A stretch of DNA of 63,523 bases, filler included. It is 5 parts of 5 records of this genome, joined end to end, with 100 filler letters (N's around TTAATTAATTAA, not from the genome) between each part and the next. Parts side by side here need not be neighbours in the genome. Positions count along the whole stretch, not along the records: positions 30,474 to 55,535 come from SRR31156797_9365; 4 more parts are not named here. The stretch is one strand, 5' to 3'. This document shows, piece by piece, positions 1 to 63,523 of the stretch. The translations under genes were made by a program, and so were the position numbers. How positions within the stretch are numbered: position 1 is the first letter of the stretch; each line of letters opens with the position of its first letter. The notes under the pieces were generated by a model. That model was not told the origin of the DNA, searched no databases, and saw nothing but the letters and a program-made list of their open reading frames with translations.

Positions 1-396
1 CATCCTTGTAGCCAAGAAGTTTTAGATAATAAGATGGCTTGTATTAGAATGAAAGGAAATGAGACTTTCAAACTTGCTGTTAAAACTTTAACTTCTGATG
101 TACAAGATATGATGGAAAAACATAATATCACTAATAAAGATATTACTCACTTTATCCCTCATCAAGCAAACTATAGAATTATCTCAGCAGTAGGAAAAGC
201 TTTAGGATTAAATGATGAACAAACAGTTGTAACTGTTGACAAATATGGAAATACTTCAGCTGCATCAATTCCAATGGCTATGAACTATGCTTATGAGCAA
301 GGTAAAATCAAAAAAGGTGATATGCTTTTATTTGATGCTTTTGGAGCTGGACTTACATGGGGATCTGCTTTATTCCCATTTGCACCAAAACAATAA
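1..396 (+). CDS. fabH: 3-oxoacyl-ACP synthase III, 5'-truncated
   Basis: Frame open from base 1; PHQAN and [10 protein letters not shown] motifs; GAGLTWG C-terminus. Confidence 0.95.
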
Positions 397-530
397 ACTA
401 CTAGATGAGCTTTTTGCTCATCTTAAAACCTACATAATATTTACATTTATTTACTCTATAAAGAATACTTTTCAGTCACATTTGTTACAATAATAAAAAA
501 GTTTATTACATACAATTTAGGGACTAGGAC

Positions 531-1655
531 TTGACGAAAAAAATCACAGAAAACTTTGAGATTTTCCCTTGGAATGAAAATCTTGAAATAGGTATTGAAG
601 AAATAGATGAACAGCATAAGACTATTATAGAGCTTCTAAATAAGCTTGCTAATAGTTTAACACAAGATGAAGCTATTGAAGTAGAAGAGACTTTCAATGA
701 GTTAGCAAAATATGCAGATTTTCATTTTAAAAGTGAAGAGAAAGTTTGGCAAAAGCATATCAAAGACGAAGAACTTCTTAAACAACATAATCATAGTCAT
801 GAATCTTTTTTACCAAAAGTATTAGAGTTAAAAGAGAAAAACAAAGATAAAAACTATAATGAAGCTATTGAAGAGATTCTTCTATTTTTAATTAGATGGT
901 TAGCCTTTCATATAGTAGATGAAGACAAAAGGTTTGCATTAGTTATTAAAGCTTTAGAAGATGGTAAAAGTATGCAAGAAGCTGTTTTTGAAACTGAAAG
1001 TATGATGAGTGGTTCAATGAAAAGTCTTATTGAAACTATTCTTTCTATGTATGATAAATTATCTATTAAAACAATTAATCTTATTAGAGAAAGAAAAGCT
1101 AGACTTAAAGCAGAAAAAGAGCTTAGAAAGATTAATAAAAAGCTTGAAGAACTTTCAATAACAGACCAACTTACAAAAATATATAATAGAAGATATTTTG
1201 ATGAACAGTTTGAAAAAGAGCTTAAAGAAAAGAAAGATACAAATACACTTATTTCTGTAATGATATTTGATATAGATTACTTTAAAAAGCTAAATGACAC
1301 TTATGGACATGCAAAGGGTGATGAAGCCCTAATCGAAGTTTCAAAGTCTTTAAAACAATTATGTAAAGACAATAATATCTCTGTTTATAGAGTGGGTGGA
1401 GAAGAGTTTACTATTCTTTTTACTAATAAAAATGAAGAAGAGATTTTAACTATCTTAGATAAATTAGAAAACTCAATTGCTAAACTTGAAATTAAAAATG
1501 AAGGTAGTACAGTAAGTGATTATGTAACTATCTCAGGAGGTTTAGTAAGTTTAATTCCTACAGAAGAGTCAACTATTGATTCAATAATGAGACTTGCAGA
1601 TGAAAGACTTTATGAGGCAAAAAAAACAGGTAGAAATAAAATCATCTATAGTTAA
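531..1655 (+). CDS. Bacteriohemerythrin-GGDEF diguanylate cyclase
   Basis: N-terminal hemerythrin motifs (IDEQH, HFKSEE, H..SH, WLAFHIVDED); C-terminal DQLT...DIDYFK..ND..GH...GGEEF. Confidence 0.92.
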   Translation: MTKKITENFEIFPWNENLEIGIEEIDEQHKTIIELLNKLANSLTQDEAIEVEETFNELAKYADFHFKSEEKVWQKHIKDEELLKQHNHSHESFLPKVLELKEKNKDKNYNEAIEEILLFLIRWLAFHIVDEDKRFALVIKALEDGKSMQEAVFETESMMSGSMKSLIETILSMYDKLSIKTINLIRERKARLKAEKELRKINKKLEELSITDQLTKIYNRRYFDEQFEKELKEKKDTNTLISVMIFDIDYFKKLNDTYGHAKGDEALIEVSKSLKQLCKDNNISVYRVGGEEFTILFTNKNEEEILTILDKLENSIAKLEIKNEGSTVSDYVTISGGLVSLIPTEESTIDSIMRLADERLYEAKKTGRNKIIYS

Positions 1656-1664
1656 GCTTTAGTG

Positions 1665-1985
1665 CTAAAAATATTGCACTAAAGCCATATAAAAGATAGT
1701 TCCTAAAAAAATAGAAACCAAATAGTTTTTTAGAGTCAAATGTAAAAGGGCTGTAAAAACTATTCCCCCTACTTCTTTTATTCCATGTGGATATAAAGAG
1801 AAATCAACATCTTTCAAAGTATAAAAAACCAAAATTGTCATAATAGTTGCTGGGAAAAACTTCTCAATAAACTCCATTGACTTTGGTAAATCTTTCTTTG
1901 CAAAAAAAACAAAGGGAAATACTCTTGTCAAAAAGTTTACTACAGCCATAATTGCTATTGCAATATAAAGTTCCATACTACTCAT
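1665..1985 (-). CDS. azlD: Branched-chain amino acid exporter small subunit
   Basis: Small hydrophobic protein with TRVFPF motif, overlapping the azlC stop. Confidence 0.85.
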   Translation of the reverse strand: MSSMELYIAIAIMAVVNFLTRVFPFVFFAKKDLPKSMEFIEKFFPATIMTILVFYTLKDVDFSLYPHGIKEVGGIVFTALLHLTLKNYLVSIFLGTIFYMALVQYF

Positions 1986-2664
1986 TACTTAGCCTTTGTC
2001 TAAAAAAGAACAGTAATACTAAAGCAAGAGAAATAGTTACAATAAGCATCTTATCTGAAGGAACTAATATCAAAGCAACAACTGAAGCAATAGAGCCAAT
2101 TAAAAATGGTATTGAGTTTTTTAAGTTCTTATATTGTTCTATACAAAGAACAACAAAAAGAGCTGTTAATGAAAACTCTAGACCTGCTGTATTAAACTCA
2201 ATATTTGAACCAACGATTGCTCCTAAAGTTGCACCTGTAAACCAATAAGCTTGATTGAAAGCTGTCAAAAAGAAATAGTACCACTTCTTTTTTAGTTGCT
2301 CATCATCTTTTATTGTTGTTAATAAAGCATATGTTTCATCTGTCAAACCAAATATCAAATAAGGTTTTAGCTTTCCTGTTTTTTTAAATCTCTTTAATAA
2401 AGATAAGCCATAAAAGGATTGTCTTAAGTTTACAAACCAAGAAGCAATTGCTATATCTATATATCCTGCTTTTGCATTAAAAAAGTTTATTGCAACAAAT
2501 TGTAAAGCCCCTGCATAAATAAAAAGTGACATAAGAGGAGCTAAATACCATGGATAATCAAAAGATACTAACAGTAATCCAAAGGCAAAACCTAAAACAG
2601 AGTATCCCATCATAACAGGAATAGAGATTTTAAATGCAGTCTTTATTTCTCGTTCTAAACTCAA
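1978..2664 (-). CDS. azlC: AzlC family branched-chain amino acid exporter permease
   Basis: YAGALQF, NLRQ.FYG and FGLTDETYA motifs. Confidence 0.9.
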   Translation of the reverse strand: MSLEREIKTAFKISIPVMMGYSVLGFAFGLLLVSFDYPWYLAPLMSLFIYAGALQFVAINFFNAKAGYIDIAIASWFVNLRQSFYGLSLLKRFKKTGKLKPYLIFGLTDETYALLTTIKDDEQLKKKWYYFFLTAFNQAYWFTGATLGAIVGSNIEFNTAGLEFSLTALFVVLCIEQYKNLKNSIPFLIGSIASVVALILVPSDKMLIVTISLALVLLFFFRQRLSNE

Positions 2665-2666
2665 AA

Positions 2667-3104
2667 TTACTTAAATCTTTTGTTATTTGGATTGTTTTTA
2701 AAAATATTCATTGATTTTTCTTTGATTACATTTTCATTGTATTTATCTATTGTAGCAACTGAATTTACAAATAAAATAGACTCATCAACAACTATTTGGA
2801 AAACTGCATGAAATGGTATTTTAACTGTTGAACCAAAGTTTTCACTTCCAAAGCCTGCTTCAAAACTTATAAAATCTTCTTCTATTTTGATAGTACTGTA
2901 AGTATAATTTTTTAAAATAAATAGGGAAAACTTTGCAAGTTGTTCTTTTGTTGCAACAGGTAATTCAGGGTTGAAATCAACGGCATCAATATTTGCAGTT
3001 ATAGCAAACTCTTGACCTTTGTTTACTAAATAAATCATTGTATCTTTTACTTGTTCGCTAACTAATTCTTTGTATTCTACATCTTCTAATATATTGTTAA
3101 TCAT
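2667..3104 (-). CDS. Hypothetical protein
   Basis: 145-aa ORF co-oriented with azlC, 2 nt upstream of it. Confidence 0.7.
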   Translation of the reverse strand: MINNILEDVEYKELVSEQVKDTMIYLVNKGQEFAITANIDAVDFNPELPVATKEQLAKFSLFILKNYTYSTIKIEEDFISFEAGFGSENFGSTVKIPFHAVFQIVVDESILFVNSVATIDKYNENVIKEKSMNIFKNNPNNKRFK

Positions 3105-3144
3105 TTTTAATCCTGCATTTTAAATTAGTTTGTTATTATAACTT

Positions 3145-3786
3145 ATGAAACGCATAATTCTACTTATTTTAATTTCTACATTATTTTTACAAGCAAAAAG
3201 TATAACTTTAAATGACAAAGACAAAGAAGAGCTTAAAAATAATCCAAATAAAAAAGCCGTTTATTTACGACTTTTAAAATATTTAGAGTTAAAAACTAAA
3301 ATAAAAGACTTCTCACTAGAAAAAAAACTAAACTATGTAAATAGTTTTTATAACAAGATTTTACCTGTAAATGATTCTACAAAATATAGTTCAGATGATT
3401 ATTGGGCTACTCCAAAAGAGTTTATTATAGAAGGAAAAGGCGATTGTGAGGACTATGCAATTGCAAAATATTTTACCCTAAAAGAAGTTGGAATTCCTAA
3501 AGATAAACTTTTTTTAGCTGTTGTAAAAGTAAGAGGTGCAACAAACTATCATATGGTATTAACTTACTTAGAAAACAAAAATTCTATGCCTTTGATACTA
3601 GACAATCTAAGTTTTAGAGTTCTTCCTTTTGTCAAAAGAACAGATTTAACTCCAAAGTTTATTTTTAATGAAAAAGAAGCCTTTATATTAAAAAATAAAA
3701 AGATTCATAAAAGAGCAAAAATAGACTGGGGGAAAGAAGATAAATGGAAGAATCTTCTAAACCGAATCTATAAAGAGAATGAATAA
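3145..3786 (+). CDS. Transglutaminase-like cysteine protease (LapG/BTLCP family)
   Basis: Signal peptide; DYWATP.EF, GDCEDYAIAKY, HMVL and ILDN motifs. Confidence 0.9.
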   Translation: MKRIILLILISTLFLQAKSITLNDKDKEELKNNPNKKAVYLRLLKYLELKTKIKDFSLEKKLNYVNSFYNKILPVNDSTKYSSDDYWATPKEFIIEGKGDCEDYAIAKYFTLKEVGIPKDKLFLAVVKVRGATNYHMVLTYLENKNSMPLILDNLSFRVLPFVKRTDLTPKFIFNEKEAFILKNKKIHKRAKIDWGKEDKWKNLLNRIYKENE

Positions 3787-4331
3787 TCCTCTATTACATC
3801 AAAATCAATCATTGCATTCATAAGAGCTAATTTCTTACTTTGCTTTAGCATTTCTAAATCAATATCCTTTTCCACTAAAGAGCCCTCTTTTAAAAGCCTA
3901 GCTCTTGTAGTTCCTTCTAAAAGTGGTTTTTTAGGAGTCAACCAAGTAGTTCCATCATAAATAGCAATATTTGCAATTGAAGTATCAGTTACTAAACCAT
4001 TTTTTATGATAATAATTTCATCACAAGATCCTCTTTTCTCATACAAGCTATCAATACTACTTCTATCTAAATATTTTTTTGAATACTCTATTTTCTCATC
4101 TTCTATAATTTTAAAACTATTTATCTCTCTTTTTTTATAAGGGAAAAACTCTACACTTAAAATTGAGTTCTCATCATAAATAACTTTACATCTTAAAAGT
4201 TCATTTGATGGAGCATAAAGATACTCTTGAAGATTTAAATTCAAAGCCACAGCTTTTGCAACTCTTTTTTCATGGTATTCTAAATTAAAAACCTCATAAT
4301 CTTCACATCTAATTGTCTCAAAATAGTTCAT
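3768..4331 (-). CDS. Aminotransferase class IV family protein (PabC-like)
   Basis: FETI, DTSIANI and LLEGTTRARLL motifs; start placed at the ATG of MNYFETI. Confidence 0.85.
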   Translation of the reverse strand: MNYFETIRCEDYEVFNLEYHEKRVAKAVALNLNLQEYLYAPSNELLRCKVIYDENSILSVEFFPYKKREINSFKIIEDEKIEYSKKYLDRSSIDSLYEKRGSCDEIIIIKNGLVTDTSIANIAIYDGTTWLTPKKPLLEGTTRARLLKEGSLVEKDIDLEMLKQSKKLALMNAMIDFDVIEDYSFSL

Positions 4332-4398
4332 AAATATTGTCTCTTTATTGTTTATATTTTTGGTTATAATATCCAAAAAAATTTTAGGAACTACTAGT

Positions 4399-5065
4399 TT
4401 GATTGAAATTAAAAAGACAATAAAAAAATATGAAAACTTCTATGACACATTTAAATATGCTTATGTTGGTTTACCAAAAGGTTTTATGGGAATAAAAAAA
4501 CCTTATTTTGGACAACTATATAAATTCAAAAAAGAGTTTAAAAACTATAATGAGTATAAAGAAAAATTTCCTCTTGTTTTATTTATCCATGGTTCAAAGG
4601 GCTTAAATAAAGGAACTATTTATAGAAAATGGATTGTAGAACAAGGCTTTATTTTTATCTCTCCAAACTCACTAAAAATCAAAAATAGACCTACATATTC
4701 AACCCCTGATAAATTAAGTTCCTATGAAAAAGTTCATAAACTAAGACAAGCAGAGATTGTCTATAATCTAAAAAATATTTTAGCGTTTAACTTTGTAGAT
4801 AAAAATAATATGTTTCTAATGGGCAATTCTGAAGGTGGCTTAGCAGCAGCATTTTATAAAGGTAGTGAATTTAAAGGAAGAATAGTTACAGCTTATTCTT
4901 GTGAAAATAGTTACTACTCAAAAGATTTTAAAATTGGCGCAAAAAAGAAAGACCCATTTTTAAATATCATTGGAACCCATGATGAGTTTTTTAGTGAAAA
5001 ATCAGAACCTAATAAAGACCATGAAGTTCAAGGACATTGTACTAAAGCATTGAAAAAATATAAAA
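4399..5065 (+). CDS. Alpha/beta hydrolase (dienelactone hydrolase-like), 3'-truncated
   Basis: FIHGS and GNSEGG nucleophile elbow; runs into the spacer; TTG start inferred. Confidence 0.75.
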
Positions 5066-5165
5066 NNNNNNNNNNNNNNNNNNNNNNNNNNNNNNNNNNN
5101 NNNNNNNNNTTAATTAATTAANNNNNNNNNNNNNNNNNNNNNNNNNNNNNNNNNNNNNNNNNNNN
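5066..5165. other. Artificial contig-joining spacer
   Basis: N-run + TTAATTAATTAA (stops in all frames) + N-run; composition changes across it. Confidence 0.98.
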
Positions 5166-5245
5166 GACAAAACCGTGCAAAGACGACGTAATCCAGAAAT
5201 ACTCACTGGATATAAGACCGGAAGAATAGACAGAACACGCCACAC

Positions 5246-5280
5246 ACGCCACCCCGGCCATGCGCAGGGGTGGCGTTTTA
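5246..5280 (+). terminator. Probable intrinsic terminator hairpin
   Basis: ACGCCACCCC...GGGGTGGCGT stem followed by a short T-run. Confidence 0.55.
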
Positions 5281-5315
5281 TGTTCAAATATTAAGAGTTT
5301 ATCAGGCAGGGAATC

Positions 5316-5552
5316 ATGACAACGGAAGAAGAACGTAACGAACGATTGCAGAAGTGGGAAAAAAACAAACGCAGATGGTACAATACCTATCTGTTCATTG
5401 GGATCGGCATCAATTTCCTTCTGTATTTTACCAAACCATATGGGTTTGACCCGAGCGGCAGCATTTTCTGGGGCTCGCTCTTTGGGCTGGGGATTCCGCT
5501 GGCGACCATATTCGTTCTATCCTATCTCCACCAAAAACTGTTGGGACTGTAA
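5316..5552 (+). CDS. Small two-helix membrane protein
   Basis: 78 aa, two hydrophobic segments, purine-rich RBS. Confidence 0.7.
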   Translation: MTTEEERNERLQKWEKNKRRWYNTYLFIGIGINFLLYFTKPYGFDPSGSIFWGSLFGLGIPLATIFVLSYLHQKLLGL

Positions 5553-5555
5553 AAA

Positions 5556-6473
5556 TTGATAAAATACTTTGGAATGTTTTTGGGCATCTGCCTTTCGCTG
5601 GTATGCGCCATGCCTGCCCCGGTCTGTTTTGGTGACGTGCTGTTCGTTCACGATTACCAGAGCGATGAATACCTCATGGGCAAACAGGAATCCGAGCTTC
5701 GGGTGGGGTATACCCCCCGGGCCATGCTGGTTGACAAACAGACCCGCTACACCGGAAGCTGGATGAAGCGGTTTTTCGGTAAGGTCAAGGAGCAGCGGGA
5801 TACCACCCACTTTCTGTTGGAGAAACGCCAGATCCGGGAAATTGACTGGTATAAAAACCAAATTGTGACCCTGCCGTTTGAGAACATACACCACGTACGG
5901 ATGCTTCAGGCCAATAACGCCATGATGGAGGGAGCCGCGGAGATTATCAACGCCCGCTACAAGGTAGCAGATCCGGTGTTTACCATCACAGTGGCGCCTG
6001 AAACGAAAACGGTGGGCGGATATCCGTGCCGATACATCGAAGCCGACCTGCGGCTGGAGACCCGGGATCTTAAAAAGAACGCGGCCAGTATTACGCTGAT
6101 CCGTCAGCACCTGTGGGTATCGGAGGCCGTGCCCGGCGCTGATCAATATGATGATTTTCACCGCCGGCTGGCCGAAACCCTCGGGCTTGAAGCTGAAAGG
6201 CTGGGACAATTGAACTTCCTGCTTCGGTATTGGCAGGGACCGTTGGATCCCATCCGGGAATTCCTTATCCAGATCAAAGGTTATCCAGTTCAAAACGACT
6301 TTTCCGTCGAAGCTCAATATGTCAAAAATACCAACAACCCAACAACCTCTTCCGTGATTTCAAAAATGATCAAAAAAGAACGCATGACGCTGAGTGAGGC
6401 CAAGGTTATAGAGATCCTGGATGAAAGCCAATTTGCGGCAGTCGGTCCGTTTAGCGAAGTGACCCTTCAGTGA
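5556..6473 (+). CDS. Exported hypothetical protein (DUF4412-like)
   Basis: Signal peptide; ETKTVGGYPCRY and LWVSEAVPG segments typical of DUF4412-like proteins. Confidence 0.6.
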   Translation: MIKYFGMFLGICLSLVCAMPAPVCFGDVLFVHDYQSDEYLMGKQESELRVGYTPRAMLVDKQTRYTGSWMKRFFGKVKEQRDTTHFLLEKRQIREIDWYKNQIVTLPFENIHHVRMLQANNAMMEGAAEIINARYKVADPVFTITVAPETKTVGGYPCRYIEADLRLETRDLKKNAASITLIRQHLWVSEAVPGADQYDDFHRRLAETLGLEAERLGQLNFLLRYWQGPLDPIREFLIQIKGYPVQNDFSVEAQYVKNTNNPTTSSVISKMIKKERMTLSEAKVIEILDESQFAAVGPFSEVTLQ

Positions 6474-6523
6474 ATCTTTACAGGATCTTAGTATGACGGG
6501 GTGTATCCTTAGGAACGCTATAT

Positions 6524-6564
6524 CCGGGAGCGCGGGCGGGACGGCGGGACGCACGCGCTCCCGG
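6524..6564. terminator. GC-rich inverted repeat between convergent genes
   Basis: CCGGGAGCGCG / CGCGCTCCCGG perfect 11-bp stem. Confidence 0.55.
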
Positions 6565-6583
6565 GTTAAGTTTTATTTCGGAC

Positions 6584-7378
6584 TCATTCCTTAGTGCGCT
6601 TGGGAGGAAATAATCTATCAACAATGGATTGCTTCTCAACAGGTTTATTCATAAGTACATTTAAATTGTTTTTGGCAGTGTGATTTCTGTCCCATAGTGC
6701 AATTGCTTTTTTATAATTCTTTTTTGCTTCCAGCAGTTCTCCCCGATACCTGTTAATTACACCTAAATTTGCATATGTGACTGACAATCTTCTTTTTGTT
6801 TCAACTTGGGCAAGGATAAGATCATTTACACGTTTTTCTATGACATCATCAATATTCACTTCTTTCAGGGCCGGGTCATCTGAATAAAAAGTAGGCCTGA
6901 TTTTTTCATCAATTTCTTCAGGAGACAAAGTTCCCATTGCAGACAACCAGTTTTCATAGATTTGAATGGCGCCTTTTGTATATTCCAGGGCTGGTGAAAG
7001 CTCATCAATAATGTCATTCCTGTCAATTTTTTCCCCTGCAAGTAACCTTGTTTCCAATTTTACAAGGTATATACTTGCCTTGTTGTTTAAAATAACACCT
7101 ATTTCATAAGATTTTTCATAGCCAGGTGTTTTAAGGTAGATTATTTCCATAGCATTGAGAATGCTCATGGCTTCACCATATTGGTCACTTTCAAGCCCCT
7201 TTTCGTACTTTCTTAATAACTGCCTGGCTTGAGTTACACGCGGATCTTCTGAATCGTTAATCTTACTGTAATGCCAGACTGCATAACACAGCATAATTAA
7301 AACAACTGCAATAGTGCCGAACAAGACTTTAACAATACCTGTCTGGTTTTTTATAAAAACATTTGGTTTCAAAGGCAA
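6584..7378 (-). CDS. Membrane-anchored tetratricopeptide repeat protein
   Basis: N-terminal TM helix; TPR-like YANLGVI...A...YKKAIAL.....TAKNNL. Confidence 0.75.
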   Translation of the reverse strand: MPLKPNVFIKNQTGIVKVLFGTIAVVLIMLCYAVWHYSKINDSEDPRVTQARQLLRKYEKGLESDQYGEAMSILNAMEIIYLKTPGYEKSYEIGVILNNKASIYLVKLETRLLAGEKIDRNDIIDELSPALEYTKGAIQIYENWLSAMGTLSPEEIDEKIRPTFYSDDPALKEVNIDDVIEKRVNDLILAQVETKRRLSVTYANLGVINRYRGELLEAKKNYKKAIALWDRNHTAKNNLNVLMNKPVEKQSIVDRLFPPKRTKE

Positions 7379-7400
7379 AATCCGATCCTATAAAATGAAA

Positions 7401-7430
7401 CGTCTCTACTGCGTCCTTGCAGTAGAGACG
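7401..7430 (-). terminator. Hairpin downstream of the symporter
   Basis: Perfect 12-bp stem CGTCTCTACTGC/GCAGTAGAGACG, followed by TTTCATTTT on the minus strand. Confidence 0.65.
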
Positions 7431-7452
7431 AAAAAAAGTTTACCGGCTCAAT

Positions 7453-9135
7453 TTATTTTACGCCATGAACTGATTGTGCAAGATGTTTTTGGACTTCAAT
7501 GGGTGGCGGTTCAGTCATCAAAGAGACAACAATGTTTGCAAGCACTGCAAGGGGGCCTGCAATCCAGGCATAATACCATGGATTGAGCCAGTAATTCATA
7601 AAATCCTTACCAGGCAAATTCACACCGTACTTACCTGCAATAAAATAAGCAATAACTATAATTGAAATTGCTGAACCGGTTGCCAAACCGGCAATTCCAC
7701 CAGCTCTGTTCGCACGAGTCCACCAGATTCCGACCAGGAAAAGCGGGAACATTGTACATCCTGCAAGTGAGAACGCTACAGCTACAAGCTGGGCAATCAG
7801 ACCAAGTTTTAACAGGGCGATACATGCTACGATTACTGCCATGGCAATAGTGGAAAGCTTTACCATACGCATCTGCTGTTCACCTGTTGCATTCGGCTTA
7901 AATACTGAAAAATAAAGATCATGGGAGAATGCTGATGCACCTGCAACAAGCAACCCTGATACAGTTGAAAATGCTGCCGCCACAGCACCGGCAGCAAGGA
8001 AGCCGACGATAAGCGGATGAACCGAACCAAGCTGTGCAGTATAAACAACGATGGCGTCTTTTGCCAATGCCCCGACTTCAGGATTGGAAGAAAGAATTTT
8101 TCCAAACGCTGAATAAAGCGGCGCTGTCCAATACAGGATACAAATGAAAAACAGCCCCCAGGTTACAGACCAGCGGGCATCACTTGGTTTTGGCACAACA
8201 TAGAATTTTTGAATAACATGAGGAAGTCCGGCAGTACCGATCATCAGTGCAAAACAGGTTGCCATCCATTGGAAAAAGTCTTTTCCTGTTGCCGGATCCC
8301 AGGGCATTGCAAATTCGGGGCTTGGCACCGTTGCCATTGCATGCCCCAGAGAGCTGATATAAGGTGTAGCTGTGCCGGCCACAATATCAGAAACAACTTG
8401 ACCATATCCAATCTGTGGAAGAAGCCAGAAATAATCAAACTTGAATGTCAGTATATGTGCCGGAATCAGAAAAGCAATAATCAGAATTACATACTGAATC
8501 TGTTGATTTTTTGTTACACCCAGCATGCCTGAAATCAGGGTATAGATAAGAACAACCGAGGATCCGATAATAACGGACCAGGCATAATCCATACCAAAAA
8601 TCCATTTAAACATGATACCAATGCCGCCAAACTGACCAACGCAGTAGCTGATTGAAATACAGATTGCGATGACTGCAGTGGCAACCCGCATTCCACTGGA
8701 GTAATACCGATCGCCAATAAAATCCGTGGCTGTGAATTTTCCAAACCGCCTTACTTGTGCAGCCATAAGAACAAGAAGCAGTACATAGCCGCCTGTCCAG
8801 CCAACAACATAGGCCAACCCATGGTACCCGCTTCCGTACATAATCGCAGCCATTCCTAAAAAGGATGCCGCGCTCATCCAGTTTGAGGCAATGGCCATTC
8901 CGGAACCAAAGGCCGAAATCGAGCGGCCGGCAGCATAATAGTCACTTGTCCCTTCTGCCTTGTTCATAAATCCGACCGCAAGAAAAAGCCCGATCATGGC
9001 AATAAGGATCAAGGCCGGGATCAATTTAAATCCACCTTCCAAGCTTGCGCCACTGGCGGCAAAAACAGGTTGGGTTAGCGTGAATACGAGCAAGAATACA
9101 GTCAAAAACAATGATTTTATTTTTATAATATTCAT
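7453..9135 (-). CDS. actP: Cation/acetate symporter ActP-like (sodium:solute symporter family)
   Basis: DYYAAGR, SNWMSAASFLG and GTAGLPHV motifs; start at 9135 supported by AGGAG RBS; substrate not determinable. Confidence 0.85.
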   Translation of the reverse strand: MNIIKIKSLFLTVFLLVFTLTQPVFAASGASLEGGFKLIPALILIAMIGLFLAVGFMNKAEGTSDYYAAGRSISAFGSGMAIASNWMSAASFLGMAAIMYGSGYHGLAYVVGWTGGYVLLLVLMAAQVRRFGKFTATDFIGDRYYSSGMRVATAVIAICISISYCVGQFGGIGIMFKWIFGMDYAWSVIIGSSVVLIYTLISGMLGVTKNQQIQYVILIIAFLIPAHILTFKFDYFWLLPQIGYGQVVSDIVAGTATPYISSLGHAMATVPSPEFAMPWDPATGKDFFQWMATCFALMIGTAGLPHVIQKFYVVPKPSDARWSVTWGLFFICILYWTAPLYSAFGKILSSNPEVGALAKDAIVVYTAQLGSVHPLIVGFLAAGAVAAAFSTVSGLLVAGASAFSHDLYFSVFKPNATGEQQMRMVKLSTIAMAVIVACIALLKLGLIAQLVAVAFSLAGCTMFPLFLVGIWWTRANRAGGIAGLATGSAISIIVIAYFIAGKYGVNLPGKDFMNYWLNPWYYAWIAGPLAVLANIVVSLMTEPPPIEVQKHLAQSVHGVK

Positions 9136-9157
9136 ATTATTGATTCTCCTTATTATT

Positions 9158-9877
9158 TTATTCATCATCACTTTCCATTCCATGTTTCTTCATGACACCA
9201 TCAATGACATAGCAGTACACTAGGCATATCAGGTTAAAGAGCGTCAAAAGAAAAATAGAGGTATAAAAATAATGAAAAGGAAAACCAAATATTTTGGAAT
9301 CAGTTAGAAATGATTGATAATGGATCAGATATTTATCCATTATACCGGGAATCTCAGGGGCAGTAACACTAAGCGTTTTGTCAGCCATTGGCGCTAACGC
9401 AAAAGGTATTACCCCTTTTAGTACGGCATCCTGCTCAATTCCAAGCAGGCCGGCAATTGAAGTTACATCAACAGTGTGATCGGTTGCTGCCTGGGCCGCA
9501 GTCATCTTTAATGATTCTTGCTGATCATAGGGCATTGCAGCAAAAACTGCCGCAGTAAAAGCTTCTTTTAAAGGTTCACTTTGCTGTAATGCAATCGATT
9601 TTGCGATAAGCCCCAGGTAGACTTTAGCAATGCTGACATTGTCCTGGCTTGTCGCTGTGCCGTCTGTCAATTTCGGGTATACTTGTTCATAAACCGTATA
9701 CCCTGGTTCCGGTGTCGGTTTTTCAATCACCTTTAACAGGATATGAAAGCCGAACACAGCTACGGCCCAAATGACAATACTGATAACAATGATACGAACG
9801 TTGTCTTTGAGAAAAGCGGTTTTCGGTGTAAAGAAACTGATGTTGTAATCACGACTACTGCTAATTGAACTTTCCAT
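9158..9877 (-). CDS. Sodium:solute symporter small-subunit-like protein (DUF4212-like) with large internal insertion
   Basis: N-terminal 'N.RII...IVIWAVAVFG' helix and C-terminal 'IFGFPFHYF' helix; directly upstream of the actP-like gene. Confidence 0.75.
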   Translation of the reverse strand: MESSISSSRDYNISFFTPKTAFLKDNVRIIVISIVIWAVAVFGFHILLKVIEKPTPEPGYTVYEQVYPKLTDGTATSQDNVSIAKVYLGLIAKSIALQQSEPLKEAFTAAVFAAMPYDQQESLKMTAAQAATDHTVDVTSIAGLLGIEQDAVLKGVIPFALAPMADKTLSVTAPEIPGIMDKYLIHYQSFLTDSKIFGFPFHYFYTSIFLLTLFNLICLVYCYVIDGVMKKHGMESDDE

Positions 9878-10498
9878 TTCCCCTCCTTCATGCTTTTTGG
9901 TTTAGACTCTCGTACTATGTTTATTTGTTGAACAATATTTATACCCACCAAATTCCGATGGAATAATTGTTTTACTATAAAGCAGAGAAAATCTTACGTT
10001 AACATTAAGGCCAGGTATCAAAGCCATTGATATACCGCAACTCAGACAAATTAAGTCTGCCGCATTTGGCTACCTCGATTACGCAACCTGTAAATCAATA
10101 GATATAATTAAAGTCAATTTTATGTGCTGTTAAGAAAAGTTCACTATTTACTCTTACTACTGTCATAACAGAAAATTAAATTGAATGTCAAAAACAAAAA
10201 TTTATTTTTTTTGAATGTTCACTATTTGACTAAAGTTTCTTGATGATTGTTTTTTTGTTAACCTATTAAAATATAGTGTATGGTGTTGAAATTAAAGACT
10301 ATTGATTTTTGGATGGAGTTTTTATGCCCAGGAAAAATAAAATGGGGGTTTGCTGTTTGGATGCTGAAAGGTTTAAAAATTAAATTCATTCCTGCTATAA
10401 AATATATGTTATATGCGTTTAAAAAGCCGACAAAAAGCAGGAAATTTGAGTGTTTGACTAACCCAAATTTTCGCATGCGATTACATAGATATATAAAT

Positions 10499-10532
10499 AA
10501 AGCCCGCTGATGCTATACATCGGCGGGCTTTT
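10499..10532. terminator. Intrinsic terminator, probably of the DUF3360-like gene
   Basis: AAAGCCCGCTGATG / CATCGGCGGGCTTT stem with A/T tails. Confidence 0.7.
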
Positions 10533-10568
10533 CAAATGGCTGCCGTGAATCAGGCGGCAGTAAGTTTT

Positions 10569-10910
10569 TTAGAACATGCCGGGTATCCCGGGAAGCTGGC
10601 CCACCAGCCCAAGGGCAATGGTACAGACGAGGAACATGAAGCCCGGGATGATAAGTTTTTCATTCCAGGTGAGCGATTTGGCCCGCTCTCTATCACCGAT
10701 GAGCCCCAGGTTGTCCAGGAGCATAGCAGCGGACCAGCCAAACACCGGATTTACAAACGCGCAGGCGAAAATACAGGTTCCGGCGCTCTGGGACTCCTTA
10801 TGGTTGTTAACCATCTGCATTCCTGCTTCAAGCAACGGCAGGAATACGCCGACAATAAGCGCCACCCGCAGAACAGGTTGCCACATGGCAAGGTCCATGG
10901 GGTAGCCGAG
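10569..10910 (-). CDS. DUF3360-like membrane protein, 5'-truncated
   Basis: GYPMDLA.W.PVLRVALIVGVFLPLLEAGMQM and NPVFGW; frame open to the spacer. Confidence 0.7.
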   Translation of the reverse strand, partial: LGYPMDLAMWQPVLRVALIVGVFLPLLEAGMQMVNNHKESQSAGTCIFACAFVNPVFGWSAAMLLDNLGLIGDRERAKSLTWNEKLIIPGFMFLVCTIALGLVGQLPGIPGMF

Positions 10911-11010
10911 NNNNNNNNNNNNNNNNNNNNNNNNNNNNNNNNNNNNNNNNNNNNTTAATTAATTAANNNNNNNNNNNNNNNNNNNNNNNNNNNNNNNNNN
11001 NNNNNNNNNN
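10911..11010. other. Artificial contig-joining spacer
   Basis: N-run + TTAATTAATTAA + N-run. Confidence 0.98.
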
Positions 11011-11011
11011 T

Positions 11012-11644
11012 AATTATGCCGATTTAATTGTAATGAGACATCCCTTGGAAGGGAGTGCACGTTATGCATCAGAGCAATCGAGTGTACCTATTGTTAATGC
11101 AGGTGATGGTGCTAATCAGCATCCTACCCAAACACTGCTGGATTTATATTCTATCCAAAAAACACAAGGAACGCTGGAGAACCTGAATATTTTTATGGTA
11201 GGCGATTTAAAGTATGGCCGAACGGTACACTCTTTATTACAGGCGATGTCACATTTTAATCCTGTATTTAATTTTATCTCACCTGAAGAACTTCGCATGC
11301 CTGAAGAATATAAATTGTGGCTGGATTCAAAAGGAATTAAGTATTATGAGCATTCCGAGTTTACAGATATTCTTTCAAGAGCCGATATTTTATATATGAC
11401 AAGGGTTCAGCGGGAAAGATTTGTTGATCCGATTGAATATGAAAAGGTAAAGAATGTGTATATCCTTAAAAATAGTATGCTGGCGAATACTAAGGATAAC
11501 CTTAAGATATTGCATCCTCTACCAAGGGTAAATGAAATACATACGGATGTAGATAGTAATCCGAAAGCCTACTATTTTCAGCAGGCAGAAAATGGAGTTT
11601 ATGCAAGAATGGCTATAATGGCCATGATTTTAGGTTTGGTTTAG
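11012..11644 (+). CDS. pyrB: Aspartate carbamoyltransferase catalytic subunit, 5'-truncated
   Basis: [27 protein letters not shown] motifs. Confidence 0.97.
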
Positions 11645-11658
11645 GAAAATAGAATACA

Positions 11659-12117
11659 ATGAGTAAAAAGAAAGAGTTAAGCGTAAGTGCTATTCAGGAA
11701 GGAACAGTGATTGATCATATACCAGCGGATCATTTATTTAAGGTTATTAGTATTTTAGGACTTGATCATTGCAAAAACCTGATTACTTTTGGAACCAATT
11801 TAGGTAGTAATCGATTTGGCAAAAAGGCCATCATCAAAGTTGCCGACAAGTTTTTTGAAAATAATGACTTAAACCGTATTGCTTTAATTGCTCCGGAGGC
11901 TCGCCTAAATATAATTAAGGATTACGAGGTGGTTGAAAAAAAAGTGGTTTCAATTCCGGAAGAAATAGTTGGGATTGCTAAATGTTTTAATCCAAAATGT
12001 ATTACAAATAACGAAAATATTACAACGAGATTTTATCTGGTTGATAAACAGGATATAGCATTAAAATGCCATTATTGTGAAAAGATAACTACCAACGATC
12101 ATCTTGAAATTTTGTAG
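11659..12117 (+). CDS. pyrI: Aspartate carbamoyltransferase regulatory subunit
   Basis: GTVIDHI motif; C.NP.CI and C.YCEK zinc ligands; follows pyrB. Confidence 0.96.
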   Translation: MSKKKELSVSAIQEGTVIDHIPADHLFKVISILGLDHCKNLITFGTNLGSNRFGKKAIIKVADKFFENNDLNRIALIAPEARLNIIKDYEVVEKKVVSIPEEIVGIAKCFNPKCITNNENITTRFYLVDKQDIALKCHYCEKITTNDHLEIL

Positions 12118-12120
12118 TAT

Positions 12121-12723
12121 ATGTCGAAAATTGATTGGAAACCGGGAAATATGGTTTATCCTTTACCTGCTGTAATGGTAACGGTAGGCGATTGTCCTGA
12201 AAATTATAATATAATTACCATTGCATGGACAGGAACAATTTGTTCAGATCCACCAATGTGTTATATCTCAGTACGAAAAGGAAGACATTCTTATCCTATT
12301 TTAAAAGAAACCGGAGAATTTGTAATTAATCTTACTACAAAAGATTTAGCCTATGCTACAGATTGGTGTGGTGTGCGCTCTGGCAGACAATATGATAAGT
12401 TTAAAGAAATGAAACTAACTCCGGGTAAGGCATCTGTAGTTAAGGCGCCTATCATTGAAGAGTCTCCGGTAAATATAGAGTGTAAGGTCACACAGGTGAT
12501 TGAATTGGGAACTCATGATATGTTTATGGCTGAGGTTGTAAATGTGAAAGCTGATGAAAAGTATATGGATTCAGCAACAGGAGCTTTTTCTTTGTCTAAA
12601 GCTAAACCAATTTGTTACTCGCATGGGAATTACTACGAGGTAGGTAAAAAGTTGGGAAAATTCGGATATGCAGTTGAAAAGAAGAAGAAGCGAAATACAG
12701 TTCCTAAAATGAAGAAAAAGTAA
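12121..12723 (+). CDS. Flavin reductase-like family protein
   Basis: YPLPAVMV, EFVINL and LGTHDMF motifs. Confidence 0.9.
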   Translation: MSKIDWKPGNMVYPLPAVMVTVGDCPENYNIITIAWTGTICSDPPMCYISVRKGRHSYPILKETGEFVINLTTKDLAYATDWCGVRSGRQYDKFKEMKLTPGKASVVKAPIIEESPVNIECKVTQVIELGTHDMFMAEVVNVKADEKYMDSATGAFSLSKAKPICYSHGNYYEVGKKLGKFGYAVEKKKKRNTVPKMKKK

Positions 12724-12766
12724 ATATTCAATGAGTTTTTTGAATAGTTTATAAGACAAATAAATA

Positions 12767-13345
12767 ATGAGTATAGAAAAAGATTTAATTGCCAGAAGTG
12801 GTTCCGTTTGCGAGCTATGTGGATCTGATCAGGGTTTAGCGGTTTATGAGGTTCCTTCTTCACCGGTTGAAGGAGCGGAAGCTAGTATTTATATTTGTTC
12901 AACTTGTAAAGTTCAAATAGAAGATCAGGATAAAGCAGAGCCAAACCATTGGCGATGTTTAAATGATAGTATGTGGAGTACAGTGCCAGCCGTTCAGGTA
13001 ATGGCCTGGAGAATGTTAAACAGACTTAAGTCTGAAGGTTGGCCACAAGATTTACTTGATATGCTTTATCTGGATGAAGAAACTCAGCAATGGGCAGAAG
13101 CAGCAGGAGACGGAGAGAGTGATGAAGATAAAGTGGTGCACATGGATTCGAATGGGGCACAGCTTCATGCAGGAGATACTGTGGTGTTGATAAAAGATTT
13201 AAATGTAAAAGGGGGTGGTTTTACTGCAAAAAGAGGAACTGCAGTAAGAGGTATTAGCCTGGTTCATGATAATCCGGAGCATATTGAAGGAAAGGTAAAT
13301 GGACAACAAATCGTAATTTTAACGAAATACGTAAAAAAGAACTAA
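12767..13345 (+). CDS. PhnA/YjdM zinc-ribbon domain protein
   Basis: CELC, HWRCL.DSMWS, DSNG..L..GDTV..IKDL motifs. Confidence 0.88.
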   Translation: MSIEKDLIARSGSVCELCGSDQGLAVYEVPSSPVEGAEASIYICSTCKVQIEDQDKAEPNHWRCLNDSMWSTVPAVQVMAWRMLNRLKSEGWPQDLLDMLYLDEETQQWAEAAGDGESDEDKVVHMDSNGAQLHAGDTVVLIKDLNVKGGGFTAKRGTAVRGISLVHDNPEHIEGKVNGQQIVILTKYVKKN

Positions 13346-13371
13346 CAAACAGTTTTTGAGCTTTTTTTATA

Positions 13372-13398
13372 GGGTGATTTAACGATCACCCTTTTTTT
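13372..13398 (+). terminator. Intrinsic terminator
   Basis: AGGGTGAT...ATCACCCT stem followed by a T-run. Confidence 0.75.
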
Positions 13399-13430
13399 AT
13401 TAATACAATACCTGAACATTATCATGTTTT

Positions 13431-14774
13431 TTGCGTAATCAAAATTACTACTTGAAAATGAAGGGAAAGATAAATATGGCTGCGGAGGATACTAAACTGA
13501 ATAAAGATTTTAAATTTTACGTCCAAAAATTAGTTGTATTTGGAAAGCATAAGCGATCGTTACATGACCTGGTTCTTATTTATACATTTTTCGCAGTTAT
13601 TTTCTTAATCCAAATTTCCAGCTTAATTAATCGATTAGTAGGTGTAGAAGGCTCTATTTTTATCTTTGATATTATAGTAACTGCTTTTTTTATTATCGTG
13701 TATTTAGTTGCAAACTATTTAAAAGATTTAAAATATCTCCGGATAGGATTTGTAATTGGAGCTCTTTTGGCCATAAACGCACTATGGTTTCTTACGGAAG
13801 GCAGTTCAGGACCAAGTCTTTTTTTAATAGCAGCCTTTGTTACTTTACAGGTTTTTATATCTGTAGGAAAGGAATTTATCTATGTGTTCATTCTTACTAT
13901 TGTTAATGTTCTGTTTCTTTTCATTGCTGAGTATTTTTATTACGATCGTATTGTAGCATATACAGACGTAAAGATAAGGCAATTAGATACTTTGTCAGTT
14001 GTTTTGCTTTTGTTTGCTTTGGAAATACCAATATTAATCTATGCTCGTAAAATCCTTTATAAAGAAAGGGATGATGCTATGGAAACGGCAGAACAAAAAG
14101 CAGAGGTGTTGGCAAATATGAGCCACGAGATACGTACTCCTATGAATGCAATTATAGGTTTTACAGAATTATTATCTGATCCTCAAATAGAAAAACATGA
14201 GAGTCATACTTACTTACAAATTGTTAATCAGAATTCCAGAACACTTATGAATTTACTTAACAATGTGATCAATATGGAGAAAATAAATTCAGGTAGTACA
14301 AAAGTGTATTATTCGAATTGTGACATTCATAGATTTTTGGATTATGTGGTTGAAACATTAAAGACCCTACAAAACAATCCTTCAGTTATAGTGAAAGCAG
14401 TGTATTCTGATCATGATAATTTAGTAATTAAAACTGATGAGAACTTATTGTTTCAAATAATGGTAAATATTGGATATAATGCAGTTAAATTTACTCACCA
14501 GGGTTCTATTAATTTAGGTGTTGAAGATCATTTAAATCATGTTGTTTTGTATGTGAAGGATACTGGTAGTGGTATTTCAAAAGAGCAGCAATCCATAATT
14601 TTTGATCGCTTTCAACAGGCGGAAAATAATATTGCCATTAAAGCAAACAAATGTAATGGAGCAGGTTTGGGTTTGTCTATTTCAAAGGGTCTTACAGGTT
14701 TGTTAAAGGGGAGAATTTGGTTTACCTCGAAAGAAAACGAAGGAACAACGTTTTATGTAAAGATTCCTAAATAG
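13431..14774 (+). CDS. Membrane-bound sensor histidine kinase
   Basis: Multiple TM helices; SHEIRTPMNAI H-box, NAVKFT, DTGSGI, GAGLGL; exact start uncertain. Confidence 0.92.
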   Translation: MRNQNYYLKMKGKINMAAEDTKLNKDFKFYVQKLVVFGKHKRSLHDLVLIYTFFAVIFLIQISSLINRLVGVEGSIFIFDIIVTAFFIIVYLVANYLKDLKYLRIGFVIGALLAINALWFLTEGSSGPSLFLIAAFVTLQVFISVGKEFIYVFILTIVNVLFLFIAEYFYYDRIVAYTDVKIRQLDTLSVVLLLFALEIPILIYARKILYKERDDAMETAEQKAEVLANMSHEIRTPMNAIIGFTELLSDPQIEKHESHTYLQIVNQNSRTLMNLLNNVINMEKINSGSTKVYYSNCDIHRFLDYVVETLKTLQNNPSVIVKAVYSDHDNLVIKTDENLLFQIMVNIGYNAVKFTHQGSINLGVEDHLNHVVLYVKDTGSGISKEQQSIIFDRFQQAENNIAIKANKCNGAGLGLSISKGLTGLLKGRIWFTSKENEGTTFYVKIPK

Positions 14775-14853
14775 AATAATATAAAATTAGGAATCACATT
14801 TTTTACTGGATTGTTTGTTTTGAAATCGAAGAGAAAGAGTCCTTTCTCGGTAT

Positions 14854-15198
14854 TTATCCTCCAGATTTCTTAGCCTTGTATCCGGCTTTTATTAATAGGT
14901 CTAAAATTTTATCACGGAAATCACCTTGTATTAATATCTCTCCATTTTTAACAGAACCACCAACACCACATTTTGATTTCAATTCTTTTCCCAGGTCTTT
15001 TAAATCCGTTTCCTCGCCAATAAAACCGGTAATTAAGGTAACAGCTTTGCCTTTACGTTGCTTTTTGTCAAGCATTACTCTTAAACTCTGTTGCTGTGGA
15101 GGAAGTGTTTCTTCTGCAGACTCATCATTATAATTGTATTCGTAGTTATTATTTGTTGAATAAACAATACCATCTCGCTGTTTCCGGTTCTTTGCCAT
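14854..15198 (-). CDS. yciH: Translation initiation factor SUI1/YciH family
   Basis: RKGK.VT.I.GF, LK..CG.GGSVK.GEI.IQGD. Confidence 0.92.
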
Positions 15199-15412
15199 GT
15201 TGTCTTATTTTGACACAAAAATATCATTTTATTATTGAATAGCGTAATATTTCAAATACGTCTAAGATATAATTTCAAACGTATGAAAATTGTCATACTT
15301 TTGTGCAGCATTTTAAAATTTATGTCAAAATAAGTCATTAAATTGCGCACTTTTTGAATTTTACGTTGAGAATTGATATTGTAAACACAAATATATTTAG
15401 CTGAAAAGTTTA

Positions 15413-16255
15413 ATGTATAAAATTGTAGATAAAACGTTTTTCTCGGAAAACGTGGTGAGATTAGAAATTGAAGCACCAAGAATAGCCAAAGCCAGAAGAG
15501 CAGGTCATTTTGTAATTGTAAAAATTGGCGAAAAAGGTGAACGATTTCCTTTAACTATAGCAGGAGCGGATAGAAATAAAGGAACGATAACTTTGGTTGT
15601 TCAAAAAGTAGGGGTGTCTTCACGAAAGTTAGTAGCACTTGAAGTTGGTGACAGTATTACTGATTTAGTAGGGCCATTAGGACAGGCTACCCACATCGAA
15701 AAGAAAGGAACAATCCTGGCTTGTGGTGGAGGTGTAGGTGTTGCGCCTTTATTGCCTATTGTAGAAGCTTATAAAAAAGCTGGTAATAGGGTAATTACAG
15801 TAATTGCTGCCAGAACTAAAGACTTAATCATACTGGAAGATCAGATCAAAGAATTTTCTGATGAATTAATCATCATGACTGATGATGGATCATATGGTCA
15901 AAAAGGATTAATTACAGAAGGAATGGAAGCTGCAATTGCCAAAGAAAACATTGACGAGGCTATGATTATCGGTCCGGCAGTGATGATGAAGTTTGCATCC
16001 TTAACAACCAAGAAATATAATATTCCAACATTAGCAAGTTTAAATACCATTATGGTTGATGGTACCGGAATGTGCGGAGCATGTAGGATTACAGTTGCAG
16101 GTAAAACAAAATTTGTTTGCGTAGATGGTCCCGAGTTTAATGCACATGAAGTGGATTTTGACGAAATGTTGCTACGTTTAAATGGTTACAAAGACATTGA
16201 GAAGAAAGCAGAAAGTAACTATTTGAAAGAGCACAAAAACAAATGTGAAGAATAA
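15413..16255 (+). CDS. nfnA: Electron-bifurcating transhydrogenase subunit NfnA/SudB-like
   Basis: GERFPLTIA, GPLG, GGGVG, MVDGTGMCGACR...CVDGPEF; paired with the NfnB-like gene. Confidence 0.88.
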   Translation: MYKIVDKTFFSENVVRLEIEAPRIAKARRAGHFVIVKIGEKGERFPLTIAGADRNKGTITLVVQKVGVSSRKLVALEVGDSITDLVGPLGQATHIEKKGTILACGGGVGVAPLLPIVEAYKKAGNRVITVIAARTKDLIILEDQIKEFSDELIIMTDDGSYGQKGLITEGMEAAIAKENIDEAMIIGPAVMMKFASLTTKKYNIPTLASLNTIMVDGTGMCGACRITVAGKTKFVCVDGPEFNAHEVDFDEMLLRLNGYKDIEKKAESNYLKEHKNKCEE

Positions 16256-16290
16256 ACTTGTTAATATATATTGTAGCGAAATAATACTCC

Positions 16291-17766
16291 ATGAACGAAG
16301 ATAGAGATAGCTATTTGAAGGCGGAGCGCAGCCAATCATGGCGCGAAGAACTTAGGCAAAAGATAAAGAATAAGGCGCGTACAGAACAAGTTCGTGTTAA
16401 AATGAATGAAGCAGATGCCAAGGAGCGCATTCATTCTTATGTTGAAGTTAATTCCGGATTAACAATGGAGCAGGCACAGAAAGAGGCCAGCCGTTGTATT
16501 GATTGCGCCAACCCTACATGTATTACAGGTTGTCCGGTCGAAATTAATATTCCAAAGTTTATAAAGCGAATTGAGCAGGGCGAAGTGCTTGAAGCTGCTA
16601 AGGTGCTAAAGAAAACAAGTGCCTTACCTGCTGTTTGTGGTAGAGTTTGTCCGCAGGAAAAACAATGTGAGGCGAACTGCTTTTATACGCAAAAATTAAA
16701 GAAAGAGCCTGTAGCTATAGGTTACCTTGAACGTTTTGCTGCAGATTATGAAAGAGAGTCTGGACAAGTATCAATTCCTGAAATAAAAGAGAAGAATGGT
16801 ATCAAGGTAGCATGTATTGGCTCTGGTCCTGCAGGATTGACTTTTGCCGGAGAAATGGCTAAACTGGGATATGATGTTACCGTTTTTGAGGCGCTGCATG
16901 AGATTGGAGGAGTTTTAAAATATGGTATTCCTGAGTTTCGATTGCCTAATCATATAGTAGATGTGGAGATTGATGCCTTGCGTCATATGGGAGTTGAGTT
17001 TGAAACCAACTTTATTGTAGGTAAAACAGCAACAATTGAAGATCTGAAAGAAGAAGGTTTTCAGGCATTTTTTGCAGGTAGTGGAGCGGGCTTGCCAAGA
17101 TTTATGGGAATACCCGGAGAAAATTATATAGGTATTTTAAGTTCAAATGAATACCTGACTCGTATTAATCTGATGCATGCTGCAGAGCAGGATACTGATA
17201 CCCCTGTAGTGAGTGGTAAAAGAGTGATGGTGATTGGAGGCGGAAATACAGCTATGGATTCCGTGAGGACAGCTAAACGATTAGGCGCAGATCGTGCTAT
17301 GATTGTTTATCGTAGGAGTATGGAAGAAATGCCCGCACGTGTTGAGGAAATTGAGCATGCTAAAGAAGAGGGTGTAGAGTTTATGACTTTATCTAATCCG
17401 ATAGAATATTTTGCGGATGAAAAAGGTAGAGTTAATAAAGTGAAGATTCAGAAAATGGAGTTAGGTGAACCTGACGCAAGCGGCAGAAGACGTCCGATTC
17501 CGATTGAAGGTTCGGAGGAAATGATTGAAGTGGAAACAGTTGTAGTAAGTGTTGGAGTTTCTCCCAACCCTATTATTCCTGATTCTTTACCTGAGTTGGA
17601 AACATCAAAGTGGGGAACCATTGAAGTGAATGATCATTTGCAATCTTCCATTCCGGATATGTTTGCAGGTGGAGATATAGTACGTGGAGGTGCAACCGTT
17701 ATTTTAGCCATGGGAGATGGGCGAAAAGCGGCACATTCTATGGATGAATATTTAAAAAATAAATAA
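16291..17766 (+). CDS. nfnB: NfnB/SudA-like NADPH-dependent oxidoreductase (glutamate synthase small-chain homolog)
   Basis: RCIDC..P.C..GCP, CGRVCPQE.QCE, GSGPAG, GGGNTAMD, GGDIVRG motifs. Confidence 0.88.
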   Translation: MNEDRDSYLKAERSQSWREELRQKIKNKARTEQVRVKMNEADAKERIHSYVEVNSGLTMEQAQKEASRCIDCANPTCITGCPVEINIPKFIKRIEQGEVLEAAKVLKKTSALPAVCGRVCPQEKQCEANCFYTQKLKKEPVAIGYLERFAADYERESGQVSIPEIKEKNGIKVACIGSGPAGLTFAGEMAKLGYDVTVFEALHEIGGVLKYGIPEFRLPNHIVDVEIDALRHMGVEFETNFIVGKTATIEDLKEEGFQAFFAGSGAGLPRFMGIPGENYIGILSSNEYLTRINLMHAAEQDTDTPVVSGKRVMVIGGGNTAMDSVRTAKRLGADRAMIVYRRSMEEMPARVEEIEHAKEEGVEFMTLSNPIEYFADEKGRVNKVKIQKMELGEPDASGRRRPIPIEGSEEMIEVETVVVSVGVSPNPIIPDSLPELETSKWGTIEVNDHLQSSIPDMFAGGDIVRGGATVILAMGDGRKAAHSMDEYLKNK

Positions 17767-17789
17767 TTCGTTTATTTTTGTCTATTAGT

Positions 17790-18794
17790 ATGAAGATATT
17801 AGAAACGAAATACATGGGTCTTCGTTTGAAGAATCCAATCATTGCAGGTAGTTGTGGATTAACATCTACGGTAGATGGTATAAAAAAATTAGCAGAAAAA
17901 GGAGTCGCTGCTGTCATTTTAAAATCTGTTTTCGAAGAAGAGATTGCAAAAGAGCACGAAGAAACCTTAAAAGATAAGTTAGGCGCATTTGAAAATAACC
18001 TTGAATTTCTGGATTACTTCGATTATCAAATTAAGGATGGCGTTTTAAAGAAAATGGCTTCGGTTATTGAGGAAGCGAAAAAAGAGGTGGATATTCCTAT
18101 TATAGGTAGTTTAAATTGTGCTACTTCAGGAGAATGGATAGCGTATGCGCAGCAATTAGAAAAAGCCGGGGTAGATGCTCTGGAGCTAAATATGTTTAAG
18201 CTTCCGTTTAATGTAGAACAGGAAGCTGGTGAGCAAGAAGAATTATACTTATCTATTCTAGAGAAAGTTAAAAAGTACATTAAGATTCCGGTAGCTATTA
18301 AAATGGCACCGTATTCATCTAATTTAGCGGCTGTTATTAAAAAGCTGGATAATGCGGGTGCAGATGCTATTACTTTATTTAATCGTTTTTATAATGTCGA
18401 TTTTGATATTATGACAGATGAGGTGAAGGCCGGAAATCCTTATTCTTCGGATCAGGATTATTACAATACCTTACGATGGATTTCCATCATGTCAGGAAAA
18501 GTAGATACCGATTTATCTGCAAGTACAGGCGTTCATAATGCAGAAACTGCAATTAAAATGTTAATGGCAGGAGCAACAACTGTGCAGGTGGTGAGTAAGT
18601 TGTATGTAGACGGTATTGATTCTGTTGAGGATATTTTAAAGGGCATTGATGAATGGATGGATAAAAGAGGGTATTTATCTGTCGATGAATTTAGAGGAAG
18701 TGTTCATCATGAACCTAAGGAAAATTCAGAGAGATTTGAAAGAGTGCAGTTTATGCGATATTTTTCTGATTATAAGCCTGACCAGTATTTATAG
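17790..18794 (+). CDS. Dihydroorotate dehydrogenase-like protein
   Basis: LKNPIIAGS, KSVFEE, DALELN, LFNRFY motifs. Confidence 0.85.
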   Translation: MKILETKYMGLRLKNPIIAGSCGLTSTVDGIKKLAEKGVAAVILKSVFEEEIAKEHEETLKDKLGAFENNLEFLDYFDYQIKDGVLKKMASVIEEAKKEVDIPIIGSLNCATSGEWIAYAQQLEKAGVDALELNMFKLPFNVEQEAGEQEELYLSILEKVKKYIKIPVAIKMAPYSSNLAAVIKKLDNAGADAITLFNRFYNVDFDIMTDEVKAGNPYSSDQDYYNTLRWISIMSGKVDTDLSASTGVHNAETAIKMLMAGATTVQVVSKLYVDGIDSVEDILKGIDEWMDKRGYLSVDEFRGSVHHEPKENSERFERVQFMRYFSDYKPDQYL

Positions 18795-18822
18795 AAAAAG
18801 TAAGATTATATTTATATAAATG

Positions 18823-18849
18823 CGACTCTGTAATAGCAGAGTCGTTTTT
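18823..18849 (+). terminator. Intrinsic terminator
   Basis: CGACTCTG / CAGAGTCG stem followed by TTTTT. Confidence 0.7.
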
Positions 18850-18931
18850 GTTTTATATGACTATATAAAGACCTAAAAGAAGGATGTATAAAGTAAGATT
18901 GAGATAAAAGGCTACATTTTAGGATGTAAAA

Positions 18932-18962
18932 TTTGTAGACTGCAATAAAATAACTACTTTTG
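18932..18962 (+). promoter_or_regulatory. Bacteroidota-type -33/-7 promoter of rpsF
   Basis: TTTG (18932) and TACTTTTG (18955-18962, matches TAnnTTTG), 19-nt spacing. Confidence 0.7.
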
Positions 18963-18994
18963 CGCCCGAATTTGTTAATTTAATTAGAAAAATT

Positions 18995-19342
18995 ATGTTG
19001 AATCATTATGAAGCCGTTTTCATTTTGACTCCCGTTTTATCTGATGCTCAGATGAAGGAAGCGGTTGAAAAATTCCGTACTGTAATTACAGAGAACGGAG
19101 GTGAAATGGTAAACGAAGAAAATTGGGGTTTACGTAAACTAGCGTATCCAATTCAAAAGAAATCAACAGGTTTTTATAACTTGTTTGAGTTCAAAGTACA
19201 GCCAGATGCGATTGCCAAGTTAGAGCTTGCTTTTCGTCGTGATGAGCGTATTATCCGCTTTTTAACATTTAGAATGGATAAACATGCTATTGCTTACGGA
19301 GAGAAGAGAAGAAAAACCATTAAAGAAAAAAAGGAGAAATAG
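18995..19342 (+). CDS. rpsF: 30S ribosomal protein bS6
   Basis: YE..FIL.P, WG.RKLAYPI motifs. Confidence 0.98.
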
Positions 19343-19345
19343 GAC

Positions 19346-19615
19346 ATGGCACAAAATCAAAGTGAAATCAGATATTTAACTCCTCCATCGGTTGAGATCA
19401 AAAAGAAAAAGTACTGTCGTTTTAAGAAAAACAAGATCAAGTATGTAGATTACAAAGATCCAGAGTTTCTTAAAAAATTCCTTAACGAACAAGGAAAGAT
19501 TCTTCCTCGTCGTTTAACCGGTACATCATTAAAGTATCAAAGAAAAGTTGCAACTGCTATTAAAAGGGCTCGTCACCTTGCATTGTTGCCTTATGTAACT
19601 GATTTGATGAAATAA
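19346..19615 (+). CDS. rpsR: 30S ribosomal protein bS18
   Basis: [28 protein letters not shown]. Confidence 0.98.
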
Positions 19616-19631
19616 AAAAGGAGGACATAAA

Positions 19632-20078
19632 ATGGAAGTAATATTAAGAGATGATATAGCCAACCTTGGGCATAAAAATGACATTGTTAAGGTTAAGGCT
19701 GGATACGGTAGAAATTACCTTATCCCTCAAGGGCTTGCTGTTTTAGCTACTCCTTCAGCCATCAAAGTGCATGAGGAGAATATGCGTCAAAGAGCTCATA
19801 AAGAAGAGAAAATTAAGAATGATGCGCTTGAAGTAGCTCAAAAAATGGAAGGTCTTTCATTAACTATTGGTGCTAAAACAAGTACAACCGGAAAAATCTT
19901 TGGTTCTGTAAACACTATTCAAATTGCAGAGGCTTTAGACAAGCAAGGTTATGCTGTAGAGCGTAAAAACATTTCTATTAAGGAAGACCAAGTGAAAGAA
20001 ATTGGTAAATACGTAGCAACAATCAAACTTCACAGAGAAGTTAAAGTAGAAGTTAACTTTGAAGTAGTTGCTGAATAA
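19632..20078 (+). CDS. rplI: 50S ribosomal protein bL9
   Basis: VK.GYGRNYLIPQG, KIFGSV, LHREV. Confidence 0.98.
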   Translation: MEVILRDDIANLGHKNDIVKVKAGYGRNYLIPQGLAVLATPSAIKVHEENMRQRAHKEEKIKNDALEVAQKMEGLSLTIGAKTSTTGKIFGSVNTIQIAEALDKQGYAVERKNISIKEDQVKEIGKYVATIKLHREVKVEVNFEVVAE

Positions 20079-20123
20079 TTAGATTTTTTAAAAAATCAAG
20101 ATACATTTTTCAAACAAACAACT

Positions 20124-20156
20124 AAGCCGTTTTGCTTTTGCAGAACGGCTTTTTTA
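20124..20156 (+). terminator. Intrinsic terminator of the rpsF-rpsR-rplI operon
   Basis: AAGCCGTTTTGC / GCAGAACGGCTT stem followed by a T-run. Confidence 0.8.
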
Positions 20157-20233
20157 TTGGAATTAACCGGATATTTAGGGGACAAAAAAAGCCCCAAATA
20201 AATTTGAGGCTCTCTTATTGTTTCTTTTAAGGA

Positions 20234-20635
20234 TTACTTATTTAAGTATTTCGATAAAGTTTCCATTAAAATCTGTAATCGGATTGGCTTAGCCAGATAA
20301 TCATCGCATCCAGCTTCCAAACATTTTTCTCTTTCTCCAGACATTACGTGCGCTGTTTGTGCAATAATAGGTACTTTAATGTCAATCTTCTTGATTTCGC
20401 GTGTTGCAGTGTAACCATCCATCACAGGAAGTTGTAAATCCATTAAAACCAAGTCAATATCATTTTCTTTGTACATATCTATGGCTTCCTGGCCATCTTT
20501 TGCCCAAAGAATTTTTGCATTGGTTTTTCTAAGCGCGGCATCAAAAAAGATTTTATTAGTGTCAACATCTTCAACAACTAAGATTACTTTATCGCCCCAA
20601 TTTTGATTAAGAGAACTGCTTATATTTTCACTCAT
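20234..20635 (-). CDS. Single-domain response regulator
   Basis: VVED, LMDLQLPVMDG, AQTA, KP receiver motifs. Confidence 0.92.
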   Translation of the reverse strand: MSENISSSLNQNWGDKVILVVEDVDTNKIFFDAALRKTNAKILWAKDGQEAIDMYKENDIDLVLMDLQLPVMDGYTATREIKKIDIKVPIIAQTAHVMSGEREKCLEAGCDDYLAKPIRLQILMETLSKYLNK

Positions 20636-20865
20636 AATGCGTCAGACAGCTATCAATTGTTTATATTAATGGAAGCTAAAATAAGCTTTGTTGTGGGATT
20701 TACCAAATAAAACAATTATAAAAGTCATTACTAGATTTAATAATTTTTTTAGTCGAAAATCTTAATTTCCATGGGCAAAGGTACTGCATAATTAAATGAT
20801 TACCCCTAATTTTGAAAGACCTTATCAAACAAGGTATTTTTGTTGACGGAAAAAAGAAGTAGACA

Positions 20866-23565
20866 GTGATAAAATATATAGTAATGTTGTTAATGCTAAT
20901 GATGGTTAAGATTTCATTAGCAGGCAATACAAAACTCCCGGTTAGTAATCATTATATTGATTCTTTATATCAAACGTTAAGTCTCGAAGAGCAGATTAAG
21001 TGTGTTTTAGTATCTCCTTTAGAAAAAGAAGCAGACACATTATTTAACTGGTTTGAATTAGAAGATTTGTTAGAGATGGAAGGATTAGCTAAACCTATGC
21101 TATCTGATGTAATGGTTCGCTCTGCTTTTTTATCTGGAAATAATCAAGCATTTCAGGAAAAGTTTATGCGTTTGCTTAGTCAGCGAAAAGGAGATGCTGT
21201 TTATTTTCCAATGCAATCACCATATGCTTTGATGTTTCAGAATAGTAGTAATGATGGAGTAGATATATTTCTGGAGCCTATTGGTAAATTGGCGGTACCA
21301 TATTTAAGTGCAGATTCAGTTAATTCTGCTTATGAATCTTTCTTGTATAAAATGCCGAAGAGAATCATGTCTTCGCATACCTTACATATTTACACCAAAC
21401 TACAACAAGACTTAAGAGTTAAAGAGGGAAATATAAAAGGTGCTGAATGGAAGGATATGCAGAATGTATTGCAGGAATATGAGAACCCTTCGTTAGAACT
21501 GATTTTGTATCAGGGAGGATTAATTTATTCGGATAATTATAAGGAGGATCTTTCAACCTTAGCAAGGCTTTTTCAGAATGATGTATTGCCATCTGATTTG
21601 CTCGAAAGGAGTTGTAAAAAACGTTTATTAATTCAAAAGTTAAAAGAGTATCGTCCCAGCTATGAATCGTATCATTCCATCGCAGAAGAGATAAAGATAG
21701 TTATAAATGAATTGTACAGAAAGGGCACTGTTTTATTACAAAACAAACAAGGTATACCCTTAAATCAAATTCATAAACGGAAGATAGCATCTATTCATAT
21801 TGGTGTTGATGGAGAGTCTGAATTTCAGCATACTTTATCTAAGTATACTCAAGTTGATCATTTCTATCTAAAGGACGTTCCCGGAACTGAAGATGTGTTG
21901 AAATTGAACAGGCAAATGTTAGAATACAATACCATAATTGTTGGAGTAAATGGCGATTGGTATGAAGAGGAAAAGAATGTTTCTATGTATTCATTTTTGC
22001 ATCAAATATCGATTTCAGCAGATCTTATTCTTGTGCATTTTGGTTCCGGAAATCGTTTGGTAAATCTGCCTAGTAATAATCCTTTTAAAGCTATTCTATT
22101 GGCTTTTGATACGAGTAATGAGGCGCAGAAAGTAGCGGCTCAAATGGTTTTTGGTGGTATCGCAGCAGAAGCTGTGCTGGCTAAAAATATTAACGGACAT
22201 TATTCATTTGGAACAGGAGAGAAGACGAAAAAATGTCGTTTGGGATATGCGCCAGCTTATATGGAAGCTATAGAAGATACATTATCATTGATTGACCAGA
22301 TTGCTTATAAGGCCATTCGGGAAAGAGCAACTCCCGGATGTCAGGTATTAGTTGCAAAAAATGGTGATGTTATCTACAATAAAGCATTTGGTTATCATAC
22401 CTATAGTAAAAAGCGTCATGTAAAGACGACAGATTTGTATGATATTGCTTCGGTAACTAAGATTATAGCTTCTGTTTCATCTGTTATGAAGATGTACGAT
22501 GAAGGAAAATTAACATTAGATGATTCTTTATCTCATTTGTTGCCACGATTAGAAGGAAGTAATAAAGAGAGCCTGTTATTAAAGGATATGCTTATTCATC
22601 AAGCCGGACTTGAATCCTGGATTCCGTTTTATACTTTGACGATTGATAAAGAACGCTTAAAGGGAGAGGTTTATAATAGACGGTATTCTTCGATTTATAA
22701 TATAAAACTTGATACACGGTTGTATATGAATAAAACGGCTCACTATCGAAGTGATATCTTTAGACGTAGCCGAAGTAATGATTTCAGTATTAGGGTTTGT
22801 GATGATTTATTCATGAATAAGGCGTATCTGGATTCCATGCAAATGATTATTGATACATCCAAGGTGGAATTAGATCCGGAATACAAATACAGTGATTTAG
22901 GTTATTACTATTTAAAGGAAATCATTGAAAAAACGTTTCAAAAACCATTAAATGAATATGTGGAAGAAACCTTCTTTAAGCCTATTGGAGCTGGAAGAAT
23001 GCAATATTTACCCCTTGAAAAATTTAACAAGCGAGAAATTATCCCTACCGAGAATGATAAAGCATTCAGAGAAGAAATGATTCACGGATATGTACACGAT
23101 CCCGGCGCAGCAATGTTGGGTGGCGTGGGAGGTCATGCCGGTATTTTTGCCAATGCACAGGACTTAGCCAAGATGTTGCAAATGTATTTGAACAGAGGTA
23201 TATATGGATGCGAGAGATTTATTGATTCGACAACGATAGAAACCTTTACTTCTGTGGTGAAAGAAGGAAACAGAAGAGGGCTAGGGTTTGATAAACCGGT
23301 TCTTGATCCTGAAATATCAGGGCCTTCTTGTAAAGAGGCATCGCCGTTATCTTATGGTCATTCTGGTTTTACAGGTACTTTGGTTTGGGTAGATCCAAAA
23401 TATGATTTAATTTATATTTTCCTGTCTAATCGTATTCACCCTAATCAATATAATAAGCAATTGATAAAGACAGATGTGCGTACCAATATACAATCTGCTA
23501 TATATAGATCCTTACCTGAATATTGGGAGGGCTTAAAAAAAGATACCGTTTCTAATCAAAATTAA
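20866..23565 (+). CDS. Serine hydrolase (beta-lactamase/AmpC-like) fused to a degenerate GH3-like region
   Basis: Signal peptide; PG.QV.VA, ASVTK (SxxK), YSDLG, VHDPGA, GHSGFTG; GH3-C-like VLLQNK segment. Confidence 0.8.
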   Translation: MIKYIVMLLMLMMVKISLAGNTKLPVSNHYIDSLYQTLSLEEQIKCVLVSPLEKEADTLFNWFELEDLLEMEGLAKPMLSDVMVRSAFLSGNNQAFQEKFMRLLSQRKGDAVYFPMQSPYALMFQNSSNDGVDIFLEPIGKLAVPYLSADSVNSAYESFLYKMPKRIMSSHTLHIYTKLQQDLRVKEGNIKGAEWKDMQNVLQEYENPSLELILYQGGLIYSDNYKEDLSTLARLFQNDVLPSDLLERSCKKRLLIQKLKEYRPSYESYHSIAEEIKIVINELYRKGTVLLQNKQGIPLNQIHKRKIASIHIGVDGESEFQHTLSKYTQVDHFYLKDVPGTEDVLKLNRQMLEYNTIIVGVNGDWYEEEKNVSMYSFLHQISISADLILVHFGSGNRLVNLPSNNPFKAILLAFDTSNEAQKVAAQMVFGGIAAEAVLAKNINGHYSFGTGEKTKKCRLGYAPAYMEAIEDTLSLIDQIAYKAIRERATPGCQVLVAKNGDVIYNKAFGYHTYSKKRHVKTTDLYDIASVTKIIASVSSVMKMYDEGKLTLDDSLSHLLPRLEGSNKESLLLKDMLIHQAGLESWIPFYTLTIDKERLKGEVYNRRYSSIYNIKLDTRLYMNKTAHYRSDIFRRSRSNDFSIRVCDDLFMNKAYLDSMQMIIDTSKVELDPEYKYSDLGYYYLKEIIEKTFQKPLNEYVEETFFKPIGAGRMQYLPLEKFNKREIIPTENDKAFREEMIHGYVHDPGAAMLGGVGGHAGIFANAQDLAKMLQMYLNRGIYGCERFIDSTTIETFTSVVKEGNRRGLGFDKPVLDPEISGPSCKEASPLSYGHSGFTGTLVWVDPKYDLIYIFLSNRIHPNQYNKQLIKTDVRTNIQSAIYRSLPEYWEGLKKDTVSNQN

Positions 23566-23608
23566 AAACGGTATAATTTATTGCTGTTATAAAAATCTTA
23601 ATAGAGTC

Positions 23609-24913
23609 TTACTTCAGGTTATAAAAGTGTGTAAAAGCTTTAATAGCATAACTGTGATCCAATACACCTCCTAACTCACGTACAGAATGCATCGCCAACA
23701 TGGGATTTCCCATATCCATAGTTCTGATGTCAATCTGCCCGGTAGAAACATTCCCCAAAGTAGATCCTCCGGCTGCATCAGATCGGTTTACGAACTTTTG
23801 AAAAGGAACTCCTGCATCTTTACATATAGTTTCAAATACCGCGCTTGAGTTACCATCAGTTGTATATTTCTGATTGGCGTGGATCTTAATTACGGGACCG
23901 TCATTAAGGACAGGGTGTAAAACAGGATCGTGTTTATCTACATTATTCGGATGAATAGAATGTGCCATATCAGCAGAAATCATAAACGACAGATATAGCG
24001 TTTTATAAAAGTCATCAGAACTCTGACCTAAGGCAGTATTTATACGTTTTAAAATATTGCTAAATACCGGAGAGCCTGCACCTTGCTTTGTAACACTTCC
24101 TACTTCCTCATTGTCAAAAATACAAAGCATTTGCGTGGTGTCTTCATTATTGCTATCAAGCAAAGCTTTTAATCCGCCATGAACCATAGCTAAGTCATCG
24201 AGTTTTGCTGAGCTGATCATTTCGTTATTCAATCCCAGAATACAACCTTTTTCATATTCATAAAGTGTTAAATCGAAATCAATAATGTCATCTGTTTGAA
24301 TATTTAATTCTTCAGCAATGAGTTTAAGTAAGAAATTGTCCTTCTCAAAATCATCGTTAACCACCGAAATAAGAGGAAGCATATCTACTTGTTTATTTAA
24401 TTCTATTCCGTTGTTAACCTTGCGATTCAGGTGAATAGCCAGGTTGGGAATTGTTAATAATGGCCTTTTAAAATTAACAAAAGCAGACTGAGGATGAAGA
24501 GGATGATCTCCTTTTAAGATAACTCTTCCAGCCATCGATAAAGGTCTGTCTAACCACGACATTAAAATTGGACCTCCATATACTTCCGTGTTTAGTTTTA
24601 GAAGCTTGTCTTCAACGAGAATTTCAGGATTGGGCTTAATTTTAAAGCTCGGAGAATCGCTATGGGCACTAATAATTTTAATACCTGTTTCGGCCAGGTT
24701 TTTCTTACCTATGGTAAATGCAAATATGGCTGAATCATTTTTAGTAGTGAAATATTTTTTCCCTTTCTCTAGCTTCCAGGTTTCAGTTAATGAAAGTTCT
24801 TGAAAACCTTGTTTATTTAATTCCTCTTTTATATTTCCAACTACATGATATGGAGATGGGCTATCGTATATAAAATCAATTAGTTCCTGTGCTAATACTT
24901 GTTCTTTGCTCAT
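23609..24913 (-). CDS. apeB: M18 family aspartyl aminopeptidase
   Basis: SPSPYH, AHSDSP, LDDL, DNEEVGS, SADMAH, GGSTLG, MHSVRE. Confidence 0.93.
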   Translation of the reverse strand: MSKEQVLAQELIDFIYDSPSPYHVVGNIKEELNKQGFQELSLTETWKLEKGKKYFTTKNDSAIFAFTIGKKNLAETGIKIISAHSDSPSFKIKPNPEILVEDKLLKLNTEVYGGPILMSWLDRPLSMAGRVILKGDHPLHPQSAFVNFKRPLLTIPNLAIHLNRKVNNGIELNKQVDMLPLISVVNDDFEKDNFLLKLIAEELNIQTDDIIDFDLTLYEYEKGCILGLNNEMISSAKLDDLAMVHGGLKALLDSNNEDTTQMLCIFDNEEVGSVTKQGAGSPVFSNILKRINTALGQSSDDFYKTLYLSFMISADMAHSIHPNNVDKHDPVLHPVLNDGPVIKIHANQKYTTDGNSSAVFETICKDAGVPFQKFVNRSDAAGGSTLGNVSTGQIDIRTMDMGNPMLAMHSVRELGGVLDHSYAIKAFTHFYNLK

Positions 24914-25171
24914 GTTTTAAAATTTGATGCAATTTATAAAATCCCTTTGTTTGTTGCATAACAAGCAGCTATGAGTTTTGTTAGGGTTGAGGCAATATTT
25001 TTATTCGTAATTTGTCATGGAACTTTTCTAACCTTCATGCTGTTAAACTCATATTAGTGATGAGAATTGAAAGTATATTGAGTTGAAATGAGCCATGAGA
25101 GAAATTTCATACGCAAGGGAATGACTAATTTGGCGAAATCCGTTAGATCATAAAATATAAAATTTATACAG

Positions 25172-25759
25172 ATGAAAGAGGAATTAAAGAAATTATTGAT
25201 GGGCTTTCCCTTACTCACGGAAGAAGAGAGGCAATTGATATTGGATAATTCTGATGTACGGAAGTTTTCGAAAGGAACTATTCTTTTAAAGGAAGGGCAA
25301 ATATCCACAGAGTGTTATTCTGTATTGAAAGGGATTGTTCGTGAATATTATATGGTTGATGGGGAAGAAAAAACAACCAACTTTTTTAGCGAAGGACAAG
25401 CAGTCAATTCTTTCACCTCTATTTCTAATAATACTCCGTCTAAACATTATTGGGTTTGCACCGAAGATTGTGTTCTGGTGGTTGGTACCCAAAGTCTGGA
25501 AGAAGAAATGTGTAAAAGAATTCCTAAACTGGAAGGTATCATACGTAAAGAAGTTGAACGATTGTCTGGTGAGGCACAGGACGAATTAGCCGCCTTTATT
25601 ATTTCCTCACCAGAACAGCGTTATTTAAGACTGATGGAAAAAAGGCCTGAGCTTTTCCATCGAGTACCCTTGCATCAAATAGCTAGTTTTTTAGGTATTA
25701 CTGCTGAGTCATTGAGTAGAATTCGAAAAAGAATATTTAGCAAAAAAGTAGTGAATTAG
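25172..25759 (+). CDS. Crp/Fnr family transcriptional regulator
   Basis: cNMP-binding-like N-terminus; IASFLGITAESLSRIRK HTH. Confidence 0.9.
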   Translation: MKEELKKLLMGFPLLTEEERQLILDNSDVRKFSKGTILLKEGQISTECYSVLKGIVREYYMVDGEEKTTNFFSEGQAVNSFTSISNNTPSKHYWVCTEDCVLVVGTQSLEEEMCKRIPKLEGIIRKEVERLSGEAQDELAAFIISSPEQRYLRLMEKRPELFHRVPLHQIASFLGITAESLSRIRKRIFSKKVVN

Positions 25760-26736
25760 TTTGTAGAATGTACCAACACCACATTTCCTCTTTTGTGTCC
25801 GGTATCTACCAAACGATGTGCATCAACAACATGAGCAAAAGGAAATGACTGATTAATAACAGGATCAAGTGATTTTCTTTCAGTTAGATTCAGTAAATCT
25901 TTTAACATAGGTTTTAATTCTTTTACAGGTTTAAGTCCTGTAGCTGTGAATTTAGCTTTTTTCGATAAAAAGATTCCGGAAAACATAACCTGCATTAATA
26001 AAGAAAGGCTTAGTACAGGCGAAATATAACAACCACCCGGTTTTAAAGCCTTCCTGCAGTCGCAGTATTTACTTTTTCCTACCGTATCAAATATTACGTC
26101 GTATTGGTTTTTAAGCGATGTAAAATCTTCCTGAGAATAATCGATTACCTGATGTGCTCCTAAGGATTGTACAAATTGAATGTTTTTTGTGCTGCATACG
26201 CCGCTGACTTTGGCTCCAAGATTTGCAGCTATTTGAGTAGCAGCACTACCAATGCTTCCTGCTGCTCCATTGATCAGTACTTTTTGGCCGGGTTTAATTT
26301 CCGCCAGTTTATATAAAAAGTTAGCTGCAGTTAGTGCTCCATCGCACAGAATAGCTGCTTTTTCAAAACTTAAGGAAGCTGGTTTGTGTAAGATCAAATG
26401 ATCCTCCGACGTGCATACATAATCTGCATTGGTTCCAAAACCAAGTGCAGTTTCTCCAAAAACTTCATCGCCGGGTTTAAAATTATTTATCTTACAGCCA
26501 ACAGCTTCAACTACCCCAGAGTAGCCTGTTCCTGTAATTGCAGACTTAGGTTTAGTTAAGCCCAAAAATAACCTGGCATATTTAGGAGTTCCCTGACGCA
26601 TCATACTTTCTGCGGTAGTTATACTCGATACTTTTATTTTAACAAGAATTTCGTTCTCTGTAGGACTTGGTTTTTCAATTTCTTGAATTTTTAATACCTC
26701 CGGACCTCCATACTTTGTACAAACGACTGCTTTCAT
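25756..26736 (-). CDS. NAD(P)-dependent MDR-family oxidoreductase
   Basis: YGGPEVL, GDEVFG, INGAAGSIG, IDY, GHKRGNVV. Confidence 0.9.
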   Translation of the reverse strand: MKAVVCTKYGGPEVLKIQEIEKPSPTENEILVKIKVSSITTAESMMRQGTPKYARLFLGLTKPKSAITGTGYSGVVEAVGCKINNFKPGDEVFGETALGFGTNADYVCTSEDHLILHKPASLSFEKAAILCDGALTAANFLYKLAEIKPGQKVLINGAAGSIGSAATQIAANLGAKVSGVCSTKNIQFVQSLGAHQVIDYSQEDFTSLKNQYDVIFDTVGKSKYCDCRKALKPGGCYISPVLSLSLLMQVMFSGIFLSKKAKFTATGLKPVKELKPMLKDLLNLTERKSLDPVINQSFPFAHVVDAHRLVDTGHKRGNVVLVHSTN

Positions 26737-26900
26737 TGTATTTCATTTTTAAGTTTTTATCTGATACAAAGTTAAAAGGGAGCCTTAGTACAATTCCTTG
26801 ACTTTAGTTAAGAAGTTTGAATTATAAAAAGAATAATCATTATTAGTTAAAATAGAAATGATTTATATTTGTCTCTTAATTAAAAAATAAGACCATAACT

Positions 26901-29900
26901 ATGAAAATTATTCTCTCTTCAATAGTAATTATTTTAATCACATGTAGTAGTCTGTTCGCAGAACAATATACACTTACTGACGATGATGTAATAGTAGAAG
27001 GTGGCTTTATAATCAGTTGTACTTATAATCCTTTTATTTCTGGAATGTTTGAAATTATTATTCCAAATGAACTTGATGGACAAAAAATAATAGGTGTTGC
27101 TTCTGGATCATCTAACTTAAAAGGAGTGTTTTGTAATAAATATTTATCTAGAGTTATTTTTCCAGAAAGTATTGAAGTAATTGGAGATTATTCTTTTTCT
27201 GCAAATGCATTAAAAGAAGTGGATTTAACCAATCTGATTAATTTAAGGGAAATTGGAATAGGTGCATTTATGCAAAATAATATTTCAGCTATTAGTTTTG
27301 AAGGATGCAAAAATCTAAATACTATCGGAATAAAATCATTTCTTGGGAATAACCTAAATGCTATTGATTTAAGTAACTTAAGTAATTTAACTTCAATTGG
27401 GGCTGAAGCATTTTATGGTAAATATTTAAAAAGTATGACATTACCAAATGGGGAAGTTAATGGATTTTGGGGGTGGAAAGATATTGATGGTATAATATAT
27501 AATTCTGGGGCTATTGTAACTGATTTAACTAAATTATATTATGTGCCTAAACCATATGAGTTAAAGGATGAAGATGTTGAGGTTGTTGATGGAGTTATCG
27601 TTTCTGTGGAATCGGAGAACGAATTTTATGAATTGATAATTCCAGAAATATTAGATGGGCAAAGTGTTATTGGTATTTCAGGAGGAGAAAACTCTGGAGT
27701 TGGTTTATTTGAAAATAAGAAGATTAAAAGTGTTGAGCTACCTTCTACTTTAAGAAATATAGGCTATAGAGCATTTAAAAATAATTATATAGAAAGATTA
27801 GATTTATCAGTATGTGCTAATATTGAATCAATAGGTAATTCTGCATTTGCAAATAATAGTAAATTGAAGAGTGTTAATCTTGGAAATTCTTAAAATCATT
27901 AGGAGATTATGCATTTTGCAAGAATAAGAATCTAAATCTTTTAAATTTAGAAAATTGTGAGGCATTAAAAAGTATTGGAGATTATACTTTTGCAGATTGT
28001 TTACTGTCGGAATTGGATTTAAGTAGTTGTTTATCTATGGATTCAATTGGGAATGGTGCTTTTCAAAATTGTGCTACTATAAGTGTAGATTTTAATAATT
28101 TAGTTTCTTTGGAATATATTGGAAGTAGAGCATTTTCTAATTTGCAAATACAAGAGGTGGATTTAAGCTCTTGTAAATCTTTAGTTGAAATTGGCAGGTA
28201 TGCTTTTTTTAACTGTAAGATAGATTCTATCAATATTGTAAATTGTGAATCACTTCAAAATATTAGAGAGAACGCTTTTTTTAGTAATTCATTGAAAACA
28301 GGCTTTAAATTACCTGTTAATAAACAATATGGAGAGTTGGGGTGGAAAGATTCTAACAATAGAGCTTATGCAGGTGGAGATATAGTTAGTGATTTAGAAG
28401 CTTACTACTATTTACCAGTTCCATATACTTTAACAGATAGAGATGTTTTTGTTGATAATGGTATAATCGAATCTTGTTTATATAATTTTGAGCGAAAAGA
28501 AATAATAATTCCGGATATTTTAGATGGGCAAGTGGTTACTGCTATCAGAGGTTATTATGATGAAGATTATGGAGTATTTGCAGGAAAGGGTATTCATAGT
28601 ATTGTTTTGCCTTCGGGATTAACTAATATAGGGGACAATGCTTTTTTTAATAATAAATTACAGTCACTAGATTTTTCACAATGCCCATCGTTGAATGAAA
28701 TAGGAAGAAATGCCTTTCTAAATAACAGCATAAAATCTCTGAGTATAAGTTGTCAATCGCTAGAAAGCATAGGAGATTATGCTTTTAAAGGTAATTATTT
28801 GGAAAAGGTAGATTTAAGTGATTGTAACTCGTTGCAAAATATAGGACAAAGTGCTTATTACCAAAATGAAGGTGTCAATTGTATTCTAAAATTACCAGTA
28901 AATGAAGAATATAATGATCTTGGATGGAAAGATACTGATGGAGAAATATTTAATGGAGGAGGTGAGGTTGATAATATGTATTCATTTTATTACATACCTA
29001 TTCCATATACGTTGAAAGATGATGATGTTGTGGTTGTTGATGGAATAATTAAAGAATGCACCAATAAATTTGGAACGAAAGATATAATAATACCAAACGT
29101 TCTGGATGGTCAGGATATAGTAGGTATTGATGATGCTTCATATGATACGTATAATTATATGTTTTCTTATAGAGGTATTAGAAGTGTGGTTTTACCTAAA
29201 AGTTTAATAACGATTGGTAAAAATACATTTTCCTTCAATCAATTAAACTATATTGATCTTACATCATGCCCTATGTTGGAAGAGGTAGGGGATTATGCAT
29301 TCTCATATAATAAAATAAAAGAGGTTGACTTTTCTAATGCAAGTTATTTGTTTAAAATTAAAGAGGGTGCTTTTAGAAATAATATGCTGGATAGCTTAGG
29401 TTTAAGTGAATGTGAAAGGTTGGAATTGGTTGGAGAAGCTGCTTTTTAGTAGTAATAATTTGAGTAGTCTGAACTTAAACTTCTGTAATAACTGTGAATG
29501 TAGTGACTTGGATGTTAATTATACTTCAGTCGATTGGGTAAATACTGGAGCATGTACTTCTCTTAAAGAAATTGGAAGATATGCATTTTCAGATAATAAA
29601 TTAACCAGTTTAGATTTAACATTTTGTACTTCATTGAATAATATTAATGATTATGCATTTTATAATAACAAGTTAAACGAAATAGATTTTTCAAATTGTA
29701 AGAATATTAAGAAGATAGGAAAATATGCTTTTAGTGCTAATGAATTAAAAAGCTTTGAGTTACCAACGCCAAAAACTCCAAACTTTATATTTTACGACTG
29801 GATAGAAAGTGTATATGGTAAACATATTGATGGAGGTAAGGTTGTTAGTGATTTAGCAGCGTCCTATACAGCTTATATTACTCCTGTGGTACATATTGCA

Positions 29901-30373
29901 TTTGTTGTTGGAGATGGTAATGATTCTGTTGAAGGAGCTACTGTAGAAATAATAGGACTTGAAAGTAAGGTGACAAATGCTTCTGGAATTGTTCAGTTTG
30001 AGATATTAAATGGAAATCAACAGTTAAAATACACTATAACCTCAAATGGACATAAAACAAGAAATGGTTATTTAATTGTTGGAGAGGAGAATATAATAAG
30101 AGAAGTAGCTTTGCAAAGAGCTTATGATATAGAATTTTATATAAATGATGGTAAAAACCCATTATATGGGGTAGAAGTAACATTAGAGAATTATGATTTT
30201 CAATTGTCAGATAATGATGGAATAGTAAAGTTTGAAGAAGTATTACCTGTGAATTCAATAAATTATTGGGTCTCATTTAATGATAAATTGCTTTATTCAG
30301 GAACGTTACAATTAACAAATCATATCAAAGAATCTATATCATTAAACACTAGCCTCCGAAAGTTTTAGAGAAA
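26901..30373 (+). pseudogene. BspA-type leucine-rich-repeat surface protein, frameshifted
   Basis: L..IG..AF repeats continue across ORFs 26901-27893, 28013-29449 and 29406-30368 through 1-nt frameshifts at ~27890 and 29443-29447; Ig-like C-terminal region. Confidence 0.8.
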
Positions 30374-30473
30374 NNNNNNNNNNNNNNNNNNNNNNNNNNN
30401 NNNNNNNNNNNNNNNNNTTAATTAATTAANNNNNNNNNNNNNNNNNNNNNNNNNNNNNNNNNNNNNNNNNNNN
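30374..30473. other. Artificial contig-joining spacer
   Basis: N-run + TTAATTAATTAA + N-run. Confidence 0.98.
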
Positions 30474-31358
<885 letters not shown>

Positions 31359-31484
31359 TAAGCTCCGGAAGAGATTTTTTGAACATAATATTAAATATCA
31401 TACTTTATCCTAAATTTTTGTTTAAATTTAATGCATCTTACGTATTTATATTAGGTGTAATTTAAATCTAAGAGGAGGCAATGT

Positions 31485-32336
31485 ATGGGAGTTAGAATTA
31501 TAACAGATTCTATAAGTGATATTTCTGCTAATGTTGCAAAGAAATTTAATATTGATGTCTTGCCGATAAATGTCGTGCTTGATGGTATTTATTATAAGGA
31601 TGATACTAATTTTTCTCAGGAACTTTTAATAAACTGGATAGAGAGGAATAAGGCGTTCCCGTCATTTGTAGGTATTAATCCAGAGGAGTTCAAGAGTGCT
31701 TTTGCAAAATATGCACAGGACAATACTGATATTGTGGTAATAACTGCAGATGATAAGATAATATCAAACTATAACTGTGCGATGCATGCTGCAACACTTT
31801 TTGAGAATATTAACATTCATGTGATAAACTCTGAGACGTTCTCTACAGCTCAGGCTATACTGGTATTAAAAGCAACAGACATGGCAAAGCAGGGATTTGC
31901 TTCTCATAAAATAGCGGATGAAATACAAAGACTTGTGAAACATCCTCAAATGCATATGATATTCGAAAGTATTGCTTTCATGAAAAATACTGATTATTGT
32001 CCTGCAATACTGAGAATGGGAGAGTCGCTTCTACATGTTAAATATCATTTTACTGCTGTTGTTGGAAAAGACTATACAGCAGAGCCTATTACAGGTAGTG
32101 GTGATAAAGTAATAGAAAAATACTGCAAATTTGCATTTAAAAAACATAGTAAAGCTGAAAAAGACAGATTAGTAATTATGTATACTTTAGGTTCGGAAAA
32201 TAAAGTGGATTATGTACATAGATATGCTGAGAATCTTGATTATTTTGACGAGATTCTTAAACTACCTTGCAGAAGCTATTCTAGCTCAATCGGAGGACGA
32301 GAATCAGTTGGATTTGCATTTATTCTAAGAATATAA
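31485..32336 (+). CDS. DegV/FakB family fatty acid-binding protein
   Basis: IITDS..D N-terminus, VINSE..S; GAGGAGG RBS. Confidence 0.8.
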   Translation: MGVRIITDSISDISANVAKKFNIDVLPINVVLDGIYYKDDTNFSQELLINWIERNKAFPSFVGINPEEFKSAFAKYAQDNTDIVVITADDKIISNYNCAMHAATLFENINIHVINSETFSTAQAILVLKATDMAKQGFASHKIADEIQRLVKHPQMHMIFESIAFMKNTDYCPAILRMGESLLHVKYHFTAVVGKDYTAEPITGSGDKVIEKYCKFAFKKHSKAEKDRLVIMYTLGSENKVDYVHRYAENLDYFDEILKLPCRSYSSSIGGRESVGFAFILRI

Positions 32337-32360
32337 TTAATAGAAAGGCATATAAAATAT

Positions 32361-33893
32361 ATGACAGATACTATTATAGTGCTGGATTTTGGCGGTCAAT
32401 ACAATCAGCTGATTGCCAGAAGAGTACGTGAAGCAAACGTATACTCAGAGATATTACCCTATACAGCAAGCTTAGACAGAATTAAATCCTATAACCCTAA
32501 GGGAATAATATTTACCGGAGGACCTAATTCCGTCAATGATGAAGAATCTCCCAGTTATGATAGAGAAATATTTGAACTAGGGATACCTATTCTCGGTATT
32601 TGTTATGGTGCGCAATTAATGTGCAAAATCCTAGGCGGTAAGGTATATAAGCCTGAACATAGAGAGTATGGACATACTTTAGTCAATGTAAAAAGCAATA
32701 GTTTTTTGTTTAGTGGATTGGATACTGAACAAAAGTGCTGGATGAGTCATTTTGACCAGATACAGGATGTACCTGAGGGTTTTGTTACAACAGCATCATC
32801 TGCTACATGTCCTCATGCATCAATGGAAAACCTAGAGAAAAAGTTATATGCAGTCCAGTATCATCCGGAGGTAGAGCACACTACAAATGGACAGAAGATG
32901 CTGACTAATTTCATATACAATGTCTGTAATTGTAAAGGTGACTGGACTATGTCCAATATTGCGGCAAATTGTATTAAAACAATTAAAGAAAAAGCAGGTG
33001 ACAAGAAGGTACTGCTGGCATTATCAGGAGGCGTAGATTCTTCTGTTGCTGCTGTTATGCTGTCTAAAGCTATTGGAAAAAACCTGACTTGTATTTTCGT
33101 AGATCATGGATTACTCAGGCTAAATGAAGGCGATCAGGTGCAGGAGATATTCGAAAAGGGATTTGATTTAAATTTTGTCAGGGTTAATGCAAAGGATAGA
33201 TTCTTGACTAAACTTGAAGGAATATCAGACCCTGAAAAAAAGCGCAAGATAATAGGTGAAGAATTTATTCGAGTATTCGAAGAAGAAGCGAAGAAAATCG
33301 GTAAAGTAGACTTTTTGGCTCAGGGTACTATCTATCCTGATGTAGTTGAATCAGGCGAAGGACATGCAGCCGTTATCAAGAGCCATCATAATGTAGGTGG
33401 ACTGCCTGATGCTGTGGATTTTGAGGAGATAATAGAACCTTTGAGGGATTTATTCAAGGATGAGGTTCGTAAGGTTGGACTGGAATTAGGATTATCCGAG
33501 GATTTAGTGTGGCGTCAGCCTTTCCCTGGTCCGGGACTGGCTATCAGGATAATCGGTGAAATAACTGATGAAAAGTTGGAGATACTAAAGCTGGCTGATG
33601 CAATCTACCGTGAGGAAATTGCTTTGGCTGGTTTAGACCGTGAGATTTGGCAGTATTTTGCTGCATTAACTAATACAAAGACAGTTGGTGTCATGGGCGA
33701 TGAGAGAACTTATGACCATGTTTTGGCTCTCAGGGCTGTAACAAGTGTAGATGCTATGACTGCTGACTGGGCACGTATACCATATGAAGTGTTGGCAAAG
33801 ATATCCAACAGGATAATAAATGAGGTTAAGCATATTAATAGGATTGTTTATGATATTACAAGTAAGCCTCCGGGGACTATTGAGTGGGAGTAG
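32361..33893 (+). CDS. guaA: GMP synthase (glutamine-hydrolysing)
   Basis: [42 protein letters not shown]. Confidence 0.98.
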
Positions 33894-33970
33894 CAAATGT
33901 GACCTCAAAAAGCCACTTATAAGAGGGTTTTTGACCGTACAAGTGTCAATTTGGCAACGATTTGGCAACA
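33882..33970 (+). repeat. attL: core plus tandem arm-type sites
   Basis: Core GAGTGGGAGTA in the last guaA codons; TTGGCAAC twice with 11-bp period (33951, 33962). Confidence 0.75.
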
Positions 33971-33997
33971 TTGATTGTATAAAATAGAATTCATTTT

Positions 33998-34037
33998 AAA
34001 AGAGCTAACTGATTTAGAAAAGTCAGTTAGCTCTTTT
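33998..34037. terminator. Bidirectional terminator between guaA and xre
   Basis: AAAAGAGCTAACTGA / TCAGTTAGCTCTTTT perfect 15-bp inverted repeat. Confidence 0.8.
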
Positions 34038-34050
34038 GTTGTATAAATAA

Positions 34051-34557
34051 TTATTTTTTATCAGCAGCTCTTTCTGCACGAAGAGCATCGAGTTTTGCCT
34101 TGGTTCGTTTAGCCTCAATGCGAGGATAGTTATAACGCCAGTAATCATATTCATCTTTGGTGATTTCATCAAATTTGAGTTTACTGGATTCTTTATACCA
34201 AGCGTTGAGCATTTCAAACATAGAAAGGTAGGTATGTCCTTTGGTTTTATCAAGTGTCAAGCAAATCTCTCCATCTATATTGTTTATTTGTAAACCATAT
34301 AAATCTTCAAGAGTGAACAAAGTATGCATAATACCGTCATAACTTTCAATGTCTGGAACGTCCAATGCTTTCGGGTTGACATCAAAGACTTTGGCGATTC
34401 TATTGAGTATATCTTCCTTTGGTGTTCTTTTACCTGATTCATACTGAGCTATACGTACATCAGCGTTTTTTTCATCAAAGTCAATACTCATGCCTAAGTA
34501 TTTTTGTGTTATATTTCGTAGTTTACGATGAAACTTAATTCTCTCGCCAGTTGCCAT
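34051..34557 (-). CDS. XRE-family HTH repressor
   Basis: GERIK..R....TQK.LG...RIAQYESG.RTP; start at MATGER supported by GGAG RBS. Confidence 0.9.
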   Translation of the reverse strand: MATGERIKFHRKLRNITQKYLGMSIDFDEKNADVRIAQYESGKRTPKEDILNRIAKVFDVNPKALDVPDIESYDGIMHTLFTLEDLYGLQINNIDGEICLTLDKTKGHTYLSMFEMLNAWYKESSKLKFDEITKDEYDYWRYNYPRIEAKRTKAKLDALRAERAADKK

Positions 34558-34589
34558 AATAATTACTCCAATCAATTGTTTGCGAGACA

Positions 34590-34679
34590 AGTATAGCATA
34601 TACGTTTAATAAATGTCAATAAATAAAATAAATATGTTTATTAAAAATACTTGACAAGAACATATATAGTTAGTATAAT
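34590..34679. promoter_or_regulatory. Divergent sigmaA promoters (xre leftward; leader-xis-int rightward)
   Basis: Plus strand: TTGACA (34651) - 17 nt - TATAAT (34674). Minus strand: TTGACA (34619-34614) - 18 nt - TATACT, with extended TG. Confidence 0.85.
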
Positions 34680-34689
34680 GTGTAAACTA

Positions 34690-34920
34690 TAGCGAATACG
34701 CTAGATAACCTTGATAACTGAATAGTGCAGCCAATCAGATATCGGTACGCTCTTAAAAGAGATCGCTTCCCCGGAGGGGTGGTGCATAGCAGGGATAATA
34801 ATATCCGCCGTAACGAGAATACGCGTCTTGATCAAACAAGGTCGGAGGTAGGAACGGGATTGGGAGAAAGCATAAAAATAAAAGCCGAGCTCGACATATA
34901 CTCCGGGCGTGTTTGGCACA
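34690..34920 (+). ncRNA. Candidate structured leader RNA upstream of xis-int
   Basis: GC-richer than flanks; several nested stems found by eye; lies between the promoter and the xis start at 34996. Confidence 0.5.
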
Positions 34921-34995
34921 AATCTATTTAAAAGGGGGGAATTTATGTAATTAGGGATAAAAGAACTGACAATACAAAATGAAAGGAATTAAATC

Positions 34996-35193
34996 ATGAA
35001 TAATAAAACATTTTTAAGAGTTAGCGACGTTGCAAAAGAACTGGGTGTATCAGAGTCATATGCCTATAAGATGATTAAAAAGTTGAACCTTGAATTGAGC
35101 GAAAAGGGTTATTTGACAGTGCCAGGAAGAGTAAACAGAAAGTATTTCTGCGAAAAGGTGTGCTATGGAGACTATAACGAAAGCGAGGAGTGA
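34996..35193 (+). CDS. Excisionase-like HTH DNA-binding protein
   Basis: FLRVSDVAKELGVSESYAYK.I; AAGGA RBS; overlaps the integrase start. Confidence 0.85.
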   Translation: MNNKTFLRVSDVAKELGVSESYAYKMIKKLNLELSEKGYLTVPGRVNRKYFCEKVCYGDYNESEE

Positions 35194-36263
35194 GTATGGG
35201 GGTATATAAAGAAGCCGACACAAACACATGGCGAGTTATCTATCGATACACTAATTGGATGGGTGAGCGAAAGCAAACCAGCAAAAGAGGTTTTTCAACA
35301 AAAAGGGATGCTCTTGCTTGGGAACGTGAACAGCTACAAAAGACCAAGGCTAATTTGGATATGACTTTTGAAAGCTTCATTGAGACTTATAAAAATGATA
35401 TGAGAAATCGACTAAAAGAAAATACGCAGGAGATGAAGGCTCATATTATTCGAACTAAACTTCTCCCATACTTTGGAAAACGTAGAATGTGTGATATACA
35501 GCCTACAGATATTATAGCATGGCAAAATGAAATGATGGACTACAGAGATGAAAAAGGTGAGGGTTTTTCACCAGTTTATCTGAAAACGATACATAACCAG
35601 ATTAGTGTGATTTTAAATCATGCAGTTAAATACTATGGTTTAGCGGTTAATCCTGCAGCAAAGGCTGGAAGCATGGGGAAGAAGAAAAGCAGAGAAATGC
35701 TGTTTTGGACAAAGGATGAATATCTCAAATTTTCAGATGCAATGATGGACAAGTCGGTATCATTTTATGCATACGAGATGCTGTATTGGTGTGGAGTTAG
35801 GGTAGGAGAATTACTTGCACTAACACCTGCAGATTTTGATTTTTCAAAGTCTACGGTAAGAATTAATAAATCATATCAGCGGATAAAAGGTAAGGATGTA
35901 ATTACAGAACCTAAAACACCAAAAAGCAATCGGACAGTGCAAATGCCTGATTTTCTAGTGGAGGAAATGCAAGAGTATTTATCATTAATATATAAGATTG
36001 AACCTACAGACAGAATATTTCCAATTACTAAGAGTTACATGCATCACGAGATGGATAGAGGTGCGAAACAGTCAGGAGTAAAACGAATTCGAGTACATGA
36101 CTTAAGACACTCGCATATATCACTGTTGATAGATATGGGTTTTTCAGCTATTGCCATTGCAGATCGTGTCGGACATGAAAGTATTGATATTACATATAAT
36201 TATGCTCACATGTTTCCGTCAAGGCAGATAGAAATGGCTAATAGATTGAATATAGAACGCTAG
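35190..36263 (+). CDS. int: Tyrosine site-specific integrase
   Basis: Arm-binding N-terminus (KRGF.TK.DA); catalytic G.R.GE, K, HDLRHS, GH, Y residues intact. Confidence 0.95.
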   Translation: MSMGVYKEADTNTWRVIYRYTNWMGERKQTSKRGFSTKRDALAWEREQLQKTKANLDMTFESFIETYKNDMRNRLKENTQEMKAHIIRTKLLPYFGKRRMCDIQPTDIIAWQNEMMDYRDEKGEGFSPVYLKTIHNQISVILNHAVKYYGLAVNPAAKAGSMGKKKSREMLFWTKDEYLKFSDAMMDKSVSFYAYEMLYWCGVRVGELLALTPADFDFSKSTVRINKSYQRIKGKDVITEPKTPKSNRTVQMPDFLVEEMQEYLSLIYKIEPTDRIFPITKSYMHHEMDRGAKQSGVKRIRVHDLRHSHISLLIDMGFSAIAIADRVGHESIDITYNYAHMFPSRQIEMANRLNIER

Positions 36264-36278
36264 AAAGGAGGTTTCAAT

Positions 36279-36617
36279 ATGTCAGTAAAAGTAAATGACA
36301 ACAAAGGACGTTGGAGAAATAAGGTAGTGGCATTTCGTATGTCACAGGAAGAAAATGATGAATTGGATTTCAGGATTGAACTATCAGGATTGAGCAAGCA
36401 AGACTATTTAATTAAGCGATGCTTGGAACAGGATATCGTAGTTCTTGGTAATCCCAGAGTGTATAAAGCATTAAGGGATAGTATGGATATGATTATTGAT
36501 GAACTTAAACTGGTTTCAGAAAATATTCTATTAACTGATGAACTGATGGATAAAATTCATTTGATAACTACAATTATGGACGGATTATCCAAAAAAAATT
36601 CCTATCCAGATGGATAA
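36279..36617 (+). CDS. MobC-like ribbon-helix-helix mobilization accessory protein
   Basis: R.R.K.VAFRMS.EE...L......SGLSKQDY. Confidence 0.7.
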   Translation: MSVKVNDNKGRWRNKVVAFRMSQEENDELDFRIELSGLSKQDYLIKRCLEQDIVVLGNPRVYKALRDSMDMIIDELKLVSENILLTDELMDKIHLITTIMDGLSKKNSYPDG

Positions 36618-36724
36618 GAATTTTTAGATAATATTACAACAAAAGAGCTGTATATATAATTTCTCACAAAGATAGTATATCACAGCTCCCTGGTTGAATT
36701 CAACTATTAGAAGGGAGTATTTTA

Positions 36725-37723
36725 TTGAACAAATTCTTCGAATTAGTAAAAGAAATGGACGAAGATAATGAACTAAGAATAATAAATATGGAGGATGTTG
36801 CAGCCCTCAAAATTGATTGGTTATGGTATCCGTATATACCTTATGGAAAGATAACCATAGTACAGGGTGATCCAGGAGAAGGTAAAACAACTTTTGCTCT
36901 GCAGCTCGCTTCTTTGTTAAGCAAGGGGGAGACGTTGCCCTGTGTCGGCGAAGAAAATAGTCATGCTAGTCCTATCAATATTATTTATCAATCGGCAGAG
37001 GACGGGTTAAATGACACCATAAAGCCTCGATTACTTGATGCAAATGCTGATTGCACAAAAATTAAAGTCATTGATGAAACAAACTATTCATTATCAATGG
37101 CAGATGGAAGATTGGAACGTACAATTCAGGAAACTGGTGCAAGACTTATTGTACTTGACCCATTACAAGCATATTTAGGTGCAAGTGTTGATATGCATAG
37201 AGCCAATGAAATCAGACCTATACTTAAGCAATTTAGCATGATAGCAGATGAGTACAATTGTGCAATTTTATTAATCGGACATATGAACAAATCTAAGGGG
37301 AATAAATCTACTTACAGAGGGTTAGGCTCGATAGATTTTCAAGCTGCTGCACGCAGTGTACTGATTGTTGGAAGAATTAAAGACAATCCCCGAATCAGAG
37401 TAATTGCTCATGGTAAAAGTTCTCTTGCACCAGAAGGGAAATCAATAGCATTTGAGCTTGATGAGAATAGTGGATTTTCATGGATAGGGCATTATGATAT
37501 TTCAGTAGATGATTTGTTATCTGGAGGTACTAAGGAAAATAAGATAAACATGGCTGAGAAACTGATTGAAGAGATGCTTGAGGATGGAGATATTGAATAG
37601 AAGCTTATTCTGGACAAAGCAACTTCATTAGGTATATCAAAACGAGTATTAGACGAAGCAAAAAGAAATCTATCGGTAAAATCAAAGAAGGCAGGCAACT
37701 GCTGGTACTGGACATTGGGTTAA
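36725..37723 (+). pseudogene. RepA-type AAA_25 helicase/ATPase with premature TAG at 37598-37600
   Basis: WLW.PYIP.GK, GDPGEGKT, LDPLQA, GHMNK; frame continues 40 codons past the TAG (GISKRVLDEAK...WYW) to TAA at 37723. Confidence 0.8.
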
Positions 37724-37730
37724 CGATTCA

Positions 37731-37866
37731 AGGTTGCAAGGTTGCAACTATATAAGAACTTGCAATGTTGCAATGTTGCTTCAACACGTTAAAGTGAGAG
37801 TTTTGTTACTTTTGTAAAAAGTAACGCAAAAGCACTTTCGGCAGGTATGCCAAAAGATGCTTTGCG
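37731..37866. repeat. Putative origin/oriT region upstream of the relaxase
   Basis: Repeated GTTGCAA units (37731-37779); GTTACTTTT/AAAAGTAAC inverted repeat; GCAAAAGCA...TGCTTTGC hairpin. Confidence 0.55.
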
Positions 37867-37923
37867 GTCTGTCGACGGCTTAGTTGGTTGTCGCTAAATA
37901 AATAATTAATGGAGGTATAAATA

Positions 37924-39063
37924 TTGGAACGTAGTATCAGCGCAATGGTCGGAAAAGGCTCAGTAAGCCATAATACACGAAGCTTCATAGCAGACAATGT
38001 TGACGCTCAGCGTACACAGGGTAATGTTGTATTCTGCAACGATAATATAAAGCAGGTTTATGCAGACTTGTTTGGTGATGCTCTGCAGAAATTTAATGAT
38101 AAACAGACTCGTCGTGACAGAATTATACCTGATTACTATGAAAAAATCAGAAAGGGTAAACAGGAAAAACTGTTTTATGAAGTTATATTTCAAATCGGTA
38201 ATAAGGAAGATATGAATGCAAGAGATGAAAATGGTGTACTTGCGAAAACAATCCTGACTGAGTTTATGGATGGCTTTCAAGAGCGTAATCCGCATCTTAA
38301 AGTATTCTCAGCTCATCTGCATATGGATGAGGAAACACCACATCTGCATATTGATTTTGTACCATTTACTACAGGCAGCAAGCGTGGTTTGGAAACCAGA
38401 GTTTCATTAAAAAAAGCTCTTGCACAACAAGGTTTTGTAGGTGGTTCCAGAAGTGAAACTGAATGGAATAAATGGATACAGGCTGAAAAAGAAGAATTAT
38501 CAGCTGTTATGGAACGCCACAGCATTAAGTGGAAACAACTGGGTACGCATAACACTCACCTTAGTGTACTGGATTATAAGAAACAGGAGCGTACTAAAGA
38601 GATTACAGCTCTTGAAACAGAGGTAAATCGTATTGAGTCTAAGCTTAAGGATTTGCAGGACAGCGAAGAATATGTCAGCCTGAATGTAGATAAGTACTAC
38701 ACAGGTGCAGAGTGGCAAGTTCCTGCTGTAGCACCTATGATGAGTGCCAAGGGCTATAGGGAAAGGCTGGTTATACCGCTTGTAAATAATCTCAAAGCTG
38801 TTATAAAAACAGTTGTATCACAATACCTGCAGCTTAAAAATAGCTACAAAGAACTGATGCAGAATGTTGGCAATATGAAAAAAGAGATTAAATCACTAAA
38901 TAATCTCTTTGAAAGGGCAATGTTTGAAAGAGGTCAGTTCGAGAGAAGGGCTGAGGATTTGAACAAGCTGGTTGATGTAATCGGCAAGGATAAGGCAGAA
39001 AAGATATTAAACAAATCACTGCCTGAAACAACTAGGACAACAAGACGGGGGATGGAGCGATAA
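37924..39063 (+). CDS. MobV/Pre family relaxase (plasmid recombination protein)
   Basis: HN.R N-terminus; HLHMDEETPHLHIDFVP HUH motif; coiled-coil C-terminus; GGAGG RBS. Confidence 0.9.
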   Translation: MERSISAMVGKGSVSHNTRSFIADNVDAQRTQGNVVFCNDNIKQVYADLFGDALQKFNDKQTRRDRIIPDYYEKIRKGKQEKLFYEVIFQIGNKEDMNARDENGVLAKTILTEFMDGFQERNPHLKVFSAHLHMDEETPHLHIDFVPFTTGSKRGLETRVSLKKALAQQGFVGGSRSETEWNKWIQAEKEELSAVMERHSIKWKQLGTHNTHLSVLDYKKQERTKEITALETEVNRIESKLKDLQDSEEYVSLNVDKYYTGAEWQVPAVAPMMSAKGYRERLVIPLVNNLKAVIKTVVSQYLQLKNSYKELMQNVGNMKKEIKSLNNLFERAMFERGQFERRAEDLNKLVDVIGKDKAEKILNKSLPETTRTTRRGMER

Positions 39064-39089
39064 GCTCCTCCCCAAAAAAGGAGAATATA

Positions 39090-39428
39090 ATGAAAGCTAA
39101 AGAATTACCGATATACGAATATTCAGAGGGAAATGACCTTATATATGAATTAGGTGATGAGGATATTTACTATCCGATTATTTATGTAGTTAGTGCGGAG
39201 AAAAACTGCAATAAATCAGTTAAGGCTAGGACAAAGCTGGAATATATGAAAGAGCATGAGCTGGCATACTATGTTGAGCTGGTTGGGCAAGGAATATTAG
39301 AGGAACATATAAAAAAATACTTAGCACAACTTAATGAACTGGCAAATCAGATATTTTCTGAAATGGATATTCAAGATGCAATGGGCAGATTAATGGCTGA
39401 AGAAATAGCGAGAGATCACTTGCTGTAA
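39090..39428 (+). CDS. TnpV-like protein
   Basis: LIYEL....YYP, YMKEH...Y..L...G.L..H and MAEEI pattern of transposon TnpV proteins. Confidence 0.65.
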   Translation: MKAKELPIYEYSEGNDLIYELGDEDIYYPIIYVVSAEKNCNKSVKARTKLEYMKEHELAYYVELVGQGILEEHIKKYLAQLNELANQIFSEMDIQDAMGRLMAEEIARDHLL

Positions 39429-39770
39429 TTAAAGAAATTGCCGCTGGCAGCTAATACTAGCGGCAAAATTAATTTTTTGATTATATTTTCAGAGTGTATA
39501 ATATGCAATTTAGTAATTTTGCTGAAAACCGAGAGAAAATAATATTTTGTACAGCTTATGTGTACGGCATGCTGTACGTGGGTGATGCACGAAAATCAAA
39601 AGATTATTACTTGGTAAAATTGCGTGCTGTACATAGCTGTCATACAGGGATTTAAGCGAAATCACACAAATTCGTGAGTTTTATTAATCATAATGAATTA
39701 TTATACGAAATCTAATACTGCTGGACTGCCTTAGGGTAGTTCCAACAAACATTAAAAAGGAGTTTGCAAA

Positions 39771-40546
39771 ATGAAAAATACAAATATAATACCAATTATA
39801 AATAACAAAGACGGTGCGGAAAAAACTATTACAGCTGAGACAACAGCGAGCATACTAGCTGAAAAAGGATATAAGACATTGCTGCTGGACTTGGACCAGC
39901 AGGCTAATGTGACTGCAGCGGTAGGAGTGAAACCGACAGAGGGTATGCTTACAATATATGATATATTCTTTGAGAATAAGAATATCGATGATGTGGTTAT
40001 GGAAACGCAGTTTGATAATCTATATCTGATTCCATCATCTGGAGCATTTGTATCTGCACTGTCAAAGCTGACAGTTTAGATGATACCAGATAAGGATAAC
40101 ATCCTAAATCGTGCAATAAACAGCAGTGAGCAGGAGTTTGATTTTATAATTATTGACTGCCCACCTGCGCTGGACCATATAATTACTAACGCAATTATGC
40201 CTGCGACAAATATTGTGATAGCAACATCACCACGTAAGTTTAGCACAGATGGTATTAAAAGAATTATGAAATTCATTAAGAACTATGAGCCATATATGAC
40301 AGAGTTTAAAGGGTTCGGTATCCTGATAACAATGCATGAAAAACGTAGGAATGTTATTGATGGTGTGGTCAAATCAATTAAGCAGAATGAGTATCTGAAT
40401 GTATTTGATGCATTGATTGCTAAATCAACTGCTGTTGAGCAATCAGCATTTGCAGGTGTACCAATCAATCACTTTAATCCACAGTGTCAGGCAGCGTGAC
40501 TTATGCAGAATTTGTTGACGAACTGATTGAAAGATACGCTGATTAA
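39771..40546 (+). pseudogene. parA: ParA/Soj ATPase pseudogene
   Basis: Altered Walker A (KDGAEKT), DLDQQAN, IIIDCPP; in-frame TAG at 40077-40079; frameshift at ~40496 before TYAEFVDELIERYAD. Confidence 0.85.
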
Positions 40547-40609
40547 ATAGCACAACACATGGACTGCCCTAAGGGCAGTTCGTGAAATGAACAGAAAGGA
40601 TTATGATAT

Positions 40610-41419
40610 ATGGCAAAACAAAAAATAGATTTTAACAATATGGATTTAGGATTTGATGATATGAGTTCGGAAAAAGAGCATGAATTAATCTACAAAAAGG
40701 TAAACATTAATCAGCTGGACGAGAACCCAGAGAACAGTAATATATATGAAATAGATAAAGAAGCGGATGAGTTTCTAAAAGCGGATATTGGACGTAATGG
40801 TATTCTCAATCCAATAGTAATAATAAAGAGCGAACTACACTTTGGAAGATACATGATAGTTTCTGGTCACAGGAGAACCAGGATTGCAAAGGAACTAGGG
40901 ATGCATGAAATAGAAGCAAGGGAGATAATAGCCAAAACACCAGAGGAAAAGGTGTTTGCTAAGATAATGCTTATTACAGCTAATTCAACACAAAGGGATA
41001 GGAAACCATCTGAAAAAGCAAGAGAGGTGCAATACTTAAAATCTTTGGTGCAAAATAATAGCGGCATCGATAACATTGCTAAGTGGATAAGTAATGCGAC
41101 GAAAATGTCAGAGCGTAATGTATACAGATATGAAAAGTTTGCACAGCAGCCGATGGAAATGCAGGAGGCTGTTGATAATGGAGAGTTATCTGTTAAGCAG
41201 GCGATTGGGGAAATAAAGAGTAATAAAGAGAATCCAACATTTGCTGACCAGATGGAAATTGAAGTGTTAAAACTAGCGACAAAGGTAAATAAAAGTGTTG
41301 CTGCATTAAGGAAAATGAAGAATGAAAATGGAGATGATTATTTGGATGAAGAATCTGAGATATGCTTAAAGGGGGCGATTGAGACATTGAAGGAATTGTT
41401 GGTTGATTTAACAATATAG
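40610..41419 (+). CDS. parB: ParB N-terminal domain partition protein
   Basis: NPEN..IY, GILNPI, IVSGHRR, TANSTQR; follows parA. Confidence 0.85.
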   Translation: MAKQKIDFNNMDLGFDDMSSEKEHELIYKKVNINQLDENPENSNIYEIDKEADEFLKADIGRNGILNPIVIIKSELHFGRYMIVSGHRRTRIAKELGMHEIEAREIIAKTPEEKVFAKIMLITANSTQRDRKPSEKAREVQYLKSLVQNNSGIDNIAKWISNATKMSERNVYRYEKFAQQPMEMQEAVDNGELSVKQAIGEIKSNKENPTFADQMEIEVLKLATKVNKSVAALRKMKNENGDDYLDEESEICLKGAIETLKELLVDLTI

Positions 41420-41658
41420 TTTATATGGACTGCCCTCGGGGCAGTTCGACTTTTGCGATTGCATTAAAATTAGTAGATGATTTAGCTGATAAGTAAAAAT
41501 GATTAATTCTAATGTAAATTATCTTTTGCTTTAAAATTAGAACGATAATAACCTTATAACATGATTTATAGGCTAAATTTAAAAAAGAACTTTAATTTGT
41601 GCTCGTAAGTATTGAAAAAACATGATTTATATGCTGAATTTAAAAGGGAGTATATGAA

Positions 41659-42428
41659 ATGAAATATTATGAGGAACTTGCAAAGTTACAGTGCTTTTCT
41701 GTTGCACAAGTTGAGCAAATGATTGGTACTACAGCTAGCGCAAAAAACTTAATATTAGACTACAAACACAAAGGATATGTTGAATCAATAAAGCGTAATC
41801 TTTATGTGCTTATTAGCTTGGAAACAAAACAGCTTGTTGCAAATAGGTATAAAATAGCATCAAGTATAACAGAGAGCTCATATATTTCACACCATACAGC
41901 TTTTGAATACAATGGGTGCGCAAATCAGGTTTTTCATGAGGCTTATGTTTCTAGCGATAAGAAATTTGCTAATTTTGAATATGATGATATTACCTATTAT
42001 TATGTCGCATCACGTTTAAATACAGGTATTTATATCAAAGAAAATGGTGTCCGAGTGACATCAATTGAACGAACTATTATTGATTCTATAAATGATTTTG
42101 AGAAAATTGCTGGTATCGAGGAATTATTGTGGTGCATAGAGCTTATTCCTTATGCAGATGAAGATAAACTGCTGGATTTTTTAAGGCAGTATAATAAACA
42201 AATATTATTTCAGAAAACAGGTTATATTTTAGAGCATTATAAAAAGCAGCTTCGACTGTGCGATAATTTTTTTCAGAGTGTCAAAAAGGTATTAAGGATA
42301 GTGTTCGATATTTATACAAAGGTCTTGAGCATACTGCAAACATATATAATAAGGAATGGAAATTAATAGTGCCTAAAAACCTTATGCAATTAATTACAGA
42401 AGGAGATATTTTCGATGCCCCAGTATGA
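41659..42428 (+). pseudogene. abiEi: AbiEi-type antitoxin/regulator, frameshifted at T7 run
   Basis: YISHHTAFEY.G and VRVT..ERTIID motifs; +1 T at 42267-42273 restores a YNKEWKLIVP C-terminus ending at 42428. Confidence 0.75.
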
Positions 42429-42447
42429 TAAAAGGATATTATCCCAA
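42415..42447 (+). pseudogene. Probable 11-codon 5' stub of the cognate AbiEii toxin
   Basis: AGGAG RBS, then MPQYDKRILSQ overlapping the restored abiEi stop; interrupted by an IS end at 42448. Confidence 0.5.
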
Positions 42448-42945
42448 TGGCGTGACCCCCAATCCTTGTACCAGTTTAAATGTTAGTAAAATATGATAAA
42501 ATACTAACAAAGGAGACAGAGAAATGGGACGAAAAAACTACACAGCAGAGAATGCTTGGCATCTGTGGTAAGAAGAAGATTCAGGAATAATGACATAATT
42601 GAGATATTAGCTGAACTGATGGTTAAGCATGGAACACCTGAGTATCTACGTAGTGATAATGGTAGCGAGTTCACAGCAAAAAAGCTAATGAAATGGCTAT
42701 CAGATGTTAATGTCATAACTACATTTATTGAACCGGGTAGTCCATGGGAAAACGGCTACTGCGATAGTTTCAACTCTAGAATGAGAGATGAGTTTCTTAA
42801 TGGAGAAATATTCGGCAACATATTCGAAGCTAAGGTTTTGACAAAAAGATGGAAGGACTACTATAATACTATTAGACCCTACAGTGCTCTTGGTGGCAGA
42901 GTTCCTGCTCCACAGAGCATTACCATAAGTGCATTGGGAGTATAA
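42448..42945 (+). mobile_element. Internally deleted IS3-family remnant
   Basis: Left end TGGCGTGACCCCC...GTACCAG; orfA start MGRKNYTAE fused to an orfB core (RSDNGSEF, PGSPWENG, YNT.RP.SALG); no right end seen. Confidence 0.85.
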
Positions 42946-43029
42946 GTCTTCCTTAAATTCACATTGTCATATAACATTTTTTGGTGTAAAATAATTCTTG
43001 AATTATAAAAATTTGAGATACTAGTGTAG

Positions 43030-43230
43030 AAAAAGATTATTAAGCGCTATTATCCCATTATATATCTATGAAAATATTTAGAAAAGTGAGTATGTAATTA
43101 AACAAATCAAACGTATGATAATTTGGTAATAATATTAGTAGATGATTATTCTGAAGATTTAAGTGAAAAATTTGCGATAGGTTGGTCGAGGAAGATTAGA
43201 GAATAGTAGTTATTCATAAGAAAAATTCTT
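43030..43230 (+). pseudogene. Decayed GT2 glycosyltransferase fragment
   Basis: Broken frames read LLSAIIPLY, NQTYDNLVIILVDDYSED, RIVVIHKKN. Confidence 0.65.
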
Positions 43231-43686
43231 GTGAAAGTTCATTTCGGAAATCTAATGTTAATATTATTAAAGGAGCATATCTTTATTACTCTGATTATTT
43301 GGAAGAAATGTATTCATATTCTAATTTGATTTTAGTATTCAAGACAACGATTGTAAAGTAGCATTGATACTGTTCATAACTACAAATTAACTTATAAGTA
43401 TATTGAAACATGGTGTCCGGATAAGAATATTTTTAGTCGATATGTTTGCAATGGTCAAGAAAATTTATTCACAGAGTTTTAGGGAATTTGGAATATTTAA
43501 TTTAAATTACACGAAACCTAGACACTTGATTTAAAAATGAAATTTTGGTATTTTATAATAAGTATCGTTCAACATACCTAATAGATATGAATAAGAGATA
43601 GTTTGTAAAGGTGGACAGTTCCCTATTAGTATTAAATCAATTTATAAAGGTAATTTGTTGTTAAAAGAAAGCGAAAATATTATATA

Positions 43687-44874
43687 ATGAATATATTATT
43701 CTGGAAAAAAATAATGCAAGTCAATTTTAAAGATTTAATTCACATTTTAAAGTTTTTATTGTCTTTGATTCCTGCTATGATTTATAAATTAATTCGAAAA
43801 AATCTATACCTTGTCTGCGAATATCCCAGTGGAGCGCATGACAATGGATATTGGTTTTTTAAATTTGTTAGGGAGAATTATCCTAACGAAGATATTGTTT
43901 ATGCAATTAAAAAAAAATCTCATGAATATAACCAGGTAAAAAATCTTGGTGAAGTAGTTCAGTTTGGCAGTATTAAGCACTGGATCTATTTTTTATCCGC
44001 AAAGGCAAATATTAGCACCCAAAAGGGCGGCAAACCCAATGCAGCAATTTGTTATCTGTTGGAAGTTGTTTTCAAAATCGTACACGTAAAGAATGTTTTT
44101 TTACAGCACGGAGTGACAGTGAATAACTTGTCGTATCTTCATGCGAATAATGCGAAGATAGATTTATTTGTCTGTTCAACAGATGCTGAATACGAGTTTA
44201 TAAAGGAAAATTTCGGATACGATGAAAGTGTGCTGAAAAAGGTAGGAATGTGCAGATTTGATTCTCTGGACGGCGAAAAAATTAATTATAGAAAGGTGTT
44301 AATTGCTCCTACGTGGAGAAAATGGTTAGGGGATATAAAAGATGCAGATAAGTTTATGGAAACTGAATATTTTCTATCATGGCAAAGTGTGATTAGTGAT
44401 AAAAGATTTTTAGATATTATTGATAAACATCAACTAGAAGTATATTTTTACCTCCATGTTCACGTAGCTAGGTTTGCAGAGTGCTTTGAAAATGCAGATA
44501 GCAGGATAAAAATAATGACATGGGAAAATTCTAACTTGCAGAAATTGGTGAATGAATGCTGCTATATGGTTACAGACTATTCCAGTACTATAATTGATTT
44601 TTGTTATACAAATAAAAGGTCAGTATACTATCAGTTTGATTATGATGAATATAGAAACAGGCATCAGGCTCAGGGATATTTTAATTATGAAGTTGATGGA
44701 TTCGGGTCTGTTTGTTATACTAAAGAAAGATTGTTGAGAGATATTCAAAGTGCAGCAAAAAATGGATTTATGAATCCGGTAAAATACGAAAGGCGCATTA
44801 GCACATTTTTTATTTTTCGCGACAAGCTAAATTGCGAAAGGACATATAACGCAGTAAAAGAATTTATAGGATAA
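43687..44874 (+). CDS. CDP-glycerol/ribitol phosphotransferase family (TagF/TagB-like)
   Basis: FLQHG, G..RFD, IAPTWR, VTDYSS..DF, YYQFD. Confidence 0.9.
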   Translation: MNILFWKKIMQVNFKDLIHILKFLLSLIPAMIYKLIRKNLYLVCEYPSGAHDNGYWFFKFVRENYPNEDIVYAIKKKSHEYNQVKNLGEVVQFGSIKHWIYFLSAKANISTQKGGKPNAAICYLLEVVFKIVHVKNVFLQHGVTVNNLSYLHANNAKIDLFVCSTDAEYEFIKENFGYDESVLKKVGMCRFDSLDGEKINYRKVLIAPTWRKWLGDIKDADKFMETEYFLSWQSVISDKRFLDIIDKHQLEVYFYLHVHVARFAECFENADSRIKIMTWENSNLQKLVNECCYMVTDYSSTIIDFCYTNKRSVYYQFDYDEYRNRHQAQGYFNYEVDGFGSVCYTKERLLRDIQSAAKNGFMNPVKYERRISTFFIFRDKLNCERTYNAVKEFIG

Positions 44875-44890
44875 ATGTGTGTAATACAAA

Positions 44891-45913
44891 ATGATGGAAG
44901 ATTTAATAAGCATAATAATTCCTGTATACAATGTAGAGGAAACTTTGCAGAGATGTATGGAATCGGTAGTTAATCAGACGTATAAAAACTTAGAAATTAT
45001 ATTAATTAATGATGGTTCCATAGATAGTAGTGAAGAAATTTGCAATACTTATAGAAAAAAAGACAAACGAATAAAAGTAATCAATAAATCAAACGGTGGA
45101 GTCAGTTCTGCCAGGAATATGGGATTAGAGGAAGCTACAGGTAAATATATAGGATTTGTGGATTCTGACGATTATATAGAGAAAGATATGTTTTTATATC
45201 TGCATGAAAATATCGTTAAGCATAACGCAGATGTATCTGTGTGTACATGGTTTATTCATGAAAATAATGAAGTGGATACCAGAGGGTTTAGAACTCCTCA
45301 AAACAAATTGAGCGGAAAAGAAGCTATTTTTTATGCATTAAGAGGTGGATATTTTGACGGTTACCTATGGAATAAGTTATATGATGCGAGACTGATCAAA
45401 AAAGTTAAAGAGCAAAGCCCTGATAATCAAGTAATGGAAAAAGATATATTTATTTGTGAAGACTTGCTGTTCAACTGCCGGGCATTTAAAAATTGCAGAA
45501 GTGTTTATTATGAAGTGAAGGCGCTGTATCATTATATTATTCATGAAAGCAATGTTACTCGCTCTTTTAACGTTATAAAAAGAGAAAGTGAAATGAGGGC
45601 ATTAAAAAAGATAGTGGCCATGGCTGAGGAGGCAGATAGAAAATTACTGGGGATAGCCCAGTTTAAGTATACTCAGTCTGTATTAACCAATGTAAAAAAT
45701 GCACACGATGCTGGTAATTATAAAATGAAGCGAATAATGCACAAGCGAAGCAGAGAATATTTTTTAAATATAATGTTTTTTAAAGGGGTTGGAATAAAGA
45801 CTAAATTAAGATTATTGCTTATGTATATAGCGCCTGTAAAGAGCGTTGAAATTTGGCTTGATATAAAGAAAAGGTATGGACTAAGCAATTGGACCAAGCT
45901 GGGAGATAAATAA
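44891..45913 (+). CDS. GT2 glycosyltransferase
   Basis: ISIIIPVYN, NDGS.D, GVSSARN, FVDSDD. Confidence 0.93.
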   Translation: MMEDLISIIIPVYNVEETLQRCMESVVNQTYKNLEIILINDGSIDSSEEICNTYRKKDKRIKVINKSNGGVSSARNMGLEEATGKYIGFVDSDDYIEKDMFLYLHENIVKHNADVSVCTWFIHENNEVDTRGFRTPQNKLSGKEAIFYALRGGYFDGYLWNKLYDARLIKKVKEQSPDNQVMEKDIFICEDLLFNCRAFKNCRSVYYEVKALYHYIIHESNVTRSFNVIKRESEMRALKKIVAMAEEADRKLLGIAQFKYTQSVLTNVKNAHDAGNYKMKRIMHKRSREYFLNIMFFKGVGIKTKLRLLLMYIAPVKSVEIWLDIKKRYGLSNWTKLGDK

Positions 45914-45995
45914 GTGGTATTGGGGCTAAAACAAACAAAGATTACTAGACTATTAATATATAGTTATTACATTATTTATTTGAAATGGGGAAAAG

Positions 45996-47084
45996 ATGAG
46001 CAAGGGAAATGAAAAACCAACAGTAAGCATTATTGTTCCTGTATATAACGCAGGGAAATACTTAGGAGAATGTCTAGATGCGATGATAGCGCAAACATTT
46101 GAATCGTTTGAGGCTATATTGGTTAATGACGGTTCAAGTGATAACAGTGCTGAGATTTGTGATCAGTATACAGAGATAGACAGTCGTTTTAAAGTTATTC
46201 ATAAGGAAAATGAAGGCCCATCTGCAACACGAAATCGCGGTATTAAAGAGTCTAAAGGCGATTTTATAGTTTTCTGTGATGCTGATGATATTTTAACCGA
46301 AGGTGCGCTTGAAGAAATGCACAGAGTACTTACAACATATAACACAGAGTTAGTTATCACAGGATATGCAAAATTCAACCGATCGTCGGACCCACTGTGG
46401 GACAGACGAGTATTAAGCAAGTACTCATTGACTATCTTACAGTCTAAAATGGAATTAGGTTCAATATTCTTAGTTCCGTATACAAATCTATTCGGAGTAT
46501 CTATTTGGGCAAAAATGTACAGAGCGGATATTATACGCGAAAACGGCATTTTATTTCCGCAAGATATACACTACGAAGAAGACTGTTGCTTTAACCTACA
46601 GTATTTTAATTACGTTAATACCACTGCAGTTCTTCGTAATACAATGTATTTATGGAGACAGCATAAATCTTCATTGACAAAAGTATATAAAGTAGAAACT
46701 TATGATTATTTGGTTAACGGTTATAACGCAAAGGTAAGGTTTTTGGAATCTGTTGATATGGAGGAAAACATAAATAGACTCAACAATATCTTTTTGCTTG
46801 TAATTATAAGCCAATATAAGAAAATCATTTATACTTCAATGAGTAAAAAAGAAAGATTGAAAGTATACGAGGGGATGTTAGCTAAAGAAGAAACTAAGAA
46901 TATCTTTAAAACATGTGATTTATCAAAGTATAGATTGACTCGTGAGCTTACGCTTGCTTCCAGAAAAAATAACCCTAAGAAAATTGACAGGATACTTATT
47001 TTATGGTATATAAAAGCACAGTTAGATTCTTTAAAAAAATTCTTAAAAGGAATCAGACATAAAATAAAAAGGAAAATATCATAG
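45996..47084 (+). CDS. GT2 glycosyltransferase
   Basis: VSIIVPVYN, NDGSSD, FCDADD, YEED. Confidence 0.93.
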   Translation: MSKGNEKPTVSIIVPVYNAGKYLGECLDAMIAQTFESFEAILVNDGSSDNSAEICDQYTEIDSRFKVIHKENEGPSATRNRGIKESKGDFIVFCDADDILTEGALEEMHRVLTTYNTELVITGYAKFNRSSDPLWDRRVLSKYSLTILQSKMELGSIFLVPYTNLFGVSIWAKMYRADIIRENGILFPQDIHYEEDCCFNLQYFNYVNTTAVLRNTMYLWRQHKSSLTKVYKVETYDYLVNGYNAKVRFLESVDMEENINRLNNIFLLVIISQYKKIIYTSMSKKERLKVYEGMLAKEETKNIFKTCDLSKYRLTRELTLASRKNNPKKIDRILILWYIKAQLDSLKKFLKGIRHKIKRKIS

Positions 47085-47124
47085 AATTACGAAAACATAC
47101 AATTTGCATCTAGAAAGGAAAATC

Positions 47125-48306
47125 ATGAAAATAGGTATAATAACATTTCATTTTCCATACAATTGCGGAGCAGTACTGCAATGTGCAGCTCTTCAAACTC
47201 GTTTGGAAAATGCAGGGCATGAAGTTTGTGTAATTAACTATCGTCCATGGTATCATCAAAACAGATATACGCCTCTTAAGAACCCAGTATACTACTCAGG
47301 AAAGTGCATGAAAAAAAGAGTAGAGGGCGATACTTTGCCAAAGCGGCTGTTCAGAGGAGCGGACGGATTTGCCCGTACAGTATATTCATGGCGCAGATAT
47401 AAGGGGGCGAAAGCAAAGAATGTAAAATTTGAATCATTTATAAAAAGAACGCTGCACGAAACTCGCGTTTATCGTACAATTAGTAAGCTGCAGAACAAAC
47501 CGCCTAAATGTGACGTTTATATAAGCGGCAGTGACCAGCTTTGGAACCCGCACTTAACAGAAGGTAAACTAGACCCTGCTTATTGTCTTAAGTTTGGAGA
47601 GAAAAAAATCACTCGCATGTCATACGCTATTAGCCCTAACTTTAAGGAGGTTGCAGATCCTGTCAAATTAATTGGAGATTTGCTAGATGATTTTGATGCA
47701 ATATCTTTACGAGAGGGCAAATATGCAGAGACTGTAGGCAAAGCTGCAAAGAGTAAAGATATAAATATATGTGTAGATCCGGTTTTCCTTTTGGATGCTG
47801 AAGAATACGAGGATTTGATAAGCAAGGAGCCTCTTGAGAGTGAACCGTTTATCTTTACATACGCTATGCCTGATGTTACACAGCATAAAGTATATAACGC
47901 TGCAAAATTATTGTCAGAAGAAAAAGGCATAAAGGTTATAGATGCATCAGGAAACCCTTCAAAGGTTAATGCTAAGGTTAAAGACAACAGAGTCTGCGGC
48001 CCGGATGAGTTTTTGTGGTACATTAAAAACGCTGAATACGTTATTACAAATTCATTCCACGGCACGGCCTTTTCATTGGTTTACAGAAAGAATTTTATGG
48101 TTATTCCACACTCTAAGACAGGAAACAGAGCCATGGAAATATTGGATACATTCAAGCTTTCTTCATGCTACACAGACACCGGAGTTTCAGCAGCAAAAAA
48201 GATTACAAAATCTACTGATTATTCAGAGGCAGGAAAGCATATGGATGAAATTCGTGATAAATCTTTAAAATACCTATTTGATAATATAGGAAGAAAAAAA
48301 GGATAA
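47125..48306 (+). CDS. Polysaccharide pyruvyl transferase family protein
   Basis: KIGIITFH..N.GA.LQ, SGSDQLWN, ISLRE, DPVFLL, TNSFHGTAFS. Confidence 0.9.
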   Translation: MKIGIITFHFPYNCGAVLQCAALQTRLENAGHEVCVINYRPWYHQNRYTPLKNPVYYSGKCMKKRVEGDTLPKRLFRGADGFARTVYSWRRYKGAKAKNVKFESFIKRTLHETRVYRTISKLQNKPPKCDVYISGSDQLWNPHLTEGKLDPAYCLKFGEKKITRMSYAISPNFKEVADPVKLIGDLLDDFDAISLREGKYAETVGKAAKSKDINICVDPVFLLDAEEYEDLISKEPLESEPFIFTYAMPDVTQHKVYNAAKLLSEEKGIKVIDASGNPSKVNAKVKDNRVCGPDEFLWYIKNAEYVITNSFHGTAFSLVYRKNFMVIPHSKTGNRAMEILDTFKLSSCYTDTGVSAAKKITKSTDYSEAGKHMDEIRDKSLKYLFDNIGRKKG

Positions 48307-48321
48307 TAATAGGAGGAAAAT

Positions 48322-50208
48322 ATGTATACAAAAATAAAAAATGTTCAAATAATTGTTTCTTTGCTAAAGCAGCACGGAATAAAGCATTTAGTGCTGTCAG
48401 CAGGAACAAGACATGTACCGCTAGCTCACTCAGTTGAGAATGATGATTACTTTACATGTTATTCAGTAGTTGATGAAAGAAGTGCAGGATATTTTGCCTT
48501 AGGTCTGTCAAAAGAGCTGGGTGAGCCTGTTGCAGTTGCATGTACATCATCAACTGCAACATGTAACTATACACCACCGATTGCAGAAGCATATTATCAA
48601 AATGTACCTCTATTGGTTTTAACAGGCGACAGAGACCCATATAGATTAGGGCAATTAGAAGACCAAATGATTAACCAGGTAGATATGTTCAAGAATTTCT
48701 GCCGAAAATGTGTTAATCTTCCTATAGTTGATAATGATTATGATGCATGGTACTGCCAGCGTCTTGTAAATGATGCTATGCTTGAGCTGCGCCATAACGG
48801 CAGTGGTCCTGTGCAGATTAACTTTCCAATCAATCAAACAATCCGGGACATTGCTGATGCAAGTGTTCCTGAGTTACCCAAATGTAATAAAATCAGCAGA
48901 CTTACAGCAATGACTGAAGATGAGCTTTGGGAAAAAAAAGTTACTGAATTAAAGAAAGCAAAAAGAGTATTGATTATAGCAGGCAGCAACGACCGCATTC
49001 CGGAACGTGTTGAGAAGGTGATGGACAAGTTTTCAGAAAAATATAACGTTGTGTTTGCAACTGAACTGCTTTCGAATCTGCATTGCAAAAATTCTATGGA
49101 CACTTATTTTCTGGCACAGGCCACCAACGGAAAAGTTTTAAGACAGTTATCACCTGATTTGATAATTATGTTTGGCGGTAACTATGTGTCAAGACTAAAA
49201 ACTCTGCTACGCGGATACAAGGAATGTGAAAGCTGGCTGGTTGCAAAAGACGGAAAGATTTCTGACCCGTTGCAAAATTTAAGCACGGTATTTGAGTGTA
49301 ATTATGAATATTTCTTTAGTTATTTTGCAGAACATTCAGGACATATTAAAAATAACAAAAGTCTTCTGAAAGGTTTAGAGGCAATTCAAAAGCAAATTGA
49401 TAGCAAAAAGCCGGAAATAGCTGAATTGCCGAAGCTAGCTAATAAGTTTTCTATAAATGATGCAAAATTTAAAAACCTTCCAGCTCCTGATGAAAGCGAG
49501 CTGGTAGGTGATAATTATCTTTCTAGCTTCTTTGCGTTTAACGAGCTGTCCAAAAGATTACCAAATGACAGTTTAATACATTTAAGCATTCTAAACAGTG
49601 TAAGAATGATGTCAATCTTCCCGCTGGACAGGAGCATAACATGCTACTGTAACATTGGCACTGATGGAATTGACGGACCGGTTTCAACATTCTTGGGACA
49701 CGCTGCAGCATCAAATAAACCTTGTTATTTGGTAGTTGGAGATTTAGGGTTTTTCTATGATATGAATTCATTAGGAATAAACTGTATCAAGTCAAATATC
49801 CGTATATTATTGGTTAATAACCACGGCGGAGCAGAGTTTTACTATTCAATGGGACCAAAGATGCTGCCGAATATTGATTTGCATATTTCCGCAGCACATA
49901 GCAAAAAAGCAGCCGAGTGGGTTAAGGCAAATAACATCAGATATATGAAAGCAAGTACAGTTGATGAGTTTAACAGCCAGATTGAGGAGTTTGCAGACCC
50001 TAATTCTGAAGGTCCGATTGTAATGGAAATCTTTACTGATAAATTAAGGGATATCAAAGTGTTTAAGGCATTTAACAGAGCTGTACACGTTGCTACACCA
50101 TTAAAAAATGTAGCTGCAAAAATCTCTAAAGCTCCTGGCATAAGACAAATGCAGGAAACTGAAATGGGTAAAAAAATTAAGACAAAAGTCAAAGAAATTC
50201 TTGATTGA
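48322..50208 (+). CDS. MenD-like ThDP-dependent enzyme
   Basis: GTR..PL, DERSAGYFALG, CTS.TA, GTDGIDG..ST..G, GDL.FFYDMN...NNHGG. Confidence 0.88.
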   Translation: MYTKIKNVQIIVSLLKQHGIKHLVLSAGTRHVPLAHSVENDDYFTCYSVVDERSAGYFALGLSKELGEPVAVACTSSTATCNYTPPIAEAYYQNVPLLVLTGDRDPYRLGQLEDQMINQVDMFKNFCRKCVNLPIVDNDYDAWYCQRLVNDAMLELRHNGSGPVQINFPINQTIRDIADASVPELPKCNKISRLTAMTEDELWEKKVTELKKAKRVLIIAGSNDRIPERVEKVMDKFSEKYNVVFATELLSNLHCKNSMDTYFLAQATNGKVLRQLSPDLIIMFGGNYVSRLKTLLRGYKECESWLVAKDGKISDPLQNLSTVFECNYEYFFSYFAEHSGHIKNNKSLLKGLEAIQKQIDSKKPEIAELPKLANKFSINDAKFKNLPAPDESELVGDNYLSSFFAFNELSKRLPNDSLIHLSILNSVRMMSIFPLDRSITCYCNIGTDGIDGPVSTFLGHAAASNKPCYLVVGDLGFFYDMNSLGINCIKSNIRILLVNNHGGAEFYYSMGPKMLPNIDLHISAAHSKKAAEWVKANNIRYMKASTVDEFNSQIEEFADPNSEGPIVMEIFTDKLRDIKVFKAFNRAVHVATPLKNVAAKISKAPGIRQMQETEMGKKIKTKVKEILD

Positions 50209-50220
50209 TAAGAGGTATGT

Positions 50221-51060
50221 ATGAGCAAATTTAAGTTTCGCATGAAAAGAGCTTTTAATTATATTATGAAAGGCGTGCCGACAAAGGTAACCAAGGCTGA
50301 GGTAAAACAAATTCAGTATGGCGGCATTTTGGAAGGTAAGAAAATATTGATTACTGGCGGCAGCAGGGGATTAGGCTTTGCTATTGCAAAGCGTGCCCTG
50401 GAAGAGAAGGCTATAGTTTCTATTACCGGCAGAAAGATGGAAACATTAAAAGAAGCCAAAGAAAAATTAGGCAACCCTAAAAATCTATATTTGTTTGAAC
50501 ATAATATACGTGACTTTGCAAAGGATAAAGAATTAGTATATAATGCAAGAGTAAAAATGCAGGGCATTGACATATTAGTCAACAATGCGGGTGTGTCTAT
50601 ACACGACATAAATTATAGTAACTGCACAGAAGAGCAATGGGATATACAAATGGATACAAACCTAAAAGGTGTGTATTTTCTGACTCAAGCTTTCATGAAT
50701 TATTATAACGAGGTCGGCAAAAAGCAGGGTAAAATTATCAATATGGTATCCGAAAGAGGACTATATGGTGATGACGTTCCTTATGGACTTGCAAAAAGAG
50801 CTATTATCAGTTACACAGAAGGATTAGCCAGAGATTTGATTATAAAAGGTGTAAGAGTAAATGCAGTCGCACCGGGTGTAACAGCAACCGAGATGACAGG
50901 GCATTCACCTGACGGCAATCTTTTCAGACCTTATGCCAGAGGAAGACGTGTTTTACTATCGGAAGAGATTGCTGAGGTTACAGTTTTCTTAATGAGCGAT
51001 GCGGCAAACTGTATTTCAGGCCAGACAATAGCCTGCAACGAAGCCAATCACATAAAATAA
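50221..51060 (+). CDS. Short-chain dehydrogenase/reductase
   Basis: TGGSRGLG, NNAG, YGLAK catalytic motif, VNAVAPG. Confidence 0.92.
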   Translation: MSKFKFRMKRAFNYIMKGVPTKVTKAEVKQIQYGGILEGKKILITGGSRGLGFAIAKRALEEKAIVSITGRKMETLKEAKEKLGNPKNLYLFEHNIRDFAKDKELVYNARVKMQGIDILVNNAGVSIHDINYSNCTEEQWDIQMDTNLKGVYFLTQAFMNYYNEVGKKQGKIINMVSERGLYGDDVPYGLAKRAIISYTEGLARDLIIKGVRVNAVAPGVTATEMTGHSPDGNLFRPYARGRRVLLSEEIAEVTVFLMSDAANCISGQTIACNEANHIK

Positions 51061-51100
51061 TCTGTAATCACAATATTATTTTTAAACGTATAGGAGTATT

Positions 51101-51877
51101 ATGCAAGCAGTATTAAAAAGATTTAGAGAGAATAAGTTTCTGTTTTTGGAACTTGTAAAGAGAGACTTTAAGCAGAAGTATAAAAGGACATTTCTGGGTA
51201 TTTTGTGGAGTTTAATTTCTCCGCTGTTAACATTATTAGTAATGGCACTGGTGTTTACGCAGGTATACGGGAGGGATACTCCCCACTTCATTATTTATCT
51301 TTTTGCAGGTAACTTAAACTATATATTCTTTAAGCAGGCAACTGCAGATGGAATGACATCTCTTGTTTATAATGCAAATATTATTATAAAGATTAAGACA
51401 TCAAAATATATGTTCCTTCTTTCAAAGAATGTATCTTCATTTATTAACTATTTGTTGACGTTGATAATATTCTTTATCTTTGTAGCTGCAGAAGGACTAC
51501 CATTTTCTTGGAATTTCTTTTTGTTGATTATACCGATGGTATGTTTATTGTTGTTTAATATCGGTGTAGGAATGTTCTTATCTGCTATGTTTGTATTCTT
51601 TAAGGATGTAAAATATTTATATGATGTTTTTACTTTGCTGATAATGTATTTATCTGCAATATTCTATAGTATTGCTTCGTTCCCAGCTGAGATACAAAAA
51701 TTGTTTTTATTAAACCCTGTTTTCGTCTACATAAACTACTTCAGAGAGATAGTTATATATAATAATGTCCCGTCCCTTGCATACCATGGATTGTGTTTGT
51801 TGTATCCGACTATCGCTTTGCTTATTGGTTCGAGAATATATATAAAACATAACTATAGATTTATATACTATCTATAA
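51101..51877 (+). CDS. Polysaccharide/teichoic acid ABC exporter permease (Wzm/TagG)
   Basis: RDFK.KY..T.LG.LWS, LLNP; ABC-2 membrane pattern. Confidence 0.92.
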   Translation: MQAVLKRFRENKFLFLELVKRDFKQKYKRTFLGILWSLISPLLTLLVMALVFTQVYGRDTPHFIIYLFAGNLNYIFFKQATADGMTSLVYNANIIIKIKTSKYMFLLSKNVSSFINYLLTLIIFFIFVAAEGLPFSWNFFLLIIPMVCLLLFNIGVGMFLSAMFVFFKDVKYLYDVFTLLIMYLSAIFYSIASFPAEIQKLFLLNPVFVYINYFREIVIYNNVPSLAYHGLCLLYPTIALLIGSRIYIKHNYRFIYYL

Positions 51878-51939
51878 ACACAGGTTACAAGCATTAAAAC
51901 GTTACATAGGTGTTAGTATTTGAAAAGGAATAATATTAA

Positions 51940-52671
51940 ATGATTAGTGTAAACAACGTATCCGTCGGTTATTTGATGGGTGATTTTAAAGATATTGGTT
52001 TGAAGGATTTTGTTATTAATAAAATTCAGGGCAAACATAAAGTAGACTTTTTTTGGGCGGTAAAGGATGTGTCTTTTAATCTTGAAAAAGGTGATTTGTT
52101 AGGTATTGTTGGGACAAATGGTGCGGGTAAATCTACTTTGCTTAAGGTTCTTACTGGAATAATGCGGCCTACAAAAGGTGAAGTTCATGTTGACGGAAGC
52201 ATTAGCGCTCTATTAGAGTTAGGCTCAGGGTTTGACCCCAATTTAACAGTTAGAGAAAATGTGTTTTTGAGGGGCGCTCTGCTAGGATATAGTAAGCAGT
52301 TTATTATGGAGAAGTACGATGATATAATTGCGTTTGCAGAACTTGAGGATTTTCAGGACAGACCTTATCGGCAGTTATCGTCAGGCATGAAAACAAGAAT
52401 TGCTTTTTCAATCTCATGCTTGGTTAATCCGGATTTACTAATCCTTGATGAAGTATTAGCAGTAGGCGATGGCGCATTCAGGAAAAAAAGCGAAGCAAAG
52501 ATGATGGAAATTATCGGAGGAGATACTACAACTATTTTAGTCTCACATTCATTGGAGCAAATTAAGCGTCTTGCAAACAAAGTTCTATGGCTTGACAAAG
52601 GCAGGCAGATGGCTTTTGGTGAAACAAAAGATATTTGTGACAGGTATTACAAATATTTACAAGAGAAATGA
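51940..52671 (+). CDS. Polysaccharide/teichoic acid ABC exporter ATPase (Wzt/TagH)
   Basis: GTNGAGKST, LSSGM, LDEVLAVGD; no C-terminal carbohydrate-binding extension. Confidence 0.93.
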   Translation: MISVNNVSVGYLMGDFKDIGLKDFVINKIQGKHKVDFFWAVKDVSFNLEKGDLLGIVGTNGAGKSTLLKVLTGIMRPTKGEVHVDGSISALLELGSGFDPNLTVRENVFLRGALLGYSKQFIMEKYDDIIAFAELEDFQDRPYRQLSSGMKTRIAFSISCLVNPDLLILDEVLAVGDGAFRKKSEAKMMEIIGGDTTTILVSHSLEQIKRLANKVLWLDKGRQMAFGETKDICDRYYKYLQEK

Positions 52672-52755
52672 TAAAGGCGATTTATCATAAATGATATTAA
52701 AGGAAGGTCTGATATATCCGTTTCCCTTTTATATTTATTCGGAAATTAGGAAAGA

Positions 52756-53814
52756 GTGATGAAAACAAATAATAGAATGGAAATAGTCGATTTATGGAGA
52801 TTTGTATTTTGCTTGATAATAATGGCTTTCCATATGCAGAATTTTGAGCTAGAAGGAAATTTTCACTTTAATATTGGTTGGGCATTTGTCGAATTCTATT
52901 TTTTGCTGACTGGTTATTTTACTGCTCGTCATTTTGTTGAAAAGCAAAAATACGATGTTATAAATTATCCAGCAGCAAGTTCGATGGACTATGTTATAAA
53001 CAAGTTTAAATATATAATGCATTTCTCCACAATAGTCATTTTAGTGCAATATATAGTTACGGCAATAAGATTTAATCTAAGTTCATGGGATTTGGTTTTG
53101 TTCTTCGGCAAGATGCCAATAGAGATACTTATGCTATCTGCTACAGGACTGACTAAAACTCAGATTCAACCTCTTTGGTATTTGTCGGCGATGTTTATTA
53201 CATTACCTTTTATATGTTATCTGTTAATTAAAAAAAGAGATTTGTTTATGAACATCTTGTGCTGGGTTATCCCAGTTATATATTATGGATTTATAGGTGT
53301 TGAACAAGCAAGGCAGTGGCCTAATGACTTTTTGCGTGCATTTGCAGCAATGTCCATAGGCGTATTAGTGTACGTTCTAAGCGAAATGTTTAAAAAATAT
53401 GATTGTGTTAATTGGTTTAAAATTTTGCTTACCATAGTGGAAATAGGCTGTTTTGTAGGAGCAATAGCAATAGCATATATGAGATATCCCAGTTCCTATT
53501 TAAGAGTGATTTGGTTTTTGATGATACTTGGGTGTATAATAATGTTTTCACAGAGAAGTTATACTGCGGATTTGCATGGGGGATTTTTACGTTTCTTAGG
53601 AAGGCTGAGCCTTCCACTATATTTATGTCAGTCGACAGTCGGCAGGCTAGTTTCAATATGGTTTTCTGATTGGACATTCACCAATAAAGCAATTATATAT
53701 TATGCAATCACACTTATTTATTCGCTGATACTGTTAGGTGTAGTTAACTTACTGCGCAAAGATTCAGATAAGAAGTATGAAAATATAAAATTACTGGTGC
53801 AAAAGAGTAAGTAG
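52756..53814 (+). CDS. Acyltransferase-3 family membrane O-acyltransferase
   Basis: D.WR......MAFH, VEFYF.LTGYF, LWYLSA, G..S..LYL. Confidence 0.85.
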   Translation: MMKTNNRMEIVDLWRFVFCLIIMAFHMQNFELEGNFHFNIGWAFVEFYFLLTGYFTARHFVEKQKYDVINYPAASSMDYVINKFKYIMHFSTIVILVQYIVTAIRFNLSSWDLVLFFGKMPIEILMLSATGLTKTQIQPLWYLSAMFITLPFICYLLIKKRDLFMNILCWVIPVIYYGFIGVEQARQWPNDFLRAFAAMSIGVLVYVLSEMFKKYDCVNWFKILLTIVEIGCFVGAIAIAYMRYPSSYLRVIWFLMILGCIIMFSQRSYTADLHGGFLRFLGRLSLPLYLCQSTVGRLVSIWFSDWTFTNKAIIYYAITLIYSLILLGVVNLLRKDSDKKYENIKLLVQKSK

Positions 53815-53817
53815 ATG

Positions 53818-54330
53818 TAGCGTGCTAAAAAAATTATCAATTCTAATGTTAGTAAATATGATAAAATATTAACAGAAGATATCAGAGAAATGGCAAGAAG
53901 AAATCACACAGCGGAAAATTAAAATGCTATGCAATTAAGGAAAGACATTTGATGAAGTAGCGCGACAAGAAGAGATAGCACAATAAACCTATTACAGATA
54001 GCGGAAATAGTATGGTGGTATGAACATCGTTGATGCAATGAAATTAAAATTACTGAAAAAGGAGAAAGCGCGTTTAAAGTGGATTATCGCTAATCAAGCG
54101 TTAGATATAGAGATACATAATTCGGTCAAAAAACTTGTAAGCCCGTACAAGCGCAATGTAGCCGTAGGGTATCTATTTACTGAGTATAAAGCATCAGAGC
54201 GACGGTATGTGAGGTGTTAGATATGAACCGATTAAATGATACGACGAATATGAAGTTAGAGAGAAAATTATGGAATAAGCCTTTAACTGTGGACGAACTG
54301 ATTATAGGTAAGTTACGATACAAGTAAATA
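53818..54330 (+). mobile_element. Second, heavily decayed IS3-family remnant
   Basis: Left region aligns with 42448-42550 (AATGTTAGTAAA-TATGATAAAATA.TAACA...AGAGAAATGG); broken orfA TYYR*RK*YGGM...E.ARLK..IANQALD. Confidence 0.75.
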
Positions 54331-54440
54331 TTTTGTAATTATTAACTTTGGAACAGGTTGTGGTGCATTCCAAACTTTAAATATATATAAGTTAGTTGAT
54401 ATGCAAGAATTAATGTGATAAAATGACTTTGCAAACCTCC

Positions 54441-54570
54441 GGCAACGATATGACAACAATTAATCAGTTAGTCAATAAGTAAAGAATAATTTATACAAAA
54501 TTAAATACTACCGCACATATTCACTAAACAAAAATGTTTAATGAATGTTTTTGGTGAGCGAGTGGGAGTA
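54441..54570 (+). repeat. attR: arm-type sites plus core
   Basis: GGCAACGATATGACAACA (54441) matches GGCAACGATTTGGCAACA (33953) at 16/18; core at 54560-54570. Confidence 0.75.
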
Positions 54571-54584
54571 ATGACATAAAGATT

Positions 54585-54611
54585 AAAAAGCCTTTGTTTA
54601 AAGGCTTTTTT
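54585..54611 (+). terminator. Hairpin/terminator after attR
   Basis: AAAAAGCCTTT / AAAGGCTTTTT inverted repeat. Confidence 0.7.
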
Positions 54612-54720
54612 GATGTTTTGGGTTGGTTGTGATACTATTTTGATACTAAAACTAAATAAATCCAACAAAATTTGTTATATCAGCTAAGTAAGTATTAAAC
54701 ATAACATTGATCTAATTAGA

Positions 54721-55407
54721 TTAGTTGATACGAATATTTCCTTTACTCTTTTTCTTTTCAATTTTTCTTTTTTGTTTTTTCACCTTAATCATTCCAAAGA
54801 ATTCCTCAAGAAACATATAAGGCTTTCTAAGCTTTCGCTTTATTATTGGAAACAAACCTGGTGATATAAAACATTCTAGAGTTTCAGTTATTTCATTATT
54901 AATTATATGCACATGAGAAATAGCTTCTCTTAAAGAGCATATTGTATTATTATCAATTTCATCAATTAATCTAATATCTGTTAACCCATCAGCACCAAAA
55001 TAGTAGAAGATTTCATGAAAATCAAATACAACTTGTGCAGATAATTCAACTGTTGATGCTTTAAGAAACTTTCTTACAAACTTTCGTTGATTTCTCATTT
55101 GTTCGTTTAGCTGTAAAGCTAACTTTTCAATATGGTCAATATCACCCTTAAATTCAGAAGCATTTCTATTTGCAAAAGAAATTTGAATCTCTAAAGAATT
55201 TATTGCCTTCAATAAGACATTAACATCGTTAAAAAGGTTTTTTATAATTTGATGCTGCATATTATATTTGCTTTGTTTATGCATTGCACCAATATTAATT
55301 GATACAGTAATAATTCCACCTAATACTACACTAGAAACAACTAAAATAAATTCTTTAATAAATGGTGAACTACTGATGATATCTTTTAAATCATTAAATA
55401 TATTCAA
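54721..55407 (-). CDS. Hypothetical protein with N-terminal TM helix
   Basis: 228-aa low-GC ORF, GAGG RBS before TTG; no recognisable family. Confidence 0.65.
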   Translation of the reverse strand: MNIFNDLKDIISSSPFIKEFILVVSSVVLGGIITVSINIGAMHKQSKYNMQHQIIKNLFNDVNVLLKAINSLEIQISFANRNASEFKGDIDHIEKLALQLNEQMRNQRKFVRKFLKASTVELSAQVVFDFHEIFYYFGADGLTDIRLIDEIDNNTICSLREAISHVHIINNEITETLECFISPGLFPIIKRKLRKPYMFLEEFFGMIKVKKQKRKIEKKKSKGNIRIN

Positions 55408-55535
55408 AAATAATACCTCTTATCTGTACTTATATAATATAGTATAGAGATACAGATATATATTATCAAGTTTAATTTGGATGAATATTACTAAAATGAA
55501 AAACTTATACCATTACAGCTATAAATCCATCAAGA

Positions 55536-55635
55536 NNNNNNNNNNNNNNNNNNNNNNNNNNNNNNNNNNNNNNNNNNNNTTAATTAATTAANNNNNNNNN
55601 NNNNNNNNNNNNNNNNNNNNNNNNNNNNNNNNNNN
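55536..55635. other. Artificial contig-joining spacer
   Basis: N-run + TTAATTAATTAA + N-run. Confidence 0.98.
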
Positions 55636-57699
55636 TCTAGTTCCCTATCCAAGTCTGTTTCTTCCAGCCGCAAGCACAGATCGGATAGGGTTTGCAACAG
55701 GGATGTAGAAAAGACAAGCTCCGACATGATCATAGATTCAGTTCCAATTATAGCCCTTTCTGTTGATATTAATGGCAATATTTCTTTTATAAATAAGAGA
55801 ATTCTTGGCCTGACTGGTTATGAGGAAAAGGATATTTCAGGGAAAAAATGGTTTACGACTTTAATTCCGGATGAATTCAGGCCTGAGTTATGTTCATTGT
55901 GGGATTATTTTATTTCAGGTAGTATCACATCGGTTAAAGATCTGGAAATTCCCCTTCAAAAGGCAGATGGTTGCGTAGTAAATGTTGCGTGGAATGCAGT
56001 TCCACTGGCAGATGATGATAACAGCTTTGAAGGCCTTTTAATTACAGGAAAAAACATCACAAGGCTGAAACCTTCACAGGTGAAATTTGAAGAAAACAGT
56101 TCTCTTTTCAGAAAAGTAACAAAACTTTCCCCGTTGTCCGTTGCTTTGCTGGACTCTGACTACAACCCTGGTTATGTGAACCTGAAATTTACAGAAACAT
56201 TTGGCTATACCCTGGAGGATGTTTCCTCTATGGGTGACTGGCGGGAATTTGTCCACTGTTCTCTATCTCAATCCCCTTCTCAAAATAATGTTGTTTACAC
56301 AAATGAATGTAAATTTCTCTGTAAAAATGGCTCAATAAAAGATATTGAATGCAATTTTACATGTATAGATGATGGTCGTATGCTTTTGATTTTCAAAGAC
56401 CTGACTGATGTAAAAGCAGCTCAAAAAGCTTTCAATCTTGATGAATTAAGGCTGGAAGCCCTTCTTGAACTAAACCAGCTTAATGATTCTATTTCAAGTG
56501 ATATCCTTAATTTTTCCCTTGAAAAGGCCGTTGAACTAACAGAAAGCCAGGCAGGATATGTTGGTTTTGTAAATGAGGACAAAAAGACAGTTAGTATGTT
56601 TGCATGGTCTGAGGGTTCAATGAAGGACTGTAAAATTGAAAACATATCAACAGTTTATCATCTTGATTCTATGGGATTATGGGGAGAACCTATCAGGAAA
56701 CGAAAGGCAATTGTGACAAACGATTATTCCAGTGAGCATTCCGGCAAAAAAGGAGTTCCTGATGGGCATGTTGGTATACGAAATCACCTTGGCATTCCTA
56801 TATTTGATAACAACAGGATTGTTATGGTTGCCGGTGTTGGGAACAAAGAAGAGGATTACGATAGTTCTGATATAAGACAGGTAACTCTGCTCATGGAAAG
56901 TACATGGAAGCTTATAACAAGAAAACAGGGCGAGGAAAAAATAAAAAAATATGCCCAGGAGCTTGAACGCAATAATAAAGAACTTGAGTCTCTTGATCGC
57001 ATGAAAGATGAATTCATGGCAAACATTACTCATGAACTAAAAACCCCCCTGATTCCCATCAAAGGATACAGTGAGTTACTTTTTGAAGGTCACCTTGGTT
57101 CCCTTGGGGAAGAACAAAGAAAAAGTGTTAGTGTAATTTTACATAATGCTCAGAGGTTACAGAAGCTTATAGATTCACTCTTATATATGCAAAATATTCG
57201 TACAGGGAATATACAGTATCATCTTGATTCCATTGGAATCGCCGCCTTGCTTGACGGGGTAACTGATGATCTATTGTCTGTCAACAATGGTGATTCTCCT
57301 TCTTTGTATAAAGAATACGACTCTTCTCTTGCCTACGTATGTGGTAATACCACATACCTTGAACAGGTTTTTTCCCACATAATTGAGAATGCTTTTAAAT
57401 TCACTCCCTCTGATGGTTCTGTGACGGTATGTGCCTCACAGGAAAAGAACCGTGTTCATATCGTTGTAAAAGATACTGGTATAGGTATATCCAAAAGTGA
57501 GATGTCCCACATCTTCAAACGATTCTATCAGGTTGATGGCTCACTTACCCGCCGTTATGGTGGTAACGGACTCGGATTATATCTTTGCAAGAGTGTTGTA
57601 GAGGCACATGGAGGTTCCATATGGGCCACAAGTGAAGAAGGCAAGGGTACTGAGTTACATGTTATCCTTCCTGTAGTTGAAGATGAGCAGGCCTGCTGA
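55636..57699 (+). CDS. PAS-PAS-GAF sensor histidine kinase, possibly 5'-truncated
   Basis: Frame open from contig start; PAS and GAF segments; THELKTPL, NAFKFT, DTGIGI, GNGLGL. Confidence 0.92.
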   Translation, partial: SSSLSKSVSSSRKHRSDRVCNRDVEKTSSDMIIDSVPIIALSVDINGNISFINKRILGLTGYEEKDISGKKWFTTLIPDEFRPELCSLWDYFISGSITSVKDLEIPLQKADGCVVNVAWNAVPLADDDNSFEGLLITGKNITRLKPSQVKFEENSSLFRKVTKLSPLSVALLDSDYNPGYVNLKFTETFGYTLEDVSSMGDWREFVHCSLSQSPSQNNVVYTNECKFLCKNGSIKDIECNFTCIDDGRMLLIFKDLTDVKAAQKAFNLDELRLEALLELNQLNDSISSDILNFSLEKAVELTESQAGYVGFVNEDKKTVSMFAWSEGSMKDCKIENISTVYHLDSMGLWGEPIRKRKAIVTNDYSSEHSGKKGVPDGHVGIRNHLGIPIFDNNRIVMVAGVGNKEEDYDSSDIRQVTLLMESTWKLITRKQGEEKIKKYAQELERNNKELESLDRMKDEFMANITHELKTPLIPIKGYSELLFEGHLGSLGEEQRKSVSVILHNAQRLQKLIDSLLYMQNIRTGNIQYHLDSIGIAALLDGVTDDLLSVNNGDSPSLYKEYDSSLAYVCGNTTYLEQVFSHIIENAFKFTPSDGSVTVCASQEKNRVHIVVKDTGIGISKSEMSHIFKRFYQVDGSLTRRYGGNGLGLYLCKSVVEAHGGSIWATSEEGKGTELHVILPVVEDEQAC

Positions 57700-57749
57700 G
57701 GTCTTCAGAGAATCATTTAACAATAATCAATCATATCAGCTATTGTCTC

Positions 57750-59054
57750 ATGAGCAGTGAATATACCAGAATGATAATCGGTATTGATGATACGGATTCC
57801 AGGGAAGGCATGTGTACTACGTATCTTTGTGCGCTTCTTCGGGATGAACTATCATCTTTTACAAAACTCATAGGGGATCCTGTACTTGTTCGTCTGAATC
57901 CTACGATTCCATACAAGACGCGTGGAAATGCATCAGTTGCATTGCTTGTAGAATGTAAGGATCCGGAAAAGGTAGTTGAACATGTTATTGGAAAGGTTGC
58001 TTCTATGTCCCGTCTGGAAAATGAGAATACCAATCCTGGCATTGTATTTATTAAAGACCATCATTTTGAGGAAGTAAAAAACAGGCTAAGTGATTTTTTC
58101 AGGCGTGCTGTCACAGAAGTTATTACAATAGATGAAGCAAAGCAACTGGCCCTTGACCTGGAACTTAATTTTGAGATATTCAAGAATGGCAGGGGACTGA
58201 TAGGAGCTCTTTCTGCATGTGGGGCAATGCTTGATCTGACGTGGGATCATACCTATGAGTATCTTGCCTACAGGGAACAATATATGTGGGGCACCCTTCG
58301 TAATGTTGATGATGAGTCTCTTTTTGAGGCGGACCGGCAAACCTATCCGGATACGTGGGATACAGTGGATCTAAAAAATAATATTACTGTATGTGTGCCA
58401 CACTCCGGGGACCCTGTGCTTTATGGAATAAGAGGTAAAGACGTTTTTTCAGTTGAAAAGGCTGCTTCCTTTGTAATCTCCGAACCTGTGGAGCGTGTTT
58501 GCATCTATCGTACAAACCAGGGCACAGACATGCATTTAATCCCTGCGTCAGGGATACATGAAATAGAGGAGATGCATTCATATATTCTTGAAGGGAATGT
58601 TTGCATGATCCCGGAAACCATTAGGGGTGGGCATACTATATTCCATCTTCAGGATGATTCGGGAGATACTATTGATTGTGCAGCCTTTGAACCTACAAAA
58701 AACTTCAGGGAATTAATACGCAAGCTAATTCCAGGTGACAGAGTCGTTGTTTATGGCAGTGTTACTGAAAAAACGGTAAATATTGAAAAAATAAAGCTTC
58801 TAAAACTTGCTGCAAAATATGAAACCTCTAATCCCCAATGTCCTTCATGTGGAAAGAGGATGAAATCTGCTGGGGCTGGCCAGGGTTACAGGTGCAGGAA
58901 ATGCAGCACCAGTTCTTTAAACACTGAAAAATCAGAAGTAAAAAGGGGCATTGTGCCCGGATTCTATGAGGTGCCTCCCTGTGCCAGAAGACATCTTGCA
59001 AAACAGCTTCTGAGAGTTGAAAAAGATGATGTGTCCGTTTTCCCGGGGAGGTAA
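57750..59054 (+). CDS. tiaS: tRNA(Ile2) agmatinylcytidine synthetase
   Basis: GIDDTDS..GMCTTY, RLNP.IPYKTRGN, PVLYGIRG, TNQGTD.H, C-terminal CP.CG.RMKSAG zinc ribbon. Confidence 0.95.
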   Translation: MSSEYTRMIIGIDDTDSREGMCTTYLCALLRDELSSFTKLIGDPVLVRLNPTIPYKTRGNASVALLVECKDPEKVVEHVIGKVASMSRLENENTNPGIVFIKDHHFEEVKNRLSDFFRRAVTEVITIDEAKQLALDLELNFEIFKNGRGLIGALSACGAMLDLTWDHTYEYLAYREQYMWGTLRNVDDESLFEADRQTYPDTWDTVDLKNNITVCVPHSGDPVLYGIRGKDVFSVEKAASFVISEPVERVCIYRTNQGTDMHLIPASGIHEIEEMHSYILEGNVCMIPETIRGGHTIFHLQDDSGDTIDCAAFEPTKNFRELIRKLIPGDRVVVYGSVTEKTVNIEKIKLLKLAAKYETSNPQCPSCGKRMKSAGAGQGYRCRKCSTSSLNTEKSEVKRGIVPGFYEVPPCARRHLAKQLLRVEKDDVSVFPGR

Positions 59055-59059
59055 TGGTT

Positions 59060-59848
59060 TTAATTACATAATCTCAGGAAATTCATTTCTGCTACAGCAG
59101 GAGCTTTCTGCTTGTGAAGGTTGTTGTTGATGCGTTTAATTACAGAATCTCTCTGGGTGTTTGTAAGTCCAAGTGTGCTCTGTGCAACCTTTGGAGCTTC
59201 TCCTACAAGTAAAAGGCCAAGGAACTGGTCTACCAGTTCATAAGTGATACCAAGTTCTTCCTCGTCTGTCTGGTCTGCCCATAATCGTGCAGATGGTGCT
59301 TTTATGATAATCTCTTCAGGGATGCCCATAAGTGCTGCCATTTCCCGTACTTCTGTTTTATAAAGATCACCTATTGGCTCAATGTCTACGCCACCATCTC
59401 CATATTTTGTGAAATATCCTAAGAGTATCTCAGTTTTGTTACCTGTGCCCATGACAATTCTTGACATCATATTCGCATAATAGTAAAGGATACACATACG
59501 GGTTCTGGCTTTGAGATTGCCGTTTGCATGTGAATTATCAGGATTTGTTTCGGGAATTGCGTCCATGTATCCTGAAAGTATACCGGAGATATCAATGGTT
59601 TTGAATTCTATTCCCAGTCTCTCTGCAACTTCAGTGGCATCCAGCACGTCTTCTGCAGGCGTCAGGTTAAGTTCAGGCATATGTATGCCAAGGACATTTT
59701 CTTTCCCGAGGGCTTCTACCGTCAGGTAAGCTGTGAGTGCGGAGTCTATACCTCCACTGATTCCGACAACAGCACCTGTTACTCCAGCTTCTTTTGCTTT
59801 TTCTCTGATGAAATCGACGATAATATCTTTAGCTTTTTTAATGTCCAT
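59060..59848 (-). CDS. nadE: NH3-dependent NAD+ synthetase
   Basis: SGGIDS, GNLKARTRM, GYFTKYGDG, PSA.LW..QTDE. Confidence 0.96.
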   Translation of the reverse strand: MDIKKAKDIIVDFIREKAKEAGVTGAVVGISGGIDSALTAYLTVEALGKENVLGIHMPELNLTPAEDVLDATEVAERLGIEFKTIDISGILSGYMDAIPETNPDNSHANGNLKARTRMCILYYYANMMSRIVMGTGNKTEILLGYFTKYGDGGVDIEPIGDLYKTEVREMAALMGIPEEIIIKAPSARLWADQTDEEELGITYELVDQFLGLLLVGEAPKVAQSTLGLTNTQRDSVIKRINNNLHKQKAPAVAEMNFLRLCN

Positions 59849-59894
59849 GGTATCAAGCTTCCAGAGCTATAATTAGGACTGTTCTCAATTATAC

Positions 59895-60605
59895 TTATCT
59901 GTTGGCTTTTGGAGGGAGTAGCTTGATACCTTCTCTGGTTATATTGTAATTTATGACATCAAGGGATAGTTCTGTATCTCTCATTTTAGGTATGTACATC
60001 AACCTATCCATCTTTCCGGTATAGGGATTTTTCTCTGTCATTAAGCGTATGGTTCCGTAAGTGGAATATTCAGCTATCCTGTGAGTGAGTTCATGTGCAG
60101 TAGCATCCATTGTTATAATGCCTGTCCATTTCGCTTCCGAGAATATGTAAATAAGGGTTTCAAGTTCATCCCTGAATTCTTTAAGGTCGGCACCAATTGC
60201 AAAAGTACCAATGTTATCAAAGGCAACTATTTCCACATCTTCAGGAACAATATATTTAATATTGTGTGGATCGGTAGCGTTTGTGGTAATGTTTGCGTAT
60301 TTATTTTCTACACTGTCTATTCTCATTTCAAGTACGCTTACTATTGTAAGCTGTTTACTTTCTACGAAGGGTTCAATGTCTAATCCAAGTGATTTTCCGT
60401 GGATTATTATTTTTTCAGGAGTTTCCTCGGTTGCTAGCATTGAGCATTTCTTTCCCTCTTTGCATGCATTGTAAAGGAAATGAATGACAAATATTGTTTT
60501 TCCTGTACCAGTTTCTCCTGTAATAAGGATGGCTTCACCTTCAGGAAAACCTCCCTGTATCTTTTTATCTATCTCTGCTACACCACTGGATATCCTATTT
60601 ATCAT
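59895..60605 (-). CDS. Single-domain KaiC/RAD55 family ATPase, paralog 2
   Basis: SSG..EID....GGFP, GETGTGKT, ATEE, PKMR. Confidence 0.9.
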   Translation of the reverse strand: MINRISSGVAEIDKKIQGGFPEGEAILITGETGTGKTIFVIHFLYNACKEGKKCSMLATEETPEKIIIHGKSLGLDIEPFVESKQLTIVSVLEMRIDSVENKYANITTNATDPHNIKYIVPEDVEIVAFDNIGTFAIGADLKEFRDELETLIYIFSEAKWTGIITMDATAHELTHRIAEYSTYGTIRLMTEKNPYTGKMDRLMYIPKMRDTELSLDVINYNITREGIKLLPPKANR

Positions 60606-60723
60606 CTATATCATATTGAATGTATAAATGTAGCAATATATGCATCTTTACAACAAAGAATGTCAGTTTTTGCTAAGCCTGTAAAAATCGCCATAAATAG
60701 CATACTTGCAACTTCAGCTCTTC

Positions 60724-61431
60724 TTATCTGTTGGGTTTTGGTGGAAGTATTTTGATACCTTCTTCAGTAATATCATAGTTCATAAGGTCAAGAGATATCC
60801 TTGTTCCTCTCATTTTAGGTATGAACATAAACCTCTCCATTTTTCCTGTATATGGATTTTCTTTTGTCACCAGTCTAATTGTTCCATAAGTAGAGTACTC
60901 AGCGATTCTGTGCGTGAGTTCGTGGGCAGTTGCATCCATTATTATCAGAGATGTCTTTTTTTGTTTTGACAGAAGGTAGGTAAGTACCTCTAGTTTGTCC
61001 CTGAAAATTTTAAGGTTTTCCTCTATTGAAAACGTACCAAGGTTGTCAAGCACAACAATGTCGGCATCCTCCTCTATAATATTTGGGAGGTTTTTCAGAT
61101 CATCTATATGTATGCAGGAATCGATATCGTTTTCTTTTACATTGAATGCCCTCATTTCAAGAAAGCGCATAATTGAGAGTTGTTTATTCTCTATAAAGGG
61201 TTCAATATCAAAACCAAGTGCTTTTCCATGAATTATTATTTTTTCAGGTATTTCTTCAGTTGCTATCATTACGCATTTTTTTCCTTCTTTACATGCGCTA
61301 TAAAGAAACTGAATACCAATAATAGTTTTACCGGTCCCAGGTTCCCCCGTTATAAGAATAGATTCCCCTTCGGGGAATCCTCCCTGTAACTTTTTGTCAA
61401 GGTCTATTACTCCACTGGATATCCTTTTCAT
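60724..61431 (-). CDS. Single-domain KaiC/RAD55 family ATPase, paralog 1
   Basis: GEPGTGKT, ATEE, PKMRGT; start at MKRISSG after GGAGG. Confidence 0.9.
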   Translation of the reverse strand: MKRISSGVIDLDKKLQGGFPEGESILITGEPGTGKTIIGIQFLYSACKEGKKCVMIATEEIPEKIIIHGKALGFDIEPFIENKQLSIMRFLEMRAFNVKENDIDSCIHIDDLKNLPNIIEEDADIVVLDNLGTFSIEENLKIFRDKLEVLTYLLSKQKKTSLIIMDATAHELTHRIAEYSTYGTIRLVTKENPYTGKMERFMFIPKMRGTRISLDLMNYDITEEGIKILPPKPNR

Positions 61432-61566
61432 TAATACCCTCCATTTAATGAATGTGTGTAACAATATCTATTAGACATATATATATGAGTATGTATATTT
61501 TGTCGATAGGTCCTATTTACAAGTAACAAAGAATTAATCTATATTCAGGAAGTATCTGCTACTATT

Positions 61567-62046
61567 ATGGAGTACTACATTGCAGATTCCGCAGTTTTTA
61601 TTATGGGAGCAGGAATCGAAGCATACAGGATTATAACAATCCCTTCGGTAATCAATGAACTGAAAAGCAATGAGGCATCCATGCGTTTTGAGCTTGCCCG
61701 TGAGAATGGGGCTCGTGTTGAGATGCCGGATGAGCAGTTTCGTGAAGCTGTAATGAAAGTTGCAAAAGAAACAAGGGATTGCGAAGAGCTTTCAGAAACT
61801 GACGTAGATATACTTGCCAAGGCACTGGAATACAAAGATACTTCTATACTCCTGAGTGATGATTATGCAGTTCAGAATGTTGCCAGGGTTCTCGGGATTG
61901 AAGTTAAGCCGGTTGCCCAGAAAAAGATAAAAGATGTTTTGATCTGGGAAAAGCAATGTACAGGCTGTAGGAAACGTTTTGAAAGCGGTGACATTTGTCC
62001 AGTTTGCGGTTCATCACTGAAGAAAAGGCGTAAAAGAAAAATATAA
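61567..62046 (+). CDS. nob1: NOB1 family PIN endonuclease
   Basis: DSAVFI, LSETD.DILA.A, SDDYAVQNVA, C.GC...CPVCG. Confidence 0.92.
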   Translation: MEYYIADSAVFIMGAGIEAYRIITIPSVINELKSNEASMRFELARENGARVEMPDEQFREAVMKVAKETRDCEELSETDVDILAKALEYKDTSILLSDDYAVQNVARVLGIEVKPVAQKKIKDVLIWEKQCTGCRKRFESGDICPVCGSSLKKRRKRKI

Positions 62047-62104
62047 CATCTCTGATGATATATAACAAATTATTATAGGTTAAACACGAATATGCGGGAT
62101 TCAT

Positions 62105-62716
62105 ATGAAGAATATTGATAAATTAATACAGAAAGCCCTTGAATTGCAGGCAAATGGCCTTGTTACAAGGCAAATTGCCGATGAGCTTAACGTTTCCCGG
62201 GAAACTGTTACGTGGTTGCTGACTCGTTCCAAAAAGGAAGAAGTTTCACCTGCACCCAGGGATATATCTGTAAACTGGAGAAGCATTGGTAAGAGTGCTT
62301 ACAGGACGCGCCATGTTGGAATAGCCATGTGTGATATGATACTTGATACTGTGGGAGATACAGATAGTGATATCGATCTGGTTGTAGGTATAGGTCTTAG
62401 TGGTGTACCCCTTGCAACCTTTATTGCCGATGAACTTGGCACTGACCTGTCAGTTTATCACGCTTACAATGAGCGCGAAGATGGTTCCAGAATGCAGGGC
62501 GCATTCAGCAGGAATTTCTCAGGTATCAAGGGAAAGAAATGTGTGGTAATTGATGACGTAATCACAACCGGTAATACCATGAACGATGTGGTAACACAAC
62601 TTCGAAGCTCTGGTGCAAAGCCTGTTGCTATTGCAGTGCTTGTGGATAAGAGTGGTTCAGAAACTCTGTCTGAAGTACCTGTAAATGCTCTTGTACGTAT
62701 AGTACGCGTGGACTAA
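62105..62716 (+). CDS. gfcR: HTH + orotate phosphoribosyltransferase-like protein (GfcR family)
   Basis: [33 protein letters not shown]-binding loop. Confidence 0.85.
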
Positions 62717-62757
62717 TTCTGACTCTAAATCACAAAAAAAGAATATTAAAGTAGGAG

Positions 62758-63523
62758 TTATTCAACTCCTACAGATCCTATTTTTTCTACAAGCTTAGAG
62801 AGTACTTCTGAGCGCATACCCTCTACAAATTTGATACTTCCTACCACAAGGTGTCCTCCCCCGCTAACTCCACCGCCTTTTACTTCTTCATGGAGTTCCC
62901 TGACCATTTGCGGTATGTTCATCAGGACACCCCTTGAGCGTATGACTGCAAAGTCAGGTCCGTATCCTATAGTTACGACAGGTTTGTCTTCGTATCTCTT
63001 ACACAATTTGTCGTGGACCTCACCTGATGTCTTTCCGGGTGGTGGGAATGTAAATTTATGAGCATGGTTCTCAACATCGAGCACATTCAGCATAGCTCCA
63101 TTTGGAAGATCCTGTGCCTTCACGTGTGACATACATACATCTATTTGCTCGGCGATCATTTCATTTGCCTGTTCGCAAAGCACGGTGACCAGATTCTTGT
63201 GTATCACATGGTCACCAAAGTCAAGAATATCATCAATAATGCCTTTTCCAGGACTGAACTTAAGCCAGTATGCTGCAAAGTCAAGGGCAAGTGCCATATC
63301 TTTCAGGTTTTGCAGGGTATACCTGTCAGATACAAGTTCTATGTACCTTTTTGCCTCTTCAGCTTCTGAGCGGTCACCAAGAGCAGCCACTGCAGGAAGG
63401 TGATTGATCTCGTTTTCAACGTTGACATTTATCATGCGTGCTACCTCGGTACAGAGCATACCTGCTGTCATACCGAAATCTCCCCCTACGTGTGCCGGGT
63501 TAACATGGGTTAATAGGTATTCA
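62758..63523 (-). CDS. Archaeal DHH/RecJ-like phosphoesterase, C-terminal part
   Basis: TAGML..E.AR, FTFPPPGKTSG..HD, GGGHLVVGSIKF; runs off the window end. Confidence 0.85.
   Translation of the reverse strand, partial: EYLLTHVNPAHVGGDFGMTAGMLCTEVARMINVNVENEINHLPAVAALGDRSEAEEAKRYIELVSDRYTLQNLKDMALALDFAAYWLKFSPGKGIIDDILDFGDHVIHKNLVTVLCEQANEMIAEQIDVCMSHVKAQDLPNGAMLNVLDVENHAHKFTFPPPGKTSGEVHDKLCKRYEDKPVVTIGYGPDFAVIRSRGVLMNIPQMVRELHEEVKGGGVSGGGHLVVGSIKFVEGMRSEVLSKLVEKIGSVGVE

Follow-up and report, generated by a model that had tools for sequence, protein, structure and literature searches.

A pyruvyl transferase, a MenD-like ThDP enzyme and a ketoreductase form a candidate glycan-tailoring cassette in a teichoic-acid-like export locus

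RESULTS

Gene content of the locus

The window analysed (the whole stretch of 63,523 nucleotides, filler included) is a pseudomolecule with four contig joints of the form N44-TTAATTAATTAA-N44. The true contig of the cassette described here covers positions 30474–55535 only (25 kb), its left edge being the joint at 30374..30473 and its right edge the joint at 55536..55635. TiaS and KaiC were at one point read as cassette neighbours, a reading that was dropped on account of these joints.

The three tightly packed genes noticed earlier were confirmed. They code, all on the plus strand, for a protein of the polysaccharide pyruvyl transferase family (PyrT, 47125..48306, 393 aa, PF04230), a MenD-like ThDP enzyme of the 'E-type' (P0001, 48322..50208, 628 aa, TIGR00173) and a classical SDR ketoreductase (50221..51060, 279 aa, PF00106/adh_short, 148.8 bits); the ORF calls leave gaps of 15 nt between the first two and 12 nt between the last two. 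Pfam and NCBIfam domains likewise bore out the position of the trio between TagF/GT2 genes and wzm/wzt. Upstream, and also on the plus strand, lie genes for a TagF-like CDP-glycerol glycerophosphotransferase family protein (43687..44874; PF04464, 103.1 bits) and for two GT2 glycosyltransferases, GT2a (44891..45913; PF00535, 137.7 bits) and GT2b (45996..47084; PF00535, 126.6 bits). Downstream, on the same strand, are a Wzm-type ABC-2 permease (51101..51877; PF01061, NF050109), a Wzt/TagH-type ABC ATPase (51940..52671; PF00005, and NF010066 at 178 bits, which is below the cut-off of 320 for that model) and an Acyl_transf_3 membrane O-acyltransferase (52756..53814; PF01757, 60.2 bits). GT2b is kept directly upstream of PyrT in nine related loci, L001–L009 (tblastn, 40–51% identity; in two pieces in L007), and the cassette in this clade is really one of four genes, GT2b-PyrT-ThDP-reductase.

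The ATG at 47125, which is preceded by an AAAGGA ribosome-binding site, is more likely to be the true start of PyrT than the TTG at 47104 given in the ORF list. The PS_pyruv_trans domain of PyrT scores 102.6 bits against a Pfam cut-off of 25.3, and its predicted model (pLDDT 88.2) has a GT-B-like fold. In a wide structural search, yeast Pvg1p (5ax7_B) came at rank 10 (Z 17.5, rmsd 3.1 Å, 252 aligned); with Foldseek, the best 29 of 500 matches were generic GT-B enzymes, and the PyrT sequence had no match among PDB chains at E ≤ 0.01. In the SDR, the cofactor motif TGGSRGLG, the catalytic Ser and the YxxxK motif (as YGLAK) were recognized from the sequence and from its alignment to 3enn, and the closest PDB matches are FabG-type ketoreductases.

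Mobile-element traces around the cassette

A mobile-element-like module lies downstream of guaA (34051..41419, plus strand); Pfam domains in it correspond to an HTH protein (minus strand), a tyrosine integrase, a NikA-like protein, AAA_25, a Mob_Pre relaxase, TnpV, a split ParA and ParB. The left flank of the cassette holds an IS3-like transposase remnant (42469..42945, plus strand) made of an OrfA start and an rve_3 fragment. A second IS3-like remnant, with an OrfA broken by stops, is found at 53829..54150 (plus strand) in direct orientation with the first; 42479–42553 and 53845–53919 are 83% identical over 76 nt. When the 3' side of guaA was compared with the remainder of the stretch, no att-type repeats came up beyond chance matches of 12–15 nt, and megablast found no plasmid match for 34000–43700; neither search gave ends for the element. 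The distribution of the cassette is sporadic. MenD-family matches at E ≤ 1e-30 occur in 3 of the 200 genomes scored, out of 201, in the class of G001 (itself one of the three), and in 1 of 121 (G004 itself) in the class of G004. The flanking remnants, the neighbouring integrase/Mob/Par module and the sporadic distribution are circumstantial indications that the cassette may have been spread by a mobile element, as had been suggested.

Substrate-binding residues of the MenD-like enzyme

The MenD-like enzyme passes the curated MenD model TIGR00173 (281.7 bits, cut-off 244.2), its best PDB matches are MenD structures (E 2.7e-47), and no AHAS model exceeds 55 bits on it. Its relatives are annotated menD in their source records. 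Two proteins in which PyrT and ThDP domains are fused, P0153 (264.3 bits) and P0167 (295.5 bits), pass the same cut-off, so TIGR00173 over-calls and does not discriminate here.

The cofactor residues are kept, namely the ThDP-activating E52, the metal-binding D474 and N500, and also G502. So are R30, R104, Q115 and R428, equivalent to R33, R107, Q118 and R395 of Escherichia coli MenD; R30 and R104 thus correspond to the isochorismate-binding Arg32/Arg106 (E. coli R33/R107). Other positions differ: S391, R413, I474 and L478 of E. coli MenD are replaced by L424, I445, E505 and S509, and N390 is also replaced, by Ile. According to Dawson 2010 (PMC2914249), R428 of Bacillus subtilis MenD (E. coli R413) is the main 2-oxoglutarate-binding Arg, contacting the distal carboxylate, and I489 (E. 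coli I474) is strictly conserved and belongs to a hydrophobic patch, I489/F490/L493. In the alignment this Arg has become Ile445, and the Ile-Phe-Leu patch reads Glu505-Phe506-Ser509. The altered binding residues are in line with the view, put forward in the earlier note, that the enzyme is not a MenD. Fries et al. 2019 (PMC6618250) call MenD homologues without the conserved Arg 'unexplored' and give no context for them; the gene context found here is a possible answer.

Menaquinone genes in relatives

The claim that there are no men genes on the contig holds for all of 30474–55535 but carries little weight, as the contig is short. Orphan status was checked instead in the genomes of relatives that bear the same cassette. 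MenB and MenA had no match in four out of four such genomes; isochorismate synthase had none at the family cut-off in the same four, with a single sub-cut-off match (in G002). All three were present in a Parabacteroides control genome. Judged from its sequence and these comparisons, the ThDP enzyme is not a working MenD despite passing TIGR00173, and its gene is not a menaquinone gene.

Phylogeny and conservation of the donor pocket

The family was surveyed in the best 150 representatives at 50% identity; these are the query's own top matches, and the set is biased toward it. Sixty of the 150 carry both R413 and I474 (E. coli numbering). Glu is found at 474 in 41, all of which lack Arg413 and 40 of which keep R395; both R33 and R107 are kept in only 12 of the 41, so acceptor binding is not uniformly explained across the Glu-type clade. 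In a midpoint-rooted tree of this query-biased sample the Glu type makes up a single 77-leaf clade (support 0.951), and the MenD-like enzyme and all loci in which PyrT is adjacent belong to it. Outside this clade are E. coli MenD and L011 and L017, the two Bacteroidales MenDs of the tree that come from men operons. The enzyme therefore stands apart from men-operon MenDs, as had been anticipated. The donor pocket itself varies across the family, with I, V, L or T at position 413 and, in the fusion clade, Gly-x-Met-Leu-Leu or Ser-Arg-Arg-Leu-Leu.

Linkage and fusion of the three enzymes

Of 27 related loci, 23 have PyrT next to the gene for the ThDP enzyme, the remaining four being three men operons and one locus cut at its start; since it recurs so often, the arrangement is far beyond chance. 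Ruminococcus albus 7 is one of the strains that bear the cassette. A reductase is encoded downstream in all 20 loci that reach past the ThDP gene, and its family differs from locus to locus (classical SDR, extended SDR, aldo-keto reductase or Gfo/Idh/MocA). Fusions link the same partners: among the best 150 representatives, 29 have at least 700 aa, and of these 19 are PS_pyruv_trans-ThDP fusions, 3 AKR-ThDP and 1 extended-SDR-ThDP. The canonical MenD signature is present in none of the 19. One fusion, P0223, is of the Glu type; over 385 aa, the PyrT domain in it shares 49% identity with the PyrT of the cassette. The triad is thus kept together as well as fused, in agreement with the co-occurrence that the earlier note had proposed to look for. 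Single loci hold additional genes, of the GDP-mannose 4,6-dehydratase type in L013 and for an extra ATP-grasp ligase in L026.

DISCUSSION

A possible route to an ether-linked hydroxy acid

The reading we prefer, to which we give about an even chance, is that of a cytoplasmic tailoring cassette for an ABC-exported wall or teichoic-acid-like glycan, acting by formation of an enolpyruvyl ether, Stetter addition and ketoreduction. GT2b would first add a sugar to the lipid-linked polymer, as its conserved adjacency suggests, and this is probably the sugar that is later tailored. PyrT would then use PEP, as is established for its family, and would stop at the enolpyruvyl ether without ketal closure. 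From a small 2-oxoacid with a single carboxylate, pyruvate being the likeliest, the MenD-like enzyme would generate an acyl anion by decarboxylation and add it to C3 of the enolpyruvyl group (Stetter-type 1,4-addition); a 4-oxo-2-O-glycosyl acid would result. MenD chemistry and the rebuilt donor pocket are the grounds for this proposed step. The SDR is proposed to reduce the 4-oxo group with NAD(P)H, since the pair is always found with a ketoreductase, though one of varying family. The end product would be a 2,4-dihydroxypentanoate-type (2,4-dihydroxyalkanoate) 2-ether on the sugar, and Wzm/Wzt would export the polymer.

The earlier note had named pyruvate or 2-oxoglutarate as the donor. The latter is disfavoured for this enzyme, in which the Arg that binds it is lost (Arg to Ile445); other branches of the family, in which that Arg is retained, may use it. 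Each refuting check of that note that was run, on clustering, on binding residues and on conservation of the triad, came out in its favour, and the type of ether it predicted is a reported bacterial glycan substituent. The earlier interpretation is partly supported.

Comparison with known systems

MenD (EC 2.2.1.9; PDB 9e9b/3lq1, 2x7j, 7tin and 5ej4) shares with the present enzyme the three-domain ThDP fold, the cofactor residues and the equivalents of R33/R107/Q118/R395. The proposed chemistry is also alike (after decarboxylation, an alpha,beta-unsaturated carboxylate serves as acceptor in a Stetter-type 1,4-addition), and MenD's own substrate bears an enolpyruvyl ether. The MenD-like enzyme differs by R413I, I474E, S391L, N390I and L478S, and its kind always adjoins a pyruvyl transferase and a reductase or is fused with them. 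CsaB, WcaK and EpsO are polysaccharide pyruvyl transferases; with this family (PF04230, Pvg1p) PyrT shares the Pfam domain and, in its predicted model, the GT-B-like fold, and PEP is the presumed donor. Known members form cyclic ketals, whereas the product proposed here would stay an enolpyruvyl ether and be handed to the ThDP enzyme. In muramic acid synthesis, MurA places a PEP-derived enolpyruvyl ether on a sugar, and MurB then delivers hydride to C3 to give the lactyl ether. By analogy, the enolpyruvyl ether on a sugar, the nucleophile at C3 and the 2-O-linked acid would be common to both; in the cassette an acyl anion bound to ThDP would take the place of hydride, the transferase is of another family, and a ketoreduction would be added.

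Several points speak against the Stetter reading. To our knowledge, pyruvate ketals are the only known products of PF04230 enzymes, and an enol ether is electron-rich and a poor Michael acceptor; in addition, the MenD cut-off is passed, and R30, R104 and R428 are kept.

The proposed type of substituent has been reported: 2,4-dihydroxypentanoic acid 2-ethers on O-4 of Man occur in the Providencia alcalifaciens O31 antigen (PMC10609480, citing Shashkov 2008), which by analogy makes the product plausible. In the literature searched we found no genes assigned to this ether, nothing relevant on the O31 gene cluster and no earlier account of a MenD-like enzyme in glycan loci; a review of E. coli O-antigens (PMC7685785) gives no gene assignment for lactyl ethers.

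Alternative explanations

The same cassette logic might apply with another donor or outcome, such as a longer or branched 2-oxoacid, a ThDP step that precedes PyrT, or a product that is lactonized or amidated. The variability of the donor pocket across the family and the ATP-grasp ligase added in L026 are consistent with this, which we nevertheless regard as unlikely: the smaller hydrophobic pocket (N390I, S391L, R413I) best fits a small aliphatic donor, and the C5 ether reported from nature (PMC10609480) fits pyruvate.

YerE-type chemistry, of the branched-chain or acyloin kind, is somewhat less likely still. YerE, an AHAS-like ThDP enzyme, adds a two-carbon unit from pyruvate to an NDP-4-keto-sugar by 1,2-addition. 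Here a sugar aldehyde or keto-sugar would likewise take up the acyl anion by 1,2-addition, the reductase would make or reduce the carbonyl, and PyrT would act independently on the same residue. MenD enzymes are known to catalyse 1,2-carboligations in vitro, the loci always include an oxidoreductase, and GDP-mannose 4,6-dehydratase-type genes occur in L013; a ThDP enzyme and a reductase in a glycan locus, with a two-carbon unit from pyruvate, would be common to the two systems. A keto-sugar-forming dehydratase is, however, absent from 43687–53814 and does not recur consistently across related loci, the nearest family is MenD rather than AHAS/YerE, and the partner that stays the same is a pyruvyl transferase, whose specific fusion to the ThDP domain (19 representatives) would be left unexplained.

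That the protein is a genuine MenD (SEPHCHC synthase), placed in a glycan locus by accident, is very improbable: its TIGR00173 score, the menD annotation of its relatives and the retention of E52, R30, R104, Q115 and R428 would fit, but it carries Ile445 and Glu505 at positions strictly conserved according to Dawson 2010 (PMC2914249), it belongs to a separate clade, MenB and MenA are unmatched and isochorismate synthase stays below cut-off in four relatives' genomes, and TIGR00173 also passes fusions with PyrT, for which a plain MenD identity is out of the question.

Implications for the family

Returning to the Stetter reading, we suggest, tentatively and at somewhat less than even odds, that sets of PyrT, MenD-like ThDP enzyme and ketoreductase make up a large, unrecognized and modular family of natural 'glycan Stetterases'. 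The donor pocket (a hydrophobic Glu type, or a Leu-Leu type in which the two 2-oxoglutarate arginines may be present or absent) would pick the acyl unit, stereochemistry would be decided by the interchangeable reductase, and the outcome would be ether-linked hydroxy-acid decorations on surface polymers of Bacillota, Actinomycetota and others.

Few natural Stetter-type enzymes are known (MenD, PigD and a few related ones). If the proposal is true, glycan tailoring would gain a new reaction class, catalysed by a whole family on enolpyruvyl groups bound to sugars, and the orphan 2,4-dihydroxypentanoic acid ethers of Providencia O-antigens would be provided with genes. Because the curated MenD model passes such proteins (281.7, 264.3 and 295.5 bits against 244.2), gut Clostridia receive a MenD annotation even where none of the other men genes was found, and predictions of the vitamin-K2 pathway from metagenomes are distorted as a result.

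Organization of the cassette and its surroundings

Nine genes on the plus strand span 43687–53814 (ORF list, Pfam and NCBIfam). They encode a TagF-like glycerophosphotransferase (43687–44874), two GT2 glycosyltransferases (44891–45913 and 45996–47084, the second termed GT2b), PyrT (a pyruvyl-transferase-family protein, PF04230; 47125–48306), the MenD-like ThDP enzyme P0001 (628 aa; 48322–50208), a classical SDR (50221–51060) and, 3′ of the SDR and extending to 53814, Wzm, Wzt and an Acyl_transf_3 acyltransferase. The arrangement of PyrT, ThDP enzyme and SDR reported in the earlier note was confirmed in the sequence and its gene coordinates hold, with gaps of 15 nt (PyrT to the ThDP gene) and 12 nt (ThDP gene to the SDR). 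PyrT most likely starts at the ATG at 47125, ahead of which lies an AAAGGA ribosome-binding site.

Rather than a single contig, the window consists of five pieces joined into a pseudomolecule: N44-TTAATTAATTAA-N44 joints were found at four places, 5066–5165, 10911–11010, 30374–30473 and 55536–55635. Because of these joints, the cassette is confined to the 25-kb piece 30474–55535. The joints interrupt genes, PyrB (at 11033) and IMPDH (at 30591) being two examples in which the 5′ part is missing. Bacterial ribosomal proteins S6 and L9 are encoded in the piece 11011–30373, and the piece 55636–63523 is Methanolobus-like (its TiaS, 57750–59054, shares 82% identity with that of Methanolobus); genes for a KaiC-like protein and for NAD synthase adjoin TiaS in this archaeal-looking piece. 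Since the record mixes organisms, only genes inside 30474–55535 count as cassette context.

On that piece, guaA and then a mobile-element-like module (Pfam: integrase, NikA, AAA_25, Mob_Pre, TnpV, a split ParA and ParB) lie 5′ of the cassette. The two ParA (AAA_31) ORFs, 39771–40079 and 40080–40499, match profile positions 2–97 and 102–168, and probably represent a broken gene. On either side of the glycan cassette lies a degenerate IS3-like transposase remnant (42469–42945 and 53829–54150), the two being in direct orientation, an arrangement like that of a decayed composite transposon. A repeat search in the window found no att sites for the module, and no plasmid match was found for the mobile-element region.

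Residues of the ThDP enzyme and properties of its partners

P0001 scores 281.7 bits against TIGR00173 (cut-off 244.2), and the solved structures closest to it are the MenDs of Listeria, B. subtilis, S. aureus and E. coli. It was aligned with E. coli MenD, two Bacteroidales MenDs from men operons and its own relatives. P0001 keeps E52, R30, R104, Q115, R428, D474 and N500; relative to E. coli MenD, R413 is replaced by Ile445, I474 by Glu505, S391 by Leu424 and L478 by Ser509. Dawson et al. (2010, PMC2914249) describe R428 of B. subtilis MenD (R413 in E. coli) as acting mainly in 2-oxoglutarate binding, assign isochorismate recognition to R32 and R106, and give I489, F490 and L493 as strictly conserved. 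Set against the roles that they report, the changes indicate that P0001 has lost a donor-binding arginine and that a conserved hydrophobic contact is now an acid. Judged from its sequence, P0001 is thus a MenD by score and not by residues.

Family members were sought among 1.84 billion representative proteins (50% identity), which gave 9833 matches at E ≤ 0.001, and the best 150 were typed (E. coli numbering). The canonical R413 and I474 pair is present in 60 of these 150, Glu at 474 (the Glu type) in 41 and other residue combinations in 49. All 41 Glu-type proteins lack Arg413 and 40 of them keep R395. The positions separating this type from canonical MenD at a consensus of at least 85% are N390I, S391L, I474E and a Phe-to-Tyr change at position 60.

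The predicted PyrT model (pLDDT 88.2) has a GT-B-like fold. No PDB chain matched PyrT by sequence; in the structural search the yeast pyruvyl transferase Pvg1p (5ax7_B; Z 17.5, rmsd 3.1 Å over 252 aligned residues) ranked 10th, with generic GT-B enzymes reaching Z 20.0. Both the TGxxxGxG and the YxxxK motif are present in the SDR, whose top solved matches are FabG-type ketoreductases. ThDP enzymes of the window's clade carry a basic C-terminal tail (residues 592–628 of P0001), absent from E. coli MenD. In the SDR, the Pfam domain is preceded by a basic N-terminal extension of 36 aa (residues 1–36). Speculatively, the tail and the extension may be membrane-surface anchors for lipid-linked substrates.

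Linkage to pyruvyl transferases and reductases

With P0001, 27 loci were found in species-representative genomes (tblastn counts, samples being confirmed by Pfam). A PyrT homologue lies 5′ of the ThDP gene in 23 of the 27; MenF, MenB and MenC stand in its place in three (L010, L011 and L017, all Bacteroidales) and one locus, L018, is cut at its start. In three PyrT loci (L001, L002 and L019) the sequence breaks off at or within the ThDP gene, and all of the other 20 have a reductase 3′ of it (20/20). The family of the reductase changes: the window and its closest relatives have a classical SDR; L005 and the majority of the distant clade have an extended SDR; the second L003 cassette has an aldo-keto reductase; and L026 and L027 have a Gfo/Idh/MocA protein together with an AKR-Fer4 protein. 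Such non-orthologous replacement of the reductase, the other two genes being kept, fits a ketone needing reduction.

Throughout the window's clade (L001–L009), GT2b is directly 5′ of PyrT. In L004 the two share a single open frame of 753 codons (5725–7986), which may be a GT2–PyrT fusion. L003, from a Eubacterium MAG, contains two tandem PyrT–ThDP–reductase cassettes (2908–6831, with a classical SDR, and 7906–11554), whose ThDP enzymes have diverged (60% and 46% identity to that of the window). A third form of the cassette (L026, 2928–11395, and L027) is composed of PyrT, a 428-aa unknown protein, an ATP-grasp ligase, Gfo/Idh/MocA, the ThDP enzyme and then the AKR-Fer4 protein. A distant form is found in a cultured organism, Ruminococcus albus 7 (DSM 20455), within a Wzy-type locus of the mobilizable megaplasmid pRUMAL01 (NC_014824.1, 351–356 kb) with genes for PyrT, a flippase, a 'thiamine pyrophosphate-binding protein' and an NAD-dependent epimerase-family protein. 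The locus tags are RUMAL_RS18370 for PyrT, RS18380 for the ThDP enzyme and RS18385 for the reductase. A cytidylyltransferase and three LicD genes also belong to this locus.

Fusions were sought in the 29 of the best 150 representatives that are at least 700 aa long. PS_pyruv_trans–ThDP fusions account for 19 of the 29 (one, P0205, with an extra FrhB-like domain), AKR(+Fer4)–ThDP fusions for three, and an extended-SDR–ThDP and an FrhB–ThDP fusion (P0198) for one each. Where FrhB/FdhB-like flavin/FeS domains accompany pyruvyl transferases, their role might be to reduce enolpyruvyl or keto groups. The canonical R413 and I474 pair is absent from all 19 PyrT fusions: P0223 is of the Glu type and the other 18 fall in the 'other' group. 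R395 and R413 are both retained in five of the 19, which could thus still use 2-oxoglutarate. The PyrT domain of P0223 is 49% identical to the window's PyrT over 385 aa, so that the separate PyrT and ThDP genes of the window exist elsewhere as a single polypeptide.

Proposed chemistry

The earlier note had interpreted the three genes as a triad tailoring a sugar of the exported polymer. This interpretation is partly supported. Its genetic side is strong (PyrT in 23/27 loci, a reductase in 20/20, and the fusions); as to the chemistry, which we infer, the most likely mechanism is enolpyruvyl transfer, acyl addition and ketone reduction. PyrT would transfer an enolpyruvyl group from PEP onto the sugar polymer. 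The ThDP enzyme would then decarboxylate a small aliphatic 2-oxoacid and join the acyl anion to the enolpyruvyl ether at C3. In the MurB reaction, this carbon of an enolpyruvyl ether receives a hydride. The SDR would finally reduce the new ketone. Pyruvate is favoured over 2-oxoglutarate as donor because the pocket is hydrophobic and the dicarboxylate-binding Arg is lost; with pyruvate, the product would be a 2,4-dihydroxypentanoate 2-ether. As PEP, ThDP and NAD(P)H are found in the cytoplasm, tailoring would precede Wzm/Wzt export and act on the lipid-linked polymer. A review (PMC10609480, citing Shashkov et al. 2008) reports such ethers on Man O-4 of the O31 antigen of Providencia alcalifaciens, with stereoisomers on different sugars. 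We speculate that differing reductase families could yield differing stereoisomers. In the L026/L027-type cassette, the ATP-grasp ligase hints at possible amidation of the new carboxylate.

A variant of this scheme that differs in its donor, in the order of its steps or by a further modification is somewhat unlikely. A YerE-like 1,2-addition to a keto-sugar is unlikely: it leaves the PyrT fusions unexplained, and the locus has no keto-sugar supply.

Distribution and annotation of the family

A tree of 186 sequences was built with FastTree (LG+gamma; fragments P0201 and P0220 left out) from a sample consisting of the query's own best matches. In this midpoint-rooted tree, whose root is arbitrary, the Glu type forms one 77-leaf clade (support 0.951), to which the window and every locus having a PyrT neighbour belong. 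Leu-Leu occupies positions 474/475 in a second clade, of 27 leaves (support 1.0), and neither clade includes E. coli MenD or the L011 and L017 MenDs from men operons. One Glu-type representative comes from the actinobacterium Agromyces allii. MenD-family matches at E ≤ 1e-30 were found in 3 of the 200 scored genomes of a class sample centred on G001, a cassette-bearing relative that is itself among the three, and in 1 of 121 genomes of a second class sample, namely its centre genome. The distribution of the family is sporadic.

Men genes were searched for in four genomes with the same cassette (G001–G004) and in a Parabacteroides control (G005), all five of which have a TIGR00173 match above cut-off. 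MenB and MenA were each found in 0/4 cassette genomes and in the control; isochorismate synthase above cut-off was likewise found in 0/4 (one sub-cut-off match in G002) and in the control, where menF, menD and menB are adjacent. This absence is not proven, since three of the four cassette genomes are metagenome-assembled. That P0001 is a genuine MenD, as its score suggests and its residues do not, is very unlikely.

A full-text literature search found no paper describing MenD-like enzymes in glycan loci. The nearest prior description found is that of Fries et al. (2019, PMC6618250), who report MenD homologues that lack the conserved Arg and in most cases have Gln instead, and a possible unexplored substrate scope. 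TIGR00173 scores are 362.8–375.7 bits for men-operon MenDs, 137.8–182.5 for the distant Glu-type clade, 264.9 for L003b of the window's clade, and 264.3 and 295.5 for the PyrT fusions P0153 and P0167. Members of the window's clade and some PyrT fusions therefore pass this 'equivalog' model, and relatives are named menD in their sources.
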